Positions 1 through 64,000 of a stretch of DNA of 64,000 nucleotides are shown piece by piece; within the stretch, counting starts at the first letter, position 1, and every line of letters starts with the position of its first letter. Under the pieces are notes generated by a model that was not told where the DNA came from, did no database searches, and saw only the letters and a list, made by a program, of their open reading frames with translations. Source of the stretch: a candidate division WOR-1 bacterium RIFCSPLOWO2_02_FULL_46_20. GTDB lineage: Bacteria > Margulisbacteria > WOR-1 > O2-12-FULL-45-9. The position numbers and the translations under genes are program-made. The stretch lies in NCBI GenBank assembly GCA_001771365.1, contig METP01000033.1, positions 11,325 through 75,324 of the forward strand. Reading direction: 5' to 3'.

Positions 1-4
1 GATT

Positions 5-787
5 ATGAGTTTTTTTCTGGCGCTGGTTTTCTTTGGCTTAGCGCAACTTTCTTACAACCTTGCTTATCCCAACACAATACTCACCATGATCAACCACCTG
101 GTTTTTTTAAATCTGGCTGTAGGCGTTTTCAATCTCATCCCTGGGTTTCCCTTGGATGGCGGTAGAGTATTTCGTTCCATCCTCTGGCATTTTTATAAAG
201 ATCTAAAAAAGGCCACCGCAATTGCCAGCGCCTTTGGTAAAGGCTTTGCCTTTTTCATTATCACTCTTGGCATACTTTACGTTTTTACACCCGGGTTAAC
301 TGTTTCCGGCATCTGGTTTATCTTTATCGGCATTTTTCTGCTGGAAGCGGCTGAGCTGAGCTACCGCCATGTTGTCATGAACAAATTACTGGGCGGCACC
401 AAAGTTGAAAGTCTTATGACCAAAGAGGTTATTACCGTTCCAGCTAATATGCCCCTGGATAAATTATTAGACAACTACTTTTTCAAATATCGTCATGCTT
501 CATTCCCCGTTTTAGAAGGCGACAATATTTTGGGGTTGGTCACCTTCCATGATGTCAAAGAAGTTCCTCAAGATAAATGGAGCACAACCACAGCGCGAGA
601 AGCCATGGAACCTGTCAGAAAAGATTTAATTATTCACAAAAACACCGAGGCTATGGATGCTCTGGCTAAGCTGGCCAGCAACGGCATTGGCAGACGCCTG
701 GTCATAGAACACGCAAAACTAATCGGCATTCTCTCACGCAAAGATATTATGCGCTTATTTGAGTTTAAGGCTGAAATTGAAAAATAG
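5..787 (+). CDS. Site-2 protease family (M50) C-terminal part with tandem CBS domains; 5'-partial, starts at the window edge
   Basis: Carries the NLIPGFPLDGGRV motif, the third metal-ligand LDG motif of M50/S2P peptidases. Two CBS-like repeats follow (…ITVPANMPL…, …GRRLVIEHAKLIGILSRKD…). The ORF runs to the window edge. Confidence 0.75.
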   Translation: MSFFLALVFFGLAQLSYNLAYPNTILTMINHLVFLNLAVGVFNLIPGFPLDGGRVFRSILWHFYKDLKKATAIASAFGKGFAFFIITLGILYVFTPGLTVSGIWFIFIGIFLLEAAELSYRHVVMNKLLGGTKVESLMTKEVITVPANMPLDKLLDNYFFKYRHASFPVLEGDNILGLVTFHDVKEVPQDKWSTTTAREAMEPVRKDLIIHKNTEAMDALAKLASNGIGRRLVIEHAKLIGILSRKDIMRLFEFKAEIEK

Positions 788-799
788 CCGTCAACGAAT

Positions 800-1318
800 A
801 TGGCAACAAATAAACGCATTGCCTTAATTATCGCCTTCCAGGGATTTCGCGACGAAGAATACACAGGACCCAAACAAGTTATTGAAGCAGCCGGCATAGA
901 AGTTACCACAGTTTCCACGCAAAGCGGCACAGCCACGGGAAAATTCGGCCTGCCGGCAAAAGTTGATCTCTTACTAAACGATTTAATTATTGCCGACTAC
1001 GAGGCCGTCGTTTTTATTGGCGGACCAGGCTCATATGCTCTACGCGATAACCCCACGGCACATAAAATTGCCCGGGAAACTGTTAAGCAAGGGAAAATCT
1101 TAGCCGCTATTTGTGCCGCTCCGGGGATATTAGCCAACGCCGGGGTCGTCAAGGGGAAGAATATAACCATGTTCAGCGACGACGGCTCAGCTGCCAGAGG
1201 TGGCGCTAACTACACCGGAAAAGGCGTAGAGGTTGACGGGAATATCATCACCGCTACCGGGCCGGAAACCGCCAAAGCCTTCGGCCAATCGATTGTAAGG
1301 GTTGTGATTAACAGATGA
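800..1318 (+). CDS. DJ-1/PfpI family protein
   Basis: Carries AICAAPGILANAG, the nucleophile-elbow Cys motif of DJ-1/PfpI (AICHGP-like). At 172 aa the length is typical of the family. Confidence 0.8.
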   Translation: MATNKRIALIIAFQGFRDEEYTGPKQVIEAAGIEVTTVSTQSGTATGKFGLPAKVDLLLNDLIIADYEAVVFIGGPGSYALRDNPTAHKIARETVKQGKILAAICAAPGILANAGVVKGKNITMFSDDGSAARGGANYTGKGVEVDGNIITATGPETAKAFGQSIVRVVINR

Positions 1319-1713
1319 AAGCACACATTTATACCGATGGCGCGGCTCGAGGAAATCCTGGACCGGCCGGCATTGGCATTGTTATAAAAAATGAGAAGAA
1401 AGTCTTGCTCGAAGTTTCTGCTTTCATAGGCGAAGCGACTAATAACGTTGCTGAATATATGGCGTTGATCCGGGGATTGGAAGAAGCCATTGACCTTGAA
1501 GAAGATGAAGTAGAAGTCTTCGCTGATTCAGAATTAATGGTTAAACAAATCAAAGACGAATACCGGGTAAAAAACAAGGGATTACTTCCGCTGCATTACC
1601 ATGTAAAATCTTTGATCAAAAAATTTAAACGATTCTCCATCTCTCACATTGCCCGCGAAAAAAACAAACGCGCGGACAACCTGGCTAACCAGGGCATAGA
1701 TAGTATGCTATAA
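1315..1713 (+). CDS. RNase H-like (RNase HI family) protein
   Basis: IYTDGAARGNPGPAGIGIV supplies the first catalytic Asp. AEYMAL (Glu), FADSEL (Asp) and KRADNLAN (Asp) complete the DEDD pattern of type-1 RNase H domains. Confidence 0.75.
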   Translation: MKAHIYTDGAARGNPGPAGIGIVIKNEKKVLLEVSAFIGEATNNVAEYMALIRGLEEAIDLEEDEVEVFADSELMVKQIKDEYRVKNKGLLPLHYHVKSLIKKFKRFSISHIAREKNKRADNLANQGIDSML

Positions 1714-1720
1714 TTAATCT

Positions 1721-2124
1721 CGGGCAGGCCAGACGATCGCCCCTCGACTCCGCCGCAAGCGGTGTCGCTCGGGGAGGAAAGTCCGGACTCCAGAGAGCGG
1801 CGTGCTGGATAATATCCAGTCAGAGTAAAATCTGAAGGAAAGTGGCACAGAAATTACACAGCCCACCCTATCCCCAAAGGATAGGAGGCGATAGGTGAAA
1901 CTGGGAGGTAAGAGCTCCCACACGTCAGCCAGGCAACTGGCGGTGCGCTAAACCCCACGCGGAGCAAGACCAAATAGGGAGATGAGCTGCTCGCTCGTTT
2001 GAATCCCGAGTAGGTCGCGTTGAGGTAAATAGAGATATTTATCCCAGATAGATGATCGTCGTTCTTCGAAGCTCTGGTTTATCGGAGCGTAGAAGAAACA
2101 GAATCCGGCTTATCGGCCTGCCCC
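1721..2124 (+). ncRNA. rnpB: RNase P RNA, bacterial type A
   Basis: GGAGGAAAGTCCGGACTCC (P4 5' strand), GGGAGGTAAGAGCTCCCAC, GCAAGACCAAATAGGGAG and AGAAACAGAATCCGGCTTATCGGCCTGCCC at the 3' end all match conserved RNase P RNA blocks. The terminal helix P1 pairs cgggcaggcc (1721-1730) with ggcctgccc (2115-2123). Confidence 0.85.
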
Positions 2125-2226
2125 CACACCAACTTTAAAAAGATATCTGCTGCCAACAGCAAATATTTCACAGTTGTGTATTATTTATCAATGAGCGATA
2201 ATCAACTATTAAAGTTGGTGTGGGGG
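2121..2226. repeat. Perfect 16-bp inverted repeat (cccccacaccaacttt / aaagttggtgtggggg) enclosing a 74-nt AT-rich segment
   Basis: Read directly from the sequence. The arms lie at 2121-2136 and 2211-2226. The 5' arm abuts the rnpB P1 3' strand, and the 3' arm overlaps the GGGGG ribosome-binding site of the GIY-YIG gene. Confidence 0.8.
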
Positions 2227-2234
2227 CGTACCCA

Positions 2235-2489
2235 ATGTTTTATGTATATATTCTTAAAAGTTTAAAAGATAAAAATCTATATATTGGTTCAACTAATAAC
2301 CTCGAAAGAAGACTTAAACAACACAACAATAGTGAGGTTTTCTCAACAAAAAGCCGGGTTCCCTTTGAAATTATTTATTATGAAGCTTATAAAGCAGAAA
2401 GCGATGCAAGAAAGAGAGAACGAAATCTAAAATTAAGAAGTCGAGCACATATTCAGCTCAAAAAGAGGATTGAAGCAAGCTTAAAGTAG
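2235..2489 (+). CDS. Small GIY-YIG nuclease family protein
   Basis: MFYVYILKSLKDKNLYIGSTNNLERRLKQHN is the canonical GIY-x10-YIG…R…N domain. The start was moved to the second Met so that a GGGGG Shine-Dalgarno lies about 9 nt upstream. Confidence 0.8.
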   Translation: MFYVYILKSLKDKNLYIGSTNNLERRLKQHNNSEVFSTKSRVPFEIIYYEAYKAESDARKRERNLKLRSRAHIQLKKRIEASLK

Positions 2490-2641
2490 CTTAATCAAAG
2501 ATCACTACGAATAAAACCCCTGAATAGATCGCATAATCTACAATTCCAAGACGTTTTAAGCTAACCTTACCTTTCCACTCCGGCCTATCTAAAACTTCTT
2601 GCATGACGCTTTGCGCCCGTTCGTCCTCTTTCCAAGCCTGT

Positions 2642-2899
2642 TTATAACTCAAAACCAATATAATTCACTCCCATACTCTTAGCTGCCAATCCTAAATATG
2701 CAGCTTCTTCCGTACCAACACTTACTATGTTGTTGCCTTCCCTTACGCCAATCCTCTTCAAAAATCTTAGGGCTTCCTGAAATTGTTTATTCCCAATGCG
2801 CAAAGCAATATTCGAGGCAACAGGTTTTTGTTCAATTATTTTCATCCTTATCTTACCTCTTACTAAATTATTTCGACAAAAAAAAATGGTTAATTTCAC
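2642..2899 (-). CDS. Hypothetical protein (85 aa), possibly the frameshifted 5' part of a longer gene
   Basis: I recognise no family for this ORF. A second reading frame continues directly downstream (2493-2641) as …QAWKEDERAQSVMQEVLDRPEWKGKVSLKRLGIVDYAIYSGVLFVVIFD*. Confidence 0.3.
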   Translation of the reverse strand: MKLTIFFCRNNLVRGKIRMKIIEQKPVASNIALRIGNKQFQEALRFLKRIGVREGNNIVSVGTEEAAYLGLAAKSMGVNYIGFEL

Positions 2900-2941
2900 T
2901 TTGAGTATCTTTGGGGTTGGGGTTGTGGGGTTGCAAAAATA

Positions 2942-5683
2942 TTAATTTAACAATTGATCAAGCATCTCGAGCGCTTCTTGCCTGGTCAACAGCTTCAGCT
3001 CGGTGCGCTTGAGCATCAATTCACGCACAAATTTATGCAGCAGCTCATGATCTTTAATTACCAGATTATTAAAATCTTGTAGCAATGCCTGTCTTAGGCC
3101 GCTTAAGTCGTCCCAATGTTTTTCGAGAGTTTTGTAGTGGCTGGCATATTTCTCGATAGTTACCACATACTGATAGGTCTCAAAGTCCATGCCGCGAATC
3201 TTTTCGTAATTTATTTTCAGGTTGCCGTTGCTGTAAGCAGCCAGCCCCTTATCAAGCAAAAGCTTAAAATCCTCCGGGGAAAGCTTTTGTTTTTTGATTA
3301 TTTTGCTGGCCACGATTGAGTCTACTGCCAAAGTGGCCGCTTCGAGAGTGGTCAGCGGCGAGCCTTTATATAATTTATAACCAGCCGCCTCCGCGGTACC
3401 GATTATCTCCTCCTTGGCAGGATCACCAATAAACTCAGAGCAGGCTTTATACAAAGAAAAATTGGCATTCGCCTCTACACATTCATCCAACTTGTCGAAA
3501 GGCGCGGAGAGAATTTGAATCAGGTCATCAATTAAGTTACGTTCTTCCATAATCAGACCACCGGAAGAGTGAATCAACTCAGGCGATAAAGTTTTATTCG
3601 CTTTCAAGGTTTGCAAAGCATATCTGCCAAAAGGATGGCTCCCCCACTTCATCTCGACAACCTCACCACTGGCATTAGTGACCGGATCATAATATTTATA
3701 GCCGCGCTCCGCCTCCGGCCTGTAAATATCGGCCAAGACCTCATTTGGCACAGCGCCCGGGTTCCCTTTTATATCCGTAAATAACCAGCGCTCACCCTCT
3801 TTTTTGATCACACCACCCATAGGAATAACCGTGGTTTGATAATAAAGGTTGGAGATGTAATTTTCCATGCTTTTATAAACATAGAATATTCCAGGTGTGG
3901 TAGGATATGCTAAATGTTCTTCGAAAACAGGCCGCTCTTTTTCGTCTCTCCCCAGCATCTGATAATATTTTTGCTTTGGCCCCCCCTTAACCCGCAGCTT
4001 GGCAAAAGGCTGGTCTTTGATATAAATCAACCAAATACCGGACAGGGGATAAACAGCAATTTTTACATCTTCGTCCCGCTTAAATTTCTCCTTAAGCCCA
4101 TCTAAATCTTCTTTAACATTTACCATCGTCGTTAGATAAGGGATCTGCTCCAGCATGTATTCCTCAATGTTTTTTGAATAATCATAAACAACTATCCGGG
4201 TATTTACGGGCAAAAGGGAATACAGAAAAAAACTGTCACGCGGCGTGACATGCAGGCAGCCGTGGCTTTTGTATAAATCCCCGAGTATTTCATCAAGCAG
4301 TAAACCAAAGTTGTACTCGTTCAAAGCCCTAACAGAATGAAATTCCAATGCTCCCGCCTCTTCGCTCAACGCCTGCTTGATGAGCTGACGCATTACTTTG
4401 CTTTCGCGTCCAGAAAAAACAGGATCATCCTCCGTCAGGAATAAGTTCTCAAAAGAGAGCTCCCGCACATACTTGGCTTGTGCCGGGGGTGTCGCCGGTT
4501 CAAAGAAAATTCGACTGGTCAGCCAGTTCTCAACAAGATTTTGCTGGTTGGCCAACGAAAGTACCCCCATCTTTATAAAATCTTCCCTTAATTTATTCCG
4601 TAAATCCTGCCAAAAGCTCCAGTCATCTTTTAATTTCTGATACCAATAAACTCGTTTTGCAATAATTGAATTATTTTCCCCCTGAGTTTGAAGCTTTCCC
4701 AGCGCTTTTTGCCGGGCCAATCCCCTGCGCGGCACGACAGCTCCTATCTGAGGCTCCAACGCTTGCAGTGTTTTATAATAAGTGAAGTTGGCATTATTTG
4801 ATATACATGAATCAAAATCATCCGATCCCGGTTGAGTTAAAATTTGGGTTAGATCTTTTACCAGTATGATTTGCTCAAAAAGCAGCCTGCCATCCGTATA
4901 GGCCATCATATTGCGGCCTGCTTTGGACAGCCACAAAATGTATTTGCCAAAGTCGTTACTCCCCCAGCGCGCCGCCGGCACCTTGTCATTATAATCATAA
5001 TAACTATATTTTTGTTTGTCGACCGGCTGTTCAAGGTCTTTAACGATATGCTGGGGCAAAACCAACCAATCACCCCCACTGTTATAAACCCATTTACCAT
5101 TTTTTTTCACCAGCCAGGCGCCGAAAGGGACAACGGTTGTTTCATAATACGCTTTGCTGATATAGTGGGCCGTCGGCCCAAGCACGGTATATTCTCCCGG
5201 ATAAGTCGGAACAGATAAAAAATTTTCATCAGGACGCAGCAATTTTTCTTTAAACCCGGCTTTAGTCCGCAACTTAGCGTAGGGTCGGCCATTAACATTA
5301 ATAAAAAGACGGTCAAGCGCGGGATAAACAACCACTTCAGTCGTGCTGTTTTTAAAAAGCTCGGCATGTATCTTAATATCTTTAGGGCCATTTGTAATAT
5401 TAAACAGAAACGGGACAGCCTTCTCATCGAACGTCAGTTTCACCTCTTCATATCCTTTACCCTGCCAAGAAATCCCTCTGGAAATAGTGCTGACTAACAG
5501 ATAAGTGTCCGAAGAGGTAAAGTGCAAGCCGCCGCGGGTATTATAAAGATCTCCTAAATAATCATCAAAATAGGCAGTCAGATTCTTTGAATTCAACAAA
5601 TTCAAACTCGGATAGTTTCCCTCCGCCAAACTAACGGAAATTAAACTTGGGAGCAGCCATATAATCATTAGACAGCGCTTCAC
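2942..5683 (-). CDS. Large secreted protein (913 aa) built from two homologous halves of about 400 aa each; the second half carries an SHGC L,D-transpeptidase-like motif
   Basis: The N-terminal signal peptide is MKRCLMIIWLLPSLISVSLA. Block-by-block similarity is visible between the halves: LGDLYNTRGGLHFTSSDTYLLVS versus LGDLYKSHGCLHVTPRDSFFLYS, RPYAKLRTKAGFKEK versus QPFAKLRVKGGPKQK, and KWGSNDFGKY versus KWGSHPFGRY. Confidence 0.6.
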   Translation of the reverse strand: MKRCLMIIWLLPSLISVSLAEGNYPSLNLLNSKNLTAYFDDYLGDLYNTRGGLHFTSSDTYLLVSTISRGISWQGKGYEEVKLTFDEKAVPFLFNITNGPKDIKIHAELFKNSTTEVVVYPALDRLFINVNGRPYAKLRTKAGFKEKLLRPDENFLSVPTYPGEYTVLGPTAHYISKAYYETTVVPFGAWLVKKNGKWVYNSGGDWLVLPQHIVKDLEQPVDKQKYSYYDYNDKVPAARWGSNDFGKYILWLSKAGRNMMAYTDGRLLFEQIILVKDLTQILTQPGSDDFDSCISNNANFTYYKTLQALEPQIGAVVPRRGLARQKALGKLQTQGENNSIIAKRVYWYQKLKDDWSFWQDLRNKLREDFIKMGVLSLANQQNLVENWLTSRIFFEPATPPAQAKYVRELSFENLFLTEDDPVFSGRESKVMRQLIKQALSEEAGALEFHSVRALNEYNFGLLLDEILGDLYKSHGCLHVTPRDSFFLYSLLPVNTRIVVYDYSKNIEEYMLEQIPYLTTMVNVKEDLDGLKEKFKRDEDVKIAVYPLSGIWLIYIKDQPFAKLRVKGGPKQKYYQMLGRDEKERPVFEEHLAYPTTPGIFYVYKSMENYISNLYYQTTVIPMGGVIKKEGERWLFTDIKGNPGAVPNEVLADIYRPEAERGYKYYDPVTNASGEVVEMKWGSHPFGRYALQTLKANKTLSPELIHSSGGLIMEERNLIDDLIQILSAPFDKLDECVEANANFSLYKACSEFIGDPAKEEIIGTAEAAGYKLYKGSPLTTLEAATLAVDSIVASKIIKKQKLSPEDFKLLLDKGLAAYSNGNLKINYEKIRGMDFETYQYVVTIEKYASHYKTLEKHWDDLSGLRQALLQDFNNLVIKDHELLHKFVRELMLKRTELKLLTRQEALEMLDQLLN

Positions 5684-5735
5684 AACACCATTCTACCTAA
5701 TACTTGACTTATCGACAATAGTTACCTATGCTTTT

Positions 5736-6368
5736 ATGTATATGAAATCTCGACGAGTCCTGTTTTTATTGCTGTTTATCATCGCTACAAGCTCAGCTTT
5801 GGCACAAAAACTTACTCCGCCGGCAATTGCGCCGGCTCTCCCGCCTATTGAAGTGGCCACGCGAGAACCTATCTCTCTCCCGCCGCCGCCGTCAACAAGC
5901 GAAGCCGAATTCGAAGTTCCCGGCCAGGAGACAGGAATATATAAATGGGGGATTGATAGCGATGCCAGCGCATCACTTTTATTAAGTTCTGCTATGGTCC
6001 TGGGAGGAAGGTTTAACATCCTGCTGCCAGACCCCTGGCAACTGGGAACCCAGATTGGCCTGGCCGAGGATGCTTTGGAGTTTAAAACCGGTCTGGGTTT
6101 AGCCATTGGCCAAACGAGCGCACTCCCTCTCTTTGCCGAAGCAGTGCTTTATCTAAAAGAAAAATCATTTTATAACCTGGACCCATATGTTGGCGTGGGG
6201 TTAAACTATACAAGCAAGCTGGGCAGTCAAATTTTTGCCGGGGTTTTGTATGATCTTGGGATTTATTCCGGCCAACTCGGCATAGAGGCAGGCTACCAGA
6301 CAATAAATTTAGCCACGACCCAAAGCCAAGGGTTCTTTCTCTCCGTTATTAGGCCAATTAGGCTGTAA
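5736..6368 (+). CDS. Secreted protein with a Pro-rich N-terminal region; possibly an outer-membrane beta-barrel-like protein
   Basis: The signal peptide is MYMKSRRVLFLLLFIIATSSALAQ. The C-terminal half shows alternating hydrophobic Gly/Tyr-rich beta-strand patterning (GVGLNYTSKLGSQIFAGVLYDLGIYSGQLGIEAGYQ). A TTGACT-17-TATGCT promoter lies at 5704-5732. Confidence 0.45.
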   Translation: MYMKSRRVLFLLLFIIATSSALAQKLTPPAIAPALPPIEVATREPISLPPPPSTSEAEFEVPGQETGIYKWGIDSDASASLLLSSAMVLGGRFNILLPDPWQLGTQIGLAEDALEFKTGLGLAIGQTSALPLFAEAVLYLKEKSFYNLDPYVGVGLNYTSKLGSQIFAGVLYDLGIYSGQLGIEAGYQTINLATTQSQGFFLSVIRPIRL

Positions 6369-6382
6369 AGCCAGCAACAAAA

Positions 6383-9300
6383 TTATGCCCTGTGATAATC
6401 CTGAATCGCTTTTACGTCAAAACCTTTTTTCTTGGCCGCCTCCAAACCGTTTACAGTTGCCCTGGCTCCGGAGATTGTCGTGATCAAAGGAATGTTATGC
6501 ATAACCGCCAGCGAACGCATTTTTGCTTCATCAATCTTGGTGGTTTTTCCTCCCGGGGTGTTAATCAAAAAACCAATCTTGCCTTTGTTGATCAGGTCTA
6601 GAACGCTGGATTTGCCTTTGCCTATTTTGTCGACAATAGAAACTTCAATGCCGTTCTTTTTTAGGGCCCGACCGGTGCCAGCGGTTGCCACAATGCTGTA
6701 GCCAAGATCAACAAGCTTCTTGACAATAAAAACAATCGAGCGTTTGTCCTGGTTTTTAACACTGACAAAGACGTTGCCGGACATCGGAAATTTCTGCCCC
6801 GCGGCCAACTGTGCTTTCATAAATGCGCTGCCGTAATCAGCGTCAATCCCCATAACCTCGCCGGTTGACTTCATTTCCGGGCCTAAAACCGCGTCCGCTC
6901 CGGGAAAACGATTGAAAGGGAAAACCGCTTCCTTTACCGCGACATGATCAATCTCAACCTCCTTGTCAATCCCCTGCTCTTTTAGGCTCTTCCCAATCAT
7001 TACTTTGGTTGCCACTTTAGCCCAGGGAATCCCGGTCGCCTTGCTCACAAAAGGGACAGTACGCGAAGCCCGCGGGTTAACCTCTAAGACATATAATATA
7101 TCGCCGCGAACCGCATACTGGATATTCATCAAGCCTATTACTTTCAGTTCTTTGGCCAGGATATAAGTTGTCTTTTTTATTTCCTCGATCATTTCATCAG
7201 AGAGAGAAAAGGGCGGGATAGCACAAGCCGAATCGCCGGAATGGATGCCGGCTTCTTCAATATGCTCCATAATACCGCAAACCACCGTCTTTTTACCATC
7301 GGACACGGCATCAACATCAACCTCAATCGCGTCTTCGAGGAATTTATCAATTAAGATAGGATGTTCCGGGGAAACATCAACCGCCCATTTCATAAATTGT
7401 CCGAGATCCGCATCATCATAAACGATTTCCATGGCCCGGCCGCCCAGGACATACGATGGCCTCACCAAGACAGGATAGCCAATACGTTTGGCAGCTTTTT
7501 TTGCTTCAGCAAAAGAGCGCGCGGTGCCGTTTGACGGCTGTTTTAATTTAAGTTTTTTTAATACTTTCTGAAAGAGCTTGCGGTCTTCGGCTTTATCAAT
7601 GCTTTTGGGCGAGGTGCCGATAATCTTGCCGCCCGATTTTTGGATCGGGATCGCCAGATTAAGCGGAGTCTGGCCGCCAAACTGGACAATAATCCCGTCG
7701 GGCTTTTCTTTTTCTATAATATGCACGACATCTTCTTTGGTTAACGGCTCAAAATATAGCTTATCGGATGTATCATAATCCGTGGAAACCGTTTCCGGAT
7801 TGGAATTAACCATAATTGATTCATAGCCCTCTTCCCGTAAAGCAAAAGAGGCGTGGCAGCAGCAATAGTCAAATTCTATCCCCTGGCCGATACGGTTGGG
7901 CCCGCCACCCAAGATCATCACCTTTTTCTTGCGTGACGGCTTTGATTCGCATTCACTTTCATAAGTTGAATAATAATACGGCGTGTGCGCCTCAAACTCA
8001 GCGGCGCAAGTATCAACCAGCTTATAAACAGGCTTAATGTTCTGCTCATCACGCATTTTTTTTATCTCATCTTCTGTTTTATCTTTGAGATAAGCTAATT
8101 GTTTGTCGGAAAAACCCAGGCGCTTCATTTCCCAAAGGGACAAATCGGCCCTGGGAGCCTCTATAATTTGTTTCATATTTTCCAGAAACCAGGGGTCAAC
8201 AAATGTTAATTTATTAATTTCATCAATCGACATCCCCTGTTCAATTGCCTGTTTGATATAAAAAATCCGGCGGTCATTAGGGGTTTTTAGATTCCCAATC
8301 AGATTAGCCGTATCAATAAAACACTTGCCGTCGTGCCCCAGACCGGCCCGCCCCACCTCAAGTGAGCGCAATCCTTTTTGCAAAGCCTCTTTAAAAGTCC
8401 GGCCAATGGCCATTGTCTCCCCAACCGATTTCATAGATGTTCCCAGCACGGAATCAGCATCCTTAAATTTTTCAAAAGTAAAGCGCGGGATTTTGACAAC
8501 GCAATAATCGATGGTCGGTTCAAACGACGCCGGAGTCTTCCTGGTAATATCATTACTGATCTCGTCCAGCGTATAACCGACCGAAAGCTTGGCCGCAAAT
8601 TTGGCAATGGGGAAGCCAGTTGCCTTTGAAGCCAGGGCCGAAGAACGGGAAACCCGCGGATTCATCTCAATAATAACCATGCGGCCGTTCTTTGGATCAA
8701 CCGCAAATTGAATGTTTGAACCACCGGTCTCAACACCAATCGCCCGGATGCAACGGATAGAAGCGTCGCGCATAAGTTGATATTCTTTATCGGTCAAGGT
8801 TTGTGCCGGAGCAACCGTAATTGAGTCTCCGGTATGGATCCCCATCGCGTCAAAGTTTTCAATGGAACAGACAATAACCACATTGTCTTTTTTATCCCGC
8901 ATCACTTCGAGCTCAAATTCTTTCCAGCCGGTTAAATCTTCTTCAATCAAGACCTGGTGGGTAGGCGAGAGCTCAAGGCCATACTTAACAACTTTTTCAT
9001 ATTCCTCGGATGTGTGAGCCACACCAGAACCTGTCCCGCCCAATGTAAAGCTGGGCCTAATAATTGTCGGTAAACCGACATATCCCAAAATTTTCTCGGC
9101 TGCCTCCCAGGTCGAAGCATGGCCACTGAGGGGAAGATCAATCCTGGCTTTTGTCATCGCTTCCTTAAACTGTTGGCGGTCCTCCGCCCGTTTAATCGCC
9201 GCTAAATTAGCGCCAATCATCTCAACCCCAAACTTTTCCAAAACACCCATTTCGGCCACAGCAACTGCCGTATTTAAACCTGTCTGCCCTCCCAGGGTTG

Positions 9301-9562
9301 GCAAAAGCGCGTCCGGTCGTTCTTTTTCGATTATCTTAGCCACAATCTCCGGGGTAACCGGCTCAATATAAGTCCTGTCAGCCATTTCCGGATCAGTCAT
9401 AATCGTAGCCGGATTGGAATTGATCAAAATAACCTTAAAACCTTCTTCCTTTAGCGCTTTACAGGCTTGGGAACCGGAATAATCAAATTCACATCCCTGG
9501 CCGATTATTATCGGCCCCGCCCCTATGATCATTATTTTATTAATATCAGTTCGTTTTGGCAT
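6383..9562 (-). CDS. carB: Carbamoyl-phosphate synthase large subunit
   Basis: At 1059 aa, the N-terminus [41 protein letters not shown] and the duplicated ATP-grasp architecture are diagnostic of CarB. Confidence 0.95.
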
Positions 9563-10676
9563 CTTTCATTAACCCGGTAAATTCTTTGAAAAGATAAGCT
9601 GCGTCGTGCGGCCCGGGGCCGGCTTCCGGATGATATTGCACGGAAAAAATTGGCAAAGATTTATGCCGCATCCCTTCAACTGTCCGGTCATTTAAATTAA
9701 CATGAGTAATCTCCACTTCTTTATCGGGAATGGAATCAAGATCAACGGCAAACCCGTGATTCTGGGCGGTGATTGCCACTTGCCTGGTCTTTAAATCCAT
9801 TACCGGCTGGTTACCGCCATGGTGACCAAATTTTAATTTGTAAGTTTTGCCGCCAAAAGCTAAGCTCAAAAGCTGGTTCCCCAAACAAATACCAAAGATC
9901 GGCTTCTTCCCTATCAGTTTCTTGATATTATCGATAGCATAGGTAACAGCCGCCGGATCTGCCGGGCCATTGGAGAGAAAAATCCCGTCAGGATTTGTTT
10001 TAAGAATATCTTCGGCCGGATATTGGGCTGGATACACCGTTATCCGACAGCCAACCGACTGCAAATGCCGCAAAATATTAAATTTTATTCCATAATCATA
10101 CGCCGCTACATTGTATTTTGAAGCTTGAGGTTTGAGATTTGAGGTTTGAGCTTTAGCATAATTTGTTTCATTCCAGACGTATGGTTCCTTGCAGGTCACA
10201 ACCTTTACCAAATCTATTCCCTCAACTCCCGGACAAGCTTTGGCCCTGGCAATTAGACTTTTTTTATCAAGATCAATTGTTGAAATAATTCCTTTAAGCG
10301 CACCTTGAGTGCGCAGTTTTTTAGTTAAAGCTCTGGTATCAACCCCTTCGATACCAACAATTCCATTTTCTTTTAAATAGTTGGAGAGGGTTTTTGTTTG
10401 GCGATGGTTGGAGGCAATCGCACTGTTTTCACGAACAATAAAAGCCTCAACCTGAGGGATTGGTGATTCAATATCTTCTTCGTTAACACCGTAATTGCCA
10501 ATAAGAGGATAAGTCATGGTAACAATTTGGCCTTTGTAGGAGGGGTCGGTTAAAATTTCCTGGTAGCCGGTAAGTGCGGTATTAAAAACAATTTCTCCAG
10601 TCTTCTCTCCCGCCGCGCCGAAAGACTGTCCACGGAAAACCGTTCCATCTTCAAGTACTAAATGTGCCTCTATCAT
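9546..10676 (-). CDS. carA: Carbamoyl-phosphate synthase small subunit (glutamine amidotransferase)
   Basis: The N-terminus [42 protein letters not shown] matches CarA. A GATase C-terminal region with GICLGNQLL follows. The gene overlaps carB by 17 nt. Confidence 0.95.
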
Positions 10677-10738
10677 AAGTCATGACCTTAGTAAGTATAT
10701 CGGAAAATAAAAGGGCTCGCAAGCGGCGGAGGAGTTTT

Positions 10739-13507
10739 TTACTTAGCCAAATCCTGCAAAACCTTTTTCAGGTCCCCTAACTTCTCGCCATATGTCCCAA
10801 AATCACCTTGTTTTAATTTGCCCTGCGCCTGTTCATAAAGATCGAGCGCTTTTTTGGCCAGTTCTTTTGGATTTAAATATTTTGGCACGTCATCTCGCCT
10901 GGCGGAAGCGGTGCTTACCCTGCCGGAAAAAACAGAAGACAAAGCCGCACTCAATGTTTCCGCCATAACCACTTTGTTGCCATAAGCAGCAATTACTCTC
11001 TTTAATTCCGGCAGCTCCCCAGAAGAAGCCTCCAGATAAATTGGTTCAATATATAGAATGGATTGCTCGATTGGAATAGCTAAAAGATTCCCTCGAATCA
11101 CCCTGGAACCAATCTGCCCCCATAACGTAAACTGCTGGGAAATCTCCGTCTGCTGATCTATCCGCGCTTCAATTTGCTTTGGCCCGTAAACCAATTTTTC
11201 TTTAGGAAACTTATAAACAATCAGCTTGCCATAATTTGGGATATCGGAGCGCGCCGCCAGCCAGGAGACCATATTGTCTTTATCATTAGGGGTAAACGGC
11301 AGCATTAGCAAAAACTCTTCTCTCTTCTCCTCGGGCAGCTTCATAATGATGTAGTAGGCTTCCATAAGTTGCTCACTATTAGCATACATCTCTTTGGGCA
11401 GATTCCATAAGTCTTCCTGATTATAAAAAACCTGGGAATCTTCCATGTGAAAAGTCGCGTACTTGTGGGCCTGGATCATAAAAAGATCGTACGGGTAACG
11501 CAGATGCTTTTTAAGGCCTTCGGGCATATCGGTCAACGGCTTAAACAGGTTCGGATAGATTTTTGCGTAGGTCTGAGCGATGGGATCTTTCTCATCCGCC
11601 ATATAATACGTAACGTCCCCATTGTAGGCGTCAATTACAACTTTCACTGAATTACGGATGTAATTGAAGCGGCCGTATTGGGCATTAAACGGATCTGAAT
11701 AAGGATAAAGATCAGACATAGTATAAGCATCCTGGATCCAATAAAGCTTACCTTCGGAAATAACCACATAAGGGTCGCGATCATAAGTTAAAAATGGCAC
11801 AATCTTTTTAACTCTGGCCTGGATGGAGCGATCAAACATTATCCTGCTGTCGTTGGTGATGTAGTCGGTCAGCAAAATTTTCATATCGGAATATTTCATG
11901 GCAAAAGCCAGTTTTCTTAAGAAAGAAGAAATCTGCACCCCGCCATTGCCCGCGTAAGAAGCATAAACATTGCTATCCCCCTTAGGGTAGTCAAACTCTT
12001 TTTCTTTGGTATTAACGATCACATAATTATTGGTTTCTTCGCCAAAGTAAATCTGAGGCCAGCCGATTTTTAAGTTTGTTTTTGTTTCCGGCGGAATATT
12101 TTTGACTAGCAGATCCGGTAAGCCATCGGGCGTCTGCTCATTGACTGGAGACAAACATAAACCATAACCGTGAGTAAACATTAAATGCTGGTTAATCCAG
12201 GTTTGCGCTTTATCGGGCAATTTATCAACGCGCAGCTCCCGCACAGAAAGCATCACTTGCTGGTATTTCCCGTCAATTTGATAACGATCTATGTCAACAT
12301 CAGAAAAATCATAATAAAGACGAATCCCCTGCAGCTGTCTGTACGTTTTAATTAAAGGCCGCGGATCCCACAATCTAATATTGCCAATGGTTAGCACATT
12401 GCGCTGCACATCTCGCAAGCTTAAATTTTCATCCGCGGCAAAGGCTTTTTCTTCTACCTCGTCCAAACCATAAGCCATCCGGGTATATTTTATGCCATGC
12501 TTTATATAAGGGGCCTCCAACGAAATTTCGCTTGGTTTAACCTGTAAATTCTGCACAATCGCCGGATAAATCCCCCCCATAAATAGGGCTACGACCAAAT
12601 AGGCGCCCAAGCCGGTAAGGGGCAGACGATAGTCTTTTTGGAAAATATTGATAAGAAACAGGCCGGCCAGGATTATCAAAAGCAGTATCTGAAGGTTGTA
12701 AGCCAGAAGTTGCGCCTTGACATCAGTATAACCAGCGCCAAAAACGACCCCACGGGCAGAATATAATATTTCCAGCTGACCCAACCACATACCCCAGGCA
12801 AAAATTACCGCCAGAGCCGCCAAGAGCAAAGCAAGATGAGTTTTAACCCCCTGGCTACAATTCAACTTCAGCCCTGAAAAAGAGATAGCATTACTTGTTA
12901 AATATATCCAAATTACAGCAAAAAGCGGCAGTAAAAAGGCAGAGAAAAGAAAGCCCTGGCCAAATTTATGCAAGGGCAAGCTAAAAACATAGAAACCAAT
13001 ATCCCTGCCAAAAATCGGGTCAACAATGCCAAAGGCAGTAGCATTTAAGGCCTTAAGCACAACTTGCCACTGGGTTACGGCCGAAAGCCCAACGAATATA
13101 GAAATAACAAGAGTGCCAATTCCCCACAACAAATTTAGATTTTTTGCTGAGACCGGTTGCGGAGTAACATTAACCATGCCACTGTCGCTTGCTCCACCAC
13201 CCTGCTCGCCGAACAATTCCCTGATCATTTTCTGGATATTGATTGCGGGTGACGACTCCCTCTTTTCAACTACTAAATCTTTAGTCACTCTACGCGCAAT
13301 AAATATATTGATCGCGGCAATAACGAAAAAGAGCGAGCCAAAAACCAGGCCGGTTAATGCTTGAGCCGACAAGTTGGTCCAAAAGACCGAGGTATAACCA
13401 AGATTATCAAACCAAAGGATGGTCGGGTAAACAGAAATCAAAGCCTGCAAAAGCGGCCAACCAAAAAATGCCAAAAAGATAATTGGGGCAAAGGGAAATT
13501 TGCGCAT
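10739..13507 (-). CDS. UPF0182 family membrane protein
   Basis: The protein is 922 aa with about 7 N-terminal transmembrane helices. The TILWFDNLGYTSVFW motif resembles the WLWF.S.GY..VF signature of UPF0182 proteins, followed by a large soluble domain. Confidence 0.75.
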   Translation of the reverse strand: MRKFPFAPIIFLAFFGWPLLQALISVYPTILWFDNLGYTSVFWTNLSAQALTGLVFGSLFFVIAAINIFIARRVTKDLVVEKRESSPAINIQKMIRELFGEQGGGASDSGMVNVTPQPVSAKNLNLLWGIGTLVISIFVGLSAVTQWQVVLKALNATAFGIVDPIFGRDIGFYVFSLPLHKFGQGFLFSAFLLPLFAVIWIYLTSNAISFSGLKLNCSQGVKTHLALLLAALAVIFAWGMWLGQLEILYSARGVVFGAGYTDVKAQLLAYNLQILLLIILAGLFLINIFQKDYRLPLTGLGAYLVVALFMGGIYPAIVQNLQVKPSEISLEAPYIKHGIKYTRMAYGLDEVEEKAFAADENLSLRDVQRNVLTIGNIRLWDPRPLIKTYRQLQGIRLYYDFSDVDIDRYQIDGKYQQVMLSVRELRVDKLPDKAQTWINQHLMFTHGYGLCLSPVNEQTPDGLPDLLVKNIPPETKTNLKIGWPQIYFGEETNNYVIVNTKEKEFDYPKGDSNVYASYAGNGGVQISSFLRKLAFAMKYSDMKILLTDYITNDSRIMFDRSIQARVKKIVPFLTYDRDPYVVISEGKLYWIQDAYTMSDLYPYSDPFNAQYGRFNYIRNSVKVVIDAYNGDVTYYMADEKDPIAQTYAKIYPNLFKPLTDMPEGLKKHLRYPYDLFMIQAHKYATFHMEDSQVFYNQEDLWNLPKEMYANSEQLMEAYYIIMKLPEEKREEFLLMLPFTPNDKDNMVSWLAARSDIPNYGKLIVYKFPKEKLVYGPKQIEARIDQQTEISQQFTLWGQIGSRVIRGNLLAIPIEQSILYIEPIYLEASSGELPELKRVIAAYGNKVVMAETLSAALSSVFSGRVSTASARRDDVPKYLNPKELAKKALDLYEQAQGKLKQGDFGTYGEKLGDLKKVLQDLAK

Positions 13508-13574
13508 ATGTTAATTTTAACACAAAACTCGGGCTTGCTCAATCTATAAAAGCCATGCTAATATACGCAAAAAT

Positions 13575-14774
13575 ATGTTTACCAATATACACAATATAAT
13601 CCAAATCCCTCTTTTTAACATTCTGTTTCTTGTGACAATTGCCTGGAGCATTGCTGTTTTCCTGGAAAGATTTAGAATCCCTTTGATCATCGGTGAGTTA
13701 ATGGCCGGCATCATTATTGGCCCGGCTGTACTAAAAATAGTTCACCCTACCCCAGAGATTGACCTTTTGGCCAGCCTGGGCATGTTCTTTTTGATATTCT
13801 ATGCCGGCTTGGAAACCGACCCCAAGCATCTGCGCAATACCCTTAAAACGTCTATTTGGGTTGGGACAATGGGGATTATTTTTCCCTTTGCTTTAGGAAC
13901 TTTTACTATATTATATTTTGGCGGTAATTTACCCCAGGCTATTCTTATTGGAGCAGCTGTGTCCGGCACTTCCATGGTCACGAAATTGCGCATCTTAAGC
14001 GACCTAAAACTGGACAATTCAAAACTGGGCTACAACATGATGGGCGCGGCTGTCTTTGATAATATATTAATTTTTTTAATTATCTCTGTTATCATAAAAA
14101 CCTCCCGGCAGGGAACTTTTACTATTTTAGATGGTTTTTATACCTGTCTTGAGGTTTTGTTATTTTTTGCCATTACCTTAACTGTCGGTTATGTTATCTT
14201 CCCAAAATTTTCAAAATATTTTACCACCCGGCGCGGCAAGGGTTTTACTTTTGCTTTGCTCATGGGTTTTCTTTTTGCCATCCTGGCCGAATCTATCCAC
14301 CTACCTTTTATCTTAGGTACTTATATCGCGGGATTATTTGTGCGCGAAGAAATAATGAGCCATTCATTGTTTCAGAAAATGCGGGATCGCTTTATGGCTA
14401 TCTCCCATGGTTTTCTCGGACCAATATTTATCATGAGCATTGCCCTGAAAACAGATTTATCTGTTATTGCTGATAATCCGCGCTTTATCCTGGCACTTTT
14501 CCTGGCTGCCTTTGTCGGCAAACTACTGGGCGTTTATCTGGGCGCAATCTTTGCCGGTAATTCCAAAACAGACTCCTTGATTATGGGCTTTGCCATGAAT
14601 GGCCGGGGGGAAATCGAATTGATCATTGCCTTAATTGGTTTGCAGCTGGGCATTATTACCAGAAGCGACCTGTCTGTCTTAGTGATGGTGGCTTTTGCTA
14701 CAACTTTTAGCGCCCCGTTTATTCTTAATCATATTAAAAACGGAGCCAAACTAACTCTGGCCAAAGAAGACTAA
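13575..14774 (+). CDS. Cation:proton antiporter (CPA2 / Kef-NapA type)
   Basis: A polytopic membrane protein of 399 aa with a typical Na_H_Exchanger helix pattern (…GELMAGIIIGP…, …MNGRGEIELII…). Confidence 0.8.
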   Translation: MFTNIHNIIQIPLFNILFLVTIAWSIAVFLERFRIPLIIGELMAGIIIGPAVLKIVHPTPEIDLLASLGMFFLIFYAGLETDPKHLRNTLKTSIWVGTMGIIFPFALGTFTILYFGGNLPQAILIGAAVSGTSMVTKLRILSDLKLDNSKLGYNMMGAAVFDNILIFLIISVIIKTSRQGTFTILDGFYTCLEVLLFFAITLTVGYVIFPKFSKYFTTRRGKGFTFALLMGFLFAILAESIHLPFILGTYIAGLFVREEIMSHSLFQKMRDRFMAISHGFLGPIFIMSIALKTDLSVIADNPRFILALFLAAFVGKLLGVYLGAIFAGNSKTDSLIMGFAMNGRGEIELIIALIGLQLGIITRSDLSVLVMVAFATTFSAPFILNHIKNGAKLTLAKED

Positions 14775-14776
14775 AC

Positions 14777-15802
14777 TTAAAGCGTATTGATATCCCTGAT
14801 CAAACCCATTAATTGATTATAGCTTTGGCGGTCGAATTTAAAACAAATTCTGGGGAGATCAAGCCACTTCTTGCTTCTAACTTCGGCCGGTAATGGCCCG
14901 CAGGGTTGCAGCTCGCCTGCCATAATATCCCGGTATTTCCTGCTTAATTTTTTTAGTTCTTGCGGCGCAATTTTTTTATTAAGACGAATAACAGTCGCTT
15001 CACGGCCATAACAAATAGAGTGGTAATTCTTGTAAAAACCGGTTATTTCCTTGACTGCGGCTTTAGGTGTCCTAACAATCCGGAACAAATTAAGGTCCGC
15101 GGGTTGCAAATATTTATACCGGATCAGTTCCTTTTTCAAAAAGCCCAGCCAGTTTTTCCAGTAATTGCTCCAGGGCGGGTCAACCATAACCACAGGCCTG
15201 GGCAGGGTTTTTCCCGTCTGCAAAAGGGTTAAGACTTCAAAGCTCTCATCATGCGTGCCAAAGCCTCCGGGAAACAAGATCGTGGCATCGGATTCTTTAA
15301 TAAAAGCCAGTTTTCTAGTAAAAAAGTATTTCACATTGATCAGTTTTTCACCGCAGCTCACATAGGGATTGGGTTTCATTTCCAGCGGCAATTTAATCTT
15401 GACGGCAAAACCTTTACTGCCTGCCCCGCGATTACCCGCCTCCATAATACCCCCGCCCCCGCCGGTGATCACCATATAACCTTTTTTGGTGATCTCCTCG
15501 GCAAACTGCTGCGCCAGCTTATACTCACGGCTCTTTTCGGGAGTACGGTGCGAACCAAACATCACCACTTTATGCGCATTGCGGTACGGCTTAAAAATCC
15601 TGAAAATATGCCGGAGTTCTTTGAGTGTGGTATTGGCCTGATAAAGGTCATGGTCATCGGCCCTGTCTAAATGAAGCTTGATTACCGTGGTAAAGAGATC
15701 ATGAATATGGCTGCGGCTTTCGGGCGTACTGTATTCTCTGGCCAGCTGGTCAACCAGCTGATCTATTTTTGGATTTCCTGTCTGATAATTCTTATCCCTC
15801 AT
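14777..15802 (-). CDS. LOG-family (TIGR00730-type Rossmann fold) protein, PpnN/YgdH-like, with an N-terminal extension
   Basis: The MVITGGGGGIMEAGNRGA and ILFPGGFGTHDE(S)FE motifs match the LOG-family GGGxGxMG and PGGxGTxxE signatures. Confidence 0.75.
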   Translation of the reverse strand: MRDKNYQTGNPKIDQLVDQLAREYSTPESRSHIHDLFTTVIKLHLDRADDHDLYQANTTLKELRHIFRIFKPYRNAHKVVMFGSHRTPEKSREYKLAQQFAEEITKKGYMVITGGGGGIMEAGNRGAGSKGFAVKIKLPLEMKPNPYVSCGEKLINVKYFFTRKLAFIKESDATILFPGGFGTHDESFEVLTLLQTGKTLPRPVVMVDPPWSNYWKNWLGFLKKELIRYKYLQPADLNLFRIVRTPKAAVKEITGFYKNYHSICYGREATVIRLNKKIAPQELKKLSRKYRDIMAGELQPCGPLPAEVRSKKWLDLPRICFKFDRQSYNQLMGLIRDINTL

Positions 15803-16583
15803 TGATAATTTCTACCCCCTTATCCACCGTCTCAACCAAAAACAATTTCGAATAATTCTCTTTAATTTTATCATAAATATTTTCCGCGTCATACTTATGC
15901 CTAACTACTCCAAAAACAGACGGGCCGGAACCTGACATCTGGGCTTCGGAACAGCCAAGAGAAACAAGCTTATCTTTTATTTCCGTAATAACTTCATGTC
16001 GCGAGACAACGACAGGCTCAAGATCGTTTTTGATGGCCGGGGAAACTTCCAAATGCATACGATCAAATTCTTCATAGGCCCATTTGGTGGCCACCCGCAC
16101 ATCCGGACAAACTAAAACAAAGTAGCTCTTTGGCCAAGGCTCCTGTTTTTCAACAACTTCTCCACGACCGGTAACCAAACACGTTCCGCCGGTTAAACAA
16201 AACGGCACATCTGATCCAATCTGCGCCCCGATCTTCATTAATTCGGTATTCGGCATTCGGCATTCGGCATTCAGTCCGTACAGGACTGCAGCCGCATCCG
16301 CAGACCCTCCGGCTAAACCTGCGGCCATGGGAATGTGTTTTTCAATGTGGATTTTTACCCCGCCCCCAAGCAGCTCCGCCGCCCGATAAACCAAATTCTC
16401 CCTACCCAAAGGAATATACGGATCACTACAAGTTACTTCAATGCCGGAAGCTATAGGGGTTAAGGTTATGTAGTCACACAACGAGATAGATTGCATCACC
16501 GACTCAATCGCGTGAAAACCATCCGAGCGCGGTTCAAATACCCGGAGAGAAAAATTAATCTTCGCGTGGGCCTTAAGCCGCAT
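15792..16583 (-). CDS. ispE: 4-diphosphocytidyl-2-C-methyl-D-erythritol kinase
   Basis: MRLKAHAKINFSLRVFEPRSDGFHAIESVMQ matches the IspE N-terminus. The GHMP kinase motif PMAAGLAGGSADAAA is present. Confidence 0.85.
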   Translation of the reverse strand: MRLKAHAKINFSLRVFEPRSDGFHAIESVMQSISLCDYITLTPIASGIEVTCSDPYIPLGRENLVYRAAELLGGGVKIHIEKHIPMAAGLAGGSADAAAVLYGLNAECRMPNTELMKIGAQIGSDVPFCLTGGTCLVTGRGEVVEKQEPWPKSYFVLVCPDVRVATKWAYEEFDRMHLEVSPAIKNDLEPVVVSRHEVITEIKDKLVSLGCSEAQMSGSGPSVFGVVRHKYDAENIYDKIKENYSKLFLVETVDKGVEIINEG

Positions 16584-16833
16584 TAAATCTTTTAACTAAA
16601 CGCGACTTCTTTCGAGCAGCTTTATTCTTATGAATAATACCGCGCTGGGCAGTCTTATCCACCAGAGAGATCGCCCGCATAACTAATTCTTTAACTTCAG
16701 CAGATTTGCCGGCAATAGCCCGATCGGCCAATTTAAACGCTTTTTTGAGCGCTTGCTTTGCCTCCACATTTCTGGCTTGTCTTTTCTTAGCAGTCCTGGC
16801 CCGTTTTCTGCCTGATTTTGATTTTTGTGCCAT
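16573..16833 (-). CDS. rpsT: 30S ribosomal protein S20
   Basis: MAQKSKSGRKRARTAKKRQARNVEAKQALKK… is the basic S20 signature. The start was moved to this Met, which lies behind a GGGGGG Shine-Dalgarno. The upstream in-frame ORF extension is not conserved. Confidence 0.85.
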   Translation of the reverse strand: MAQKSKSGRKRARTAKKRQARNVEAKQALKKAFKLADRAIAGKSAEVKELVMRAISLVDKTAQRGIIHKNKAARKKSRLVKRFNAA

Positions 16834-16925
16834 GCTTACCCCCCCTTGAACTTGACCTTGAACCATATAAAATATCAGTTCAGGGTTGACATAGTACCAC
16901 AATTTACATTATCATATCAAGCACT

Positions 16926-17807
16926 TTGAGTATCCACGATTGGTTTAAGCGGAAAAAAGAGACACAATATCCCGCCTATGCCCGCGAAAGACTCGATATC
17001 CCCGGCAACTTATGGGTCAAGTGCTATAAGTGTAATGAGGCTATCTTCGCGCGGGACCTGGAGGCCAATCTTAAGGTTTGCCCTAAATGCAACTATCATT
17101 TCAAGCTCTCCTCGGCTGAGAGGATCGAGCAAATACTTGACGCAAAAAGTTTTAAGGTTATTAACTCCCATATTAAATCCACAGATTTTCTAAATTTTGT
17201 GGATTCCAAATCGTACACTCAGAGGATCGAAAGCACCCTGCTAAAATCCGCTCTCTCTGATGCCATTAACACCGGAACCGGCAAAATCGAGGGGTACGAT
17301 GTTGCGATCGGCGCAATGGACTTTTCTTTTATGGGTGGCAGCATGGGCTCAGTTGTCGGAGAAAAAATCGCCCGCCTTATCGAATTAGCCATAGAAAAAA
17401 AGTTCCCCGTAATTATTTTTTCTTCCTCCGGCGGAGCGCGCATGCAGGAAGGGATCATGAGCCTGATGCAGATGGCCAAAACGTCTGCCGCCCTGGGCAG
17501 ACTGCGTGAGAACAGGCTGCCATATATTTCGGTTTTGACCGACCCAACCACCGGAGGGACTTCGGCCAGCTACGCTATGCTTGGGGATATTAATATTGCC
17601 GAACCCGGAGCCTTGATCTGCTTTGCCGGACCAAGGGTAATTGAACAAACTATCCGGCAAAAACTGCCGCCAGGTTTTCAACGTTCTGAATATTTACTGG
17701 AACACGGCATGCTTGATCTTGTTTGTCAAAGGGATAAAATGAAAGAGACCCTGACAAAACTATTAAAGTGGTTTTCCCGACAGGAAGTCGGGATCCCGAA
17801 GCAATAG
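16926..17807 (+). CDS. accD: Acetyl-CoA carboxylase carboxyltransferase subunit beta
   Basis: Carries the N-terminal zinc ribbon CYKCNEAIFARDLEANLKVCPKCNYH, followed by a carboxyltransferase domain. Confidence 0.9.
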   Translation: MSIHDWFKRKKETQYPAYARERLDIPGNLWVKCYKCNEAIFARDLEANLKVCPKCNYHFKLSSAERIEQILDAKSFKVINSHIKSTDFLNFVDSKSYTQRIESTLLKSALSDAINTGTGKIEGYDVAIGAMDFSFMGGSMGSVVGEKIARLIELAIEKKFPVIIFSSSGGARMQEGIMSLMQMAKTSAALGRLRENRLPYISVLTDPTTGGTSASYAMLGDINIAEPGALICFAGPRVIEQTIRQKLPPGFQRSEYLLEHGMLDLVCQRDKMKETLTKLLKWFSRQEVGIPKQ

Positions 17808-17832
17808 ATATAATTATGGTAATCGGGAAACA

Positions 17833-18813
17833 ATGAACAAACAAAACAACAATAATAAAAGAACTCTGTTCGAGTTTGAAAAACCATTGCTTGAGCTTTA
17901 CGATAAGCTGGATGAGCTTGGCGCTGTCGCCGCCTCAAGTGAAATGAACATGAGTGAAGAGATCAGGCTAATGGAAAAGAGGATCGAGAGCGTGCGTCGG
18001 GATATTTTTGCCAAACTCTCTCCCATCCAAATCGTTCAGGTTGCCCGACACATGCAAAGGCCCACCACTCTGGATTATGTAAATTATATTTTTGATGATT
18101 TTGTTGAGCTCCATGGAGATCGCAATTTTTCTGATGATCCGGCTATGGTGGCCGGATTGGCAGAATTAAACGGCCGGCCTATTGTTATAATTGGACAGCA
18201 AAAAGGCAAAAACACTAAAGACAACATCACCAGGAATTTTGGCATGGCCAATCCCGAAGGTTACCGCAAAGCTTTGCGTGTCATGCGCATTGCTGAAAGA
18301 TACGAAAGACCGATCGTTTCATTTATAGACACACCAGGTGCTTACCCCGGCATCGGGGCTGAGGAACGCGGCCAGGCTGAGGCCATTGCCAAAAATTTAA
18401 GGGAAATGTCGGAACTGACTGTTCCCTTTGTTTCTATTGTTACGGGTGAAGGGGGCTCCGGCGGAGCTTTGGGCATTGGCATGGGCAATCGGGTTTTAAT
18501 GCTTGAATTCTCAATCTATTCTGTAATTTCTCCTGAGGGCTGCGCTTCTATTTTATTCCGCGATGCCAAACGCGCCAATGACGCAGCCATAGCCATGAAA
18601 ATTACTGCGCCGGATTTATTAAAACTCGAGGTTATAGACGAGATTATAAGAGAACCGGCCGGCGGCGCCCATAACAGCGCTGAAAAAGCCGCCTCTTTTA
18701 TAAAATTTGCTATAATAAAGAATCTGGAGCCATTGCTTTTGCTTTCCCATCGCGAGCTTATCGCTGATCGTTATAATAAGTTCAGGAAGATGGGAATATT
18801 TAAGGAAGAATAA
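17833..18813 (+). CDS. accA: Acetyl-CoA carboxylase carboxyltransferase subunit alpha
   Basis: FEFEKPLLELYDKLDEL…LSPIQIVQVARHMQRPTTLDY is the AccA N-terminus. Its position directly after accD supports the call. Confidence 0.9.
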   Translation: MNKQNNNNKRTLFEFEKPLLELYDKLDELGAVAASSEMNMSEEIRLMEKRIESVRRDIFAKLSPIQIVQVARHMQRPTTLDYVNYIFDDFVELHGDRNFSDDPAMVAGLAELNGRPIVIIGQQKGKNTKDNITRNFGMANPEGYRKALRVMRIAERYERPIVSFIDTPGAYPGIGAEERGQAEAIAKNLREMSELTVPFVSIVTGEGGSGGALGIGMGNRVLMLEFSIYSVISPEGCASILFRDAKRANDAAIAMKITAPDLLKLEVIDEIIREPAGGAHNSAEKAASFIKFAIIKNLEPLLLLSHRELIADRYNKFRKMGIFKEE

Positions 18814-18883
18814 TCTTCTGTGTCAAGCCAAAATAGGCGCACCTTGAACAATCTTTAAATTCGTGAGAAAATTCATTGTCCTT

Positions 18884-18968
18884 GCCGCTGTGGCGGAACT
18901 GGCAGACGCGCTTGACTCAAAATCAGGTTGGGTTTACCCCAGTGTCGGTTCAACTCCGACCAGCGGCA
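18884..18968 (+). tRNA. tRNA-Leu (anticodon CAA), type II with a long variable arm; CCA not encoded
   Basis: Manual fold: acceptor GCCGCTG/CAGCGGC, anticodon stem CTTGA/TCAGG with loop CTCAAAA, variable arm TTGGGTTTACCCCAGT, T arm GTCGG-TTCAACT-CCGAC. Confidence 0.8.
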
Positions 18969-18982
18969 TTAAAAAATCTCGT

Positions 18983-19066
18983 GCCCAGGTGGCGGAACTG
19001 GCAGACGCGCTAGCTTCAGGAGCTAGTGGGGTCAAACCCGTGGAGGTTCAAATCCTCTCCTGGGCA
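18983..19066 (+). tRNA. tRNA-Leu (anticodon CAG), type II; CCA not encoded
   Basis: Manual fold: acceptor GCCCAGG/CCTGGGC, anticodon stem CTAGC/GCTAG with loop TTCAGGA, T arm GGAGG-TTCAAAT-CCTCT. Confidence 0.8.
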
Positions 19067-19176
19067 TTTGAATTTTACCGCAAACCATTCCGTGCCGCGC
19101 TGGCCCTTCTGATTATACTCAACCCTCCCCAGCGGGCGCGTACCTTCAGCCCCCACTCAAATAATTGCGCCCGCTC
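19067..19176. repeat. Direct repeat copy 1 (92 nt identical to 23170-23261, about 110 nt similar), immediately 3' of tRNA-Leu(CAG); left boundary of the R-M island
   Basis: Read directly from the sequence. tttgaattttaccgcaaaccattccgtgccgcgctggcccttctgattatactcaaccctccccagcgggcgcgtaccttcagcccccactc is identical in both copies. The following roughly 20 nt are related. Confidence 0.9.
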
Positions 19177-19217
19177 TTACCGAGTGCATTTGCCTATTAC
19201 CAAAATTTGAGGTATTA

Positions 19218-20138
19218 TTGAAATTAGGTGCCAGCATACAAATGAACGCTGAACAAGAAAATAAAGAATCAACAACCCCTCTCGCTAAATATCTACAAAG
19301 CAATGATGTTTTGCTGATGTTATATCCCAAAGACGAAAATGGATATTTTTCAGAAAGCATACAACAAAAAGATGAGATCTCAATCTATAAACTCATCAAG
19401 GATAAAAAGGAATACAAAGAAACCCTACTGATTTTTCTAAACACAAGTGGCGGGAATGTTTATTCCGCAGTAAAAATAATGGATTCTTTGAGAACAAAAT
19501 ACAAAAAGATTACAATCGCTATTCCGCAAGAAGCAAAAAGCTCCGGAACGATGATGTGCTGTGGTGCTAACAAACTCATTCTGAGCCCGATCTCAGAATT
19601 AGGGCCACTTGATAAACCGATGGTGCATCCTGACAAAGAAACGGCCAGGATATCCGCACTAGATATTGTTAAATCCATAGATGGGATGTTAGATACAGCA
19701 GAGGAAAGACAAAAGATGTTGGCAAGAGGGTTTAATGAGGAATTCGGGGTGCCAATCGAAAAAAGCCTTGTTCTTGCCAGCGAATCGACTTCAAAGCTTA
19801 TTTCTCCGATGCTATGCAGGGAAGATGTTAAATTTTATAATCAAGCGAAGCGCTTACTCGCGATAGCAGAAAAATATGGCACTGAATTATTAATAAACTA
19901 TATGCTCAAATATATTGACAAAGACAAGCTAAGGGAAAAAATCGCCTCAATGATAATTAGACGACTAGTGTGGCTATATCCTGATCATGGGTTTGCTATC
20001 AGACGCAACGAATTAAAAGAGTGGTTTTTTACTATCGAGGATTCAGAAAATATGGAATGTTGGGATGAATTGTGGAAAGAATTTGAAAAGAGCATTGAAA
20101 ATGGTGGCCGCAAATTGATCAAATTTATGGGCGCATAA
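19218..20138 (+). CDS. Clp/crotonase-fold serine peptidase-like protein (SDH / S49-like), island cargo
   Basis: LIFLNTSGGNVYSAVKIMDSLRTKYKKITIAIPQEAKSSGTMMCCGANKLIL parallels the ClpP INSPGG…A.SMGA pattern, with candidate Ser in KSSGT and His in MVHPD. A TTG start sits behind a GAGG site, with an alternative ATG at 19242. The gene is AT-rich. Confidence 0.45.
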   Translation: MKLGASIQMNAEQENKESTTPLAKYLQSNDVLLMLYPKDENGYFSESIQQKDEISIYKLIKDKKEYKETLLIFLNTSGGNVYSAVKIMDSLRTKYKKITIAIPQEAKSSGTMMCCGANKLILSPISELGPLDKPMVHPDKETARISALDIVKSIDGMLDTAEERQKMLARGFNEEFGVPIEKSLVLASESTSKLISPMLCREDVKFYNQAKRLLAIAEKYGTELLINYMLKYIDKDKLREKIASMIIRRLVWLYPDHGFAIRRNELKEWFFTIEDSENMECWDELWKEFEKSIENGGRKLIKFMGA

Positions 20139-20140
20139 TC

Positions 20141-20359
20141 ATGCACAGAACATTTATGTCAAATTTTGATACGGACGAAAAAGGCCCCAATAAACCGGCG
20201 ATTGCGCCCGGGAACGCCGAATCACCACCTATTAGTGTGACAGAGAAATTAGTACGGGAAGAAATTAAAAAACTTAGCGAAAACTCAGAAGAATTAAAAA
20301 GGCTTAAAGAGCAGATGGCTAAAAAGACAAAGCATGAAGAATCTAGTGGGCAAAAGTAG
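20141..20359 (+). CDS. Hypothetical small hydrophilic protein (72 aa) coupled to the peptidase-like gene
   Basis: Its start lies 3 nt after the upstream stop. The product is charged and Lys/Glu-rich (…EEIKKLSENSEELKRLKEQMAKKTKHEE) with no recognisable family. Confidence 0.35.
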   Translation: MHRTFMSNFDTDEKGPNKPAIAPGNAESPPISVTEKLVREEIKKLSENSEELKRLKEQMAKKTKHEESSGQK

Positions 20360-20380
20360 CGCCTCTAAATCTCAAGCTGA

Positions 20381-21946
20381 TTAGCAAATAGTTAATTGAG
20401 TTTCTTTGCCAGACCATTTTAAGTCGATTGATTTCAAAAGATGATTAGCCCTAACATTGCCCAGCTCTTTTGGTTCTATTTTATGCAAGCCCCCACCATA
20501 AGTTCTGCATTCACTTTTTAGCTCTCTATGAACCAGCTTATTAAGTTCGTTAAATATGATTTCTTGTTTTTTCAAATCATCAACAATATATTTATTTAGC
20601 TGCTCTTTAGGGTAAAGCATTAAATATGTATTTGTTGCAATTGCCTTGCTTTTATTCCAAACAAATCGAAATGCCTCTTTATTAGCGGAACTCCTCCCCA
20701 TATAAGTGCATAAATATAGTGCTGGTTGTCGTTTTTCTTGTTTATACCATGGATGCCTTCTACTCGGCATATATTTATTATTTATATTTTTGGCTTCTCC
20801 GCTAATTAAATAATTGTAAAGCCCAGGACAATCTATTTTAATCGCATCCAGTGATTCATTGGTATTAATTATAAATAAGCGTTGTTTTAGAATAGGGTAT
20901 CCAGAATGATCGCCATTAACTATTTCACATTTTAAATAGCGAGGGCTGGGCAATAGTGGCGTGAGATAGGTAGGCCTAATGTTCAAGGAGGAAACCACAT
21001 CCTCTGTTAAAATGAAGTAATCATTATCTCCTGTTGCTATTCCCCGCCTTATGTCAAATATGTCTGACAATAGGATATCATTGTCCTTGCGCACAATGAA
21101 ACTAATATTATTAGAGAAGTGTGACCATTTTCTGGTTGGGCTCAGCTGATCCAAAGAAATTGTTTGAGTTTTATGGGGCACCATTAATGATCCACCGGAT
21201 GTAAACATAACTGATGTGTCTTTGTCAGGCTTTTTGTTCTGAAAAACAATAATGCAAGAAGACACAAGCGCATCTGCAAACTGTAGATCTTCCGGGTTAA
21301 ATCGATGAATGCGGATAAGCTTTACATTTTCAGTTAAATATTTCTTGAGCATTATGCCATAGTTGATATCCATAAAATCAGATGGCACCAACCATATGCT
21401 TATGCCATCAATATCAAGCCATTGATGGGCGCAATAAATAAAATAACAATATAAACTGGTCAATCCACTAACATTAAATCCCGTTATGCTCCTAATTATT
21501 TCTTTTAATTTATGCTTATGAGTTATATCTAAATGATGATGCCTAGAGTAAGGGGGATTTGTTATTAATAAATTATATCGTTCATTTTGTTTCGGCTGGG
21601 CTAATGTAAAATCTTGCAGTTTAACATCTAATCCATATCTACTCCAATTAGAAATAGCAATACCCGCATAACCCTTATCTATTTCAAAACCCTTTGCAGT
21701 ATTTATCTTCTTCACACCAAACGTCTTTAGTATTGCTGAAAAAAATGAGCCAGAGCCAATTGCCGGCTCAAGAAAATTAACTTTATTGCCATTTATTAGG
21801 CTGGAAGCATATATAGCGATCTCTTTTGCTAGAGACGGGGGGGTAGCATATTGGCCAAGGATATTTCGTTCTTTTAATGTTTTAAAAGAATCAATATCAT
21901 CTTGTTTTGTTAATCGGTCATTTTCGAGAAGTTCTATGGAGTTCAT
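20381..21946 (-). CDS. Gamma-class N6-adenine DNA methyltransferase (Eco57I / PstI-BsuBI-like type II MTase)
   Basis: Motif I (LEPAIGSGSF, AdoMet binding) precedes motif IV (LITNPPY). A long C-terminal target-recognition region follows. Confidence 0.8.
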   Translation of the reverse strand: MNSIELLENDRLTKQDDIDSFKTLKERNILGQYATPPSLAKEIAIYASSLINGNKVNFLEPAIGSGSFFSAILKTFGVKKINTAKGFEIDKGYAGIAISNWSRYGLDVKLQDFTLAQPKQNERYNLLITNPPYSRHHHLDITHKHKLKEIIRSITGFNVSGLTSLYCYFIYCAHQWLDIDGISIWLVPSDFMDINYGIMLKKYLTENVKLIRIHRFNPEDLQFADALVSSCIIVFQNKKPDKDTSVMFTSGGSLMVPHKTQTISLDQLSPTRKWSHFSNNISFIVRKDNDILLSDIFDIRRGIATGDNDYFILTEDVVSSLNIRPTYLTPLLPSPRYLKCEIVNGDHSGYPILKQRLFIINTNESLDAIKIDCPGLYNYLISGEAKNINNKYMPSRRHPWYKQEKRQPALYLCTYMGRSSANKEAFRFVWNKSKAIATNTYLMLYPKEQLNKYIVDDLKKQEIIFNELNKLVHRELKSECRTYGGGLHKIEPKELGNVRANHLLKSIDLKWSGKETQLTIC

Positions 21947-21947
21947 T

Positions 21948-22898
21948 TTATAACCCCAATTTAATCATATCGTCAATTCGATGCTCCCAGATCCAATCAA
22001 TTCCTTCAGCAGCTTCATATCCAAGATAACCGCTATCAAAGTACCCACACAGGAAAAGCATAAAATTAATCTTTGCCCCATAAGTATCTTTGAGTTGCCT
22101 TATTTTTGTGGCCTCCTCTTTTCGTCTTTTATTTGTATTTGTAAAATCGCCCGCAGATTTGGCCTCAATTAATATGGGGTATTGATTTGCCCCGGCCTTA
22201 TTAGGCATAATTACTACGTCAATTGGTATATTTACTTTGTGTTTATTTCCAACAGAAATATTTAATCTAAAGGTGAAAGTGCCTTTTTTCATGTTCTGCC
22301 AATCAGTAATTTCGGAGGGGGATAAATATTTATAGCCTAGTTTTTCCAAGTATTTTAAAATATTCATCAATTGACGTTGTTCTTGAGCATTCCGTATAAT
22401 CGGGTCCGCTACTGCTCCACACAATCTATCTGCGATAATTGTTGATGCTCTTTCGCACTCATGAGCATCCGGGGTTCGATCTTCTTCTAGCCAAGGAATA
22501 ATATCACTATCAATCAATTTACATATTATCGAGCATATTCTATTCAAGTATTCATCGAGGACTTTCCCCTTCATTTGAGGTGGCAATTTCCCCTCCTCCA
22601 TACTGAGTATAAGATGCTTAGCGATAGAAGTTAATCCTACTAAACGATCTCTTGCGATTGGGGGACAGGTTGACATGCGTAATGTTTGAATAATGGACGG
22701 GTGTTTTTTAAGAATAGCTGGGGTGAGCTTCTGCAGATTGCTTGTTAATTTAAATGTTTCCAGGACTGTATTTGATGTATCTTTCCTGGTTATCCTAAAT
22801 GTTTTAGGGGCAAATTTTATAAACCACTTATTATAATAATCTACCGATTCAGCAATGTCTTTTTTCCATAAGGCAGGTTTATTTGCGTTGATTGCCAT
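21948..22898 (-). CDS. Restriction endonuclease candidate (PD-(D/E)xK), partner of the MTase
   Basis: The C-terminal …PIDVVIMPNKAGANQYPILIEAKSAGD gives a D…(E)AK PD-ExK pattern. The stop abuts the MTase start (1-nt gap). The start was placed at MAINANKPALWKK (22898). The ORF tool extends to 23138 through a non-conserved Cys-rich stretch. Confidence 0.5.
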   Translation of the reverse strand: MAINANKPALWKKDIAESVDYYNKWFIKFAPKTFRITRKDTSNTVLETFKLTSNLQKLTPAILKKHPSIIQTLRMSTCPPIARDRLVGLTSIAKHLILSMEEGKLPPQMKGKVLDEYLNRICSIICKLIDSDIIPWLEEDRTPDAHECERASTIIADRLCGAVADPIIRNAQEQRQLMNILKYLEKLGYKYLSPSEITDWQNMKKGTFTFRLNISVGNKHKVNIPIDVVIMPNKAGANQYPILIEAKSAGDFTNTNKRRKEEATKIRQLKDTYGAKINFMLFLCGYFDSGYLGYEAAEGIDWIWEHRIDDMIKLGL

Positions 22899-23083
22899 GA
22901 TAATGGGGTTATTATACCATATACCAAAAGAAGAATAACAATGGCATATCAACCCACAAAAACACACTAGTGCCAGAATGTTTTTATTACAGTTTATCCT
23001 CAGAAGGATTCTCAAGAAGCGGTTTTTTCGACGTATGGGGGAGAAAAACCGCTTCTTCGACAAACCTACATTCTGTGCAAGTC

Positions 23084-23169
23084 TTTTTTCTTGCATCCAT
23101 GAATGGTGTTGGGTATAATCAATGAGATAGCCCGGCATTGAATGGTTTGAGAACCAGAGGGTCGAGGCA
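23084..23169 (+). promoter_or_regulatory. Near-consensus sigma70 promoter (TTGCAT-17-TATAAT, 23091-23119) plus a 40-nt leader gcccggcattgaatggtttgagaaccagagggtcgaggca; copy A of a duplicated module
   Basis: Read directly from the sequence. About 85 nt are shared with 30144-30228 (ttcttgca.cc.tgaat.g.gttgggtataat … gcccggc..tgaatggtttgagaaccagagggtcgaggca). Confidence 0.6.
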
Positions 23170-23280
23170 TTTGAATTTTACCGCAAACCATTCCGTGCCG
23201 CGCTGGCCCTTCTGATTATACTCAACCCTCCCCAGCGGGCGCGTACCTTCAGCCCCCACTCGCATAAATGGCGCCCGCTG
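23170..23280. repeat. Direct repeat copy 2 (right boundary of the R-M island)
   Basis: The first 92 nt are identical to copy 1. Both copies contain the stem ccagcgggcgcg … ggcgcccgct. Confidence 0.9.
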
Positions 23281-23558
23281 ACAAGTAAATCGACACGATT
23301 TATTTTTTTGCCCTTGACACTGCTGAATTCTCTGCCATATAATTCCACTTAGTGGTAAGGGGGAATTCGCTAAGATGGATCATCTATCTGTCTAAAAACC
23401 AGTCCCTCCACTTTTTAATAAGGTGCGGCCCGGATTTCTCTTCTTGACAGAGGCAAACTAAAATAGCATAATTTGTTTGTAAATGCTTCAAAGAGGGGAA
23501 CGGCGGAGTCAATCAGCCCATTTTGTGTCAGTATCGCAGATTTTCCGGGACGGTATAA

Positions 23559-24074
23559 ATGGTTAAAGACAAGATAGATCAAATACTTGAAAAGATCGAT
23601 TCGTTAGAAACCGGTCAGAAGTCATTAGTAGCCGGTCAGAAGTCATTAGAAACCGGTCAGAAGTCATTAGTAGCCGGTCAGAAGTCATTAGTAGCCGGTC
23701 AGAAGTCATTAGAAACCGGTCAGAAGTCATTGGAAACCGGTCAGAAGTCATTGGAAACCGGTCAGAAGTCATTAGTGGCCGGTCAGAAGTCATTAGAAAC
23801 CGGTCAGAAGTCATTAGTAGCCGGTCAGAATAAAAATTATGGTTTGATTCAAAAACAAGGCATCATGCTGGAACAGGTCGCTTCTGATGTAAAAGCAGTG
23901 GCGGAAGGACATGCGGCAATAAGGAATGAAATGCAAAGAGGATTTGAAGAAGTTAAAGAACAAATAAAATTCGTGGATGATAAATTGGGATTTGTAGCTA
24001 ATCAGCTTGGCGAAAAAATCGATCGCGTTGAGCAGAAACTGGACGAGCACGTCAAACTGCCAGCACATGTTTAG
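23559..24074 (+). CDS. Tandem-heptad-repeat protein (ETGQKSL / VAGQKSL, about 17 repeats) with a coiled-coil-like C-terminal domain
   Basis: Built from 21-bp DNA tandem repeats (23607-23830). Two upstream sigma70-like promoters lie at 23315-23343 (TTGACA…CATATAAT) and 23444-23471 (TTGACA-16-CATAAT). No signal peptide is present. Confidence 0.6.
   Translation: MVKDKIDQILEKIDSLETGQKSLVAGQKSLETGQKSLVAGQKSLVAGQKSLETGQKSLETGQKSLETGQKSLVAGQKSLETGQKSLVAGQNKNYGLIQKQGIMLEQVASDVKAVAEGHAAIRNEMQRGFEEVKEQIKFVDDKLGFVANQLGEKIDRVEQKLDEHVKLPAHV
23607..23830 (+). repeat. About 10.5 tandem copies of a 21-bp unit (gaaaccggtcagaagtcatta / gtagccggtcagaagtcatta) inside the CDS
   Basis: Read directly from the sequence. 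The repeat is in-frame, so each unit encodes one heptad. Confidence 0.9.
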
Positions 24075-24143
24075 GATAATTTTACCCCCCCATTCTAATC
24101 GCGGATTCTTCCTTAATCCTGCCAGTATTTTTGAGGCCTTACT

Positions 24144-24617
24144 GTGAAAAAAAGAATAAGGCCAAAGACCATGCCTGCAAATATTAAACCAAAATCTTTT
24201 CCCATCGTCGGTATCGGTGGTTCGGCTGGAGGGCTGGGGGCATTCGAGGCACTGCTTAAAAATATCTCGGCTAAACCGGGAATGGCGCTAGTCTTTATTA
24301 TGCATTTAACCCCGGGCCATAAAAATCTCCTGCCGGAACTGCTGACCAGGGTGACGAAAATGCCGGTCAGTGAAATACAAAGCGGCCTGATCCCCGAGAT
24401 CAACCATGTTTATGTCAAACCGCCCAACACCGACCTGGCTATCGACGGCAGGAAATTTTTACTTAGCACCAGGGAAAACGCCAGTATCAGACATCTGCCC
24501 ATAGATTATTTTTTCCGTTCCTTGGCGGCAGAGTGCGGCAATAGAGGTATCGGAGTTATTCTGTCCGGCACCGCCACCGACGGGACACTGGGAGCCGGGA
24601 CGATCAAGTCCGCCTGA
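24144..24617 (+). CDS. CheB-type methylesterase catalytic domain, C-terminally truncated, with no receiver domain (possible gene fragment)
   Basis: IVGIGGSAGGLGAFEALL, VFIMHLTPGH and GTATDG match the Ser-, His- and Asp-containing blocks of CheB_methylest. The final roughly 35 aa of the domain are missing, and the ORF terminates before the convergent GT4 gene. Confidence 0.5.
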   Translation: MKKRIRPKTMPANIKPKSFPIVGIGGSAGGLGAFEALLKNISAKPGMALVFIMHLTPGHKNLLPELLTRVTKMPVSEIQSGLIPEINHVYVKPPNTDLAIDGRKFLLSTRENASIRHLPIDYFFRSLAAECGNRGIGVILSGTATDGTLGAGTIKSA

Positions 24618-24656
24618 CTTCCGCACCCGCCTGAATAACTAAAGCGGTAATAAATA

Positions 24657-25886
24657 TTAACCTTGAATAATATCTTCGTTCGGATGATCCAGGGCGATCA
24701 GCAAAGCTAAATAATTCCTGAGCTTCCGGGTGATCAGGAATTTCTCCCGGACATGTTCCCGCCCATATTCTCCCATTTTTTTTGCCGCCTGGGGATTATT
24801 GATCAGATAACGGATTTGATAAGCGGTCCCCTCAATTGAATGGACAAGCAAGCCGGTGAAATTATGGATAATCTGCAAGGTGATCCCGCCGACCGCCGAT
24901 GCCACGACCGGCTTGGCTTTCCACAGCGCTTCGGTAACCGTCAGCCCGAATCCTTCCCGCAACGATTTCTGCACTATAACAGTTGACGCTCTTTGCAGGG
25001 CGTTAATCTCCAAATCCGCGTATGGCGGCAGCAGTAGAATGTGTATGTCAGGATCATTTTTAGCCGCTTCCTGCACCTGGTTCAGCACCTGCCCCCCTTC
25101 CGGATCATCGGTCGCTCCCCCGCCAGCCAGTACCAACTGGCAATCATTATGTCTCTTTACCAATTTGTAAGCTTCGATCACCCCGAGAGGGTCTTTAAGA
25201 TAATCAAACCGGGAAATTTGCGTGATGATCGGCCGCGACCGGTCAAGCTTATACTTGCGCGCGACCGTCTCAATCTCGGCAGCGGAAAGATCGCGGTTTT
25301 TTTCGGCTAACGGATCAATGGCCGGGTAGATAAAGTATTTTGGCGCGGCTAGCTTCCTGGCAAACCAGGGAGTGGAAAAGACCGAGGCGTCATATTTTTC
25401 AATATAGCCCTTGAGAAAATCCCAGACATCCGCTTGGGGATGGGAGGTGTCAATGTGGCACCGCCAGACCCATTTGGCTTTTGATCTCTCCTTGGCGGCA
25501 ATAAGACCCGCCGGCTGGGGGTCATGGACAATGACCACGTCCTCATCGAAGGACATTTCGGCAAGATTAGCTGCCGTCGTTTCCTGGAAAACCTTGAACA
25601 TTTCCGTGGAGATATCCGATTTAATCCCGTGCAGGGCGTTATGGAAAGTTTTGGTCACGCCAAAGAACGGTCCGCTCCCCTTGATCACGTCCCATTTGGT
25701 TTTAATGCCGAGCTCATTATAGAGCGGCACGACACGGGTCAGTATCTCCGCCACGCCGCCCCCCACCGCGGTTGAATTGACCATCCTGACGCGTTTACCG
25801 GCGGCTTTTTCCGCCAGCAGCATCAGTTCGTCAAAATTCTGCGGTCGGATGAAGCGAGAATATTCCGCTATCTTATTTTGAGCCAT
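24657..25886 (-). CDS. GT4-family retaining glycosyltransferase, TreT (trehalose glycosyltransferring synthase)-like
   Basis: The C-terminal EX7E motif REGFGLTVTEA is present. The N-terminal block VNSTAVGGGVAEIL…VIKGSGPFFGVTKTFHNALHG recalls TreT-type GT4 enzymes. The gene is the last in a trehalose operon. Confidence 0.55.
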   Translation of the reverse strand: MAQNKIAEYSRFIRPQNFDELMLLAEKAAGKRVRMVNSTAVGGGVAEILTRVVPLYNELGIKTKWDVIKGSGPFFGVTKTFHNALHGIKSDISTEMFKVFQETTAANLAEMSFDEDVVIVHDPQPAGLIAAKERSKAKWVWRCHIDTSHPQADVWDFLKGYIEKYDASVFSTPWFARKLAAPKYFIYPAIDPLAEKNRDLSAAEIETVARKYKLDRSRPIITQISRFDYLKDPLGVIEAYKLVKRHNDCQLVLAGGGATDDPEGGQVLNQVQEAAKNDPDIHILLLPPYADLEINALQRASTVIVQKSLREGFGLTVTEALWKAKPVVASAVGGITLQIIHNFTGLLVHSIEGTAYQIRYLINNPQAAKKMGEYGREHVREKFLITRKLRNYLALLIALDHPNEDIIQG

Positions 25887-26557
25887 TTAAATATCCTGCC
25901 GATCAAGCCATCTCTTTTCTTACGGACCAGAGCAATAATCCGGTCGCGGAGCTGGTCCATAGTGTAAATATAAGGGTCCAAAGCTTCGATCTTCTTTGCC
26001 AGAATTTCATCGCCGTAATTATCCTTGATCCAGTTTGAAAAGTCGTTGCTCCGTTTTGCCAGCCGCAGGCGCGCTTCAAAAAAGTGGAAAAAGAGGGAGC
26101 GCAGGCCGACTTTTTTCAACGCGGCGCAAAACTCATCATAATCCCAGGCCTCATACCTGGTCTTTAAAACGATACCGATCGCCCGGCAGAAATAAAAACC
26201 GCGCTTGGCCGGGACCGTCCCGCCAGCGGGATTCTGGTTTAAATAGCCGTCCAGTATCTCAACGATCTTGTCCCGTAGCGCCCCGAGTTCTGTATAGTCC
26301 TTGATATTAATATTGGCCAGACGCTCCGCCAGGACATGCTCGCCAATCTCTTCTTCCACCCAGTGGGCAAAATCGTTTGTGTAAACCCCGGGCGCGAACT
26401 GGTGTTCGCGGAAAGCGTGGTGGACGTGGTAAAAGATCGATGACTCATCTATCCCCTTCAATATTTCCCTGAATTCTTTGAGATCGCCAGCCTTCTGGCT
26501 GGTGATCTCCACCAGTTGGGAAGAGGTATAAAACTCAAAAGCTGTTTTGGCAGTCAT
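25868..26557 (-). CDS. Conserved hypothetical protein (229 aa) co-operonic with the trehalose genes
   Basis: The ORF overlaps the GT4 gene start by 19 nt. I recognise no family for it. Confidence 0.45.
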   Translation of the reverse strand: MTAKTAFEFYTSSQLVEITSQKAGDLKEFREILKGIDESSIFYHVHHAFREHQFAPGVYTNDFAHWVEEEIGEHVLAERLANINIKDYTELGALRDKIVEILDGYLNQNPAGGTVPAKRGFYFCRAIGIVLKTRYEAWDYDEFCAALKKVGLRSLFFHFFEARLRLAKRSNDFSNWIKDNYGDEILAKKIEALDPYIYTMDQLRDRIIALVRKKRDGLIGRIFKWLKIR

Positions 26558-26576
26558 TATATAATAATAAAAATAG

Positions 26577-26960
26577 TTATTCCTTGACCTTTGTTTTCAG
26601 TCTCTCAACTTCCTGCTTGAGTTCTTTAATTTGTTTGATCAAAAAGGGAATGTTCGGCTTATCGGTTTTATCTTGTGGAAAAGTTCCCGCGACGATCTCT
26701 TCAAAATTGGTGAACCGGTCCTGGTCAGAATCGATATCAGCGATCTTCGCAAAGTTATGTCCCGCGTTTTTGAAATCAAGGGCAAATGGGCCTTGCTCTT
26801 TCATTTTGCCTTTGACAGGATGGCAGGTGGAGCAGGCAGCTAGTTTTGTCCCTGCGGCATCCGGATAATTCTTTTTGAAGGATTCAAGATATTTAGGCGT
26901 AGCAAAAAGAGCGGAACTTGAAAAAATAGAAATCAGACTCACTAATAAAAGAAAACGCAT
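26577..26960 (-). CDS. Small secreted protein with a single CxxCH heme-c-like motif and a DxDxD Ca-binding-like (dockerin/EF-hand-like) segment
   Basis: The signal peptide is MRFLLLVSLISIFSSSALFA. The motifs are AACSTCHP and DIDSDQDRFTNFEEI. The C-terminus is a coiled coil (KQIKELKQEVERLKTKVKE). Confidence 0.45.
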   Translation of the reverse strand: MRFLLLVSLISIFSSSALFATPKYLESFKKNYPDAAGTKLAACSTCHPVKGKMKEQGPFALDFKNAGHNFAKIADIDSDQDRFTNFEEIVAGTFPQDKTDKPNIPFLIKQIKELKQEVERLKTKVKE

Positions 26961-26971
26961 AACTCCCCCCT

Positions 26972-27688
26972 TTATTTATCAACTAAACATAAAAGAAAAC
27001 GGTAAACTGCCGCGACATTAGCCAAATGGCCGTCAACCAGGCTACCTCCGCCGAACCCCACCTTAATAGAAAAACCCACCCCCTTTAACGCCCTAAAGGC
27101 GTCTTCATCAGTCTTATCGTCGCCGATATAAACAGGAGCATATTTTTGCAGCTTCAGGTTTTTAATAAGCCAGCGTACCGCCTTCCCTTTATCCCAATCA
27201 GCCGGCGGGCGGACATCAAATATTTTTTTGCCGGTCGTTATCTTAATGGCACGCCGCCACGGTTTAAGCGCCAGCTTAAAATCCCTTTTGAAAGCATGGA
27301 TAGCTGACATGGCAAGTGAGCGATAATGGACGCTAAGGGTCAAGCCTTTATCTTCAATCAATAAGCCCCGGTAATGGAGTTTGTTCTTAAGTTCGGCTTT
27401 GATCTTTTTTAGCAGCGGAAGTGTTTTTTTTGCGGCCGGATGCACCCAATGCTTCCCGCTGGCCAATATCTCAAACCCGTGGTTGCCAACATAAATAATA
27501 TTACGGATACCAGCCAGTCTTTTGACAACCGATAACTTACGGCCGGAGATGATCGCCAATTTAATTTCGGGATGGCGGGCTAACCGTTTGAGCAGTTTTT
27601 TTCTGGGCGCGGACAGGACTGCCCGTTGCGGATTTTCGACGATAGGCGTCAGCGTTCCGTCATAATCGAGCATCAGGAATAACTTCAT
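26972..27688 (-). CDS. otsB: Trehalose-6-phosphate phosphatase (HAD-IIB)
   Basis: Carries LMLDYDGTLTP (HAD motif I) and IGDDKTDEDAFRAL (T6PP motif). The start was placed at MKLFLM, which immediately abuts the otsA stop. Confidence 0.8.
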   Translation of the reverse strand: MKLFLMLDYDGTLTPIVENPQRAVLSAPRKKLLKRLARHPEIKLAIISGRKLSVVKRLAGIRNIIYVGNHGFEILASGKHWVHPAAKKTLPLLKKIKAELKNKLHYRGLLIEDKGLTLSVHYRSLAMSAIHAFKRDFKLALKPWRRAIKITTGKKIFDVRPPADWDKGKAVRWLIKNLKLQKYAPVYIGDDKTDEDAFRALKGVGFSIKVGFGGGSLVDGHLANVAAVYRFLLCLVDK

Positions 27689-29919
27689 GTTTTTTGCAGT
27701 TCGGTCAGGTTGGTGATAATACTTGCCGCCCATTTATAAACATTGTTGTCGGCTACGACCTTACGCATGCTCTCCATGCGCCGCTTTTGTTCTTCCGGCG
27801 GCATGACGCAGGCAGTCTTGAGGCTGTCGGCAAACTCTTCGATGGCATAAGGGTTGATCTGCAGCGCTTCGGTCAGCTCCCTGGCCGCGCCGGTAAATTT
27901 ACTTAAGAGCAGGACTCCCGCCAGGTCATTCTTTGCCGCCACGTATTCTTTAGCCACCAGGTTCATACCATCGTGCAGCGAACTGACGACGCAAATGTCG
28001 CCGAGCCGGTAATAAGGCTTGATCTCCTCCGGAGTAAAGTACTCTTTTAAGTAGATTATCGGTCGCCAGGCGCCGTTGGTATATTTGCTGTTCTTTTTTT
28101 CTATCAACCGCTCGATCTCGTCCGACAGGTCGTGGTAGCGTTTGATCTTGGTCCGGCTGGGAGCGGCCAACTGCAAAAAGACGAACTTGTTCAGGTATTC
28201 CGGATATTTTCCCAGGAAACGGTCGACGGCCAGGATTCTTTCAACAATACCTTTCGTATAATCAATCCGGTCAACGCCGACGGCCACGATTTTTCCGGCC
28301 AGATCGTATTTCTCTCTTATCCGGTCGATCTCCCTGGCTTCATTGGCTGTGACCGAATAGCGTGATACCCCCTCGATGCTGATCGGGAATGGCCGGACCA
28401 GCGTTTCTTTGCCTGACCTGACAACGCTGTTCTTCTCGTTATCAACACGGCATTCCAGCAGGCGGTTGGCGGTTTCCAGAAAATTATTACAATGATATTG
28501 CACATGGAAGCCGACCAGGTCGCACCCCAGCATCCCATCCAGTATCTCTTTTTGATAAGGACAGACGGAAAAGACCTCCGGGTTCGGCCAGGGGATATGC
28601 CAGAAGAGCGCGATCGTGACATCCGGCCGCTTGTCCTTGATCATCTTGCCCAGCAGCGTGAAATGATAATCCTGGATAAAAACAAAGGCATTTTTGGCCG
28701 GCAGCTCCTCAATAACGCTGTCAGCAAACTTTTGGTTTACCTGTTTATACATCTGCCAGTCGGCTTCCCGGAAGATCGGGCGGGTGAAAGTAATATGACT
28801 AAGCGGCCAGAGGCCTTCGTTGGCAAAACCGTAATAGAAGCCGCCTTCCTCTTCGGGCGTCAGCCAAATTCTTTTTAGGATGTAGCGATTGTCTTCGGGC
28901 GGTACCCCGAGCTTGTCCTTGGAATTCACGAATTGCCGATCGGCGTTGCCGCTCCCCTGGGCAATCCAGGTTCCGCCGCAGGCCCGCATGATCGGATTGA
29001 GTGCCGTCACCACGCCGCTGGCCGGACGGACATATTTTGCCGCCCCCGTCCGCTCATCAAGCACGTGCATGAACGGCTCCCGGTTGGAAACAATAACCAT
29101 AGAGCTGTCGCCGAGTTTGGCGTTGACCAGGTCCTTTAATTTACTTTCCGTCCAGATCTCGTCCTTTTTCAATCTGATCGTGGCCGCTTCGGCCATGCTC
29201 TTTTTGGCCACCCTCAGGCTAAGGGCAACCTGCTCAACCTCACTGGCCAGCTCACCTAATTCACTCTTTTGGCTGATCTCATGCATCTTGCTGGTTTCAC
29301 CCTTCTGGAAATGTTTGAACCAAACCGTGAGCTGCCGCATCGGCACCAGAAACATCTGGCGGAGTACCAGCGCGGCAATGAGCAACAGCGAAATAACCAG
29401 CAAGACCAGCGTGATGATCATGTTCCGCCAAAAGTCCATTGACCGGGCAAAAACATAAGAGGTGTCATAGATCATCTCGACCATGCCAAGTATTTTCCCC
29501 TGGTCATCAAGCACCGGTATAATGTGGCTATAGACATAGATTTTTTTGAATTTCCCCAACAGGTCACTGGCTTCCTTGTTTTTAAGGGCATCTCGATAAT
29601 ATTCGCGCTCTTCGTCTTTCCAATCCCTGAACCTCTCCGTGATCGCTATTAATTTCCCTTCCCGATCGTAAAGCGCGCAGCCCTGGATATTCTTTTTATT
29701 CTGGAATCTCTTAACCAGACGTTGAGCCCCGGCTTGGTCATTATTGGCAAGAACATAACCGGCCGACAACTCCAGGCTTTCCGCGACAGTTTCGGCTTTC
29801 CGCTTGAGATCATCCATTAGTTTATCTTCTTCATATCTGACCTGGATAACGCCAAAAATGATGATAACCAGCGAAACGATGATGATAAGCGGCAAAGCAA
29901 AGACAATTGTTTTTTTCAT
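27685..29919 (-). CDS. otsA: Trehalose-6-phosphate synthase (GT20 OtsA domain) fused to an N-terminal TM–extracytoplasmic sensor–TM–HAMP module
   Basis: The GT20 core runs from about aa 269 (VIVSNREP…, FANEGLWPLSH, FIQDYHFTLLG, FWHIPWP). The N-terminus has TM1 at about aa 7-27, a loop of about 140 aa, TM2 (MIITLVLLVISLLLIAALVL) and a HAMP-like segment PMRQLTVWFKHFQKGE…SELGELASEVEQVALSL. Confidence 0.8.
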   Translation of the reverse strand: MKKTIVFALPLIIIVSLVIIIFGVIQVRYEEDKLMDDLKRKAETVAESLELSAGYVLANNDQAGAQRLVKRFQNKKNIQGCALYDREGKLIAITERFRDWKDEEREYYRDALKNKEASDLLGKFKKIYVYSHIIPVLDDQGKILGMVEMIYDTSYVFARSMDFWRNMIITLVLLVISLLLIAALVLRQMFLVPMRQLTVWFKHFQKGETSKMHEISQKSELGELASEVEQVALSLRVAKKSMAEAATIRLKKDEIWTESKLKDLVNAKLGDSSMVIVSNREPFMHVLDERTGAAKYVRPASGVVTALNPIMRACGGTWIAQGSGNADRQFVNSKDKLGVPPEDNRYILKRIWLTPEEEGGFYYGFANEGLWPLSHITFTRPIFREADWQMYKQVNQKFADSVIEELPAKNAFVFIQDYHFTLLGKMIKDKRPDVTIALFWHIPWPNPEVFSVCPYQKEILDGMLGCDLVGFHVQYHCNNFLETANRLLECRVDNEKNSVVRSGKETLVRPFPISIEGVSRYSVTANEAREIDRIREKYDLAGKIVAVGVDRIDYTKGIVERILAVDRFLGKYPEYLNKFVFLQLAAPSRTKIKRYHDLSDEIERLIEKKNSKYTNGAWRPIIYLKEYFTPEEIKPYYRLGDICVVSSLHDGMNLVAKEYVAAKNDLAGVLLLSKFTGAARELTEALQINPYAIEEFADSLKTACVMPPEEQKRRMESMRKVVADNNVYKWAASIITNLTELQKT

Positions 29920-30143
29920 TGATCGGCCTTCATAGGTCTTCTTCGGGCTCCCTCAATATCCGTGAGTAGCAATAGATGTTTAGCGCAAGTATGCAGGTTA
30001 GCGAAACGATCATAAATATCCAGCCGTATATGTTCATCGGAAACAACCTCCAAGGATTTGGATAATCCTTGAATCCGTTCAAATTTTATCACTTTATCAT
30101 GTGACTGTCGAATATTATTCTCAAGAATAGCCGATGTAAATCA

Positions 30144-30228
30144 TTCTTCTTGCACCCGTGAATTGAGTTGGGTATAATAAAAGTGATGGCCCGGCCCTGA
30201 ATGGTTTGAGAACCAGAGGGTCGAGGCA
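30144..30228 (+). promoter_or_regulatory. Copy B of the promoter–leader module (TTGCAC-17-TATAAT at 30150-30178 plus a 40-nt leader), oriented antisense to the 3' end of the Ca-ATPase gene
   Basis: About 85 nt are shared with 23084-23169. The sequence diverges after gtcgaggca. Confidence 0.55.
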
Positions 30229-30231
30229 AAT

Positions 30232-32781
30232 TCAATGAGCTAAAGAAACCCGCTTGACCGCTTCCATGACCCATAAGGGCAGAGTCGAGAACCCCAGAAC
30301 CAACAGCCAGCCCGTAGCGGATAAGGGTTCAGTCTTAAATATTATTTGCGCCCAGGGCAAGTGGACCACCGCCATTAACAGCAGGAAAGATACCAGCGCC
30401 GCCAGAATTAATTTTGAGTTGGTGAACACCCCCAACTTAAAAAGAGACACGCTCTGGCTGCGGCAATTAAAAGCATGGCAGAGCTGACTGCAGGAAATGA
30501 CCACAAAGGCCGCGGTCCGCGCCGCTGCCAAACCCTCCTGGCTCAAAAACAGAACAGAATAAAACGCCGCCAGGGAACAGCAGGCGATCAGCGCCCCCTG
30601 ATACAACATCAGGGCGCCGCTGCGCGGATCCAGCATCTTTTCATTGGGCAGACGCGGTGGCCGGCGCATGATCGCGGGATCAACCGGATCCATGCCCAAG
30701 GCCAGGGCCGGCAAGCTATCGGTAACTAAATTTACCCACAGGATCTGGATCGGCAAGAGCGGCACAGGGAAACCGATCAGCGCGGCCGTAAACATCAGTA
30801 AGATCTCCCCCGCGTTGCAGGAGAGAAGATAATGGATAAATTTTCTGATGTTATCGTAGATCCCCCGGCCCTCTTCCACCGCCGCCACGATTGAAGCAAA
30901 ATTATCGTCAGTGATCACCAGGTCGGAAACTTCTTTGGTCACATCGGTCCCCGTTATACCCATGGCCACGCCAATATCGGCCTCTTTGACCGCCGGCGCG
31001 TCGTTGACCCCATCCCCGGTCATGGCCACGATCTCCCCCTGACGGCGCAGGGAGCGCACGATCTGCAATTTGTCTTCCGGTGCAACCCGCGCGTAAACCG
31101 CATCGATCCCCAATTCGCGGGCTATCGCTTCCGCGGTATTTTTATGGTCACCGGTTATCATAACCACTTTTATTCCCGCTGTTTTACATTTGGCCACCGC
31201 CGCCTTCACCTCTTCCCGCGGCGGATCGATCATGGCCACGAGCCCCAAAAAAGTCAGGCCGCTCTCCAGCTCGGCCGCTTCATATTTATCCGGCAAGCGG
31301 TCCAGGCCTTTGTAAGCCACGGCCAAGACCCGCAGCGCCCGCTGGGCCAGGCTGGTGTTGGTGGCCAGGATTTGCGCGCGCTCCCCCCCGTCCATGGCAC
31401 AAACCTCCAGGACGGATTCGGGCGCGCCCTTGACATAAACCGCGAACCGGTCCTTTTCCCGGCGCACGACCGCCATTCTTTTGCGTTCGGAATCAAAGGG
31501 GATCTCTTCAACAAACGGGTGTTCGTTTTCCAACTGCTCCCGGCGCAGGCCTTTTTTGAGGGCGCAGACCACAATTGCCCCTTCGGTCGGATCGCCCAAA
31601 ATCTGATAAGCACCCTCCCTCAATACCAGTTGGGCGCTGCTGGAGAGCACCCCGCCGATCAAGGTCTTATTTAACTCTGGGTTTTCGGTCCCGATAAATT
31701 CTCCTTCAGGCGCATACCCCACACCCGTCACTTCGAAAAGAGTGCCGCCGGCCAGGATCGCCTTAATGGTCATCTCGTTCCTGGTCAGGGTGCCGGTCTT
31801 ATCCGAGCAAATGACTGTGGCGCAACCCAGTGTTTCAACCGCAGGAAGTTTACGGACCAGCGCGCCGCGCCTGACCATTCTCTGCACACCCAAAGCCAGA
31901 GCAATCGTGATCACGGCGGGCAATCCTTCGGGAATGGCCGCCACAGCCAGGCTCACCGCGGTCAAAAAGACATCTAAAATTTCTCCGCCGCGGAGCATTT
32001 CCAGCCCAAACACCATCAGCACCAAGGCACCGCAAAGATAAACGATCCAGCGGCCGAACTCTTCCAGTTTTTTCTGCAACGGAGTCGCCTCGTGCCCGAT
32101 GGATTGGATCAGGCCCGCAATTTTCCCCAGTTCGGTCATCATCCCGGTTCCCGTGACCAGGGCCCGCGCCTTGCCGGAAGCAATCGACGTACCCAGGTAC
32201 AGGAGATTGGCGCGCTCCGCCAGGGGAATTTCTTTTTCCTCTAAAGCCATGATGGTTTTTATAACCGGGGTGGATTCACCGGTCAAGCTGGCTTCCTGAG
32301 TGGAAAAATTGGGGCTGACGTATATTACGCGGGCATCGGCCGGCACGTGGTCGCCGGCCTCCAGCTCGATCAGGTCTCCGGGCACCAATTCGGCCGAGGG
32401 GATAACGCCACGCTGACCGCCGCGGACCACCCGCGCACTGGGGCTGGATAATCTTTTTAAGGCCGCGAGCGACTTTTCAGCGCGATATTCCTGAATAAAG
32501 CCCAGGCAGGCATTAACGATCACGATCCCGACTATGGCCAGCGCGTCGACCCATTCCTTTAAAAATCCGGAAATTACGGCAGCGCCGAGCAGGATCCAAA
32601 TAATAAAACCCTGGAACTGCTCCCAAAATATGCCCACCAGGCCGCGCCCTGTTTTTTCTTGTAATTGGTTGGGCCCGAACTTTAATCTGCGCGCCGCCGC
32701 CTCTGTCCCTGTCAAGCCACTGGTCAAGCTGGTCTCAAGTTTTTGGGCGGCCGCTTCCAGCGTTAATTGATAAAAGGTCAT
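30232..32781 (-). CDS. P-type cation-transporting ATPase (P2-type, Ca2+-ATPase-like)
   Basis: Carries the phosphorylation motif CSDKTGTLT and the hinge motifs TGDGVNDAPA and KGAPE. There are ten TM helices and the protein is 849 aa. Confidence 0.85.
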   Translation of the reverse strand: MTFYQLTLEAAAQKLETSLTSGLTGTEAAARRLKFGPNQLQEKTGRGLVGIFWEQFQGFIIWILLGAAVISGFLKEWVDALAIVGIVIVNACLGFIQEYRAEKSLAALKRLSSPSARVVRGGQRGVIPSAELVPGDLIELEAGDHVPADARVIYVSPNFSTQEASLTGESTPVIKTIMALEEKEIPLAERANLLYLGTSIASGKARALVTGTGMMTELGKIAGLIQSIGHEATPLQKKLEEFGRWIVYLCGALVLMVFGLEMLRGGEILDVFLTAVSLAVAAIPEGLPAVITIALALGVQRMVRRGALVRKLPAVETLGCATVICSDKTGTLTRNEMTIKAILAGGTLFEVTGVGYAPEGEFIGTENPELNKTLIGGVLSSSAQLVLREGAYQILGDPTEGAIVVCALKKGLRREQLENEHPFVEEIPFDSERKRMAVVRREKDRFAVYVKGAPESVLEVCAMDGGERAQILATNTSLAQRALRVLAVAYKGLDRLPDKYEAAELESGLTFLGLVAMIDPPREEVKAAVAKCKTAGIKVVMITGDHKNTAEAIARELGIDAVYARVAPEDKLQIVRSLRRQGEIVAMTGDGVNDAPAVKEADIGVAMGITGTDVTKEVSDLVITDDNFASIVAAVEEGRGIYDNIRKFIHYLLSCNAGEILLMFTAALIGFPVPLLPIQILWVNLVTDSLPALALGMDPVDPAIMRRPPRLPNEKMLDPRSGALMLYQGALIACCSLAAFYSVLFLSQEGLAAARTAAFVVISCSQLCHAFNCRSQSVSLFKLGVFTNSKLILAALVSFLLLMAVVHLPWAQIIFKTEPLSATGWLLVLGFSTLPLWVMEAVKRVSLAH

Positions 32782-32982
32782 CTATTCTTCTTTCATGATG
32801 CCTTCTTTTTTGGAAAGCCAGATAGCAAAAACGATTAGGCCCACTCCGACGACAATGATCGCCATGGAAGTAAAGATTGTCGCCGCGATCGCCGCCAGGA
32901 CCAGCCAGAGAAGCTTTGTTTCCAACAGACCCGAGGCGGGAAGCACAACACTTGATTCGGACATCTTTTTACCTCTTTCCAT
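32782..32982 (-). CDS. Small single-TM protein (66 aa or fewer) translationally coupled to the P-type ATPase
   Basis: Its stop is directly adjacent to the ATPase ATG. The hydrophobic core is LLWLVLAAIAATIFTSMAIIVVGVGLIVFAIW. Confidence 0.4.
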   Translation of the reverse strand: MERGKKMSESSVVLPASGLLETKLLWLVLAAIAATIFTSMAIIVVGVGLIVFAIWLSKKEGIMKEE

Positions 32983-33096
32983 TCAAAAAGAAATAAGCCC
33001 GCAAATTGTATCATATTAAAATGTTTTTGCAAAGCCGCGCCTGTCCTCTTTTTTTATTTGCTTTAGCCAAATAAAACCGCTACAATCATCGGGTTA

Positions 33097-35091
33097 ATGA
33101 ACAAGAATGAAGAAGGCACTAATTCCTGGCCCCACTGGTTAAAGCGGTTTTTTATTGGCCGGGCGCGCGATCCCCACGACCGCTCTCTCCTGCACAATAT
33201 TTCCCTGGTGGCTTTCTTCGCCTGGATCGGCTTGGGCGCGGACGGGCTTTCCTCTTCCTGCTACGGCCCGCACGAAGCCTGGTTGACCCTGCAGGGACAT
33301 TATTATCTGGGTATTTTTGTGGCGTTGGCCTCCGCTTTCACCATTTTTATCATCAGCGCCAGCTATTCCCATATCGTTGAGCTTTTCCCTAATGGCGGCG
33401 GAGGTTATCTGGTCGCCAGCCGGCTGCTCTCGCCCGCGGTGGGCATGGTTTCTGGCAGCGCCCTGTTGATAGATTATGTCCTGACCATCACGGTCTCAAT
33501 CGCCAGCGGGGCTGACGCGGTTTTCAGTTTTCTGCCACCTGAATGGTATGCCTACAAGATGCTCTTTGCCGCCGCTATGCTGGTCATTTTAATAATCCTC
33601 AATCTGCGGGGAGTCAAAGAATCTGTTTTAATCCTAACCCCTATTTTTATTCTTTTTCTGGTGACCCATGTCTTCGCCATCCTGTATTCGTTCGGTTTCC
33701 ACTTTATGAATCTGCCCGAAGTAGCCGCGGCCACTCGTTCCGATTTTCAGGTGGCCAGATCAGCCCTCGGAACTTTCGGAATCTTTTTGCTCCTCATGCG
33801 CGCCTACAGCATGGGCGCCGGTACTTATACCGGGATCGAAGCCGTGAGCAACGGCCTCACCATTTTGCGGGAACCAAAGGTCAAGACCGCGAAAAAAACC
33901 ATGCTCTATATGTCCTTATCCCTGGCCTTTATGGTCGTTGGCATTATGTTCTCATATGTCTTTTACCGCATCGAACCGGTCGCCGGCAAAACCATGAACG
34001 CGCTCCTCTTTTACCGTATGACCGAAAACTTCGGAGCAAATCTTAGCTATGTAATAGTAACAATAACCCTGCTCACAGAAGCCGCTCTACTCTTTGTCGC
34101 CGCCCAAACCGGTTTCATCGGCGGCCCGCGCATCCTGGCTAATATGGCGTTTGATCAATGGGTGCCCAAAAGATTCGCGCTTTTGAGTGACCGGCTGGTC
34201 GCGATAAACGGGATCCTGGTCATGGGCCTTTCTTCCCTTGTCCTCATGATATTCAGCCAGGGCTCGGTGGCCTTCCTGGTGGTGCTTTACAGCATCAATG
34301 TGTTCCTAACCTTCTTCCTGTCCCAGCTGGGTATGGTCAAGCACTGGTGGACAGAAAGAAGCCACGGCCAAAACTGGGCCGGCAAACTGCTCGTCAACGG
34401 CACCGGTTTACTCTTGACCTCTTTTATCCTGGTTTCAGTTACGGTGATAAAATTCCACGAAGGCGGCTGGTTAACCCTGCTGATCACCGGCACGCTAGTC
34501 CTGGCGGCGATCGCGGTCAAAAGAAATTATGTACTGACCGCTAAAATGGAGAAAAGAATCGACGCTTATGCCCTGGCTACGGAGTCACCGACTTCAAATT
34601 ATATTCCCCGACTGGATCAAAAGGAAGAGTTGAACGCCCAAAGCAAGACCGCGGTAATCCTGGTCAAAGATTTTACGGGCATCGGGCTCGAAACCATTTC
34701 CCAGGTGCTGCATTCTTTTAACGGCGTGTTCAAAAATTTTATCTTTCTCCAGTCCGGGTTGATCAATTCCGGCACCCTGGCGGAAATAAAGCCCGTCCAG
34801 GAAAAAATAAAATGCGAGGTCAACCGTTATGTTGAGCTGATGCAGGCACACGGCTACCATGCGGAAGGCCTCTGCCTGACCGGGATCGACACGGTGGAGG
34901 ACCTGGTCAAGGCCGCTTCCATGATCATCAAGAGCTACCCGAGTGCGGTTTTCTTCGGCGGACAGTTGGTCTTCCCCTATAACTCGGCCTTTAACCGCTG
35001 GCTCCACAACTACACTCTTTTCGCCACACAAAGAAGATTTTATAATCTCGGCATCCCGCTGTTCATCGTGCCCATCCAATTAAAAAAATAA
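33097..35091 (+). CDS. APC-superfamily permease with a C-terminal cytoplasmic extension of about 200 aa
   Basis: Twelve TM segments. The N-terminal LKR..IGRA….L…L…A.FAWIGLGADGLSSSCYGPHEA block is typical of APC transporters. Confidence 0.65.
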   Translation: MNKNEEGTNSWPHWLKRFFIGRARDPHDRSLLHNISLVAFFAWIGLGADGLSSSCYGPHEAWLTLQGHYYLGIFVALASAFTIFIISASYSHIVELFPNGGGGYLVASRLLSPAVGMVSGSALLIDYVLTITVSIASGADAVFSFLPPEWYAYKMLFAAAMLVILIILNLRGVKESVLILTPIFILFLVTHVFAILYSFGFHFMNLPEVAAATRSDFQVARSALGTFGIFLLLMRAYSMGAGTYTGIEAVSNGLTILREPKVKTAKKTMLYMSLSLAFMVVGIMFSYVFYRIEPVAGKTMNALLFYRMTENFGANLSYVIVTITLLTEAALLFVAAQTGFIGGPRILANMAFDQWVPKRFALLSDRLVAINGILVMGLSSLVLMIFSQGSVAFLVVLYSINVFLTFFLSQLGMVKHWWTERSHGQNWAGKLLVNGTGLLLTSFILVSVTVIKFHEGGWLTLLITGTLVLAAIAVKRNYVLTAKMEKRIDAYALATESPTSNYIPRLDQKEELNAQSKTAVILVKDFTGIGLETISQVLHSFNGVFKNFIFLQSGLINSGTLAEIKPVQEKIKCEVNRYVELMQAHGYHAEGLCLTGIDTVEDLVKAASMIIKSYPSAVFFGGQLVFPYNSAFNRWLHNYTLFATQRRFYNLGIPLFIVPIQLKK

Positions 35092-35127
35092 GCTGTCCGA
35101 CGCCAGCAGTTTGCAATTCAAATCCGC

Positions 35128-35349
35128 TTGGTCTATAATGTTCAATCTGTCATGACTTTTAAGCGTGATTTTATGGAAGCTTCCTCTTTGGGTCTGGAGA
35201 TGGCCGCGGCGGTTTTTTTAGGCGCTTTCCTTGGCTATCAGATTGATACAGTCTTGTCTTGCCGGCCCATCGGCCTGGTTGTCGGAGTGGTGCTGGGAGC
35301 GGCGGCCGGCATGTGGAACCTGATCAAAAAAAGCACAAAAAACCAATGA
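35128..35349 (+). CDS. AtpZ/AtpI-like small membrane protein preceding the F-ATPase operon
   Basis: A two-TM protein of 73 aa. LGAFLGYQIDTVL…GLVVGVVLGAAAGMWNLIKK resembles PF09527. Confidence 0.5.
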   Translation: MVYNVQSVMTFKRDFMEASSLGLEMAAAVFLGAFLGYQIDTVLSCRPIGLVVGVVLGAAAGMWNLIKKSTKNQ

Positions 35350-36077
35350 ACACGCTGGAACATTTAAAACAAACAGAGGTTATTAATGTTGAGGTGGCGG
35401 GGATCGATGCTTCGCTGACTAACGGGACCTTGATCCTTTTTTTAGCGGTCGCACTTGTGGTTTCATTCTATTTCATTGTCGGCCGGAAGGCAAAACTGGT
35501 CCCCTCCTTGACACAGAGCGCCGCCGAGCTGATCCTTGATTTTATCCGGTCCGAAATGCTTTCCCCTTTAGGCCGGGAAGGGGAAAAATGGCTGCCTTTT
35601 TTAGTTTCCCTTTTTTCCCTGATCCTGGTCTCCAACCTTTTAGGGCTGATCCCGGGCTTTGTTCCGCCTACCTCTAACATTAATGTGACCGCGACCCTGG
35701 CTGTTATTGTTTTTTTTACCACCCATATAACCGGCCTAAGAAAACACGGTCCCTGGTCTTACCTGAAATCCATTGTCCCGGAGGGCCTGCCCTTTTTTAT
35801 CGCGGCTTTTCTCTTTCCTCTGGAGCTGATCGGCCAACTGGCACGCCCTTTTTCGCTGACCGTCCGGTTATTTGCCAACCTGTTCGCCGGCCATGCTATT
35901 ATTATTACCCTGGTCAGCCTGATAATAATTTTCAAGAGCTTTTTGATCGCGCCCTTCCCAGTCATCGGCAATACTGCTATAATGGCCTTTGAAATATTTG
36001 TGGCCTTTATCCAGGCTTTTGTTTTTACTTATCTGTCGGCTTCATATATCGTGGGGGCTCTGCAGACAGAGCATTAA
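35346..36077 (+). CDS. atpB: F0F1 ATP synthase subunit a
   Basis: Contains the conserved Arg region SLTVRLFANLFAGH. The start was moved to MNTLEHLK. The ORF tool's longer start overlaps atpZ in another frame. Confidence 0.85.
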   Translation: MNTLEHLKQTEVINVEVAGIDASLTNGTLILFLAVALVVSFYFIVGRKAKLVPSLTQSAAELILDFIRSEMLSPLGREGEKWLPFLVSLFSLILVSNLLGLIPGFVPPTSNINVTATLAVIVFFTTHITGLRKHGPWSYLKSIVPEGLPFFIAAFLFPLELIGQLARPFSLTVRLFANLFAGHAIIITLVSLIIIFKSFLIAPFPVIGNTAIMAFEIFVAFIQAFVFTYLSASYIVGALQTEH

Positions 36078-36320
<243 letters not shown>

Positions 36321-36325
36321 ACAAC

Positions 36326-36808
36326 ATGTTTGAGTTTGAAACCGGAATAATAATCTGGACCAGCATTTCTTTTGCGGTTTTGGTGTTTTTGATGTACCGC
36401 TATGCTCTGCCGCCGCTCATTACCGTATTAAAGGAGCGGGAGCAGCTCATTGCCGGCTCTTTGACAGATGCCGAAACCAGGCAAAAAGAATCGCAGGCGG
36501 TCCTGGCTTCCGCCAGAGAGAGATTGACGGAAACCGACCGGATCGCCCAGAAGATCATCACGGATGCGAAACGCGAAACGGAAGCGATTAAAAAGGAAGC
36601 CCGCCTGAACTCCGAAAAAGAGGCGGCCACTTTTCTGGCCGCCGCCAAAGAAGAGCTGGTCCAGGAACAAAAGCAAATTGTTTCCCAGCTGAAAGAGCAA
36701 ACCGCCGATCTGGTGATATTGGCCGCGCAAAAAATATTAAACCAAAAAATCGACCAGGACGCCAACCGGCGTCTAATCGATGAGGCAATCAAAGAATGCC
36801 GCAACTGA
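36326..36808 (+). CDS. atpF: F0F1 ATP synthase subunit b
   Basis: N-terminal TM followed by a long charged helix. Its position in the operon supports the call. Confidence 0.8.
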   Translation: MFEFETGIIIWTSISFAVLVFLMYRYALPPLITVLKEREQLIAGSLTDAETRQKESQAVLASARERLTETDRIAQKIITDAKRETEAIKKEARLNSEKEAATFLAAAKEELVQEQKQIVSQLKEQTADLVILAAQKILNQKIDQDANRRLIDEAIKECRN

Positions 36809-37302
36809 TCAACCTGGAAAAACTATATGAGCTGGCCAAAGAAAACGCCCTGCCCTTGGGACGGGAGTTGTTTGATTTGAATTCTTTTTTAGCGCGCCAT
36901 TACCAGATCAAGAATTTTCTGGCCGACTCCAATGTTCCTTTAGCCCAAAAAAAAGAATTTTTCACCCGGCTTTGTCCGCAGGCCGGCAGCCTGTTCAAGG
37001 CTTTCATCCAGCTGCTTTTTGAACAGGATCTTTTTTCCAAACTTCCGTGGTTCACCGGCAAATTCCTGGCGATCCTTTTGGAAAAACGCAATATCCGGTT
37101 TGCCAAATTGATTTCCGCTTTGCCTTTATCGGAAGAAACTGTTAGCCGGATTAAGCAATGTTACGGGGATAACCTTTATTTTATCCAGGAAGTTGACCCG
37201 CAACTCAGCGGCGGGTTTATCATCGAAACCGCCGACCATAATTTGCTTAACGCGAGTGTCTCGGGCAGGTTAAAACAGCTAAGAACGGAGATGGTGCAAT
37301 GA
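36796..37302 (+). CDS. atpH: F0F1 ATP synthase subunit delta (OSCP)
   Basis: 168 aa, located between atpF and atpA. The C-terminus LSGGFIIETADHNLLNASVSGRLKQL is OSCP-like. Confidence 0.75.
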   Translation: MPQLINLEKLYELAKENALPLGRELFDLNSFLARHYQIKNFLADSNVPLAQKKEFFTRLCPQAGSLFKAFIQLLFEQDLFSKLPWFTGKFLAILLEKRNIRFAKLISALPLSEETVSRIKQCYGDNLYFIQEVDPQLSGGFIIETADHNLLNASVSGRLKQLRTEMVQ

Positions 37303-38781
37303 AAGAAAATATTGCCGCTATTTTAAAGAAAAAGATAGAAGATTTTACGGCGGCCAGCCGGCTGGAGGAAGTCGGCTATGTTTTAGAATCAGGGGACGGG
37401 ATCGTGCGGTTAAGCGGCTTACCCTCCGCCATGTCCAACGAAATGATCGAGTTTACCAACAAAACTTATGGCATTGCCTTTAACCTGGAGCGCGAACAGG
37501 TGGTGGCGGTTCTGCTCGGACAGCATACCGCGGTAAAAGAAGGGGATGTTGCCAAATTAACCGGCCGGATCCTGGAAGTCCCGGTCGGAGAAGCGCTCCT
37601 GGGCCGGGTGGTCGGTGCCCTGGGCTTTCCTTTGGACGGCTTGGGAGAGATCAAGACCCAAAAAAGCCGGCCGGTAGAAAAAATCGCTCCCCAAGTTGTT
37701 GACCGCACCCCGGTAAACCAACCGCTGCAAACCGGCTACAAAGCCATCGACGCCTTGATCCCGATCGGCCGCGGCCAAAGAGAATTAATTATCGGTGACC
37801 GCGCTTCCGGCAAAAGCACCATGAGCGTTGATGCCATCCTTAACCAGAAAAACCAAAATGTCTATTGTTTTTACGTGGCGATCGGCCAGAAAGAATCCAA
37901 CATTGTCCAGCTGGTGCAAAAATTGCGGGAACACGGTGCGCTGGATTACACAACGGTGATCTCCGCGCCGGCTTCCGATCCCGCCTCAATGCAGTACCTG
38001 GCGCCTTATGCCGGCTGCGCCATGGCGGAAGAGTTCATGTACAACGGAAAAGACGCGCTGATCATATATGATGACTTAACCAAGCACGCGCAGGCTTACC
38101 GCATGATTTCCCTGCTTTTGCGTCGGCCCCCCGGCCGCGAAGCTTACCCGGGAGATGTCTTTTACCTGCATTCGCGGCTGCTGGAGCGCTCGGCCAAGCT
38201 CTCTCCTAAAGCGGGCGGCGGGTCACTGACCGCCCTGCCTTTGATCGAAACCCAGCTGGGAGACATTACTTCCTACATCCCGACCAACGTGATCTCGATC
38301 ACGGACGGACAAATATTTTTAGAACCGGATTTGTTCAACCAGGGGACGCGGCCGGCGGTAAACGTGGGGATTTCCGTGTCGCGCGTGGGCGGCAACGCCC
38401 AGGTACCGGCCATGCGCAAAATTGCCGGCCGTTTAAGGATCGATCTGGCGCAATACCGGGAGAAAAAATCCTTCGCCCTGTTCGCGGGAGAAGTGGACAA
38501 GGAAACCCTGCGCCAATTAAACCGCGGAGCCATCATTTCTGAAGTTTTGAACCAGGACAAACACCAGACTATGTCGATCGAGGACCAGATCATCGTGATC
38601 TACGCGGCCGTCAACAATTATCTGGATGAAGCACCCTTAAAGCGGATTAAAGAGACGGAAAATCAATTAATAAAATTTGTCCGCGGCGCTATTCCCGAGG
38701 CAGTGCCTAAATTGACCAGCCTGGACCAGGCGACCGAAACTAAATTAAAAAAAGCGCTCCAGTCTTTCGTGGAAAGCCATT

Positions 38782-38798
<17 letters not shown>
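37299..38798 (+). CDS. atpA: F0F1 ATP synthase subunit alpha
   Basis: Carries the Walker A motif GDRASGKS and the DDLTKHA motif. The protein is 499 aa. Confidence 0.95.
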
Positions 38799-41243
<2,445 letters not shown>

Positions 41244-41306
41244 GCTTATGGCTCTGATCGCCGCGACCTCGCTCTTTTTTGAGAACCATCAGATCAGTAT
41301 TTAAGC

Positions 41307-41335
41307 TTGACAAACAATTTATTTCATACTATAGT
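41307..41335 (+). promoter_or_regulatory. Consensus-like sigma70 promoter (TTGACA-17-TATAGT) upstream of the long rho leader
   Basis: Read directly from the sequence. The leader is about 100 nt to the rho ATG, and the ribosome-binding site AGGAGGAAAA lies at 41420-41429. Confidence 0.5.
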
Positions 41336-41440
41336 GTATACGTAAACATGTCAGAAATGCCCCAATTTTTAGAATCCTGATGGCGAAAAAAAATCCTAAT
41401 CTCTTAATTCACGATTAAATGCGGCAATAGGAGGAAAATA

Positions 41441-42685
41441 ATGGACATAGTAGAACTCGAGGAAAAAACACTGCCCCAACTGTACGATATCGCCAAGCAA
41501 CTGGAAATCCCCAACCCCCGCCAATTAAAAAAACATGACCTAATTTTCAGGATCCTGGAAAAACAAACGGAGAAAAACGGCTACATGTTTGGCAAAGGGG
41601 TGCTGGAGATTCTCCCTGAAGGTTACGGCTTTCTGCGCACCGTGGGGTATTTGCCCGGCCGGGATGATATCTATGTTTCACAAACCCAGGTGCGAAGATT
41701 TGACATGCAGAACGGCGACATCGTTTCCGGCCAGATCCGCCCGCCAAAAGAGGGGGAAAAATATTACAGCCTCTTAAAGATTGAAGCCATCAGCGGAACT
41801 GACCCGGAGCAAGCCCGCGAACGCGTCCCCTTTGAAAACTTAACCCCCATCTTCCCGGATAAACGCTATACGCTTGAATACCCAAAGTGCCCGATTTCCG
41901 CGCGTTTGATCGATCTTTTGGCGCCTATCGGCATGGGCCAGCGCGCCATGATTGTTTCTCCTCCTAAAGCGGGAAAAACAACGGTACTAAAAAATATTGC
42001 CAACAGTATTACGGAGAATTTTCCCGAATCAATTATCAAAGTTTTACTTGTTGACGAGAGGCCGGAAGAAGTTACCGATATGGCACGATCGGTTAAAGGA
42101 GAGGTTATCGCCTCTACTTTCGACGAACCTCCGGAAAATCATATTAGAGTTGCCGAACTGTTAATTGAATCCTGTAAACGGCTGGTCGAATCAGGGAATG
42201 ATGTGGTGATACTGCTCGACTCGATTACCAGGCTGGCCCGCGCCTACAATCTGGTCACCCCACCCTCCGGCAGAACTCTGTCCGGCGGTCTTGATCCTAC
42301 CTGTTTACATCGCCCCAAAAGATTTTTTGGCGCGGCGCGCAACCTGGAAGACGGCGGCAGCTTAACTATTGTCGCCACGGCGCTGGTTGATACCGGTTCG
42401 CGCATGGATGATATTATTTACGAAGAATTCAAAGGAACCGGCAATATGGAACTCCATCTTAACAGAAAGCTATCCGACCGCAGAGTTTTCCCGGCTATCG
42501 ACGTAAAACTATCCGGCACCCGCAGGGAAGAGCTATTGATAGAAGATAAAGAGCTGAAAAAAATCTGGCTCTTAAGAAAAGTCATGGACAGTTACGACGC
42601 GGCTGAAGGGACAGAACAATTGATCGAACGTTTGAAAGAATTTAAGACCAACAAAGCCTTCATGGAATCGGCCGAAATTAAATAG
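41441..42685 (+). CDS. rho: Transcription termination factor Rho
   Basis: N-terminal domain [32 protein letters not shown]. Cold-shock-like RNA-binding block [14 protein letters not shown]. Walker A motif GKTT. Confidence 0.9.
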
Positions 42686-42688
42686 CCC

Positions 42689-43933
42689 TTGTTTACCTTA
42701 AAAGAAATACTTAAAGTAGTTGGAGGATCGCGAGTTACGGGCTCCGCGTCGCGGCTCTTTACCGGGATTTCTATTGACACCCGCACAATCCAGCCCGGCG
42801 AATTATTTATCCCCGTCAAAGGCAAAAGATTTGACGGGCAAAAATTCATCTCAATAGCCCTGGCCAAAGGGGCCGCTGTTTTAGAAGTAAAAGACGGCCT
42901 CAAAGCGCTCCAAGCTTTGGCGGCCTATCATCGCGGCAAATTCAAGATCCCTGTCATTGGCGTCACCGGGAGCGTTGGTAAAACTACCACCAAAGATATG
43001 CTGGCCGCCATCCTGGCCCAGGAAATGCCCACCTTAAAAAACGAAGAAAATTTTAATAACGAAATTGGCGCCCCCCTCACCCTTTTAAGGCTAAGGAAAA
43101 AACACAAAGTTGCTGTTGTTGAAATGGCCATGCAAGGCCTGGGAGAAATCGCCGCTTTGGCGGAGATTGTCCGGCCAACCATTTCAGTCGTCACAAACAT
43201 TGGCGAAGCCCATCTTGAGTTTTTGAAAACCAAGAAAAATGTTGCCAGAGCAAAATCAGAAATATTTCAATACCAGACACAAAAAGACTTTGCCGTTATC
43301 AATGCCGACGACGAATACTTCGAAAAATTAAGGTCGGATGTCAAATGCCAAAGGTTGAACATTGTCACATTCGGAATCATAGAAAAAGCCAAAGTCACTC
43401 CCGGAGAATTAAAAGGGATCAAGCTCCCTATCGGCGGCGAACACAATATTTATAACGCTTTGGCCGCCATTGCCGCGGCCAAGATATTAAAGATCAAGAA
43501 AAAATCAATAAAACAAGGGCTGGAAATGTTTCGTCCCTCCAGCAACCGTTATGACGTTATTAACCGCCAGGACGGCGTTAAGATTATTAACGATACCTAC
43601 AATGCCAATCCGCAATCCATGACCGCTATGTTAAAAGTTTTAGCCTGGCTGTCCGGCAGAAAAATTGCCGTGCTGGGCGACATGTATGAGCTGGGCCAAC
43701 GCGCTAAACCGGCTCACCGACAAATCGGCAAACTGGCCAGGAAACTTGGTATTGATCTTTTAATTTCTATTGGCAAACTGGCCAAGGATATGAAAGCGGA
43801 TTTTCACTTTGCCGGCAAAACCGCCGCCATCAATAAATTAAAAAAGATCATCCACCCTGGTGACCGCATCCTGGTAAAAGCCTCGCACGGCCTGCACCTC
43901 GAAGAAGTTGTGGAAGCCATCCGGACAATCTGA
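42689..43933 (+). CDS. murF: UDP-N-acetylmuramoyl-tripeptide–D-alanyl-D-alanine ligase
   Basis: Carries the Mur ligase ATP-binding motif IGVTGSVGKTTTKDM and a MurF-type N-terminal domain. Confidence 0.85.
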   Translation: MFTLKEILKVVGGSRVTGSASRLFTGISIDTRTIQPGELFIPVKGKRFDGQKFISIALAKGAAVLEVKDGLKALQALAAYHRGKFKIPVIGVTGSVGKTTTKDMLAAILAQEMPTLKNEENFNNEIGAPLTLLRLRKKHKVAVVEMAMQGLGEIAALAEIVRPTISVVTNIGEAHLEFLKTKKNVARAKSEIFQYQTQKDFAVINADDEYFEKLRSDVKCQRLNIVTFGIIEKAKVTPGELKGIKLPIGGEHNIYNALAAIAAAKILKIKKKSIKQGLEMFRPSSNRYDVINRQDGVKIINDTYNANPQSMTAMLKVLAWLSGRKIAVLGDMYELGQRAKPAHRQIGKLARKLGIDLLISIGKLAKDMKADFHFAGKTAAINKLKKIIHPGDRILVKASHGLHLEEVVEAIRTI

Positions 43934-43949
43934 TAGAATAAACTCCTAA

Positions 43950-44033
43950 GCCGGGGTGGTGGAACTGGCAGACACACCAGCTTGAGGTGCTGGCGCCGTT
44001 AAAAGCGTAGGAGTTCAAATCTCCTCCTCGGCA
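43950..44033 (+). tRNA. tRNA-Leu (anticodon GAG), type II; CCA not encoded
   Basis: Manual fold: acceptor GCCGGGG/CCTCGGC (one G·U pair), anticodon stem CCAGC/GCTGG with loop TTGAGGT, T arm AGGAG-TTCAAAT-CTCCT. Confidence 0.8.
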
Positions 44034-44097
44034 TTATTATTCGCTTGACTGACGCAAGTTTATTGGTTAAACTTTCGATTAAATATAAGGAGGGCGC

Positions 44098-44817
44098 GTG
44101 ACAGCTCAAGTTTCTCAAATCCAGCTTCAAGCCCCCGAATTCAGCCTGTTTCAGGATTCTTACGCCTCAAACGCTTCCGACCACTCTTTCCAAAACTACC
44201 TTGAAGAAGAACAAAAACGCTGGGGCCAATTTAATTTTGACTCCTGGTTTAGCTATCCGGTTTTTCAACCAGGCGAAAAAACAAGCGGGAATTATCTCTA
44301 CTCTCCGGAATTAGAGGTCTCCTATCAACTAAACACCAATGAAAACAAAAACCAATCTACCCCGGCAGAAAACCTGCCCTTATCTAATCAGTTGCCAGGC
44401 GACTCATTGATGAAACCAACCCAAACTGTCTTGCGGGAATTACTGCTGAAGTCCGGTTGGCTTATCCCGAACCTGGAAGCCTCGCCTCTTCTCTCTCAAG
44501 CGCAATTAGACGGCAAACTGCTCAATAAACTTGATCTGCAATTTTTAGTTGACCAAATTCTGTCTCAAGTTAAATTAGTCGGGAACAAAGACAAAATTGA
44601 ATTGCTGATGGGATTAAAACCCGAAAACATGGGCGAAATATTTTTGAGCGTAAGTTCACGTTCCGGCTTAATCTCAATTCAAATCCAGGCCACGGAAGAA
44701 ACCAGAAAACTGATAGAAGCTCAACTCCTGGAATTGAAATTAGCCCTCAAAAAGGCTAACATTAACCTGGAAGAAATTAAGATTCTCTCTTCACAGGAGA
44801 TTAATAAACATGTTTAA
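44098..44817 (+). CDS. Flagellar hook-length control protein FliK-like (C-terminal Flg_hook domain)
   Basis: Uses a GTG start behind an AAGGAGG site. The C-terminal block LDLQFLVDQILSQVKLVGNKDKIELLMGLKPENMGEIFLSVSSRSGLISIQIQATEE…LELKLALKKANINLEEIKI fits the FliK C-terminal domain. Confidence 0.55.
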   Translation: MTAQVSQIQLQAPEFSLFQDSYASNASDHSFQNYLEEEQKRWGQFNFDSWFSYPVFQPGEKTSGNYLYSPELEVSYQLNTNENKNQSTPAENLPLSNQLPGDSLMKPTQTVLRELLLKSGWLIPNLEASPLLSQAQLDGKLLNKLDLQFLVDQILSQVKLVGNKDKIELLMGLKPENMGEIFLSVSSRSGLISIQIQATEETRKLIEAQLLELKLALKKANINLEEIKILSSQEINKHV

Positions 44818-45607
44818 GATGATCAGTCAGGCGAAAAACGCGATCGAGGCTTACAACCAGGCGCTGGAAGCAACTTCCTCCAACATCGCCAACATGAACG
44901 TAACCGGGTACAAAAGAGTGGATGTTTCTTTTCAATCAATATTTGAAAGAGTTCTTAGCCAGGGAACGGCCGCTAATGGCGGCATGGGAGGGACAAACCC
45001 AAGACAGACCGGCCAGGGTATGGCTCTTTCAACCATTGCCGTTGATTTTTCCGCCGGTGATCTTGTCGCCGGCGCAACAATTGACTTAGCTATTTCCGGA
45101 CAAGGCATGTTTGTTGTTTCTCCTGACGGCGGCAATAGTTATCTATATACCAGAGCCGGGAATTTTGAAATCGACGCCTCCGGCAATCTAACCTCAAATG
45201 GCATGCAAGTTTATGGACTAAACGGAGCCGGGAGCCTGGTGGCTATCTCTTCTCTTCCCTCCGGAAATAAATCGGATTACAGCTGGCAGGCGGACGGCAC
45301 CCTTTTGTATAACGGCACTTCGGCAGGTTATCAAATCGCCCTAACCTATTTCCCTAATCCGGGAGGTCTGGCCCAGGCACGAGGAACCACTTTTGCCGAA
45401 ACCGCCGCCTCAGGCAGCCCGGCAACATCTCAGGCCCCGGGCGGGACTGTTGGCACGGTGTTGGCCGGACAACGCGAACAGTCAAACGTATTTTATCTTA
45501 ATGAAACGATAGAAGCTTTGGAATTGCAGCGGGCCATGAACGGCAACTTAACCATTATCCAGATGGCATCGGAATTGATCTCTAATTTTATTAATAAATT
45601 ATCGTAA
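44810..45607 (+). CDS. Flagellar hook/rod protein of the FlgE/FlgG family (short, 265 aa)
   Basis: The N-terminal rod motif SNIANMNVTGYKR is present. Its position after fliK suggests hook protein FlgE, although the length is closer to FlgG. Confidence 0.7.
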   Translation: MFKMISQAKNAIEAYNQALEATSSNIANMNVTGYKRVDVSFQSIFERVLSQGTAANGGMGGTNPRQTGQGMALSTIAVDFSAGDLVAGATIDLAISGQGMFVVSPDGGNSYLYTRAGNFEIDASGNLTSNGMQVYGLNGAGSLVAISSLPSGNKSDYSWQADGTLLYNGTSAGYQIALTYFPNPGGLAQARGTTFAETAASGSPATSQAPGGTVGTVLAGQREQSNVFYLNETIEALELQRAMNGNLTIIQMASELISNFINKLS

Positions 45608-45618
45608 TAAGTTAAGTA

Positions 45619-46815
45619 ATGGAACAACAAACAAGTAAACCGGAAATTGCCTCCCAAAAGAGAGCTATAAAATTCGCGCCGGCCATTGGCGATTGGACAA
45701 CCTATAAACCTCCAAAAGTATTGGTCAAAAAGGTCAAAAGCGGCCTTTATGGTTTTGATCGTCTCTCCAAAGAAGAATTAAACCGGTTTTTATTTATCCA
45801 TTATTGTTTTACCCAGGAACTTCTTAAACGTTTCAAAAGAGACCTGGGTATGGCCGAAGAGCTCTTTGCTGTCCAGGTTGAACAAACGACCTACTTGAAT
45901 TTTCTCAGGACATTAATCGGACCGGTTGTTCAATGTAAAATCTCGGTCCCTGACCTGCACGAGCCGATCCTGCTCTTTCTCGACATCGCTTTGGCTAACT
46001 CAATCATAAATTACGCTTTGGGGAGTGTGGATCTTGATCCTATTAACCGGAGTTTAACCGAAGCCGAGAAAACAGCCCTGACTACTACCCTATCAGAATA
46101 TTTACCAAGCCTAAGTCTGGCTTTTGACGGTGCCCTGGCCAACCTTTCTTTAACTATTACCGGCTCCCCCGATGTCGTCATAGATCAAACCATTAACCCA
46201 ACATCCACTATGGCTATTTATAGCGCCGAGATCTCTCTGGCCGATAATCCGCCGGCCAGGCTCTTTATTGTTTACCCGGGCCACGCCTTAACAAACCTGC
46301 TGACAAAATTCAAGGAAAAAGAGACCGCTAAGCCCCTGGATTTTTCAAGGTTCCCGGCCACCCTCCTCTCTAAAGTTATGGTTAACACAATCGCCACCCT
46401 GGGAGAAACTTCCCTGACTATGAATAATATTAATGAATTGGCTGTGGGTGACGTCGTTTCCCTGGAAACAGACATTACCTCCCCCCTCCTTACAACTATC
46501 GGCAATATCTTGAAACTTTCCGGTCAACCCGGGCTAAAGAACAAGAAAACCGCAGTCAGGCTGGTCGGCCTCAAAGAAGAGACACAACCGGAAATCGCGC
46601 CGCCCAGGCTGGCCGACGACCGCCCGGAAATAAAAAAGACACCGCCTCCACTACCCTTACCGGAAAGAAAGCCGGCGGAAAGAAAATTTCTACCAACTAT
46701 CCCCCAACCGGCCAAAACACAACCAAAAGATGATATACTGGAAGAGGAAGAAGATACTCTCGACGACTTTTCGGAAGAAGATCTCTCGGACGATTTTCTG
46801 GATGAAGAACTATAA
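45619..46815 (+). CDS. fliM: Flagellar motor switch protein FliM, lacking the N-terminal CheY-binding motif and with a Pro-rich/acidic C-terminal tail
   Basis: The middle domain FDRLSKEELNRFLFIHYCFTQELLKRF…QTTYLNFLRTLIGP…LFLDIALANSIINYALGS matches FliM. The SpoA-like block VGDVVSLETDITSPLLTTIGNILKLSGQPG is present. Confidence 0.7.
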   Translation: MEQQTSKPEIASQKRAIKFAPAIGDWTTYKPPKVLVKKVKSGLYGFDRLSKEELNRFLFIHYCFTQELLKRFKRDLGMAEELFAVQVEQTTYLNFLRTLIGPVVQCKISVPDLHEPILLFLDIALANSIINYALGSVDLDPINRSLTEAEKTALTTTLSEYLPSLSLAFDGALANLSLTITGSPDVVIDQTINPTSTMAIYSAEISLADNPPARLFIVYPGHALTNLLTKFKEKETAKPLDFSRFPATLLSKVMVNTIATLGETSLTMNNINELAVGDVVSLETDITSPLLTTIGNILKLSGQPGLKNKKTAVRLVGLKEETQPEIAPPRLADDRPEIKKTPPPLPLPERKPAERKFLPTIPQPAKTQPKDDILEEEEDTLDDFSEEDLSDDFLDEEL

Positions 46816-46831
46816 CGGAGGAGGCAAGAAG

Positions 46832-47122
46832 ATGGATGTAAAAAATGTAAAACTGCCGGAATTTGGAGAAGAAGAAAGAGGTGAAAAGATCGAGCAACGG
46901 ACTCTGGGCAACATTCCGGTTCAGGCCACGGTTGAGCTTGGCCAGGCCGAGTTGTCGCTTAGAGATATCCTTGATCTGTCGGAAGGTTCCATTATTGAAC
47001 TCAGTCGCCTGGCGGGAGAACCATTAGACCTGAAAGTCGGCGGGCAACTGATCGCCCAGGGAGAAGTAGTCGCCATTGATGATTCTTATGGGCTGCGTAT
47101 CACCAACGTGGTAATGAAATGA
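46832..47122 (+). CDS. fliN: Flagellar motor switch protein FliN (SpoA domain)
   Basis: Carries LGNIPVQATVELGQAELSLRDILDLSEGSIIELSRLAGEPLDLKVGGQLIAQGEVV. The start was set at MDVKNV behind a GGAGGAGG site. The ORF tool's longer start overlaps fliM. Confidence 0.8.
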   Translation: MDVKNVKLPEFGEEERGEKIEQRTLGNIPVQATVELGQAELSLRDILDLSEGSIIELSRLAGEPLDLKVGGQLIAQGEVVAIDDSYGLRITNVVMK

Positions 47123-47442
47123 CTCCCTCGACTTCGCTCGGGACAAGCCCGGAAGTTTTAGCCCTGCAACACACCCCCATCATAACCTTTGGCTACATAA
47201 TGCAGTTACTTATTTCTCTGCTCATAGTTCTGGCTTTAATCTATGTTACCGCCAGGTTCGTCCTGCCCAAACTAAAAACAACCTCTACCGGCAATATAAT
47301 CAAAATACTGGATCGTGTTTATCTGGAGCCGCAAGTTTCCGCTTATGTTTTAAAAGCAGGTAAAGATGCCTGGCTCATCGTTACCAGCAGCAAACAAATC
47401 GCCCGTATCGACAAAATTGATGAAGAAAGCTTAAATAAATGA
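47119..47442 (+). CDS. FliO/FliZ-like small membrane protein
   Basis: A single-TM protein of 107 aa located immediately upstream of fliP. Confidence 0.5.
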   Translation: MTPSTSLGTSPEVLALQHTPIITFGYIMQLLISLLIVLALIYVTARFVLPKLKTTSTGNIIKILDRVYLEPQVSAYVLKAGKDAWLIVTSSKQIARIDKIDEESLNK

Positions 47443-48098
47443 TTGATTTAAATCAGCTCATGGCCTCGCCCCAATTCAGCAGCAGCATCCAATTGATCCT
47501 GGCCATGTCGCTTATTTCGCTGATCCCTTTTTTCCTGATTTCCGTTACCTCTTTTTTAAGAATTATCATTGTCTTTTCTCTGGTCCGAACGGCCATTGGC
47601 ACCCAACAAGTCCCCCCCAGCTCGGTCCTTGTCGGCCTGGCTTTTTTTATGACGGTTTTTATCATGGCCCCTGTCTGGAATGAAACCAACGAAACAGCCG
47701 TGATCCCTTATAATAAACATCAAATGTCCCAGACTAAAGCCATTGAGGTCGGCTTGAAACCCCTGCAACAATTTATGATCAGGCAAACCCGGGAAAAAGA
47801 TTTGGCCCTCTTTGTCCAGTTCTCGCGCTTGAAGACGCCCAAAACCGCGGCTGACGTGCCACTTTACGTTTTGATCCCCTCATTTATGATTTCAGAGCTT
47901 CGAACTTCCTTCCAGATTGGTTTCTTGCTCTTTATCCCTTTTATCATGATCGATTTAATCGTATCCAATATCCTTTTGTCTCTGGGAATGTTTATGCTTT
48001 CTCCCGTAATGGTTTCACTTCCGTTTAAGATACTTTTATTCGTCCTGGCCGACGGTTGGAATTTAATTTCAAGAGGACTCTTAACAAGCTTTAGGTAA
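47439..48098 (+). CDS. fliP: Flagellar type III export apparatus protein FliP
   Basis: LTSFLRIIIVFSLVRTAIGTQQVPPSSVLVGLAFFMTVFIMAPV is the FliP signature. Confidence 0.9.
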   Translation: MIDLNQLMASPQFSSSIQLILAMSLISLIPFFLISVTSFLRIIIVFSLVRTAIGTQQVPPSSVLVGLAFFMTVFIMAPVWNETNETAVIPYNKHQMSQTKAIEVGLKPLQQFMIRQTREKDLALFVQFSRLKTPKTAADVPLYVLIPSFMISELRTSFQIGFLLFIPFIMIDLIVSNILLSLGMFMLSPVMVSLPFKILLFVLADGWNLISRGLLTSFR

Positions 48099-48103
48099 AA
48101 AAT

Positions 48104-48373
48104 ATGAACCAGGACTTCGCCGTACAAATTATACAACAAGCGGTTACAATCATACTTGTGGTCTCGCTGCCCACGGTAGGCGTGGGATTGCTGGTCGGAT
48201 TTATGATCAGTCTTTTCCAGGCCGTTACCCAAATTCAGGAACAGACCCTAACGTTTGTCCCTAAAGTAATCTCGGTGCTCCTGATGTTTGCCTTTACCTC
48301 TCCCTGGATGATATCCATGATGGTAGATTTTACGACGACTCTTTGGAGCACCATTCCAAATATGGCGCGATGA
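48104..48373 (+). CDS. fliQ: Flagellar export apparatus protein FliQ
   Basis: A two-TM protein of 89 aa. Its position and length fit FliQ. Confidence 0.85.
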   Translation: MNQDFAVQIIQQAVTIILVVSLPTVGVGLLVGFMISLFQAVTQIQEQTLTFVPKVISVLLMFAFTSPWMISMMVDFTTTLWSTIPNMAR

Positions 48374-49143
48374 TAATCAGCGTTCAACAATTAACGGTTT
48401 TTCTCCTCATTCTAGGACGGGTTGCCGGAATATTTCTGCAGGCCCCTATTTTTAATTCCCGCGGTTTGCCTTTTTTTGCCAAAACAGCTCTGGCTATCTG
48501 GCTGACTATAGTCTTATGGTTTGTGGCTCCGGTATATAAATTATTACCCGACAGTATCCTGGCTTTCGTCCTGGCCCTGATCTTTGAAGTGGCTATCGGT
48601 TTTATTATCGGTTTTATATGCAACATTATTTTTATCGCCGTGCAATCCGCCGGTGAAATTGCCGACATGCAAATGGGCCTCTCGGTCGCCACGGCGCTGG
48701 ATCCGATTTTCGGCGCTTCCATCTCAATCATCGGCAGGCTCTCTTTTTTTACCGCCTTGATTATTTTTATCACAGCCAACGGACATCACCTGATCCTGTC
48801 GGCTTTGCAGCAAAGCTTCACCGCCCTGCCCGTGGGTAAACTGGCCAACTTCTCGTCGCCCAAGCTGGCGCTGCAAATAATCGGCTTAGGCTCTACCCTC
48901 TGGCTAACGGCTATCCAACTGTCCGCGCCGATAGTGCTTTTGATCTTTTTGTCTGATTTTACTTTTGGCATTGTTTCGCGCGTGGCCCCTCAGGTCAATG
49001 TTTTTATGCTCGGGTTTCAGGTTAAGCCGCTTTTGGGGCTATTTGGTTTTATGATGGCGTTCCCCTTTATGGTTAAGTATATAAACAGGCTATTGGAATT
49101 TATGAGCCAGCAGATTATTTTGCTGGCCAACAGCATAAAGTAA
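48343..49143 (+). CDS. fliR: Flagellar export apparatus protein FliR
   Basis: A polytopic protein of 266 aa located between fliQ and flhB. Confidence 0.8.
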   Translation: MEHHSKYGAMIISVQQLTVFLLILGRVAGIFLQAPIFNSRGLPFFAKTALAIWLTIVLWFVAPVYKLLPDSILAFVLALIFEVAIGFIIGFICNIIFIAVQSAGEIADMQMGLSVATALDPIFGASISIIGRLSFFTALIIFITANGHHLILSALQQSFTALPVGKLANFSSPKLALQIIGLGSTLWLTAIQLSAPIVLLIFLSDFTFGIVSRVAPQVNVFMLGFQVKPLLGLFGFMMAFPFMVKYINRLLEFMSQQIILLANSIK

Positions 49144-49152
49144 GGGGTAAAA

Positions 49153-50256
49153 ATGGGGGAACAGGGCGGGGATAAATCGGAAGAACCGACGCCACATAGA
49201 TTACGAGAGGCCCGACAAAAAGGACAGGTGGCCAAAAGCCGAGAAATCACGGTGGCTTTTGTTTTACTGCTCTCCTATGTCCTATTCAAATACCTGGGTG
49301 AGTTCATGTGGTTAAACTTAGCCGCTTCGGCTCGCGCCGTCTTCCTGCTTATTCCGGAAGCGCTTAATTTTGATCTTTCTCTGGTGGCCTATGTGCTCTT
49401 GCTGGCGGCGCGAGGCATGGCCTTTGCCGTGCTGCCTATTTTCGGCATCGTTTTTCTCTCCACCTTTATCGCCGAAGCCATGCAAACGGGTTTTGTCGTT
49501 TCGGCCGATCCCCTTGCCCCAAAGATTGAACGCATCAACCCCCTTGAAGGATTAAAAAAAATGTTCGGAATGCAGGGTTTTATAGAATTGATAAAATCAC
49601 TCATAAAAATCACAATTGTTTTTTATATCGCCTGGCAGGCAGGCAAAGACGACTTCCCTTATATTATTATTTTGTCAGAGGCGCATCCCTGGGAGACCAT
49701 TGTCCTGGGTGGTTCCATTGCTTACAAAATTGCCGTCCGCGTGGGTCTATTCTACATCATAGTGGCTATTCTCGATTATTTTTATCGCCGCTGGGAATAC
49801 ATGAAAAATTTAAAAATGACCAAACAAGAGATCAAAGAAGAATATAAACGCCTCGAAGGGGACCCCATGGTTAAACAAAGGATGCGTGATCTCCAACGAC
49901 AGGCGGCGCATCAAAGAATGATGGGAGCAGTGCCTCAAGCCGATGTTGTTGTTACCAACCCCACCCATCTTGCCGTGGCTTTAAAATATAAAGCCGGGGA
50001 GATGAAAGCTCCAAAATTGCTGGCCAAAGGTGAGAGAAAAATCGCCGAAGAAATCCGGCGTATTGCCGAACAGCATGAGATATCCATTGTGGAGAATGAA
50101 CCTTTGGCTCGTTCTATCTACCGCACCACCGGAGTCAACCAGGGGGTTCCGCCGGAACTTTACCAGGCAATAGCCGAAGTTCTGGCTTATGTGTATAAAA
50201 TTAAAAAGGACAGAGAAGCGAGGCAGAAAGGGTCGATTGCTTTGGCTCCTCGCTAG
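49153..50256 (+). CDS. flhB: Flagellar export apparatus protein FlhB
   Basis: Carries the autocleavage site NPTH (in VVVTNPTHLAVAL). The EEPTPHRLREARQKGQV N-terminus matches FlhB. Confidence 0.9.
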   Translation: MGEQGGDKSEEPTPHRLREARQKGQVAKSREITVAFVLLLSYVLFKYLGEFMWLNLAASARAVFLLIPEALNFDLSLVAYVLLLAARGMAFAVLPIFGIVFLSTFIAEAMQTGFVVSADPLAPKIERINPLEGLKKMFGMQGFIELIKSLIKITIVFYIAWQAGKDDFPYIIILSEAHPWETIVLGGSIAYKIAVRVGLFYIIVAILDYFYRRWEYMKNLKMTKQEIKEEYKRLEGDPMVKQRMRDLQRQAAHQRMMGAVPQADVVVTNPTHLAVALKYKAGEMKAPKLLAKGERKIAEEIRRIAEQHEISIVENEPLARSIYRTTGVNQGVPPELYQAIAEVLAYVYKIKKDREARQKGSIALAPR

Positions 50257-50273
50257 GGGTATAATCTAAACAA

Positions 50274-52361
50274 ATGGCGATGCTTGGATTAGACATGAAG
50301 TCAATAAGAAGTCTTTTTTCTGCCAGTGATTTCTTCGTGGCCATGATACTGGTAGTCATCATTTCGCTGATGCTTATTCCCCTCCCCCCCTTCTTTTTGG
50401 ATTTATTATTAACGCTTAATATTGGTTTTTCGCTCGTCATCCTCCTGGTCGCCATGTATCTAAGAGAGCCTCTCGAGTTTGCCGCTTTTCCATCGGTTCT
50501 CCTGATCATCACGGTCTTGCGCTTGGCCTTAAACATTGCCTCTTCAAGGTTGATTTTGACGGAAGCCTACGCGGGAGAAGTGATCAGCGCTTTTGGCAAC
50601 TTTGTGGTGGGCGGCAATTACATTGTCGGCGCTATCATCTTTTCTATTATCACCATTGTAAACTTCGTGGTTATTACCAAAGGTTCAGAGCGAGTCGCCG
50701 AAGTTGCCGCGCGTTTTACCCTGGACGCTATGCCCGGCAAACAGATGTCTATTGACGCGGATCTTAATGCCGGTTTAGTTGACGCGACCGAAGCTCGCAA
50801 CCGCCGCAGAAAAATAGAACGCGAGGCTACCTTCTTCGGTTCTATGGACGGCGCCAATAAGTTCGTCCGTGGAGATTCTATCGCCGGCATTATTATCGTT
50901 ATTGTAAACGTCTTGGGCGGCATACTGATTGGTTGGCTGCAGGGCGGCATGGGCGTTATGGAAGCCCTGGCTCTTTACGCGCTGCTGACGATTGGCGCCG
51001 GTCTAATAGCCCAAGTTACCGCGCTTCTGGTTTCTATTGCCGCCGGCCTGGTTATTACCAAATCAGCCTCGGAAATGAGCTTGGGCACGGACGTCGCCAA
51101 TCAAATTTTTGCCCAGCCGCGCGCCTTCGCTTTTGTCTGCATCATTCTTGGGGTCTTTGCCCTGGTTCCCGGCATTCCAACCATCCCCTTTTTAACCCTG
51201 GCGTTTGGTTCCGGCATTTTAGCTTTGGTGCTTATGCGCAACCAGGATATGAGCAACGAATCTAAAGTGGTGAGCGAAGAAGTTTCGGCCAAGGACGTCT
51301 TAAAAAAACCGGAGAGTATCCTTGGCACCTTGGGGCTGGATCCCCTTTCCTTAAAGGCCGGCAGAAACATTATCCCATTAATTGACCCCGGACAAAAAGG
51401 CCCATTACTGGAACGCATCACTTTGATCCGCTACAACATTGGCCAGGAGCTGGGCTTTGTCATTCCCGGAGTCAGGGTCATGGATGATCTTAGCCTGCCG
51501 CCGGACCAGTATGTCGTCGAAATACGCGGCACCAAAGTTTCCACCGGCGAGATTAAGATGGGGCATCATTTAGTCGATCTCCCCCTGGCCCAGGTAAGAG
51601 CAAAAAAATTAAGAGGCATTGGCGCCAAAGATGCCACGTCTAACGACCCGATTACCTGGGTGCCGGACGATAATCTTCCGCAGCTGCAAAAACTCGGCAT
51701 GGCAGCCAAGCCGGTGGTAGACGTAATCGCCGAACACTTTGCCGAAGTCATCAAACGCCATGCCGATGAAATTATGACCAGACAAAACGTTCAGTCCCTG
51801 ATCGAATTAGTAAAAAACACCAACGCGGCTATCGTCCGGGAACTGATCCCCGACCTGCTCTCTCTGGGCCAGGTGCATAAAGTCTTGCAGCTCCTGGTAA
51901 GAGAGAGAGTTTCTATCCGCGATCTTTCAACCATTTTGGAGAGATTGGCAGATTACGCGCATCTCTCCCGTGATATAAATATCCTGGCGGAATATGTCAG
52001 GCAATCTCTGGCCAGACAAATCTGTGAAAAATACACGAACAAAGACAGTGTCATAACCGTTGTCACCATTGATCCCGCGCTTGAAGAAACCATGATCGGA
52101 GCTATTCATCAATCCGAGTATGGTTCGTTTTTAGCGCTCGATCCAAATGTCGGCGAAAAAGTCCTGGTGCAGATTTCCGGACATCTGCGCAACTTTAAAC
52201 GGATGAAGCTTGGTCCGGTTATCTTGTGTTCTCCAAGGCTGCGGCCGCATTTTAAACGTTTTATCGAGCGCAGTTTTCCCGATGTGGCGGTACTTTCTTA
52301 TAACGAAATAGTCCCGCAGGTTAAGGTACAAAGTATCGGAATGATCTCGATTGAGCAATGA
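50274..52361 (+). CDS. flhA: Flagellar export apparatus protein FlhA
   Basis: 695 aa. The block FPSVLLIITVLRLALNIASSRLIL is present, with the FHIPxG-like region nearby. Confidence 0.9.
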   Translation: MAMLGLDMKSIRSLFSASDFFVAMILVVIISLMLIPLPPFFLDLLLTLNIGFSLVILLVAMYLREPLEFAAFPSVLLIITVLRLALNIASSRLILTEAYAGEVISAFGNFVVGGNYIVGAIIFSIITIVNFVVITKGSERVAEVAARFTLDAMPGKQMSIDADLNAGLVDATEARNRRRKIEREATFFGSMDGANKFVRGDSIAGIIIVIVNVLGGILIGWLQGGMGVMEALALYALLTIGAGLIAQVTALLVSIAAGLVITKSASEMSLGTDVANQIFAQPRAFAFVCIILGVFALVPGIPTIPFLTLAFGSGILALVLMRNQDMSNESKVVSEEVSAKDVLKKPESILGTLGLDPLSLKAGRNIIPLIDPGQKGPLLERITLIRYNIGQELGFVIPGVRVMDDLSLPPDQYVVEIRGTKVSTGEIKMGHHLVDLPLAQVRAKKLRGIGAKDATSNDPITWVPDDNLPQLQKLGMAAKPVVDVIAEHFAEVIKRHADEIMTRQNVQSLIELVKNTNAAIVRELIPDLLSLGQVHKVLQLLVRERVSIRDLSTILERLADYAHLSRDINILAEYVRQSLARQICEKYTNKDSVITVVTIDPALEETMIGAIHQSEYGSFLALDPNVGEKVLVQISGHLRNFKRMKLGPVILCSPRLRPHFKRFIERSFPDVAVLSYNEIVPQVKVQSIGMISIEQ

Positions 52362-52367
52362 TTTTGG

Positions 52368-52397
52368 TTGACAGATTCAGCAAATACATGCTATTAT
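52368..52397 (+). promoter_or_regulatory. sigma70-like promoter TTGACA-18-TGcTATTAT upstream of the SLH protein gene
   Basis: Read directly from the sequence. The gene ATG lies at 52425. Confidence 0.45.
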
Positions 52398-52424
52398 TTT
52401 CCTTCTATAGTTAGCGGGCAAATA

Positions 52425-54329
52425 ATGAAAAAAATCTCTCTTGTTTGTTTGGTTGTCCTCTTAGCCGCCGGGGCCGTCCTGGCGCAAGCCGCGCCCGATC
52501 CTATTCGTTTGGCTACCGGTGCCCGTATCCTGGGTATGGGTAAGGCTTTCGCCGGTCTCTCAGATGATATCAGCTCATTTTTTATTAACCCGGCCGGACT
52601 GGCTAACCCTCTACGCTGGCAGGTCACCTCCATGTCGGGCAAACTGCTGGAAGAATTTAATTATTTATCATTTTCAGGCCTCTACCCCACTGAACTGGGT
52701 AATTTTGGCCTGGCTTATGCCGGTTCGTCTATTGGCGGAGCTTTTGCCACAACCATTGAGGCAGGTTCCGATCCGGATGATCCTATCTACGTTATTGACT
52801 ATAGCCAGGATCCCATGAGTTACTACAATAACCTGCTCCTGCTTTCGTACGCTTTAAAACTGGAACAAATATCCGAGTTCCCTTTACTTTCCGACGCGAC
52901 CAAGCGCTTCCCCCTGCTCAAAGATATAAATGTCGGGGCTAACTTAAAATTCTTTTCCGTCAACCTTACGGGTGACGGCATCACCCAGGGCAACGCCAGC
53001 GGCAACGAATTGGACTTAGGCATACAAGGCCCAACTTCTTATCCCTGGTTAACCTGGGGAGCCACTATTCAAAACGCGTTAACGACCGCTATGGGGGGTA
53101 AGCTTGTTTACCAATCAGGCTGGGAAGAGCACTACCCTGCCCTTTTAAAAGTTGGCCTCGCCACCAATATAATCGGACGCAAAAACGCGCTCTACGGCTT
53201 TGAACCGCATACCTTAAAATTCTTAATTGACCTGGATTACGAGCTGTCTCGCAGCACCCTGCCTCCTATATACCATTTGGGACTTGAATGGGAGCCAATG
53301 GAGCTGGTGGCTATCCGTGTCGGCATTGACCAGGAGATGGTAACCGCAAGCAACATAGCCAACAACCTGACAACGGGAGTCGGGCTAACTTCCGGCGATT
53401 TTCGTTTTGATTACGCTTACCATCAATTTTACGGCGCGCCGGGCGTTGACAACCATTTCTTTTCCCTGTCCTACGGCATCAGCCCCGCCGAGAGGGTAAA
53501 AGATCATTTGATAAGCGCTCCCGACAAACTCACGACCACCCTGGCCGCGGTTGATGTTGAAGGAGCGGCCGTAGATCCTCGCATTACCGACGTAAGAATA
53601 AATAAAATAAAAGTAGCGCTCTCCGCCCGGGCGGAGTTTAAAACCCAGACCTCTCTTAACGTCGGCAAAAATGTTTTTGTGGTTGAAGGTTATGATAACA
53701 AGGGCAAGTTGATAGAGGCGGACAAACTACGCATGTTAAGGCTTATAAATTATCCGGACGTTCCGTCAGACTATTGGGCAGCCGAACAGATCGGTTATAT
53801 CGGCACATTAGGGATTATTAAAGGGTACCCGGACGGCTCCTTTAAACCCAAGGGAAATATAACCCGCGCCGAGCTCTCGGCTCTGCTTATCAGAACACAA
53901 GTGGGCGGCGATGACAAGGTCCCCTCTGACGTGGAGAGCTCTGGATTTAAAGATATACCTTCTTCCCACTTTTGGGCCGCCAAATATATTGATTTAGCCG
54001 CCAAAAGTAAAATTGTTACCGGTTATCCGGATGGGACATTCCGTCCATCGGCCAATATTACCCGGGCGGAAGGCCTGACCATGATTGCCCGTTTTGGCCA
54101 GGTTGAGAAAGCAACCTACAGCGGTGAATTTACGGATATACCTTTTGAACATTGGGCCGCCCCTATTATCGCCGGAGCCAACAATGAGGGGATGCTTGTT
54201 TACTTGAAAGGCGAGCTATTTGAGCCTAATCGCTTGTTAACGCGCGCGGAAGCGGTAGAAATGCTCTATCGCAGCCAGCCAGTTATGGAACTTATTGGCG
54301 GTCTGGCAAATTTTGAATCGGGTTACTAA
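52425..54329 (+). CDS. Outer-membrane beta-barrel-like protein (FadL/PorP-type …NPAGL N-terminal motif) with three C-terminal SLH domains
   Basis: The signal peptide is MKKISLVCLVVLLAAGAVLAQA. The N-terminal motif is ARILGMGKAFAGLSDDISSFFINPAGLA. Three SLH repeats are present (YPDVPSDYWAAEQIGY…, FKDIPSSHFWAAKYIDL…, FTDIPFEHWAAPII…). Confidence 0.6.
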   Translation: MKKISLVCLVVLLAAGAVLAQAAPDPIRLATGARILGMGKAFAGLSDDISSFFINPAGLANPLRWQVTSMSGKLLEEFNYLSFSGLYPTELGNFGLAYAGSSIGGAFATTIEAGSDPDDPIYVIDYSQDPMSYYNNLLLLSYALKLEQISEFPLLSDATKRFPLLKDINVGANLKFFSVNLTGDGITQGNASGNELDLGIQGPTSYPWLTWGATIQNALTTAMGGKLVYQSGWEEHYPALLKVGLATNIIGRKNALYGFEPHTLKFLIDLDYELSRSTLPPIYHLGLEWEPMELVAIRVGIDQEMVTASNIANNLTTGVGLTSGDFRFDYAYHQFYGAPGVDNHFFSLSYGISPAERVKDHLISAPDKLTTTLAAVDVEGAAVDPRITDVRINKIKVALSARAEFKTQTSLNVGKNVFVVEGYDNKGKLIEADKLRMLRLINYPDVPSDYWAAEQIGYIGTLGIIKGYPDGSFKPKGNITRAELSALLIRTQVGGDDKVPSDVESSGFKDIPSSHFWAAKYIDLAAKSKIVTGYPDGTFRPSANITRAEGLTMIARFGQVEKATYSGEFTDIPFEHWAAPIIAGANNEGMLVYLKGELFEPNRLLTRAEAVEMLYRSQPVMELIGGLANFESGY

Positions 54330-54342
54330 GGAGGAGACATAG

Positions 54343-56382
54343 ATGCGTCGTTTTTTATTAACAGGAATTTTTATAACCGTTCTTCTATTGCCATCAATCG
54401 GTTACGCCACCACGGTAACCTGGAAAGCCCAAACCACTCCCACTGCCGCGGAATTATTTGCAGTTTACGCAATTAATGGCTCCAAGGCTCTCGCTGTCGG
54501 CAATAATACCCTGGCCAAAACAATCAACAGAGTTACCTGGACAGACACCAGCCCCTCCTCCATCTATACCTACAATTCCGCTTTCGTCGTTTCGTCGGAT
54601 GCCTATGTGGTCGGCACTGATGCCAGCAACGGCGTAATTATATATTCGACAAATGAAGGGAACAGCTGGTCTGGCGCCAGTGCGGTTGTCGGTTCCGCTT
54701 CTTTTACCGATCTCTTTTTTATTGGCACTTACGGTTGGGTTATCAACACCTCTTCTCCCCGCGTTTATAAAACCGTTGATAGCGGGGACAATTGGTTAGC
54801 CGCCGCGACCGGCCTGGCCAATATACCCTACAATGCCGTTTACTTTACCAGTACCAGTGAAGGCTGGGTCGCCGGCAACGGTGGAAATATTTACAAAACC
54901 ACTAACGGCGGCGGCAGTTGGACGGTCCAAACGAGCGGCACAGCCAACAACTTAAACGACATCTTTTTTATGGATGCCAACACCGGTTGGGCGGTTGGCG
55001 ATACCGGCACAATTTTAAAAACTACCGATGGCGGAACAACCTGGGCCACCCAAACCAGTGGAACAGTTAATAATTTAAACTCTGTTTCTTTTGGCACAGC
55101 CAGTGTTGGCTGGACCGTTGGCGACAGCGGCACGATTATTAAAAGTTCTGACGGCGGCAGCAGTTGGGCTGCCCAGGCCAGCGGCACGGTTGCCAATCTC
55201 AACGGTGTCAGCTTTATCGACGCTTACAATGGCTGGACTGTGGGAAACAATGTTATTTTGAGGCATTATACGGCCACCATAAGTTCTGTTACCCGCACCC
55301 ACCCTGCTGCCGGCGAGGTAACCTGGGAATCACAGGGAGCGCTAAGAGCTATAACAATTAACGGGGCCAATTTCCAGACAGGCGCCGCGGTAACCTTTGA
55401 AGGCTCAACCATCAGCACTCTTTATGCTTCGGTCGAAAGCTCGGCTAAGATAACCGCCACCATCTGGGTCCCACTCGCAGAAACAGTTGGTTTAAAAAAC
55501 TTAAAAATGACCAACACCGATACCAGCACCGATACTTTGAGTAATGGTTTCGAAATCCGCGCGGCGGGAACCAGCCCAACTTTTACCACCTGGGAAGTCG
55601 GCTATACATCCTCGGATGCTTCGGTCGCGATTTATGACCTGCCTACCAGAATAACCGTTGAGGTCGAGGACACCGGTGGTTTAACCAGAGGCAGCATAAA
55701 GTTTGTCGCTTATCTTTCCAGCGCGGGCAGTTATGCTCCTGAATATTATTATCTCTTTTCCGGTGACACGATCGGCTTTGAAACACTGGCGACGAACGGA
55801 GCCACCATAACAAAAGCCCGGGCGACGGCGACCCTGCGCTACTTTTACAAAAGCGGTGAAAGCACTGGAACCAAGTATTATATCCAAGATCTCATAAATG
55901 GAAAGGCAAAGGCCAGACCATTATATTTCTACGTTGAAAATTCAGCCACCTACCCAAGCTACCTGCTTTATGATAGTGAGGTTTACTACGACAGTACAAA
56001 AATTCCACCGGGGGCAACTGTCGTGTCTACGCCGCTACTGCCGGAGGCGGCCGTTTCTAACGTTATTAGCACAGCCAACCCCGCGTTTACTTTGCAGATT
56101 GAAGTCGACGCGGCAACGGCTGCCAGCGTTACAACCGATGGCGCGATTTTATTGTTCAGCGGCGCTAATGGCATAGTAGCCAATCACAATGTCGTTTTTA
56201 GGCGGGTCAATTCAGGCTTAACAGCCTCGGGCATTCGCGCCTCAGCGGCCGGCAATGAAATTGTTAAAGTCACAACCACCATAGGCAACGTGGCTTCCGG
56301 CATATATAAAGTTAATCTTATGACAGCCGACAGGAAAACAAGGTTCGGAACAGGCAAGGTTGTCGTTCAACCCTGGCGTTAA
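54343..56382 (+). CDS. Secreted BNR/Ycf48-like beta-propeller protein with C-terminal Ig-like regions
   Basis: A signal peptide is present. The protein carries repeated x-D-G-G-x-(S/T)-W blades (TNEGNSWS, VDSGDNWL, TNGGGSWT, TDGGTTWA, SDGGSSWA). Confidence 0.6.
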   Translation: MRRFLLTGIFITVLLLPSIGYATTVTWKAQTTPTAAELFAVYAINGSKALAVGNNTLAKTINRVTWTDTSPSSIYTYNSAFVVSSDAYVVGTDASNGVIIYSTNEGNSWSGASAVVGSASFTDLFFIGTYGWVINTSSPRVYKTVDSGDNWLAAATGLANIPYNAVYFTSTSEGWVAGNGGNIYKTTNGGGSWTVQTSGTANNLNDIFFMDANTGWAVGDTGTILKTTDGGTTWATQTSGTVNNLNSVSFGTASVGWTVGDSGTIIKSSDGGSSWAAQASGTVANLNGVSFIDAYNGWTVGNNVILRHYTATISSVTRTHPAAGEVTWESQGALRAITINGANFQTGAAVTFEGSTISTLYASVESSAKITATIWVPLAETVGLKNLKMTNTDTSTDTLSNGFEIRAAGTSPTFTTWEVGYTSSDASVAIYDLPTRITVEVEDTGGLTRGSIKFVAYLSSAGSYAPEYYYLFSGDTIGFETLATNGATITKARATATLRYFYKSGESTGTKYYIQDLINGKAKARPLYFYVENSATYPSYLLYDSEVYYDSTKIPPGATVVSTPLLPEAAVSNVISTANPAFTLQIEVDAATAASVTTDGAILLFSGANGIVANHNVVFRRVNSGLTASGIRASAAGNEIVKVTTTIGNVASGIYKVNLMTADRKTRFGTGKVVVQPWR

Positions 56383-57518
56383 GGCAGGCAGGTAAATTTC
56401 CCTTTCCCCAGCAACTTGTTATTCTCACGATTGATGATGGTAAATATATAGATGCCCGAACTGACCGGTGAGCCCTGCTCCGTCGTAAGATTCCAGCTAA
56501 CCTTATTAACTCCGGCCGAACCACCCTCGTCACGCCTGGCAATTTGGTATCTCTTAACGATTCGGCCTGAAACGTCAATGAGTACCATCTCAATATCCAT
56601 ATCACGATTTAAGGTATATTGGAAGGTAACAGAACTGGTGGTCTTAAGATGCAAGGGGCTCGGATAAGTTATCGGCACACCCAGGAGTCTGCCTTCTCCA
56701 CCGGCCACGGTTACGGTACAAGTTTCTATTGTTGTCCCAAAAATATTAGAAGCCTTAAAAACCAGATCGTGCTTTCCGTCGGCCAGGGTCTCATCTTCCA
56801 CGTTAAAATCAAAAGTAAAATTCACCGCGGTTGGTACCCCGGAGGGCCCCGAAGACTTCGTAATGTGAGAGGCGCTGATTTTGAAGGTCTTGGCGTCAGC
56901 TTTCCCTTCATTTAAAACCATGGAAATGTGGCTTAGGCTCAAACCAAAAACGGAAGTCAACCTGGCATTAACCTCAGGCTGATCGGAGATAATAAACTCT
57001 TGTCCTTTGGCCACGAGTTCTCGCTGGTAAATGCGTTTGCCAAAACGTATTTCCTCAAACCCCGGGGCCAGGCCTTCAACTAGAGTGGGTTTTTCCGGCG
57101 GCTCCGCCACGCCGGCTCCCGCGGCCAGAACAAGGCTCTGGTCAACTATGTCATATCCTTGTCCGGTTAAGGTTACTTCTACCGGATTGGCTCCGTAACC
57201 ATCCGCGGCTTTAACGATCGCCACATAATATTTGCCTGGAGCGACTTCCAGGCGCCAGTCTTCAAAAGCATTGAGCATATAATTGTTGTCACGGCCCGAG
57301 AGCCCGGAAACCCCCACAAGCTCATCGGCATAGCCCTGAGATGGATCGGTTGCCGGATCTATTTTATAGAAAACAACCCGACGGCCATCGGTTCCCACCC
57401 CATCCGGATCGGAAACCGCGCCCGCGATCCAATACATGCCAAGGTAAAGCTGCTGCGTTTGAACAGCTACGCCGCAAACCAACAACAGGCCCAACAATAT
57501 TAGCGCTATTCTCTTCAT
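56379..57518 (-). CDS. Secreted protein with a C-terminal FlgD-Ig / T9SS-CTD-like beta-sandwich domain
   Basis: A signal peptide is present. The C-terminus …VTFQYTLNRDMDIEMVLIDVSGRIVKRYQI…NKVSWNLTTEQGSPVSSGIYIFTIINRENNKLLGKGKF resembles the Por-secretion C-terminal sorting domain. Confidence 0.45.
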   Translation of the reverse strand: MKRIALILLGLLLVCGVAVQTQQLYLGMYWIAGAVSDPDGVGTDGRRVVFYKIDPATDPSQGYADELVGVSGLSGRDNNYMLNAFEDWRLEVAPGKYYVAIVKAADGYGANPVEVTLTGQGYDIVDQSLVLAAGAGVAEPPEKPTLVEGLAPGFEEIRFGKRIYQRELVAKGQEFIISDQPEVNARLTSVFGLSLSHISMVLNEGKADAKTFKISASHITKSSGPSGVPTAVNFTFDFNVEDETLADGKHDLVFKASNIFGTTIETCTVTVAGGEGRLLGVPITYPSPLHLKTTSSVTFQYTLNRDMDIEMVLIDVSGRIVKRYQIARRDEGGSAGVNKVSWNLTTEQGSPVSSGIYIFTIINRENNKLLGKGKFTCLP

Positions 57519-59728
57519 TCAGCTACTGCCTCAGAAACCACAACCTCAACATTTTTCAGCACAGAAATTTGATATGCCCTACCCCGCACCAATAGTTCTT
57601 TATGGGGATCCGCGTCTATCCCTCCCCCTTCCGTCCCGGTAAACCCAGCCCCGGTCATATAATATCCTACAATTTGACTATGTGCCATCCAGCCGATTGC
57701 GGCTACCGTACCAGCACCTTCATAATCTATCGCATCTATAAAATCACCAATGGTGCTGACAGTTCTTGGCGCGCCACCAGCTACAACGACACTCACAGGC
57801 GGAACAGGCAATATGGTAAATGGATTAATACCCAACCCCCCCTCCACTTTCGTGAAGGAAAAAGTAATCGGTTGAACACCGCCACCCCGGACAATGGTCT
57901 CTCCGGCGGACGGCACTCCAGGACGCACCGCGGCAGTTACCGGGTCTGAAAAACGACGATCTCTTAAAACAGAATCGAGCATAGAGCTATCGGTTAAGCT
58001 GGTTCCGGCTGTAAGGAAAGGAACACCGGTTTTATTATAAGAAAAGGCCTTTATAAAATAGACGCTATTTAAATTAAGCGCGGTCCCAACCACATCCTGA
58101 CGCACAACCAAGGAATCTATCGCATCACTATCAGCCACTGCCAAAATTTTTATATTGCCAGCGGCCAGATTGGTGACCCAACTGTCGCGATTAGCGTCGG
58201 CATCAGGCGGCAAGCCAAGAGGAACTGAGCCACTGCCCCAGGTACTATACCAGTCCCATTTATTTTCAAGATCGGTCGTGTAGATAAAAGCTACTCCGCC
58301 ATAGGCACTGTCACCCACCGGCTTATCCCAAAATAGATAAAGGGAAGTTGTGCCATCGGCCTCAAAAGACGAGTACGCAAAGAAGTTCTTGACTGCTTGA
58401 GGGGCGACTCCAGGGATCCCAGACGCGTTGGCTGCGCTTGAATAATTTCGACCCTGTTGTCTGGGAGATCCGTCTACAGGATCATAAGCAAAAATTTGAT
58501 AATAGTACCTGGTGCCATTAACCAGGTGACTATCCTCAAGCTCCGCGCCCGTATCCGAATATGATGATCCATTACCATTGTAGATTACTTTTCCACCGTT
58601 AAGTGTGGCGCCAACCGCGTATATGTCTCCGTGTTCTTGACCATTACTATCGGAATCATTATCTCTCGCGCTCACCAGGGTCGGCGCGCCTGAAGGCGAA
58701 GTTAAATACCTAATAATTAAATAACCACCCACGTCACCACCTCCTCCACCAAAAGCCAACTGAAGCCTCTGGTTCCCGGCAGAAGCAGTAAGGGTAGGCG
58801 CAGAAGGCGGTGTATGGTCAGTGGGGATGTCAGATACAACAAGATTATTTTGTTCTTCATTACGTGTTGGGGTACAATCATCTTGCGCCCGAACAAGATA
58901 AAAATATTCCGTCCCATCATTCAGGCCACTATTAATATATGTAAAAGCATTATGTGTAGGAACCAAAGGGCTGGTCGCAGAAAATGGATTGGTCAACCCG
59001 CGATAGATATTAAACCTCAACCCTCCGCCGCTATGTGATCCGTCATGCCCCGCATAATATGTCGCCGCGCCCCCTGCCGTATCCAGATCATTCGCACTGC
59101 TACCGTTTGATGTCCAATTTAGATTCAAGGTATTTCCCGTCTGTTGATCAACCACGGTATTTATCCCGGCAAAAGTCGGCACACTTGAAGTTTTAATATG
59201 AATAGCATTTGCACCTGTGGGATCAATCCTTTGTCCGGTTACATCATTGCCGCTATCAACCACTCGAACATTATTTATCTGATCATTAACGGTAAACCTG
59301 ATAAAATAGGTTTCCGTGCCAGCCGCAGCAGTCTGTTTCACATGGAAATTTATTTGGATCAAATTGGCCGCGCTAGAGACAGCCAGAGGGCTTTGGCCGG
59401 CTTCGGGATTAGTTCTTAGTTGATAACGAACCAACCCCGGAGTAACCAGGTTACTCTCGCTGACTGTAAATTTCCCAGGATTGAGATTGGTAATGCTAAT
59501 AGAGTTTTGTTCAATAAAAGCGCTTTCATAATCGATATATAATTTTACCGCGTCAACATTAGCCGGAGCGGTGGTTGAAAATTTGACAATAATACTGGCG
59601 TTAGCCCCCACTTCAAGGTTGGGGCTGGAATATCCATCAACTTTTGGCGTTAAAAACTCCAGATCGGCAAGGGCCGATGAGCACAATATACCCCCCACAA
59701 AAATAAAAATCAATAATTTTCTCATCAC
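57515..59728 (-). CDS. Large secreted surface protein with fibronectin-III-like regions (737 aa)
   Basis: The signal peptide is MMRKLLIFIFVGGILCSSALA. An FN3-like block (…TEYFYLVRAQDDCT…PPSAPTL…) is present. Confidence 0.45.
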   Translation of the reverse strand: MMRKLLIFIFVGGILCSSALADLEFLTPKVDGYSSPNLEVGANASIIVKFSTTAPANVDAVKLYIDYESAFIEQNSISITNLNPGKFTVSESNLVTPGLVRYQLRTNPEAGQSPLAVSSAANLIQINFHVKQTAAAGTETYFIRFTVNDQINNVRVVDSGNDVTGQRIDPTGANAIHIKTSSVPTFAGINTVVDQQTGNTLNLNWTSNGSSANDLDTAGGAATYYAGHDGSHSGGGLRFNIYRGLTNPFSATSPLVPTHNAFTYINSGLNDGTEYFYLVRAQDDCTPTRNEEQNNLVVSDIPTDHTPPSAPTLTASAGNQRLQLAFGGGGGDVGGYLIIRYLTSPSGAPTLVSARDNDSDSNGQEHGDIYAVGATLNGGKVIYNGNGSSYSDTGAELEDSHLVNGTRYYYQIFAYDPVDGSPRQQGRNYSSAANASGIPGVAPQAVKNFFAYSSFEADGTTSLYLFWDKPVGDSAYGGVAFIYTTDLENKWDWYSTWGSGSVPLGLPPDADANRDSWVTNLAAGNIKILAVADSDAIDSLVVRQDVVGTALNLNSVYFIKAFSYNKTGVPFLTAGTSLTDSSMLDSVLRDRRFSDPVTAAVRPGVPSAGETIVRGGGVQPITFSFTKVEGGLGINPFTILPVPPVSVVVAGGAPRTVSTIGDFIDAIDYEGAGTVAAIGWMAHSQIVGYYMTGAGFTGTEGGGIDADPHKELLVRGRAYQISVLKNVEVVVSEAVAE

Positions 59729-59755
59729 AATTATTTTCCTCCTTTTTCTACGTAT

Positions 59756-61741
59756 CTATTCGAGCGGCGGCACGTATCCGTGCGGCCCCGCGTCGTTTAA
59801 TTCAATTGATAAATTTCTGAAAGAGCCGTACCACCAGCTGCTGTCGATAACATCAACCAGCCCATTTTGATCCAGATCGGCACGAATAAACGGGTCAGCT
59901 ATAACATCTTCCCCGGTACTATTAAACCTGCTGAACAACCTGTACCAATGCGAAGCGTCAATTACATCGATGTAATTGTTGCTATCAAGGTCACCAACCC
60001 TAAACATTGTCCTGTTATTAAAAGTCAGCAAGGCATCTGGCTTATCTGCAGATGGCCCATAAGGTGTTTCCTTATAAATTCTATCAGCCGGCGCGTCAGC
60101 TAGTGTCGGATCGGCTGTTAAGTCCAAACGTGTAGTGGAAGCGTCTCTCTCTGCTCCGGTTATCAAGTTAATAAGTCTATTAGTAATAACCGACATATGG
60201 CCAAAACCGACTAAAGCAGGAGTTAACCATTGTTTGACCACTATGTAATAATCATTATCGGACATAGGCGTCCCTGCTCCAAATTCTGTGCCATCAGGTC
60301 TAAGAAAACCGTTCCTACCGGTTGTCTTGTCAGAATTTTCTGATAATATTATGTCGGCATATCCTACCAGGGACGTTGCCGCGGCTGGGCTGGCGCCCGT
60401 CCTAGCTTCCACCCTGACTATTTGAGGAATAGTATGGCTCCAAGTAGTCGTGTTGACTAGAGCCTGGAACAGGGCCGAAACTCTGATTTGAGGACCATAC
60501 GGAATATCAACAATTTGATAGCCGATATAAATACTAAAACGCTGTTCAGCTGTCGCTCCAAAACTATCGGTCACCTTAATAACAAACTCATAAGTTCCCC
60601 GAGCTGTCGGAATCCCGCTAATGGTATTGCCTGCTAAAGCCAATTCCGGAGGAAGCTCTCCAAAAGTTATGCTCCAGGTATATGGCTCTGTTCCCCCTGC
60701 AGCCTCTAGATTCACGGCATAATTAACCCCCACCGTACCCGCCGCCAAAGAATCGGTTGTTATTTGCAATGGACCTGTTCCTTCCCGCACCAGTTGAAAA
60801 TCCAACATCGTTGTCCGTCCCGCTTCAATTGCGACATTCTCTTGGGCAAAAGGAATATAGCCTGTTTTAGAAGCAGTTACAGTGTAGCTCGCGGGCTGCA
60901 CCCCACCAATAGTATACATCCCATCATCCCCGGTTACTGCGCTAAGGTCACCAATACTAACTAGTACGCCTGGAATTAGAGACGAACCGGTTACCTGTCC
61001 CGCTAATCCTCCTAAATCACCAGGATCACTTGAAGGCGTAAGCGTGATATTCAACTGACTCGTAGCCCCAGCCTCGATTACAACATCACTAATAGTTGCT
61101 GTTTGATAATCAGCCGCTGTCGCGGTTACCGTATAAGTACCTGGTAATATATTGGTGACGCGATAAGTACCGTCTAAACCACTCTGCGCGCTAGAACCAG
61201 CGATAGTTACAGTAACATTCCTAATCAAATTGCCAAAACTATTAGTCACAACGCCTTCTAGTGTGCCACCCCCCGGCTCAACTGGCCCTTCGCCTGCAAC
61301 CAAAGCAATTGCCCCGATCGCCGTAAAACCTTCAACAGCATTCCAGGCAGCAATAAAGTTAGTCAATGGCACAGGATTCTTGCCAAAACCATCGCGGCTA
61401 TAAACCCCAACATAATATTGATCGATATTCGCGCGAGTGGTCAGGTCAGTATGCACAGCTGTGCCGTAAGTAAAATACAATTCGTAGAGATTAACCATAA
61501 AATTACCGGACGCGTCTGTCAGAGCCTGACCGGCAATTGGCCTGATATTATCTGTCTTATACACAAAGACGCGGTAATCAGAGAGAGCCCCATCATCCGG
61601 ACGCGAAACGGTTCCAATTAATGGATAAGAAGGTAAAACATAGCCCTCTGGATTGGCGGGCAAAACAGCCAGGGACCGGCTGGCGCCGAAAGCCAGAAAG
61701 AGCGATACTATTAATAAACCTATAACAAATCTATGCTTCAA
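59756..61741 (-). CDS. Secreted protein with CarboxypepD_reg-like beta-sandwich domains and a C-terminal type-I dockerin pair
   Basis: Carries GTYTVTATAADYQTATISDVVIEAGATSQLNITL and ASYTVTASKTGYIPFAQENVAIEAGRTTMLDFQL. The dockerin segments are DLDSNNYIDVIDASHWYRLF and DLDQNGLVDVIDSSWWYGSF. Confidence 0.6.
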   Translation of the reverse strand: MKHRFVIGLLIVSLFLAFGASRSLAVLPANPEGYVLPSYPLIGTVSRPDDGALSDYRVFVYKTDNIRPIAGQALTDASGNFMVNLYELYFTYGTAVHTDLTTRANIDQYYVGVYSRDGFGKNPVPLTNFIAAWNAVEGFTAIGAIALVAGEGPVEPGGGTLEGVVTNSFGNLIRNVTVTIAGSSAQSGLDGTYRVTNILPGTYTVTATAADYQTATISDVVIEAGATSQLNITLTPSSDPGDLGGLAGQVTGSSLIPGVLVSIGDLSAVTGDDGMYTIGGVQPASYTVTASKTGYIPFAQENVAIEAGRTTMLDFQLVREGTGPLQITTDSLAAGTVGVNYAVNLEAAGGTEPYTWSITFGELPPELALAGNTISGIPTARGTYEFVIKVTDSFGATAEQRFSIYIGYQIVDIPYGPQIRVSALFQALVNTTTWSHTIPQIVRVEARTGASPAAATSLVGYADIILSENSDKTTGRNGFLRPDGTEFGAGTPMSDNDYYIVVKQWLTPALVGFGHMSVITNRLINLITGAERDASTTRLDLTADPTLADAPADRIYKETPYGPSADKPDALLTFNNRTMFRVGDLDSNNYIDVIDASHWYRLFSRFNSTGEDVIADPFIRADLDQNGLVDVIDSSWWYGSFRNLSIELNDAGPHGYVPPLE

Positions 61742-61751
61742 TTATCTCCTC

Positions 61752-62957
61752 TTATTGAGACACATTGCTAATCGTTGCCACGAGCGGAACTGTTAATCCT
61801 TTCATATAGACCTGATACCCTTGTGTCGCGCTTAATGGAGTGTTAAGTAACAGGCTACCTTCAAAACCTGTTTCAGCGGCATTCACCTTGACCCCAATAA
61901 TATTCCCGTCGTTATCTACATAACCAAAAGTAGAGACCCTGGTTGGGCCGCCAAGAACAGCGATCAATTCCCCAACCGTGTTGAAACCGGTCGTACCGAC
62001 ATACCAATTCCCCAACCCACCTGCAGGCATACCCAGGGCAAAGAAATTAAGACCATTAATAAAGTTAATGGTGGTGGAAAGAGTGCCGGGGATTCCAGAT
62101 CCACCTAAAAGTGTCCACTCGTCAGCAATTTTATTAGCCGCGTCATCAGTTGAAGAAAACCAGTTCCTGTTCCAAGCACGGATACTGTACGTCGCTCCCG
62201 CCACAAAATAGGATCCTGTTAATGTGAATGTCCCACTACTTTGGTTAATTAGAGAAGGCCCGATCACACCATCAGCGGCGCGAACTGCGACAGGCGCCGC
62301 ATCGCCAACCTTCACAATCTCAACTGCATAAGTGCTACTAGCACCTCCAACCTCAATAATATTAGGAGATGCGCCGGGAACAGCCGATACCCTTATTGTG
62401 AGCGTAGTTTCAGTATTATTTGTTTCTCCAATACGTGTTTGAGCTTCCTGGATACTCAGGGTTGGCGCGTAAGGCGCACCTTTCAGATGATCGGTTGTCC
62501 CGCTAATAAAATAATCTTTGGCTTCAGTTGCCGATAAAGCCAGATTTGAGGACGCCCAGGCTGTTCCGGTATAGTAATTTCCGGTATTAACAATTTTATA
62601 ATGCAGTCCATCTCCTGCCAGCGCTAAGACATAAACATTGCCTGTGCCTGCAAAATCGTAGCGGAAAACATCAAAATCTCCGGCCGACCGGTAAGTTGAA
62701 TACCCGGAGGGAGCAAAAGTGGTTGCCGCAGCATTCGGCGCTGGACTAGAATTAAAAAATAGAAAATTAGTCGGCGCGACAGTTTCCGGATTCGGAGTCA
62801 TTGTAGCGTTGGAATCATCTAAAACTTTATAGGTTCCACCATTACCACTGATTGAGATAGAACCATTAACTGTTGCCTGAGCCATCCCGGAAAAAAGAAA
62901 CAACAAAGTAAATATTTCAAAAACCAGCTTCCCGCGCCACTTTAACTTAAATTTCAT
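61752..62957 (-). CDS. Secreted hypothetical protein (401 aa)
   Basis: The signal peptide is MKFKLKWRGKLVFEIFTLLFLFSGMAQA. The protein is Gly/Thr/Ser-rich and likely beta-rich. The gene sits in the surface-protein operon. Confidence 0.45.
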   Translation of the reverse strand: MKFKLKWRGKLVFEIFTLLFLFSGMAQATVNGSISISGNGGTYKVLDDSNATMTPNPETVAPTNFLFFNSSPAPNAAATTFAPSGYSTYRSAGDFDVFRYDFAGTGNVYVLALAGDGLHYKIVNTGNYYTGTAWASSNLALSATEAKDYFISGTTDHLKGAPYAPTLSIQEAQTRIGETNNTETTLTIRVSAVPGASPNIIEVGGASSTYAVEIVKVGDAAPVAVRAADGVIGPSLINQSSGTFTLTGSYFVAGATYSIRAWNRNWFSSTDDAANKIADEWTLLGGSGIPGTLSTTINFINGLNFFALGMPAGGLGNWYVGTTGFNTVGELIAVLGGPTRVSTFGYVDNDGNIIGVKVNAAETGFEGSLLLNTPLSATQGYQVYMKGLTVPLVATISNVSQ

Positions 62958-62981
62958 TACAGATACCTCCTCAATTTATAA

Positions 62982-64000
62982 TTACGGTAACGACGGCGTC
63001 CATACCAGGGGCGCCGCTAATGGATCACGATAATAATAATAACCAACCATACCCGAAAGTCTGACGCCGGTTACGCCAAATTGACTCTGATTTACAGTAT
63101 CAAATCCTGGAGTTGGTAAAGCCAGACGGTTATAAATTAAAACCCTGTCTCCGGCGGCTGTACCTGCCCCAAAAACAGTGAACGCATACCGCGCCGGGAA
63201 TTGAACACTGAAAAGAGTATTGCCACCACTCATGGTTTCGGGAATGGCACTTAAAGGAACATTGCCAACCAGGGTAATTGTGATCTCACTACCCGTATTG
63301 TAATAGTAATAACCTTTGTCCGGATCAATCCCTAAAGTATTGGTCCAACCAACTCCAAGAAAGTCAGTTGTATTAAAACCAGTTCTGTCACCAGTTTGTT
63401 TATAAATACGGCTACCGGCAACATAGCCTGCCCCATCACCAAAATTCTGATTACCCATAATTCGGTCCATATTGCCAATTAATCTTAAAGGCACACTAAA
63501 GAAGGTGTTCCCTCCACCAAAAGCATAATTAATCTTACCCACCGCCCAGGCCGACGCGATATAGGAGGGATCACCATCAACAGGAGAAACATCTGGATCA
63601 ATATTTGCAACCAACGCTTTGTAATATCGTTCATCGTTGCCGGTACCGACCTGGCCATTATCCGAGTATGGAGAAACAGTAATGTCGGGAGCCAGAAGAG
63701 TCCATCCGGTCGTATTAGAAAATTGTCCGGTACCGTCACCATTTAAATAGTAGATATCTATCGCGGGATAGGCAGTTGTATTCCAATTTAATTCAATATT
63801 AGGACCGTTTCTGGCAATTGTCAGAGGGACGGTCCCTTCGGGTACTGGTGGTTCTCCCCCCAGGGTAAGACTGAAATTTACCATCACAGGGGTCTCATTT
63901 ACCAAATTGGCAGGTGCATTCGCCGACGCATAACCGGCGGCCACACAATTTACGGTGTAATTACCGTAAGTAATATTAAAAATCATATATTCTCCGCCAA
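62982..64000 (-). CDS. Secreted/surface protein, 5'-partial (continues beyond the window)
   Basis: The first in-window Met lies inside a CarboxypepD_reg-like motif (GNYTVNCVAAGYAS). The ORF is open to the window edge. Confidence 0.4.
   Translation of the reverse strand, partial: GGEYMIFNITYGNYTVNCVAAGYASANAPANLVNETPVMVNFSLTLGGEPPVPEGTVPLTIARNGPNIELNWNTTAYPAIDIYYLNGDGTGQFSNTTGWTLLAPDITVSPYSDNGQVGTGNDERYYKALVANIDPDVSPVDGDPSYIASAWAVGKINYAFGGGNTFFSVPLRLIGNMDRIMGNQNFGDGAGYVAGSRIYKQTGDRTGFNTTDFLGVGWTNTLGIDPDKGYYYYNTGSEITITLVGNVPLSAIPETMSGGNTLFSVQFPARYAFTVFGAGTAAGDRVLIYNRLALPTPGFDTVNQSQFGVTGVRLSGMVGYYYYRDPLAAPLVWTPSLP

What the first reader, a model, noticed from the sequence alone, without database searches (positions are those of the whole stretch)
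19067..23280. AT-rich restriction-modification island inserted at the 3' end of tRNA-Leu(CAG), bracketed by long direct repeats (92 nt identical, about 110 nt similar)
The segment 19.2-23.1 kb is visibly AT-rich (about 35% GC against about 50% in the flanking carB and acc genes). It carries a peptidase-like gene, a micro-ORF, a gamma-class N6-adenine MTase and a PD-ExK REase candidate. It is delimited by two direct copies of the same sequence (19067-19158 = 23170-23261). The left copy begins at the first base after the tRNA. No integrase or transposase is present. A long duplication without a recombinase matches the 'insertion with long target duplication' mode described for mobile R-M units. 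It does not match a classical tRNA-integrating element.
Basis: partly seen in the sequence, partly recalled or inferred. Interest (0 to 1): 0.7.

Follow-up and report, generated by a model that had tools for sequence, protein, structure and literature searches.

The report
Restriction-modification cassette beside tRNA-Leu gene
A 4-kb foreign, AT-rich block carrying a restriction-modification system and a protease gene pair sits right after a tRNA-Leu gene in an uncultivated Margulisbacteria (WOR-1) genome, and its flanking "long repeats" are the standard end-pieces of a local family of tRNA-targeting insertion cassettes, so this is a fairly ordinary genomic islet.

Summary
The two repeat copies (19063-19158 and 23166-23261) are identical over 96 nt, followed by a diverged 17-nt tail. 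They bracket a 36% GC segment in a 47.5% GC window. The segment encodes a full-length XamI-family REase, a gamma-class N6A MTase, and a ClpP-fold SDH protease with a conserved ~70-aa partner. It holds no recombinase.

The repeat is not anonymous target DNA. It is the left-end module of a lineage-specific family that is multi-copy in related genomes. The island's right end (23014-23169) is the family's right-end module: a terminator hairpin plus a promoter-like core ending ...GGTCGAGGCA.

Related Margulisbacteria show inserts with these same ends placed exactly at the ...GGCA 3' end of tRNA-Leu(CAG) or tRNA-Leu(GAG). Other relatives have the same sites empty. In one relative a large serine recombinase gene lies next to that junction.

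Best reading: the island is a recombinase-less cargo cassette of a tRNA-Leu-targeting integrative family. The repeat is the same end module present twice, probably because a second cassette (23170-30228) lies in tandem.

A true long target duplication is not excluded. No empty site exists in any sampled population.

The parts
18884..18968 (+). tRNA-Leu(CAA)
   Evidence: ARAGORN; Rfam tRNA, 54.9 bits.
18983..19066 (+). tRNA-Leu(CAG). Its last bases ...GGCA form the left junction, the presumed attachment point.
19063..19176. Left copy of the long direct repeat, the family left-end module (h2 + C + D).
   Evidence: It is 96 nt identical to 23166-23261, followed by a diverged tail.
19067..19090 (+). 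h2 motif TTTGAATTTTACCGCAAACCATTC. The same motif follows ...GGCA in L096, L100, L103, L105 and L111.
   Evidence: Alignment; sequences.
19079..19125 (-). Module C: an inverted, diverged copy of the B core (GTTGAGTATAAT...GAATGGTTTG on the minus strand).
   Evidence: nhmmer with the B profile; 81% identity over 43 nt to the L105 B copy.
19124..19177 (+). Module D: a GC hairpin, AGCGGGCGC-loop-GCGCCCGCT.
   Evidence: nhmmer D profile, E=2.5e-14; predicted fold of -18.7 kcal/mol.
19218..20138 (+). SDH-type ClpP-fold serine protease (cargo). The likely true start is the ATG at 19242, giving 298 aa.
   Evidence: Pfam PF01972/PF00574 and NCBIfam Clp_like_SDH. Homologues of 60-77% identity come mainly from Patescibacteria. 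A 298-aa gene call appears in GCA_001772355.1.
20141..20359 (+). Conserved ~70-aa partner of the protease (cargo).
   Evidence: It is 40-44% identical to the ORF immediately downstream of the protease homologues in L108 and L109.
20381..21946 (-). Type II gamma-class N6-adenine DNA methyltransferase.
   Evidence: Pfam Eco57I and N6_Mtase; PADLOC MTase_II, E=5e-130; PDB relatives M.BseCI and M.TaqI; motif I at aa 60 and NPPY at aa 130.
21948..22898 (-). XamI-family Type II restriction endonuclease (316 aa).
   Evidence: Pfam RE_XamI, E=2.8e-104; PADLOC REase_II, E=2.4e-116, full length; ID227...E245AK motif.
23014..23057 (.). Module A: a bidirectional terminator-like hairpin (15-bp stem, loop GACGTATGGGGGAG).
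   Evidence: Predicted fold of -21.4 kcal/mol. The loop is conserved and the stems differ in L100, L101, L103 and L105.
23076..23169 (+). Module B, copy P1: TTGCAT-17-TATAAT promoter-like core plus ~50 nt ending ...GGGTCGAGGCA. This is the family right end and the right junction of the island.
   Evidence: It is 91% identical over 162 nt (A+B) to L105. Similarity stops exactly at GGCA in all copies.
23166..23280 (.). Right copy of the direct repeat (h2 + C + D). Together with B it forms a dyad, ATGGTTTG-N34-CAAACCAT, centred on GGCA.
   Evidence: inverted repeat I3.
23281..30134 (.). Putative body of a second, older cassette of normal GC: a 7-aa-repeat protein, a CheB-domain fragment and a trehalose synthesis cluster.
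   Evidence: Gene content; 48.3% GC. Its status as a cassette is inferred only from the end modules.
30135..30228 (+). Module B, copy P2 (85% identical to P1). It ends at GGCA, 3 nt before the stop codon of the convergent P-type ATPase gene.

Best explanation
The segment 19067-23169 is a recombinase-less cargo cassette. It belongs to a lineage-specific (Margulisbacteria/WOR-1) family of integrative elements that insert exactly at the ...GGCA 3' end of tRNA-Leu genes.

Cargo:
- A Type II R-M system: a XamI-family REase and a gamma-class m6A MTase, probably active, specificity unknown.
- A protease/partner gene pair of Patescibacteria affinity.

Termini, which are the family's conserved ends:
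- Left end: the h2 motif, an inverted B-like core (C) and a GC hairpin (D).
- Right end: a terminator hairpin (A) and an outward-facing promoter-like core (B) ending ...GGTCGAGGCA.

Recombination occurs at GGCA, which lies at the centre of a dyad-symmetric site (ATGGTTTG-N34-CAAACCAT). Autonomous relatives appear to use a large serine recombinase encoded next to the h2 end. This copy would depend on such an enzyme in trans, or is now fixed.

The 'long direct repeat' is the family's left-end module present twice: once at the tRNA junction, and once immediately after the island's right end, where it most likely starts a second, older cassette (23170-30228, ending in B copy P2). That arrangement is a tandem accretion. 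The 96-nt perfect identity is attributed to shared ancestry or gene conversion between the two end modules.

Shown: the anatomy, the family, the with/without comparisons in relatives, and the proximity of a recombinase gene in relatives. Inferred: the enzyme, the order of events, the tandem status of 23170-30228, and promoter activity.
For: 1. Family membership of the ends. B-profile hits occur at window 23076-23169 and 30135-30228, plus partial inverted hits inside both repeat copies. Further B hits occur in L015, L100 (x2), L101, L102, L103 (x2), L104, L105 (x3) and L111. D-profile hits occur in both window repeats and in L103, L104, L105 (x2), L111 and, weakly, L100.

2. Sharp common boundary. 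All B copies lose similarity right after GGCA.

3. With/without comparisons.
- L015 has tRNA-Leu(GAG)...GGCA | 1.24-kb insert ...B...GGCA | fliK leader. The window and L016 have tRNA | the same leader.
- L111 has tRNA-Leu(CAG)...GGCA | h2 + recombinase remnant + D - 4 genes - A-B...GGCA | rho promoter. L016 and L020 have tRNA | rho promoter.

4. Junction motif. The h2 motif follows GGCA after either a tRNA or a B module in 7 junctions.

5. Dyad. Arms 23129-23149 and 23184-23204 are centred at 23166/23167, inside GGCA.

6. Recombinase link.
- L096 (AccA 81% identical) has the 3' end of a large serine recombinase homologue (aa 373-455, E=8.5e-15) about 58 nt from tRNA-Leu(CAG)|h2.
- L103 has an intact Resolvase+Recombinase+Zn_ribbon protein plus a C-terminal fragment abutting B|h2.

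7. End-module conservation. A+B is 91% identical to L105. AccA DNA is only 69% identical to L104, which I link to L105 only through their near-identical 1233-aa helicase gene.

8. Identity profile of the repeat. All four internal differences between the copies (3 substitutions and 1 indel) fall within the last 18 of 114 columns (P about 6e-4 if random). Both copies keep a complete D hairpin.

9. Foreign cargo. GC is 36% against 47.5%. REase homologues are spread over many phyla at about 60% identity. The protease homologues come from Patescibacteria.
Against: - No recombinase is present in this 64-kb window, and none of the contigs carries a complete autonomous element with both ends.
- The link to a serine recombinase rests on proximity in three or four fragmentary contigs.
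- Serine integrases normally do not recombine attP with attL, so a simple second integration is not expected to give a tandem.
- The two left ends are 100% identical over 96 nt, whereas the two right ends (P1 and P2) are only 85% identical. This needs an extra assumption (conversion or duplication).
- P2 ends 3 nt from the stop codon of a convergent gene, an unusually tight 'native' tRNA flank.
- The cargo of the putative second cassette has host-like GC and housekeeping-like genes.
- No excised circle or empty site has been seen.
- The C module (inverted B) at the left end is not present in L111, so left ends are heterogeneous.
Confidence: 0.5

Rival explanations
1. This is a genuine 'insertion with long target duplication' in the sense of Nobusato/Furuta/Kobayashi. 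Linear DNA carrying the cargo and the A-B module entered next to the tRNA, and about 96-113 nt of resident sequence (the pre-existing h2-C-D unit) was duplicated during insertion, without a site-specific recombinase.
For: - The structure meets the formal criteria of PMC2853133: R and M lie inside the insert, the insert is under 20 kb, the repeat exceeds 30 bp, and no mobility gene is present.
- The 96-nt perfect identity is what a recent duplication gives, and it is much higher than the ~76-88% identity seen between other family copies.
- The right copy continues into flank that is homologous to the sequence downstream of D in L104 and L105, as expected for the original target.
Against: - The repeat is a conserved element-end module of a multi-copy family. 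Furuta et al. screened out such cases by repeat copy number.
- Family members in L015 and L111 inserted at tRNA-Leu genes without any long duplication.
- The junction sits at the centre of a dyad site.
- The left copy keeps a complete but diverged D 3' stem. A 96-nt duplication would not supply this, and random drift is unlikely to produce it (P about 6e-4).
- No empty site is available to show a single copy.
Confidence: 0.25
2. The cargo moved by general (RecA) homologous recombination at dispersed P-family repeats. Either a circular or tandem DNA carrying one C-D unit crossed over with the resident C-D unit (Campbell-type), or cassettes are exchanged between strains using the conserved junction modules as portable homology, as with Neisseria minimal mobile elements. 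No dedicated recombinase is involved.
For: - A single crossover between a 113-nt homology on a circle and the chromosome gives exactly cargo bracketed by direct copies.
- The abrupt change from 100% to about 70% identity looks like a recombination or conversion end point.
- In L105, P-family modules in direct orientation flank gene blocks at lower identity (76%), so flanking by family repeats is a general layout.
Against: - A single crossover between two non-identical units does not by itself create a 96-nt identical tract.
- It does not explain why all family boundaries fall exactly at GGCA, or why tRNA-Leu 3' ends substitute for B at junctions.
- 96-113 nt is short, though feasible, for RecA-dependent integration.
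Confidence: 0.17
3. This is a coincidence of pre-existing repeats. Two independent family copies already lay about 4 kb apart or adjacent, the R-M genes landed between them by an unrelated event, and the copies were later homogenised.
For: - Furuta et al. list 'chance insertions between repeated sequences' as a class.
- The family is multi-copy.
Against: - The AT-rich cargo fills the interval exactly from the end of D to the start of A.
- Inserts in L015, L111 and probably L104 have the same layout.
- An extra conversion step is required.
Confidence: 0.06

Closest known systems
Dehalococcoides ssrA-specific genomic islands (ssrA-GIs) and SCCmec-type serine-recombinase elements (McMurdie et al. 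2011, PMC3146451)
   Same: - Tandem islands lie directly downstream of a small structured-RNA gene.
- The recombinase gene is on the reverse strand next to attL.
- Some islands lack an integration module but keep the boundary repeats (CIME-like, 'accretion').
- Cargo is low-GC and breaks synteny.
- ParB-like genes occur in related blocks (L105).
   Different: - The target here is the extreme 3' end (...GGCA) of tRNA-Leu isoacceptors, not the T-loop region of ssrA.
- The shared core is only 4-6 nt.
- The right end carries a conserved terminator plus promoter-like module.
- The left end can contain an inverted copy of that module.
- The role of the recombinase is not shown.
R-M gene insertion with long target duplication (Nobusato et al. 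2000; Furuta et al. 2010, PMC2853133)
   Same: R and M genes with no linked mobility gene are bracketed by direct repeats of about 100 bp, and the insert has lower GC than the genome.
   Different: The repeat here is a conserved module of a dispersed element family rather than unique target sequence. No empty site is available. The junctions coincide with a tRNA 3' end and with the centre of a dyad site.
cis-mobilizable elements (CIMEs) and tandem accretion at tRNA or fda sites in streptococcal ICEs (reviewed in PMC5704250; listed, not read)
   Same: The element is flanked by att-type ends, has no recombination or transfer genes, and lies in tandem with another element that shares the same ends.
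   Different: CIMEs were defined next to tyrosine-integrase ICEs. Here no partner autonomous element is present in the window, and mobilisation has not been tested. The CIME features given here rest on my own knowledge of that literature.
XamI-family Type IIP R-M systems (Pfam PF09572 with an Eco57I/TaqI-like gamma MTase)
   Same: There is a full-length match to the family profile. The R-then-M co-directional two-gene unit is the same as in L106 and L107.
   Different: Specificity is unknown. XamI itself cuts GTCGAC (from my own knowledge), but GTCGAC is not depleted in the window, although the test has low power. The system is linked here to a protease gene pair.

Membership tests
Type II restriction-modification system (XamI-family REase + gamma-class m6A MTase) | REase matches the XamI family profile over its full length. 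| tested here: met
   Pfam PF09572, E=2.8e-104, profile positions 2-256 of 256. PADLOC REase_II, E=2.4e-116, positions 2-311 of 315.
Type II restriction-modification system (XamI-family REase + gamma-class m6A MTase) | Adjacent MTase has the AdoMet motif I before NPPY (gamma order) and a C-terminal target-recognition part. | tested here: met
   Motif I at aa 60 and NPPY at aa 130. Pfam Eco57I and N6_Mtase, with M_Eco57I_C precomputed. PDB relatives are M.BseCI and M.TaqI.
Type II restriction-modification system (XamI-family REase + gamma-class m6A MTase) | Cleavage and methylation activity at a defined site. | not testable with these tools
   Palindrome-avoidance analysis of the 60-kb host sequence gave no signal. 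Methylome or enzyme data are needed.
R-M insertion with long target duplication (Furuta et al. 2010 criteria) | R and M genes inside an insert under 20 kb, flanked by direct repeats over 30 bp, with no mobility gene. | tested here: met
   The criteria are quoted.
R-M insertion with long target duplication (Furuta et al. 2010 criteria) | A related genome shows the empty site with a single copy of the repeat. | tested here: inconclusive
   Exact empty-site pattern scans found 0 hits in metagenome and genome collections. All contigs found through AccA, the MTase and the CheB-like protein carry the island. The nearest other relatives are 82% identical in AccA.
R-M insertion with long target duplication (Furuta et al. 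2010 criteria) | The repeat is unique target sequence, not a multi-copy or mobile-element sequence. | tested here: not met
   The exact sequence occurs only twice in the window. However, its modules belong to a family with many copies in related contigs and two further B copies in the window.
Site-specific integrative element at a tRNA gene | Insertion lies precisely at the tRNA 3' end, with a short shared core at both junctions. | tested here: met
   GGCA(TTTG) is present at both 19063 and 23166. The same GGCA junction occurs in L015, L096 and L111.
Site-specific integrative element at a tRNA gene | Occupied and empty states of the same site exist among relatives, for family members. | tested here: met
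   At tRNA-Leu(GAG), L015 is occupied while the window and L016 are empty. At tRNA-Leu(CAG), L111 and L101 are occupied while L016 and L020 are empty. This was not obtained for the R-M island itself.
Site-specific integrative element at a tRNA gene | The element encodes an integrase or recombinase. | tested here: not met
   There is none in the island or the window. A large serine recombinase or its remnants lies next to the same end motif in L096, L103, L105 and L111.
Site-specific integrative element at a tRNA gene | Excision to a circle and re-integration. | not testable with these tools
   This needs raw-read junction mapping or an experiment.
CIME / tandem accretion | An element with att-type ends but no mobility genes lies in tandem with another element sharing those ends. 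| tested here: inconclusive
   The layout is: end modules at 19063-19176, then 23014-23169 followed directly by 23166-23280, then B copy P2 at 30135-30228. The status of the second unit is inferred only.
Integron gene cassette (attC) | attC reads 5'-RYYYAAC...GTTRRRY-3', and an IntI integrase lies nearby. | tested here: not met
   The GTTGGGT...ACTCAAC pair lies in the opposite order on both strands (sequence read). No IntI-like gene is present.
IS / MITE-type transposon | Terminal inverted repeats with a target-site duplication and a transposase. | tested here: not met
   Inverted B-like ends exist (43 nt, about 81%). There is no short target-site duplication and no transposase. The left inverted copy lacks the terminal 20 nt.
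Known structured RNA for the repeat or the B module | Match to an Rfam covariance model, or covariation in an alignment. | tested here: not met
   Rfam at E<=1 and E<=0.1 returned only tRNAs and chance miRNA-hairpin hits. RNAalifold on 8 copies found 0 compensatory pairs.

The most novel reading that the evidence does not exclude
Margulisbacteria may possess a previously undescribed cassette system. In it, small recombinase-less gene cassettes (defence genes such as this R-M, but also metabolic genes) stack at tRNA-Leu 3' ends. Each cassette would be bounded by a standard left module and a standard right module, the right one supplying a terminator and an outward promoter that re-drives the displaced downstream genes. 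A large serine recombinase acting in trans on a dyad site centred on GGCA would mobilise them. Functionally this would resemble an integron-like accretion platform built on tRNA genes.
Probability: 0.3. Interest if true: 0.6.

Novelty: new member of a known kind. Interest (0 to 1): 0.38.

Why it matters
The R-M system and its position next to a tRNA gene are ordinary. The useful result is a correction. A textbook-looking 'long target duplication without recombinase' turns out, once relatives are examined, to be the repeated end module of an integrative-element family.

This cautions against inferring a special R-M-driven insertion mechanism from a single genome.

It also flags a tractable family of tRNA-Leu-targeting cassettes in an uncultivated phylum. 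The family has conserved terminator and promoter-like ends and a candidate serine recombinase, and could be mined for new integrase/att pairs and for defence-island hot spots.

Tried and rejected
- Empty-site search. An exact pattern (tRNA end + 85-115 nt + right flank) found nothing in JGI metagenomes or GTDB genomes. Exact-protein look-ups for AccA, the MTase and the CheB-like protein returned only occupied sites or contigs broken at repeats.
- Closer relatives. AccA homologues jump from 100% to 82% identity, so no near-isogenic comparison is possible.
- Known RNA. Rfam found nothing for the repeat or the B module. The consensus fold of the B transcribed part is weak and has no covariation.
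- Recognition-site inference from palindrome avoidance gave no signal. GTCGAC was observed 5 times against 5.1 expected.
- Phage origin of the end modules. There were 0 hits in IMG/VR for two patterns.
- Protease as a known defence component. There were no PADLOC hits.
- Integron attC reading of GTTGGGT/ACTCAAC: rejected because the order is inverted.
- B as a degraded tRNA or tRNA-like minihelix: rejected because no acceptor or T-arm register fits.
- A large 22-kb mobile island from the tRNA to rho: rejected. The region 23.3-41.4 kb has host GC and includes the F-ATP synthase operon and no recombinase, so it is a synteny rearrangement.
- The apparent variant in L012 is a 130-nt unrelated contig tail, probably chimeric.
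- The gene-call differences (67 vs 72 aa, 298 vs 306 aa) are differences in start-codon choice on identical DNA.

Full report
**1.

ARAGORN and Rfam place tRNA-Leu(CAA) at 18884-18968 and tRNA-Leu(CAG) at 18983-19066. The direct repeat is real.
- 19063-19158 is identical to 23166-23261. That is 96 nt, including the last four tRNA bases GGCA.
- A 17-18 nt tail follows with three substitutions and one indel, up to about 19176 and 23280.
- A 32-nt core of the repeat occurs only at these two places in the window, with none expected by chance.

The enclosed DNA (19178-23011) is 36.3% GC against 47.5% for the rest of the window, and each of the four genes is 35-40% GC.

The same structure, with both repeat copies, is present at >=99.7% identity in more than ten independent assemblies. 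These include GCA_001772355.1, a candidate division WOR-1 (Margulisbacteria) MAG from the Rifle aquifer. It is therefore not an assembly artefact.

**2. Gene content**
- REase: the gene is 21948-22898 (316 aa), not the 396-aa ORF. It matches Pfam RE_XamI over the whole profile (E=2.8e-104) and a PADLOC Type II REase model end to end (E=2.4e-116). It carries an ID227...E245-A-K motif. It has no relative of solved structure detectable by sequence.
- MTase: 20381-21946. It matches Eco57I/N6_Mtase profiles and a PADLOC Type II MTase model (E=5e-130). Motif I lies before NPPY, the gamma order, and its nearest solved relatives are M.BseCI and M.TaqI.
- REase homologues at about 60% identity occur in many phyla, as plain R-M two-gene units in unrelated contexts. 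The closest one (76%) shares only the coding DNA, not the flanks.
- Protease pair: the protease-like gene (19218-20138; ClpP-fold SDH type, below curated cut-offs) and the 72-aa ORF form a conserved pair. Homologues of 60-77% identity come mostly from Patescibacteria and are always followed by a homologous ~68-aa ORF. In one case the pair lies beside a C5-MTase, and in another it lies 4 kb from a large serine recombinase.

No recombinase lies in the island, in the next 22 kb or anywhere in the window.

**3. Genomic setting**

In related Margulisbacteria the order is accD-accA-tRNA-Leu(CAA)-tRNA-Leu(CAG)-rho-folC-like-tRNA-Leu(GAG)-flagellar genes.

In this genome 22 kb separates tRNA-Leu(CAG) from rho. 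Apart from the island, that stretch has host-like GC. It contains a trehalose cluster, a P-type ATPase, a permease and the F-ATP synthase operon. That part is a chromosomal rearrangement, not one large mobile element.

The tRNA pair lies at a recurrent synteny break. It is inverted in several relatives, and different genes follow it in others.

**4. The repeat is not anonymous target DNA**

The 94 nt just left of the right repeat copy (23076-23169, 'B') has a second copy in the window at 30135-30228 (85% identical). It also has a copy in relative L015 (80% identical). B consists of TTGCAT-17-TATAAT plus about 50 nt ending ...GGGTCGAGGCA.

A degenerate pattern built from these copies retrieved six more metagenome contigs. 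Profile searches then found 15 B hits and 7 D hits among the loci held then, and one more of each in L111. All hits lie in Margulisbacteria-type contigs. None lies in the roughly 80 loci from other phyla or in IMG/VR.

The repeat itself is made of family modules:
- Its 5' half (C) is an inverted, diverged B core.
- Its 3' half (D) is a conserved GC hairpin.

Upstream of B lies module A, a terminator-like hairpin whose loop is conserved while its stems differ between loci.

A+B is 91% identical over 162 nt to a copy in L105. AccA DNA is only 69% identical to L104; I link L104 to L105 only by their near-identical 1233-aa helicase gene.

Rfam finds no known RNA in these modules, and eight B copies give no covariation.

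**5. What the modules mark**

In every copy, similarity to B stops exactly after GGCA. Two clean with/without comparisons show that B is the right terminus of DNA inserted at a tRNA-Leu 3' end.
- tRNA-Leu(GAG): L015 has tRNA...GGCA | 1.24-kb insert with two small genes ...B...GGCA | fliK leader. The window and L016 have tRNA...GGCA | the same leader.
- tRNA-Leu(CAG): L111 (and L101) has tRNA...GGCA | h2 motif + recombinase-gene remnant + D - four genes - A-B...GGCA | rho promoter. L016 and L020 have tRNA | rho promoter.

The R-M island has the same architecture: tRNA...GGCA | h2-C-D - cargo - A-B...GGCA |.

The 22-24 nt 'h2' motif (TTTGWWTTTTACMGCRAACCAT) follows GGCA in seven junctions. The left partner is a tRNA-Leu(CAG) in the window, L096 and L111. 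It is a B module in the window, L100, L103 and L105.

In the window, B and h2 form a dyad, ATGGTTTG-N34-CAAACCAT. Its centre (23166/23167) falls inside GGCA. This is what a site-specific recombination site would look like.

In L096 (AccA 81% identical) the h2 motif next to tRNA-Leu(CAG) is followed by the 3' end of a large serine recombinase homologue on the reverse strand (E=8.5e-15; the contig ends there). L103 has an intact Resolvase-Recombinase-Zn-ribbon protein plus a C-terminal fragment abutting B|h2. L105 and L111 keep remnants of the same 3' region.

**6. Most likely history (inference)**

The island is a recombinase-less member of this family, comparable to the cis-mobilizable islands in Dehalococcoides ssrA-GI arrays. 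Those arrays also have a serine recombinase on the reverse strand next to attL, and tandem islands that lack integration modules (PMC3146451).

The junction at 23166 (B|h2-C-D) is attP-like. The right repeat copy is then best read as the left end of a second unit that runs to B copy P2 at 30228, which ends 3 nt before the stop codon of the convergent ATPase gene.

The repeat's identity profile shows 96 identical nt and then a diverged tail, with both copies retaining a complete D hairpin. The clustering has P about 6e-4. This points to a recombination or conversion boundary rather than a duplication followed by drift.

Weak points:
- No recombinase is present here.
- No complete autonomous element was recovered.
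- Serine integrases do not normally use attL as a target.
- The left ends are far more alike (100%) than the right ends (85%).
- The second unit's cargo looks like host DNA.

**7. Rivals**

A genuine long target duplication of the resident h2-C-D unit (PMC2853133) remains possible (0.25). It explains the perfect 96 nt. It does not explain the diverged yet functional D tail, the GGCA/dyad junction, or why family members elsewhere insert without a long duplication. Furuta et al. themselves exclude multi-copy repeats from this class.

RecA-mediated recombination at the dispersed repeat (0.17) and chance flanking with later homogenisation (0.06) are less complete explanations.

**8. Verdict**

The sequence features are confirmed. 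The R-M system is an ordinary, probably functional, horizontally acquired Type II system with an unusual protease-pair neighbour. The mechanistic reading offered by the first stage is only partly right.

The finding is best filed as a new member of a known kind: a tRNA-associated genomic islet or CIME-like cassette. The modular end family and its candidate serine recombinase are a moderately interesting lead.

No empty site or circular form could be found. The decisive tests therefore need raw reads, complete genomes or experiments.

Noticed in passing
window 23559-24074: This ORF contains about 11-15 tandem 21-nt (7-aa, GQKS-containing) repeats. The copy number differs between otherwise >99.9% identical metagenome contigs (products of 108, 171 and 185 aa), and assemblies often break there.
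   Followed up: partly
window 24171-24617: A stand-alone, truncated CheB-methylesterase domain protein (Pfam positions 1-133 of 174) lies between the repeat protein gene and a trehalose synthesis cluster (TreT, DUF5752, T6P phosphatase, dCache-TPS).
   Followed up: no
L015, L019, L095, L098, L110 (tRNA pair next to accA); L019 10922-10977: The tRNA-Leu(CAA)/(CAG) pair is inverted relative to accA in several relatives. L019 carries a 56-nt duplicate of the 3' half of tRNA-Leu(CAG) about 140 nt from the gene. This is a possible scar of another integration.
   Followed up: no
L110 ~11375-11396; L111 ~11108-11128; L102 upstream of its B copy: A GC palindrome, CCTGCCTGCCGGCAGGCAGG, interrupts tRNA-Leu-like sequences and creates pseudo-tRNAs. 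It also lies beside a B module. It may be a small palindromic insertion element.
   Followed up: no
window 30181-30200 (P2) and B copies in L101, L103, L104: Seven nt after the TATAAT of module B there is a possible leaderless mini-ORF, ATG GCC CGG CCC TGA (M-A-R-[P/H/Q]-stop). The start codon is not conserved in P1 (ATA), L105 (ATT) or L015 (ACG).
   Followed up: partly
L108 4010-7145; L109 1-6193: The SDH-type protease and its ~68-aa partner form a conserved gene pair in Patescibacteria-like contigs. In one case it follows an unknown 263-aa protein and a C5-MTase. In another it lies near a large serine recombinase. It may be an R-M-associated or mobile-element accessory module of unknown function.
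   Followed up: partly
L105 354-11480; L104 319-4461: Gene blocks that look defence-related (DUF2779 + 1233-aa SNF2 helicase; radical SAM + two ParB-like + SNF2 + a 140-aa protein) are separated by P-family modules. In L104 the same helicase block sits directly after tRNA-Leu(CAG) and a C-D-type module.
   Followed up: partly
L012 4382-4511: The last 130 nt of this contig are unrelated to the window, although the rest is 100% identical. This is probably a chimeric contig end inside the protease gene.
   Followed up: yes
window 22899-23011 (minus strand): The REase gene has a TATAAT only about 14 nt upstream of its ATG, so the R-M transcript may be nearly leaderless. No C-protein (controller) gene is present.
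   Followed up: no

Follow-up and report, generated by a model that had tools for sequence, protein, structure and literature searches.

A duplicated promoter block in a candidate division WOR-1 genome as the probable end module of tRNA-linked, non-autonomous cassettes

Introduction

A stretch of 64,000 nucleotides from a candidate division WOR-1 bacterium (hereafter the window) contains, at two intergenic places about 7 kb apart, the same block of sequence: a promoter-like arrangement followed by a conserved segment of 40 nt. What is the nature of this block, and why is it repeated? A first description made from the letters only, referred to below as the sequence-only reading, saw in it a strong promoter with a transcribed leader and proposed three origins: (i) a small RNA family; (ii) an antisense regulator; (iii) a portable promoter cassette left by recombination. 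The block was analyzed here within the window, in related genomes and in metagenomes, with reference to the genes and repeats that surround it.

Results and Discussion

The duplicated block

The repeat search over the 64-kb window delimits a block of 94 nt, with 85% identity between its two copies (copy A and copy B, Table 1). Both copies are located where the sequence-only reading had placed them, the repeat being slightly longer upstream. Their final 31 nt are identical. This 31-mer occurs exactly twice in the window, while no occurrence is expected, even with 3 mismatches (100 dinucleotide-preserving shuffles); the conservation is indeed beyond chance.

The hexamers TTGCAT (copy A) and TTGCAC (copy B), followed by a 17-nt spacer and TATAAT, are present as claimed. 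The promoter had been called strong: its geometry (hexamers and 17 nt) is borne out but its strength is unproven, the −35 of both copies having 3/6 matches to TTGACA and neither site being in the list of the consensus promoter scan (at least 4/6 matches required).

Downstream of the 40-nt segment, the sequences following copy A and copy B are unrelated, and so are those of about 15 other contexts. Copy A leads into the second copy of a 105-nt island repeat. Copy B faces the 3' end of the minus-strand P-type ATPase gene and ends 3 nt short of its stop codon. Both surroundings agree with the first description. When aligned to the wider family described below, the homology of copy A reaches left to 23006, i.e., a module of 164 nt, and the match of copy B begins only at 30127.

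Table 1. Features of the tRNA-Leu(cag) array and its surroundings (positions in the window).
Feature	Position	Strand	Basis
tRNA-Leu(caa), 5' of tRNA-Leu(cag)	18883-18969		
tRNA-Leu(cag), array anchor	18982-19067	+	ARAGORN, Rfam
105-nt island repeat, copy 1	19063-19167		
E1 left end: spacer X TTTGAATTTTACCGCAAACCATT and L module	19068-19181	+	repeat comparison; nhmmer L-module match 19078-19181; comparison with L001/L002
GC hairpin of E1 L module	AGCGGGCGC 19131-19139 / GCGCCCGCT 19167-19175		
E1 cargo	19182-23005		Pfam, PADLOC, composition profile
ClpP/SDH-like protease (E1)	19218-20138	+	Pfam
72-aa ORF (E1 cargo), listed between protease and methyltransferase			
Type II methyltransferase (E1)	20381-21946	-	Pfam/PADLOC
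XamI-type endonuclease (E1)	21948-22898	-	Pfam/PADLOC
R module, copy A (palindrome, T-rich tract, −35, −10, hairpin, terminal inverted repeat)	23006-23169	+	nhmmer E 3e-53
16-bp palindrome of copy A	within 23014-23057		
94-nt duplicated block, copy A	23076-23169		repeat search
−35 TTGCAT, copy A	23091-23096		
−10 TATAAT, copy A	23114-23119		
Predicted leader/terminal hairpin, copy A	23127-23169		
Terminal inverted repeat, copy A (identical 31 nt), ending ...GGTCGAGGCA	23139-23169		
105-nt island repeat, copy 2	23166-23270		
E2 left end (island repeat copy 2): spacer X and L module, inverted repeat deleted	23170-23284	+	
GC hairpin of E2 L module	23234-23279		
Terminator-like hairpin and T-run	23287-23309	+	sequence, fold
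Consensus promoter TTGACA-18-TATAAT, for first E2 genes	23314-23343	+	promoter scan
E2 cargo	23344-30126		Pfam, repeat search
21-nt-repeat protein (E2)	23559-24074		repeat search
Other E2 cargo: CheB fragment			Pfam
Other E2 cargo: TreT-like, DUF5752, trehalose phosphatase, Cache-GT20 trehalose-phosphate synthase		-	Pfam
R module, copy B, without upstream palindrome	30127-30228	+	nhmmer E 9e-26, model positions 68-169
94-nt duplicated block, copy B	30135-30228		repeat search
−35 TTGCAC, copy B	30150-30155		
−10 TATAAT, copy B	30173-30178		
Identical 31 nt, copy B	30198-30228		
P-type ATPase gene	30232-32781	-	

The tRNA-Leu(cag) array of the window

Copies A and B are the R modules of two tandem cassettes located 3' of tRNA-Leu(cag), namely E1 (~19068-23169, 4.1 kb) and E2 (~23170-30228). 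The island repeat (105 nt, 97% identity) begins at the final bases of tRNA-Leu(cag) and again at the end of copy A; its overlap with the tRNA is of 4-5 nt only (GGCA). It is the L module of the cassette family with the terminal inverted repeat deleted. Compared with two related loci (L001 and L002, see below), both L modules of the window lack 44 nt, and this deletion takes most of the inverted repeat. Copy A and the left end of E2 form the junction between the tandem cassettes, at which GAATGGTTTG (23140-23149) pairs with CAAACCATTC (23176-23185).

In the window, the interval from tRNA-Leu(cag) to rho is 22 kb long and of mosaic composition; it contains E1, E2, the ATPase, a permease and the atp operon. 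The composition profile gives 35-37% GC for the E1 cargo vs. about 46% in the core flanks. No integrase was found among the predicted genes of E1 and E2 (Pfam, PADLOC). The promoter block has a single orientation in all four assemblies of the same strain, and no recombinase or invertase gene, such as would go with a hin/fim-type invertible switch, was found adjacent to it.

A long XamI ORF starting from 23138, which would overlap copy A, was rejected in favor of the real start at 22898. With this start, the PADLOC match spans residues 3-312 of 315, and the gene is called with 316 aa in other assemblies; copy A is therefore non-coding.

End modules in related genomes and metagenomes

An exact-pattern scan of species-representative genomes gave two loci. 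In L001 (candidate division WOR-1, Saganbacteria), the reversed 31-mer is found 38 nt downstream of tRNA-Leu(cag), inside the homologue of the 105-nt repeat of the window. In L002, tRNA-Arg(tcg) and a perfect 21-bp palindrome precede a 4.6-kb island, which opens with the L repeat at 2948 and whose R end, the promoter-type block, stops at 7561; the inverted arms are 61 nt long and 72% complementary. Because inverted copies are found in L001 and L002, the 31-nt segment taken for a leader is a terminal inverted repeat, which is reversed at the tRNA-proximal L ends of relatives. The 31-60 nt found in inverted form at the opposite cassette ends have no promoter.

The degenerate pattern GAATGGTTTGA-N8-GGGTCGAGGC gave 23 metagenome loci, one of them (L020) being a false positive, i.e., a chance match within a gene. 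A search for further copies of the leader had been recommended with the first description: about 20 distinct R ends were recovered, in at least 15 flanking contexts with unrelated flanks, and all of them terminate at GGCA (...GGTCGAGGCA). The end module is thus dispersed over many contexts and genomes.

Imperfect inverted repeats (about 31-60 bp, tips 5'-TG...CA-3', TGCCTCGACC...GGTCGAGGCA) delimit the cassettes, whose two ends differ in organization. The R module (about 165 nt, with sharp limits) is made of a 16-bp palindrome (AAGAAGCGGTTTTTTC / GAAAAAACCGCTTCTT), a T-rich tract, CTTGCA, the 17-nt spacer, TATAAT and about 50 nt ending in GGTCGAGGCA; the motif TGAATGGT occurs twice in it, one copy being in the spacer of the promoter and the other in the inverted repeat. 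The L module comprises, in this order, the GC hairpin (AGCGGGCGC, a conserved loop of 28 nt, GCGCCCGCT), a purine-rich stretch, the inverted repeat and spacer X, after which comes the tRNA 3' end. Spacer X is short and contains a hairpin; it is T-rich, then reads ACCGCAAACC-ATT-GCGG. L ends adjoin the 3' end of tRNA-Leu(cag), tRNA-Arg(tcg) or tRNA-Lys(ctt) and, in 4 loci, another conserved hairpin region.

Of the 20 distinct R ends, 15 have retained a TTGC-type −35 separated by 17 nt from TATAAT; two of these 15 owe a new −35, at this same distance, to an insertion. The promoter geometry is lost in the other five, which counts against the favored explanation given below.

Oppositely oriented pairs of ends, 5.4-6.4 kb apart, are found in L009, L017 and L023, and L003 also has an inverted pair. 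The variable block of 8 nt (N8) is the same at both cassette ends in L009, L023 and L003, and different in L002 and L025. Tandem arrays in which the internal L repeat is deleted are seen in the window and in L023; L025 has an internal partial R module. No target-site duplication was found at the TGCC.../...GGCA tips of the complete cassettes (L002, L009, L023), only GCA/GGCA being common with the tRNA end.

When compared with the ends of Tn3-type, Tn7/Mu-type, dif/Xer, attC and casposon systems, the end modules have only the TG...CA tips in common, and membership of any of these groups is not claimed. The GTTRRRY/RYYYAAC pair, i.e., the attC core motifs, is absent from the end modules upon inspection of the sequences. 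Two other ideas about the ends were set aside. The 40-nt segment as a truncated tRNA or tRNA 3' fragment was rejected by inspection, as acceptor and T-arm fail to align. An element splitting a tRNA terminator (hairpin X on one flank, T-run on the other) fits L002 and does not fit most other elements.

Cargo of the cassettes

In the related uncultured Saganbacteria, the cassette cargo is variable and mostly defence-related (anti-phage). It consists of: (i) Vsr, a C5-methylase and an OLD nuclease in L002; (ii) AAA_13, AlwI and two Dam-type methylases in L009; (iii) radical-SAM, SNF2/ZorD-like and ParB-like genes in L023; (iv) a type III restriction-modification system in L003; (v) NotI with a Dam-type methylase, Schlafen and a protein of 1180 aa in L025; (vi) radical-SAM pairs in L004; (vii) Fic in L008 and L035; (viii) a Na/H exchanger, DUF6062 and enolase in L034; (ix) PEPCK, purC and ndk in L007. 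The housekeeping-like genes of L007 and L034 (enolase in the latter) were counted against the cassette reading.

About 12 cassettes were mapped. No integrase or transposase was found in them with Pfam and PADLOC applied to the predicted cargo genes (a few short ORFs being left out), and no identical cargo was seen at two different sites. No autonomous element with the same inverted repeats was found among the 2 genome and 23 metagenome loci, and the end modules had no match in viral contigs, plasmids or phages, both results being those of pattern-limited searches. An intI-like gene was not found beside the anchor: accA, rho or small GIY-YIG ORFs are located upstream of the anchor tRNAs.

Empty and filled sites

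The search for empty sites was anchored on accA, and relatives with accA 79-82% identical were compared. The accA of the window itself is 100% identical to a WOR-1 protein of NCBI. A similar search through the P-type ATPase was uninformative, its nearest homologues being only 67% identical and from other phyla. Two sites (L030 and L033) are empty: the accA stop is followed by 4 nt, tRNA-Leu(cag), tRNA-Leu(caa) and rho, without X, without module and without the 105-nt sequence. In two others (L005 and L006) the site is filled: the cassette occupies precisely the interval from the accA stop to the tRNA 3' end, its R tip being 2 nt away from that stop. The comparison of the empty sites with these filled ones and with the window supports insertion at the tRNA 3' end. 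Since the empty sites lack X, this spacer comes with the cassette and is not the native tRNA trailer. It should be added that L033 has an additional R module behind tRNA-Leu(gag).

In relatives, one and the same tRNA-Leu(cag) site hosts at least five distinct cargos. The relatives also differ in how the [tRNA + cassette] unit is oriented with respect to accA and rho; homologous recombination could be the cause of this difference in orientation.

The R module has 76-90% nucleotide identity between organisms whose rho and accA genes are 74-76% and 70-74% identical, respectively. Although non-coding, it is about as conserved as the tRNA. Copy A is 90% identical to the R modules of L002 and L023, and 85% identical to copy B. 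Copy A being closer to these modules than to copy B, the two copies of the window are not a recent local duplication.

Cassettes moved in trans as the favored origin

Taken together, the results indicate that the block is probably the promoter-bearing R end of non-autonomous cassettes, bounded by inverted repeats and arranged in tandem at a tRNA 3' boundary, which a putative trans-acting enzyme would move. Movement is deduced from the diversity of the contexts and from the existence of an empty site, and not from identical cargo at two sites. Of the origins first proposed, the portable promoter cassette left by recombination comes nearest: the module is portable and bears a promoter, but it is not free-standing, being the end of a repeated cassette family. 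The sequence-only reading was to count as refuted if the block turned out to be part of a known IS terminus; this holds in spirit, the block being the terminus of an element, although not that of any known insertion sequence.

The following steps may be proposed. A putative enzyme supplied in trans would insert cassettes at the tRNA 3' boundary, joining them at the common ...GGCA. The R-end-GGCA/X-L-end junction of the window (23166-23190) would then be as expected for a circular intermediate or a tandem array. As E1 is flanked by near-identical 105-nt L modules, it may have entered, or may have been homogenised, by recombination through this module. R repeat, X and L repeat would together make a long and perfect palindrome, whose instability perhaps explains the internal L-repeat deletions of the tandem arrays.

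The predicted sigma-70-type promoter of the R end faces outward and would be portable, so as to drive whatever adjoins the cassette end. Its targets would be rho or tRNA genes in relatives, the next cassette in the case of copy A, and the antisense strand of the ATPase 3' end in the case of copy B. A transcript from this promoter would have the inverted repeat itself as its first ~45 nt. The occurrence of TGAATGGT in both the promoter spacer and the inverted repeat suggests that a protein binding the cassette ends may also control the promoter. The presence of the leader sequence, i.e., of the inverted repeat, at the promoter-less L ends argues for a constraint at the DNA level, e.g., protein binding. 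Some ends could be relics that merely mark rearrangement breakpoints.

Homologous exchange between conserved flanks as a less likely origin

Homologous exchange through the conserved flanks is the main rival explanation. The R module and, at the opposite end, the tRNA together with X and the L module would be landing pads, i.e., portable homology arms through which cassettes are gained, lost, replaced or inverted by homologous recombination, e.g., following DNA uptake; the promoter would persist because it insulates or re-drives the flanking genes. The number of cargos at the single tRNA-Leu(cag) site speaks for it, as do the polymorphic orientation of the tRNA and cassette unit and the lack of both recombinase and target duplication. 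E1, moreover, lies between direct repeats having the same internal deletion, as would result from a Campbell-type integration or a "long target duplication".

However, such exchange accounts for replacement at one site and not for the sharp boundary or the many sites. How cassettes first came to various tRNAs (Leu-cag, Leu-gag, Arg-tcg and Lys-ctt) and to non-tRNA sites is left unexplained, and so are the inverted-repeat ends with their TG...CA tips and the fact that similarity stops at one exact nucleotide (GGCA) whatever the flank, in at least 15 flanks without relation to each other. The empty site, which has neither X nor any of the two modules, is also against it. On the whole this explanation is rather unlikely.

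Small RNA or antisense RNA as an improbable origin

If the block were a small-RNA or antisense-RNA gene family, its promoter and a functional 5' hairpin would be the conserved elements, and copy B would be antisense to the 3' end of the ATPase mRNA. Several properties go in this direction: the conserved −10, the spacer of 17 nt and the T-rich tract upstream. For the 43-nt leader, folding predicts a hairpin with −14.6 kcal/mol (z −2.8) for copy A and −22.1 kcal/mol (z −3.3) for copy B. A terminator-like hairpin about 160 nt after copy A would allow a transcript of about 185 nt (z −3.7).

On the contrary, the sequence downstream of the leader differs wholly between the copies, no terminator-like site is present within about 900 nt after copy B (plus strand), and the same sequence exists at L ends in an inverted, promoterless form. 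The base of the 43-nt hairpin is the tip of the element, and the leader of copy A can pair instead with the remnant CAAACCATTC of the next L module. There is no Rfam match at the gathering score near either copy, the E-value mode giving only chance-level microRNA/lncRNA matches due to hairpins; both copies, the L module and 15 related loci yield nothing beyond tRNAs and RNase P.

A search for compensatory changes in the leader stems had been recommended. Over 24 distinct ends, 87.8% of the cells are paired vs. 86.3% in shuffles, and a two-sided change is seen in 1 of 15 pairs, this comparison having low power since the 3' half of the hairpin is fixed by the search pattern. The inner ggtt/aacc stem is missing in about half of the variants. 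Support from covariation is negligible for the hairpin. A small RNA family is thus unsupported and appears very improbable.

Remnants of a classical integrase-mediated tRNA island, whose integrase has since been lost and whose 85-nt block is an arm-type att sequence, would explain an array adjoining a tRNA and direct repeats flanking E1, tandem accretion at tRNA sites being typical of integrative elements, but this origin is hardly credible given that no integrase was found in any of about 12 cassettes, that the direct repeat has only GGCA in common with the tRNA instead of the usual 3' tRNA segment, and that the ends are long inverted repeats unlike att arms.

Comparison with known systems

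The favored cassettes have several counterparts. By the definition quoted in PMC3913671, mobile insertion cassettes (MIC231 of Bacillus cereus, "mic" elements) consist of passenger genes within two inverted repeats, without transposase, and their movement is presumed to occur in trans. TIMEs are Tn3-derived miniature elements, non-autonomous and bounded by inverted repeats (PMC4133298). The cassettes of the window family likewise are bracketed by inverted repeats and devoid of a transposase gene, their movement being presumed in trans. They differ from MIC231 and TIMEs in that: (i) they have no target-site duplication and no known cognate autonomous insertion sequence; (ii) they are located at a tRNA 3' boundary and in tandem arrays; (iii) their ends are asymmetric beyond the inverted repeat, a single one of them having an outward promoter.

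Restriction-modification pairs without mobility genes, flanked by inverted repeats of 26-65 bp or by direct repeats of more than 30 bp, were described by Furuta, Abe & Kobayashi 2010 (PMC2853133). Their cases are single loci with repeats unique to each unit, some having 8-bp target duplications. "Long target duplication" is defined there by R and M genes, an insert of less than 20 kb, direct repeats of more than 30 bp and no mobility gene (PMC2853133). E1 has all these insert features (4.1 kb, XamI endonuclease and methyltransferase, 105-bp repeats at 97%) plus a long inverted-repeat tip. Unlike those cases, one repeat family here bounds many cargos in many genomes. Moreover, the 105-bp "duplication" of E1 is a module of the element and not its target, as it is absent from the empty sites L030 and L033.

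The arrays resemble those of integrons, i.e., tandem cassettes without recombinase beside a fixed anchor and with hairpin-forming ends; on the proposed model, the newest cassette would also be nearest to the anchor. They differ from integron arrays by the lack of an intI-like gene by the anchor and of attC R'/R'' motifs, by multigenic cassettes with their own promoters, and by the use of several tRNA anchors.

Mobile elements are known to have outward promoters at their termini, e.g., pOUT-type promoters in insertion sequences and Pcirc in ICEclc. In the same manner, the predicted promoter at one terminus of the cassettes would read across the end into the flank, or across the joined ends in a circular form. 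Unlike pOUT and Pcirc, it has no transposase or integrase gene to drive.

No prior description of such cassettes in Saganbacteria was found in the literature searched. Although kin to known non-autonomous cassettes with inverted repeats, the family differs from them in four properties: no target duplication, anchoring at tRNA 3' ends, tandem arrays, and asymmetric ends with one outward promoter. A bolder and rather doubtful extension is that Saganbacteria have a new tRNA-anchored system of cassette capture, with multigene cassettes (defence and metabolic), hairpin-forming inverted repeats of about 31-60 bp, a putative chromosomal enzyme and serial insertion precisely at the tRNA 3' boundary, each cassette bringing its outward promoter to drive the adjacent cassette or gene. 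Such a system would be integron-like in function, with a different site logic and a different enzyme.

Provided that the cassettes do move, the family illustrates how defence genes are shuffled, with no recombinase encoded in the cassettes, in an uncultured phylum of which little is known. The pattern GAATGGTTTGA-N8-GGGTCGAGGCA provides a sequence handle for variable islands in Saganbacteria metagenomes, as well as for seeking the enzyme that recognises the ends. For annotation, conserved blocks of this kind, combining a promoter and a hairpin, should not be called small-RNA genes. The cassette ends also account for the breaks that the assemblies of this strain have at these points.

The tRNA-Leu(cag)-rho interval

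About 22 kb separates tRNA-Leu(cag) from rho in the window, vs. none at the related loci L030, L032 and L033, where accA, tRNA(s) and rho adjoin one another without intervening DNA. Beyond the two tandem cassettes E1 and E2, this interval contains genes for a P-type ATPase and an amino-acid permease, as well as a complete operon for an F-type ATP synthase. The GC content of this segment is 50-59% vs. about 46% in the core, thus the segment may also have been acquired. The top homologues of the P-type ATPase are 67% identical at most and are found chiefly in Omnitrophota. On the rho side of the segment, no boundary formed by an R module (i.e., the promoter-bearing right end of a cassette) was found.

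Cargo genes and assembly breakpoints

Neither the ClpP/SDH-type serine-protease-like gene of E1 (306 aa) nor the neighbouring 72-aa ORF has a match in PADLOC. In the cassette type of the related locus L001, the equivalent position is occupied by an unrelated trypsin-like protease. The protease-like gene and the 72-aa ORF of E1 could represent an undescribed defence or accessory module.

In E2, one ORF contains eleven tandem 21-nt (7-aa) repeats and has a weak match to an ice-binding beta-roll family. Its called length is 108, 113 or 185 aa across assemblies of the same strain, and the contig of L028 ends within this gene; both facts point to a variation of the repeat number or to an assembly collapse. 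The contig of L029 ends 33 nt beyond the ATPase stop, i.e., at copy B of the R module. L028 and L029 are independent assemblies of the window's strain, and breaks at copy B and in the tandem-repeat gene fit with the presence of repeats or of strain heterogeneity at these places. Another ORF of E2 (157 aa) has only a partial match to the CheB methylesterase domain, covering profile positions 1-133 of 174, and looks like a gene fragment.

Positions of the features in the window and at related loci (L handles)
Feature	Locus	Position	Context
tRNA-Leu(cag)-rho interval	window	19068-41440	
Protease-like gene and 72-aa ORF	window	19218-20359	E1, beside XamI restriction-modification pair
21-nt-repeat ORF	window	23559-24074	repeats at 23559-23873
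157-aa ORF	window	24144-24617	E2
Structured-looking sequence	L003	~250-398	
Structured-looking sequence	L009	11791-11960	
Structured-looking sequence	L021	42-210	
Structured-looking sequence	L023	11459-11578	
tRNA-Leu(cag)-like copy	L034	11085-11290	
tRNA-Leu(cag)-like copy	L035	12340-12490	
Small palindromic insert	L011	~760-800	
Small palindromic insert	L014	~3900	
Small palindromic insert	L032	~11370-11400	
Small palindromic insert	L034	11100-11130	
Small palindromic insert	L005, L008, L010		R modules
GIY-YIG ORF	window	2220-2489	after RNase P RNA
GIY-YIG ORF	L001	291-536	just upstream of cassette-anchoring tRNA
GIY-YIG ORF	L016	11128-11373	just upstream of cassette-anchoring tRNA
GIY-YIG ORF	L022	9405-9671	just upstream of cassette-anchoring tRNA

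Structured-looking sequence at L ends

At four loci, the L end (the tRNA-proximal left end) and X (the short hairpin-containing spacer next to it) border no tRNA: a conserved structured-looking sequence is found there. Part of it is a long hairpin, GGCGGCGACTTC...GAAGTCGCCGC, after which comes CTGATCTTCCGCCG...GGAGGCGGCATCGACGC; it has no match in Rfam. A partial copy is present in L034, after X behind tRNA-Leu(cag). This sequence could be either an RNA gene that has escaped annotation or a further module of the element.

Small inserts and ORFs beside stable-RNA genes

A small palindromic insert, CCTGCCTGCCGGCAGGCAGG (with relatives such as GCTTGCCC...GGGG), lies within truncated tRNA-Leu copies and R-module promoters, and seems to represent a family of miniature repeats in these genomes. 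In the extra tRNA-Leu(cag)-like copies of L034 and L035, an insert of about 105 nt, which has internal dyad symmetry, interrupts the T-loop region after GGAGGTTC. These copies are either pseudogenes that a small element has disrupted or genes with an unusual intervening sequence.

Small GIY-YIG nuclease ORFs (81-89 aa) immediately adjoin stable-RNA genes in the window and at three related loci. In the latter, the anchor tRNA downstream of the ORF is tRNA-Leu(cag) or tRNA-Lys(ctt).

Follow-up and report, generated by a model that had tools for sequence, protein, structure and literature searches.

Conserved end modules, most likely of horizontally acquired cassettes, meet at the edge of a restriction–modification island behind tRNA-Leu genes in a WOR-1 bacterium

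The 4.1-kb island and its direct repeat

Is the block at 23126-23285, at the edge of a restriction–modification (R-M) island in a candidate division WOR-1 bacterium, a gene for a structured RNA or a DNA element that marks where the island ends? A sequence-only reading of the 64-kb window (the whole stretch of 64,000 nucleotides analysed here) had proposed an undescribed structured ncRNA of ~150 nt, with a recombination or att site as its fallback. Our analysis indicates that this region is probably a DNA boundary or recombination module and not an ncRNA gene. It is most likely the junction of two conserved end modules that bracket horizontally acquired cassettes. The features on which this rests are as follows.

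18883-18969, + strand: tRNA-Leu(CAA), first of the native tRNA pair, downstream of accA (ARAGORN and Rfam)
18982-19067 (end 19066/7), + strand: tRNA-Leu(CAG), second of the pair (ARAGORN and Rfam)
19063-19175, + strand: repeat copy 1, a left-end-type module (sequence comparison)
19176-23011, both strands: island cargo, four ORFs, no recombinase
19218-20138, + strand: SDH/ClpP-like protease, island cargo
20141-20359, + strand: 72-aa ORF, island cargo
20381-21946, - strand: Eco57I-type N6 MTase, island cargo
21948-22901, - strand: XamI-family REase, island cargo, R-M partner of the Eco57I-type MTase
23012-23169, + strand: right-end module A (nhmmer matches and alignment across contigs)
23108-23226: composite imperfect palindrome formed where module A meets repeat copy 2, its arms facing each other across a 34-nt centre
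23166-23280, + strand: repeat copy 2, a left-end-type module with the same parts as copy 1
30124-30228, + strand: right-end module B, 83% identical to module A and ending in GGTCGAGGCA

The upstream gene order at the locus is accD-accA followed by the two tRNA-Leu genes, and copy 1 of the repeat indeed lies directly after this pair, as had been noticed from the letters alone. The nearest GTDB genomes are labelled Margulisiibacteriota (AccA identity 79%), and the accA-tRNA-tRNA order is kept in the relatives L005-L010. In these relatives a rho/murein-ligase block follows the accA-tRNA pair directly; the same block is found at 41.4 kb in the window, and the island is missing from L005, L006, L009 and L010. 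The island occupies 4.1 kb between the repeat copies and has a GC content of ~36%, compared with ~47% in its flanks. Because of this difference, and because the accA-tRNA pair of the relatives runs straight into the rho/murein-ligase block, we conclude that the R-M island is foreign and horizontally acquired. Exact-protein look-ups of AccA and TreT yielded ~15 contigs of the same species, all with the island and none with an empty-site allele. These conspecific contigs are 99.97-100% identical, with GCA_001772355.1 matching the window at 99.98%.

No recombinase, integrase or transposase domain was found by Pfam in island or window ORFs of at least 180 aa, nor in the islands of other genomes described below; several large ORFs of the window are without any Pfam match. 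The lack of a recombinase domain in the island is as expected of a decayed or non-autonomous unit resembling a cis-mobilizable element (CIME), and not of an autonomous island.

Direct repeats flank the island, which begins immediately behind tRNA-Leu(CAG), as expected of an island inserted at a tRNA gene. The two copies are identical over 96 nt (19063-19158 and 23166-23261), and the similarity continues imperfectly to 19175 and 23279, with 4 mismatches and 1 indel, for a total of ~113 nt. Two 30-mers taken from the repeat each occur exactly twice in the window, where shuffled sequences predict 0. The first 4 nt of copy 1 are the GGCA at 19063-19066 that ends tRNA-Leu(CAG), and this GGCA is the apparent recombination point. 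It is also all that the repeat shares with the tRNA, so that the repeat does not behave as a classical att repeat built on a tRNA core.

Two stems and the question of an RNA gene

Each copy of the repeat is a left-end module, composed of a 14-nt T-rich segment, an inverted partial arm, a CCCTCC tract and a GC hairpin. Following the GGCA, copy 1 has its 14-nt segment at 19067-19080, the inverted arm CAAACCATTC...TATACTCAAC at 19081-19123, the tract CCCTCCCC and the GC hairpin at 19131-19139 / 19167-19175; in copy 2 the 14-nt segment lies at 23170-23183, the inverted arm at 23184-23226 and the hairpin at 23233-23242 / 23271-23280. Read as its reverse complement, the inverted arm of the left end runs TATAAT...GCGCGG...GAATGGTTTG. 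Directly upstream of copy 2, right-end module A comprises a hairpin (23014-23057), a promoter-like TTGCAT-17-TATAAT (23091-23119), an arm GTTGGG...GAATGGTTTG (23108-23149) and a 20-nt end ...GGTCGAGGCA (23150-23169).

This arrangement accounts for both stems on which the RNA proposal was built. Stem 1 is the pairing of GAATGGTTTG at 23140-23149 with CAAACCATTC; the complementarity was called correctly, and the second arm had been placed one nucleotide too far downstream (23185-23194 instead of 23184-23193). It sits inside a longer imperfect inverted repeat, of which one stretch pairs 23129-23149 with 23184-23204 (21 nt, 86%) and another pairs 23108-23121 with 23213-23226 (14 nt, 93%). Stem 1 is thus the arm of a right end pairing with the inverted arm of the adjoining left end. 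Stem 2 pairs CAGCGGGCGC at 23233-23242 with GCGCCCGCTG at 23271-23280 over 10 bp in copy 2, and 19131-19139 with 19167-19175 over 9 bp in copy 1. The claim that a GC stem is preserved in both copies is therefore borne out, and the hairpin still forms in each even though their last 17-18 nt differ at five positions. If the region is, as seems most likely, a junction of end modules, the two stems are explained as the dyad symmetry of a putative recombination site and the conserved hairpin of the left end, respectively.

The folding analysis that had been suggested recovered both stems: RNAfold gave a z score of -2.9 and -52.7 kcal/mol for the + strand, a stable fold in keeping with an RNA. However, the - strand folded at least as well (z -3.1, -66.3 kcal/mol), which is expected of a DNA palindrome and not of a strand-specific RNA. 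At the gathering threshold Rfam matched only tRNAs and RNase P and assigned no family to the region, and an E-value search returned only sub-threshold matches to generic miRNA hairpins, of which mir-15, for example, scored 25 bits where its cutoff is 57. In the closest genomes (L005-L010), tRNA-Leu(CAG) is not followed by the repeat block.

The poor conservation of stem 1 points the same way. At the junction at 6210-5946 of metagenome contig L089, stem 1 is absent because the left end there has no inverted arm, and opposite GAATGGTTTG only a 6-nt C[AG]AAC[CT] remains in L085, L086 (11761) and L089 (11429; junction L089b). In four junctions on four different contigs, GAATGGTTTG and this motif are separated by exactly 34 nt; a short motif at fixed spacing is the pattern expected of protein-binding sites. 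The GC hairpin is the sole consensus structure of the left ends and is conserved in six copies from four genomes, which would suit an RNA. Its pairs are invariant at 8 of 11 positions, and a single double change, at the terminal pair in one sequence, is not significant (86 of 500 shuffles were equal to it); an A-to-T change in L088 is uncompensated. With so many invariant pairs there is no usable covariation, which speaks neither for nor against an RNA role.

As for transcription, the promoter A of the sequence-only reading consists of TTGCAT at 23091-23096, a 17-nt spacer and TATAAT at 23114-23119. The -10 box is perfect and kept in nearly all right-end copies, though a consensus scan misses this promoter because its -35 box matches at only 3 of 6 positions; the left-end copies carry TATAAT without a -35. 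No intrinsic terminator was called by scans in either repeat copy, where the GC hairpin has a loop of ~27 nt and no T-run directly following, and none was called between tRNA-Leu(CAG) and copy 1, so copy 1 is predicted to be co-transcribed with this tRNA. Such co-transcription and the perfect -10 box would favour an RNA product. The proposal of a ~150-nt ncRNA nevertheless finds no backing in an Rfam family, a strand-specific fold, a conserved stem 1 or significant covariation, and the two halves of the putative RNA are separate modules that are also found apart.

End modules at cassettes of other genomes

The right-end module came to light in the comparison with L005, in which positions 23079-23171 of the window recur, as they do at 30137-30225 within the window itself. 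A pattern scan and an nhmmer profile then revealed further copies in metagenome contigs L085-L089, such that right ends are now known from a second site in the window and from L005, L085, L086/L087, L088 and L089. Module A is 85-91% identical to L086 5391-5551 and L089 6049-6210. At 69-73% identity, accA DNA is less conserved between genomes than the modules are. In every copy of the right end the similarity stops exactly after the GGCA of ...GGTCGAGGCA. The GC hairpin and CCCTCC tract also characterise left-end modules in L086, L088 and L089, the last with two copies.

These modules enclose quite different cargo. Between the modules of L086/L087 lie an AAA_13 protein, an AlwI REase and two D12 MTases. 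L089 harbours two adjoining units with SNF2-type helicases that match DrmD, BrxH, ZorD and DpdE models, together with DUF2779, a radical-SAM-like protein and a ParB_N-like protein. L088 carries the same SNF2 gene as L089; the two SNF2 cassettes share 90.5% identity over 3.9 kb, from the left-end hairpin onwards. Ahead of this hairpin lie tRNA-Leu(CAG) and an inverted arm in L088 and the right end of another cassette in L089. The fallback of a recombination or att site is thus supported by homologous blocks that, in other genomes, terminate cassettes of defence genes. The same observation agrees with the outcome that had been named as telling against an RNA, namely a block found only beside R-M insertions. 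The XamI proteins most similar to that of the island (76% and 73% amino-acid identity, in L100 and L101) belong to R-M pairs without modules, and hence the modules do not form part of the R-M unit.

In both L086 and L089, the ends of an island are full inverted copies of each other. Their variable spacers are exact reverse complements, CCCCTTTTTCATCAAACC / GGTTTGATGAAAAAGGGG in L086 and CCCTCTGGCTCTCAAACC / GGTTTGAGAGCCAGAGGG in L089, and since the spacers match within an island and differ between islands, the two ends of one unit are coupled. The left arm in the window is short of its terminal 20 nt. No target-site duplication was seen at L086 (flanks AATAATA / ATTTTTT) or at L089.

Two small islands show that the breakpoints are precise. 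That of L005 lies after tRNA-Leu(GAG) and that of L085 after tRNA-Leu(CAG); both extend from the GGCA of the tRNA to the GGCA of the module, beyond which native flank resumes, and both have a right end only. The window and L006 provide empty sites for the L005 island, and the direct repeat at L085 is ~18 nt long.

Module B stops 3 nt short of the stop codon of a P-type ATPase gene that runs convergently to it, and it may close a second unit, at 23170-30228, as its right end. The mobile status of that unit is doubtful because it contains housekeeping-like trehalose genes.

Searches of plasmids and phages by blastn and a scan of viral contigs gave no match to the module family, nor did we come across a description of it; the family thus seems undescribed. 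With four strict matches in the 64-kb window, two of which are the repeat itself, and one in a 1.67-Mb contig, a high-copy REP or MITE is ruled out. A tRNA-like or tRNA-pseudogene identity of the 45-nt module end was likewise rejected, as ARAGORN reported nothing and global alignment with the tRNA 3' end scored -2.

How the junction may have formed

The modules are best read as att-like or terminal-repeat ends of integrase-less cassettes, and the direct repeat as the product of either tandem accretion or a long target duplication. We tentatively favour a specific model of site-specific tandem accretion, to which we give somewhat less than an even chance. Where a right end abuts a left end, the two form an imperfect palindrome with a 34-nt centre. 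In this model the palindrome would be the site at which a recombinase encoded elsewhere binds and crosses over, with crossover at or near the GGCA, which lies 3 nt from the dyad centre. A circular form, [left end - cargo - right end], bearing the XamI R-M genes would recombine at the GGCA of tRNA-Leu(CAG), beside which the left end of a related unit would already lie. The product would read tRNA, left end 1 - R-M cargo - right end, left end 2 and so on, amounting to a tandem accretion of integrase-less, CIME-like elements.

Several observations sit less easily with an att site. Classical tRNA att cores are far longer than the GGCA that repeat and tRNA have in common, the 34-nt gap between the arms is too wide for a tyrosine-recombinase core, and the inverted ends of L086 and L089 suit a transposon better than attL and attR. 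The ~15 contigs include no conspecific empty-site allele, and the searches of ORFs described above yielded neither integrase nor transposase. A recent duplication would equally explain why the two copies match perfectly over 96 nt and then diverge.

Tandems are documented to arise by CIME-type decay and accretion at att sites (Pavlovic 2004, reviewed in PMC5704250). Like CIMEs, our island adjoins the 3' end of a tRNA gene, has direct repeats, an atypical GC content and no recombination genes, and adjoins a unit bounded by the same kind of site, with an internal junction that resembles a hybrid att site. Unlike CIMEs, its identity to the tRNA is limited to GGCA, with the long repeat placed beyond the tRNA instead of within it, the sites are long imperfect palindromes without a known cognate integrase, and the ends are inverted in other genomes. 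Taken together, the systems closest in kind are tandem islands of the CIME type, located at tRNA genes, and the R-M units between repeats described by Furuta et al. On present evidence the locus represents a variant of familiar island/att biology and no new principle. For annotation, the result guards against listing a palindromic recombination junction among new ncRNAs. It also suggests that an uncultured WOR-1/Margulisbacteria-like lineage moves R-M and helicase-type defence cassettes between a few conserved end modules located at tRNA-Leu genes, with no mobility genes linked to them. Should a recombinase be found, the modules could serve as markers for defence cassettes and hotspots, and they might belong to a new site-specific recombination system.

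The ends could instead be those of a non-autonomous transposon, with the ~90-nt TGCC...GGCA arms acting as terminal inverted repeats (TIRs) for a transposase whose gene lies elsewhere. On this view, the direct repeat of the window is a truncated left TIR with a subterminal hairpin, doubled by two units lying side by side. We consider this reading rather unlikely. The full inverted ends and matched spacers of L086 and L089 fit it well, as do the 5'-TG...CA-3' termini, the internal direct repeat GAATGGTGTTGGG / GAATGGTTTGAGA of the arm and the outward-facing promoter-like sequence. Outward-facing promoters are found at many IS ends. However, no transposase was found, target-site duplication is lacking at L086 and L089, the left arm of the window is without its terminal 20 nt, the small islands of L005 and L085 have a right end only, and copy number is low, with one strict match in a 1.67-Mb contig. 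MIC231 of Bacillus cereus is an example of a mobile insertion cassette, a MITE-like non-autonomous transposon. The term mobile insertion cassettes is also used in PMC4337579. Our cassettes resemble such elements in having passenger genes between inverted terminal repeats, no transposase and matching ends. They differ in the absence of target-site duplication, in their very long (~90-nt) ends with subterminal hairpins, in their preference for tRNA-Leu ends and in having no known parental IS.

A bolder view, which we regard as decidedly unlikely, is that of an undescribed cassette-exchange system of WOR-1/Margulisbacteria-like bacteria, in which integrase-less cassettes, mostly for defence, would be stacked and swapped at tRNA-Leu GGCA ends via a long palindromic site and an unlinked recombinase. 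With arms 34 nt apart and crossover near the dyad centre, such a system would be functionally integron-like and unrelated to attC/IntI; in its boldest version a promoter-driven junction transcript may even join the recombination reaction as RNA. As in integron attC arrays, cassettes that often carry defence genes are separated by imperfect palindromes of ~60-140 nt. Unlike integrons, no intI was found, the motifs resembling GTTRRRY and RYYYAAC are in the wrong order, the apparent crossover lies near the palindrome centre and not at R', and the cassettes have their own promoters and occur in both orientations. An attC identity of the junction itself was rejected, with GTTGGGT at 23108 and ACTCAAC at 23220 in the wrong order and no integrase.

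R-M insertions with long target duplications, and R-M units flanked by long inverted repeats, have been described (Nobusato 2000; Furuta, Abe and Kobayashi 2010, PMC2853133). On this precedent, a target of ~96-113 bp would have been duplicated by an R-M insertion just behind the tRNA, with no dedicated recombinase. The island shares with those units a small insert (R and M genes together, <20 kb), the absence of mobility genes and a direct repeat of ~100 bp (>30 bp in PMC2853133) that is perfect over 96 nt, and related cassettes in our set are flanked by long inverted repeats. Against this, the insert ends in a conserved right-end module seen at cassette ends of other genomes, and the repeat is a family module of arm and GC hairpin, not anonymous native DNA; no genome with an empty site and a single native repeat copy was found. 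Because the repeat and the right end are modules common to unrelated cargo in several genomes, the repeat is not simply a duplicated native target. The five differences in the last 17-18 nt, with the same hairpin retained, are not what a simple duplication predicts, and related XamI R-M pairs elsewhere are without modules. We hold this explanation to be improbable.

It is very unlikely that the right end is a regulatory insulator, in which the hairpin at 23014-23057 would stop transcription, the promoter would restart it, and ordinary homologous recombination would spread the repeats. In L086 and L089 the module does lie right after one stop codon and upstream of the next co-directional gene, and pairing of the hairpin is kept in L086 by one compensatory change, GCGG/CCGC to GCGA/TCGC. 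In the window, however, no + strand gene runs into the module, and copy B is directed at the 3' end of a gene that converges on it; left-end copies lack the -35, and the exact GGCA breakpoints, matched inverted ends and association with tRNA ends are left unexplained. Most improbable of all is an independent ~150-nt structured ncRNA, transcribed from TTGCAT-17-TATAAT or cut from the tRNA-Leu precursor and acting in trans or in cis, given the strand symmetry and modular make-up described above. In the tandem-accretion model, any transcript that leaves the right end and crosses the junction would arise as a by-product or help to express the gene downstream.

The tRNA-Leu locus and the interposed DNA

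Variation around the tRNA-Leu(CAA)/(CAG) pair was seen in three relatives' genomes (L005, 10960-11143; L008, 11343-11624; L009, 10922-11418) and in the metagenome contig L085 (501-687), which carries a small island at tRNA-Leu(CAG). The orientation of the pair relative to accA is reversed in some relatives, and in L008 the pair is split or divergent. In L009 the 3' half of tRNA-Leu(CAG) is repeated as an additional 56-nt segment, ~135 nt 3' of the intact gene; this is a classical att-type footprint. The locus is a recurrent hotspot of rearrangement and integration.

We further compared window positions 19068-41400 with L005, L006, L009 and L010. In these relatives a rho/Mur-ligase/tRNA-Leu(GAG) block lies directly 3' of the accA-tRNA-Leu pair; the same block is found at 41.4-44.0 kb in the window, indicating that ~22 kb is interposed in this genome. 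Besides the R-M island, this DNA carries trehalose genes, a P-type ATPase and a permease, as well as an F-type ATP synthase operon. The greater part of it resembles housekeeping DNA, so that a rearrangement is involved in addition to the island insertion.

Island cargo and end modules

The XamI R-M pair of the island is accompanied by the following genes:

19218-20359, + strand: serine protease of 306 aa, SDH/ClpP-like (its weak Pfam matches fall short of the SDH_protease cutoff), and an ORF of 72 aa

Neither was matched by the PADLOC defence models; together they could form an uncharacterised accessory or defence module.

Within the right-end arm there is an internal direct repeat, GAATGGTGTTGGG (23101-23113) and GAATGGTTTGAGA (23140-23152), with a separation of 39 nt, and at the left end the motif CCAGCG(G)GC occurs three times: the arm holds one copy, and each side of the hairpin another. 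Both the direct repeat and this motif could be repeated protein-binding sites. Between the end of the second right-end module (30124-30228, + strand) and the stop codon of the convergent P-type ATPase gene lie 3 nt. The module points into this gene, so that its promoter-like sequence would direct antisense transcription there.

The repeat-protein gene and other genes of the window

Three features lie 3' of repeat copy 2:

23314-23343, + strand: sigma-70 promoter TTGACA-18-TATAAT (12/12 consensus match), shortly 3' of the repeat copy
23444-23472: second sigma-70 promoter match (11/12)
23559-24074, + strand: tandem-repeat ORF of ~11 tandem 21-nt units

The 21-nt units encode 7-aa repeats, GQKSL(V/E)(A/T), and the ORF weakly matches an antifreeze beta-roll family. 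Its length is 108, 171 and 185 aa across otherwise identical assemblies and contig ends fall inside it in several contigs, which shows that the repeat number is variable or badly assembled. The two predicted promoters probably drive this gene, and they are stronger candidates than the TTGCAT-17-TATAAT element (23091-23119) from which the sequence-only reading had started a non-coding transcript.

Two further sets of genes were noted in the window:

2942-5683, 57515-59728 and 61752-63986, - strand: large ORFs of 913, 737, 401 and 334 aa
1721-2128, + strand: gene for a bacterial class A RNase P RNA (242 bits)

The large ORFs had no Pfam match at E <= 1e-5. The RNase P RNA gene is unrelated to the repeat junction.

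Follow-up and report, generated by a model that had tools for sequence, protein, structure and literature searches.

A coding heptad array of variable copy number in a predicted coiled-coil protein of candidate division WOR-1 (Saganbacteria)

The closest functional analogue documented for the gene described here is NeuO, the O-acetyltransferase of the E. coli K1 prophage CUS-3, which carries an N-terminal poly-psi array of RLKTQDS heptads; the coding tandem repeat undergoes strand slippage, natural isolates carry 1-31 heptads and the properties of the protein scale with heptad number (PMC3046976). The likeness lies in the variable number of slippage-type coding heptads. Since the repeat unit of NeuO is 7 nt long, only every third copy number keeps the frame and the gene is switched on and off, whereas the unit of the gene under study is 21 nt long and length alone is affected. 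Furthermore, the NeuO array is attached to an enzyme and is disordered in the crystal, while the array of our protein lies within a predicted continuous helix without an enzyme domain, and the two proteins share no sequence homology. In-frame coding repeats whose number varies between close strains are also present in the streptococcal M and alpha-C proteins and in the mycoplasma Vlp/Vsa proteins. Many of these proteins have a fibrillar or coiled-coil form; all are exported or anchored to the cell and exposed to immune selection by the host. In contrast, our protein belongs to a Saganbacterium of groundwater, lacks signals for export or anchoring and is not homologous to them. Another system to be compared is the Braun lipoprotein Lpp, which sets the width of the periplasm, carries a signal peptide as a lipoprotein and has one fixed length in nature. 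Here the likeness to Lpp and to molecular rulers in general, i.e. a small homo-oligomeric helical rod in which gain or loss of heptads changes a physical distance, is hypothetical, and the NCBIfam and Pfam models of Lpp matched some members of the family below threshold only.

The gene lies in a stretch of 64,000 nucleotides (hereafter the window) from candidate division WOR-1 bacterium RIFCSPLOWO2_02_FULL_46_20 (METP01000033.1:11325-75324), and the AccA protein encoded in the window has the same sequence as OGC05854.1 from candidate division WOR-1 (Saganbacteria). The transcription unit stands alone, and its features are collected in the table below. A preliminary description of this DNA, made from the sequence alone, had pointed to a gene built from tandem 21-bp repeats, and this array is real: the ORF of 171 aa contains 11 in-frame heptads, and Tandem Repeats Finder reported a single array at 23604-23830 with a period of 21, 10.8 copies, 91% matches, a score of 363 and no indels. 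Ten full units are followed by a last unit, LVAGQNK, which continues into unique sequence, and the 12-nt core GGTCAGAAGTCA occurs without mismatch in each of the ten full units. The two unit variants proposed earlier are correct for the peptide (LETGQKS and LVAGQKS) and not for the DNA, where four variants result from synonymous TTA/TTG and GTA/GTG changes. Nor do the units strictly alternate, as had been stated, their order being ET VA ET VA VA ET ET ET VA ET VA. The longest exact internal repeat of the array measures 58 bp, thus any assembly with k >= 59 resolves the array unambiguously. Two minus-strand ORFs (23563-23814 and 23814-24068) were rejected as genes, as they lack homologues and arise from the repeat and from the composition of the coding strand. 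A second family member was not found within the 64-kb window.

Table. Features of the heptad-array gene and of its neighbours. Positions are those of the window, except for the last row, where they refer to the loci named.
Feature	Position	Strand	Basis or remark
Coiled-coil protein gene, 171 aa, AEGH-core family	23559..24074	+	ATG-initiated ORF, homologues
Promoter-like site P1, TTGACA-18-TATAAT, 12/12	23314..23343	+	putative; motif match only
Promoter-like site P2, TTGACA-17-CATAAT, 11/12	23444..23472	+	aligns with promoter and leader of orthologues
Ribosome-binding-like purine-rich GGGACGG	23547..23553	+	5 nt 5' of the ATG
Conserved N-terminal helix MVKDKIDQILEKIDS	23559..23603	+	heptad register shared with the array
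Array of 11 in-frame 21-bp units, LETGQKS / LVAGQKS	23604..23834	+	length-variable segment
Conserved C-terminal core NYGLIQKQGIMLEQVASDVKAVAEGH...KLDEHVKLPAHV	23835..24071	+	family-defining; alignments
AEGH motif codons, A115-E116-G117-H118	23901..23912	+	alignments and register
C-terminal tail EHVKLPAHV	24045..24071	+	conserved in the Saganbacteria-type subfamily
CheB methylesterase domain ORF, 148-157 aa	24144-24617	+	convergent gene directly after
GVYG-type neighbours of family members	L007 6082-7776 and 8303-9952; L010 12-3374; L013 6315-8972; L016 351-2030; L034 2-1513

Both consensus-like promoters of the preliminary description are present upstream of the gene as sigma-70-like sites, although the number of promoter-like sites in the region, three observed against 2.6 expected from shuffles, is by itself not significant. 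P1 begins 5 bp past a terminator-like hairpin, has no counterpart in the upstream alignment of the orthologues and is specific to the window locus. The -10 box of P2, together with the leader behind it, can be aligned with the orthologues L003, L005, L006, L009 and L015, which share a promoter-like -10 box and then a conserved leader, TATAAT-T..TTG.GGATATTTAAGGAGGGG...AAATG, and P2, as far as can be judged from this alignment, is probably the promoter of the gene itself. At the position of the GGGACGG of the window, the orthologues carry GGAGG or GGGG. The leader of the window gene (23473-23558) is about 45 nt longer than those of the same five orthologues, the additional nucleotides lying between a conserved GGGG-rich stretch and the start codon. 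No repeat tract was found in the promoter region. Further upstream, a promoter-like TTGCAT-17-TATAAT at 23091-23119 is followed by a strongly structured stretch at 23126-23310 (MFE -59.3 kcal/mol, z -4.0, none of 200 shuffles as good) that ends in a hairpin and a T-run at 23287-23309. The 5' part of 23091-23310, promoter included, recurs at 30150-30228 with 85% identity and resembles a decayed 3' end of a tRNA-Leu, so that 23091-23310 may represent a small RNA or a tRNA remnant. The Rfam search gave nothing above noise in the 5' region, the structured stretch included.

Subsequently, the homologous locus was fetched from other public assemblies by means of AccA, TreT and the CheB fragment, and the arrays were decoded, all length alleles being read from short-read metagenome assemblies. 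Eleven units in the order of the window were present in GCA_001772355.1, ERZ27254759 and ERZ28563660; ERZ4903185 and ERZ27254845 also carry 11 units, each with one synonymous SNP (GCC>GCA in unit 2 and TTA>CTA in unit 10, respectively). The JGI metagenome 3300025311 carries 13 units, which correspond to exactly one in-register 42-bp tandem duplication, and ERZ27254842 carries 2 units, which correspond to exactly one 189-bp deletion. The contig of ERZ27254754 begins within an array; at least 13 units are present, and their order is incompatible with the 11-unit allele and compatible with a 168-bp duplication. The flanks of the alleles are 99.7-100% identical (the lower figure includes the 42-bp array gap), with 0-5 substitutions over 16-21 kb, and the differences in copy number are exact multiples of 21 bp, all alleles keeping the frame and the C-terminus. 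Among the complete assemblies, seven of nine have the 11-unit allele (window counted), which is thus dominant. With near-identical head-to-tail units and whole-unit copy differences between the assemblies of near-identical genomes, the locus has the properties of a coding VNTR. From the assembled sequences we conclude that the locus appears to be length-polymorphic in the natural population, ranging from 2 to at least 13 heptads. The comparison with other strains that the preliminary description had suggested therefore bears out its proposal of a recent in-frame repeat expansion and a variable protein length, the near-identical genomes having 2, 11, 13 and at least 13 units. Polymorphism is seen, a very high mutation rate does not follow from it, and the 11-unit form prevails. 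As the unit comprises 21 bp, every change in copy number is in frame and yields length variation rather than on/off phase variation; phase variation, which had also been considered, was discarded, given a unit divisible by three, the absence of a repeat in the promoter and the frame kept in all observed alleles.

The structure of the protein was predicted with AlphaFold2 for a single chain. The prediction consists of one uninterrupted helix spanning residues 2-166, with a mean pLDDT of 90.6 when 10 aligned sequences were used and of 94.6 with 45, while the pLDDT over the array was 96-98 in the two runs; past residue 166 the tail is predicted to be non-helical. When the Leu of the array is taken as position d, the heptad register is unbroken from residue 2 to about residue 146. 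The a positions are then occupied by I I Q(x11) I L V H M V V V and the d positions by V I L(x11), and H118 takes a core a position. Since the register is continuous, the array extends in phase the coiled-coil frame of the conserved flanks, and gain or loss of seven residues keeps the coiled-coil register. The protein thus combines a consistent a/d core with a predicted helix, as expected of a heptad coiled coil, with an array core that is unusually polar: stable coiled coils do not usually have a Gly in every heptad and a polar Gln at position a. AlphaFold2 frequently defaults to a long single helix for sequences of this kind, and a run on a single chain says nothing on oligomerisation. With the textbook helix rise of approximately 0.148 nm per residue, the predicted forms with 2, 11 and 13 heptads would be about 15, 24 and 26 nm long. 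A helical hairpin with AEGH at the turn was rejected because among family members the N-terminal arm and the C-terminal arm change in length independently of each other, and it is also contradicted by the straight helix in both AlphaFold2 runs. The sequence has no signal peptide, hydrophobic N-terminus or TM segment, and no lipobox or wall-anchor motif was found in its 171 aa. Alignments, AlphaFold2 and register therefore agree with the architecture outlined in the preliminary description, namely a short N-terminal helix and a C-terminal part of about 80 aa with coiled-coil character in a protein devoid of a signal peptide.

The best homologue (E 6e-42) is a hypothetical protein of a Saganbacteria MAG, and the E values of homologues range from 6e-42 to 1e-20, several proteins of 95-106 aa showing 65-72% identity over the C-terminal half. 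In a set with one genome per GTDB species we found five relatives, all five in Saganbacteria MAGs, and metagenomes provided 12 further loci. A profile search of 1.84 billion representatives yielded 380 clusters at E <= 1e-3 and 65 at E <= 1e-10; the matches cover mainly the C-terminal core, the family members among the matches listed are 54-231 aa long, and the window ORF scores 178 bits against the profile. Alignment of 45 diverse members left H118 as the only invariant residue, with A115, E116 and G117 conserved in at least 90% of them. The family is uncurated and was defined in this analysis by its AEGH core; the window protein carries the ...KAVAEGH... core with the invariant His and is small and all-helical. 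Within the family, the close subfamily shares the N-terminus M.K.KIDQVLEKI, kept across the Saganbacteria subfamily, and the C-terminal ...KLDEHVKLPAH(V/A). The exact 171-aa sequence is missing from the protein collection, though contigs that encode it were found by way of neighbouring genes, and we treat its absence as an index gap. The preliminary description had not recognised the family, and the curated libraries likewise gave no match above threshold: with Pfam, NCBIfam, PHROGs, PADLOC and PDB sequences, generic coiled coils were the only hits. The best PDB sequence matched the family profile with an E value of 0.02 (generic coiled coils), the PADLOC defence models matched coiled-coil segments of JetC and ZorA (E 5e-4 to 3e-3, 14-16 bits), and no PHROG matched the window protein at E <= 0.01. 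Homologues with the C-terminal domain and without repeats exist and none has a known function, hence they do not contradict the preliminary description, which had named repeat-free homologues of known function among possible counter-evidence.

At the position of the array, the close orthologues contain 0-5 diverged heptads; short 21-bp repeats, with 2-2.8 copies, are likewise recurrent among the orthologues. Near-identical arrays with a lag of seven residues were detected in 29 of 158 members; their sequences are unrelated (AKLDAHS, GDISSMK, LDGKVSS, VETRLDR, RFDEHDR and others), and they sit either N- or C-terminal of the AEGH core. Moreover, in one cluster at 90% identity (P0156, a distant family member, with the forms P0183, P0189, P0190 and P0184), proteins of 126, 133 and 140 aa differ only by having 5, 6 or 7 AKLDAHx heptads. 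The recurrence of unrelated arrays, together with this series of five, six and seven heptads, indicates that recurrent, independent heptad expansion and polymorphism in copy number are properties of the family and not of this gene alone. In one variant of the P0156 cluster the otherwise invariant His is replaced by Arg (AEGR).

Similarity restricted to the array reaches an E value of 1e-20 and is distinct from membership in the family. XhlA (PF10779) and a group of proteins (P0005-P0031) with precomputed Pfam assignments PF28019, PF28175 and PF23991/DUF7310 are likewise small helical proteins with G-Q-containing heptad arrays of the LEAGQKS type; however, P0005-P0031 have the array alone in common with the window protein and lack the AEGH core. 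Their C-termini comprise a TM helix (XhlA-like), a PD-(D/E)XK/NERD-like domain in P0007 of Sulfodiicoccus and other coiled coils elsewhere. Identity of the window protein with XhlA was rejected, as the score was 7.9 bits against a cut-off of 34.7 and no hydrophobic C-terminal segment is present. In two assemblies of Sulfodiicoccus acidiphilus, the unrelated archaeal protein with a LEANQKS array and a nuclease-like C-terminus has 9 heptads (P0007, 262 aa) and 7 heptads (P0016, 248 aa) and is otherwise identical.

Upstream of the gene, on the other strand, an Eco57I-type methylase and a XamI-family endonuclease are encoded, and further upstream a ClpP/SDH-like protease, two tRNA-Leu genes and accD/accA. 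Downstream, a CheB methylesterase fragment is followed by a trehalose synthesis cluster on the other strand. The CheB ORF has no receiver, CheR or PAS part, was found in all related assemblies and is probably a truncated remnant. At 27685-29919 (-), a 744-aa product combines a dCache_1 sensor with a trehalose-6-phosphate synthase domain (Glyco_transf_20), an unusual fusion, and its gene clusters with those of trehalose phosphatase, DUF5752 and TreT. A 114-bp direct repeat with 96.5% identity between its copies (19063-19175 and 23166-23279) brackets the ClpP/SDH-like protease, a 72-aa ORF, the Eco57I-type methylase and the XamI endonuclease, the first copy beginning at the 3' end of tRNA-Leu(cag). 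No integrase was seen within the bracketed block, which from its sequence looks like an island with att-like ends. The gene sits just outside the right repeat, the end of which at 23279 is just upstream of the promoters of the gene, and its placement directly after a mobile island in the preliminary description is reasonable.

The surroundings of the close orthologues are unrelated to one another and often include genes of mobile or defence type (AbiEii, an HSDR_N fragment, a GIY-YIG fragment, AAA/DUF4143, a transposase), and the Pfam content of their neighbours is heterogeneous. An all-against-all BLAST of the ORFs within 5 kb at 17 loci revealed no partner common to the close orthologues. 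Recurrent neighbours were limited to secreted Gly-rich 'GVYG' proteins located beside short-form paralogues; they are 520-720 aa long, have signal peptides, flank the short-form members and have neither a Pfam match nor a homologue in the window. One short-form paralogue adjoins an SLH-domain protein, and at L034 two family paralogues lie side by side inside a cluster of secreted proteins. At L015, a locus of the JGI metagenome that also yielded the 13-unit allele, the orthologue (5938-6168) is cut short past AEGH and is followed by a DDE transposase (DUF772) at 6239-7573, a truncation probably caused by an IS insertion.

That the true array has one fixed length and that short-read assemblers collapsed or expanded its copies is an unlikely explanation of the alleles. 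All data originate from short-read metagenome assemblies, in three of which (ERZ28563641, ERZ4903137 and ERZ27254754) a contig breaks off within the array, and the 2-unit allele occurs in one sample only; given the type of assembly and the three breaks inside the array, part of the length difference could thus be an assembly effect. However, the identical 11-unit order was recovered independently in seven assemblies (window counted), the longest exact repeat is far under k=141, the 13- and 2-unit versions each represent one clean in-register event, and the contigs that carry them bear a few private flank SNPs and hence come from distinct strains. In addition, a family member with an unrelated array has alleles of 5, 6 and 7 heptads in several samples. 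If the variation in length is genuine, it might serve a surface-exposed antigen in evading immunity or phages, as in the streptococcal M-like or mycoplasma Vlp/Vsa proteins, in which in-frame repeat size variation is typical. We regard this as very unlikely, even though several short-form paralogues reside in clusters of proteins with signal peptides and one of them next to the SLH-domain protein, because the sequence lacks a signal peptide, a lipobox, a TM segment and a wall-anchor motif, and because the close orthologues have unrelated neighbours.

Arrival of the gene with the neighbouring island as a phage or prophage protein, e.g. an XhlA-like lysis accessory, a tail-fibre assembly protein or a tape-measure-like protein, is highly improbable. 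The gene adjoins the restriction-modification island, some relatives by array only (P0005, P0012) have XhlA-like C-termini with a TM helix, weak sub-threshold matches to tape-measure families were obtained, and some paralogues lie beside Gly-rich secreted proteins loosely resembling fibre proteins. Yet a scan of 2.9 million viral contigs gave 121 pattern matches, not one of which codes for a relative, the window protein has no PHROG match, its XhlA score is far below the cut-off and no TM helix is present, and the neighbourhood has no phage genes. Moreover, the gene lies outside the right-hand direct repeat of the island, and the promoter and leader of the orthologues are conserved in non-phage contexts. 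The phage-related origin suggested in the preliminary description is hence not upheld, and neither is its alternative of an ice- or gas-vesicle-like protein. In a rival reading, the repeat would fold as a beta-roll or solenoid like the 7-residue-repeat ice-binding protein of grasses, with an ice-binding or surface-type function. Residues 22-91 match the Pfam model LbR_Ice_bind (PF21300) with an E value of 4.1e-5, and every heptad contains a Gly; the match, with 24 bits, is however below the curated cut-off of 30 and falls on a low-complexity repeat. The helix predicted over the array with high pLDDT in two runs, the register continuous with the flanking conserved helices, the different and typically helical arrays of other members at that place and the lack of a signal peptide make a beta-roll extremely improbable.

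We thus consider it likely that the gene encodes a single-helix protein, a coiled-coil rod with a heptad spacer whose length varies by slippage or recombination. According to this model, a small protein of cytoplasmic type would form one alpha-helix of about 165 residues, approximately 24 nm long if it is a coiled coil, and would most likely assemble into a parallel homo-oligomeric coiled-coil rod. In a single register, the rod would comprise the N-terminal helix, the (L-E/V-T/A-G-Q-K-S)n spacer with Leu at d and Gln at a, and the C-terminal core with the invariant AEGH, a His at a core position and the His-containing tail EHVKLPAHV. Replication slippage or unequal recombination between the 21-bp units would add or remove whole heptads, so that frame and coiled-coil register are always kept and only the length of the rod changes, by about 1 nm per heptad. 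The variable part would then be a length-setting spacer on a conserved end that may bind a partner or a ligand. The neighbourhoods of the close orthologues offer no conserved partner gene, which speaks against the model; our best guess as to the cellular role, weakly held, is a scaffold or spacer that is possibly linked to the cell envelope. A more far-reaching reading, which we find improbable, would see the AEGH-core proteins as a hitherto undescribed class of cytoplasmic 'adjustable ruler' coiled coils. Tuning of heptad number at the population level would set a physical spacing, e.g. in an assembly associated with the envelope or an appendage; a metal- or partner-binding head would be formed by the buried invariant His together with the His-containing tail, and repeat-driven length variation would be selected throughout the family as a general trait and not reflect a single expansion.

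Variation in size through in-frame repeats is familiar from the surface antigens of pathogens and is much less documented for small proteins free of export signals in free-living uncultivated bacteria. The analysis delineates a family open to description that comprises about 380 clusters and is uncurated; its practical importance is modest pending a function. In near-isogenic backgrounds, the locus offers a clean series of natural alleles with 2, 11, 13 and at least 13 heptads. Furthermore, since unrelated heptad arrays have expanded repeatedly around one conserved core, the family represents a convenient natural test of the effects of coiled-coil length.
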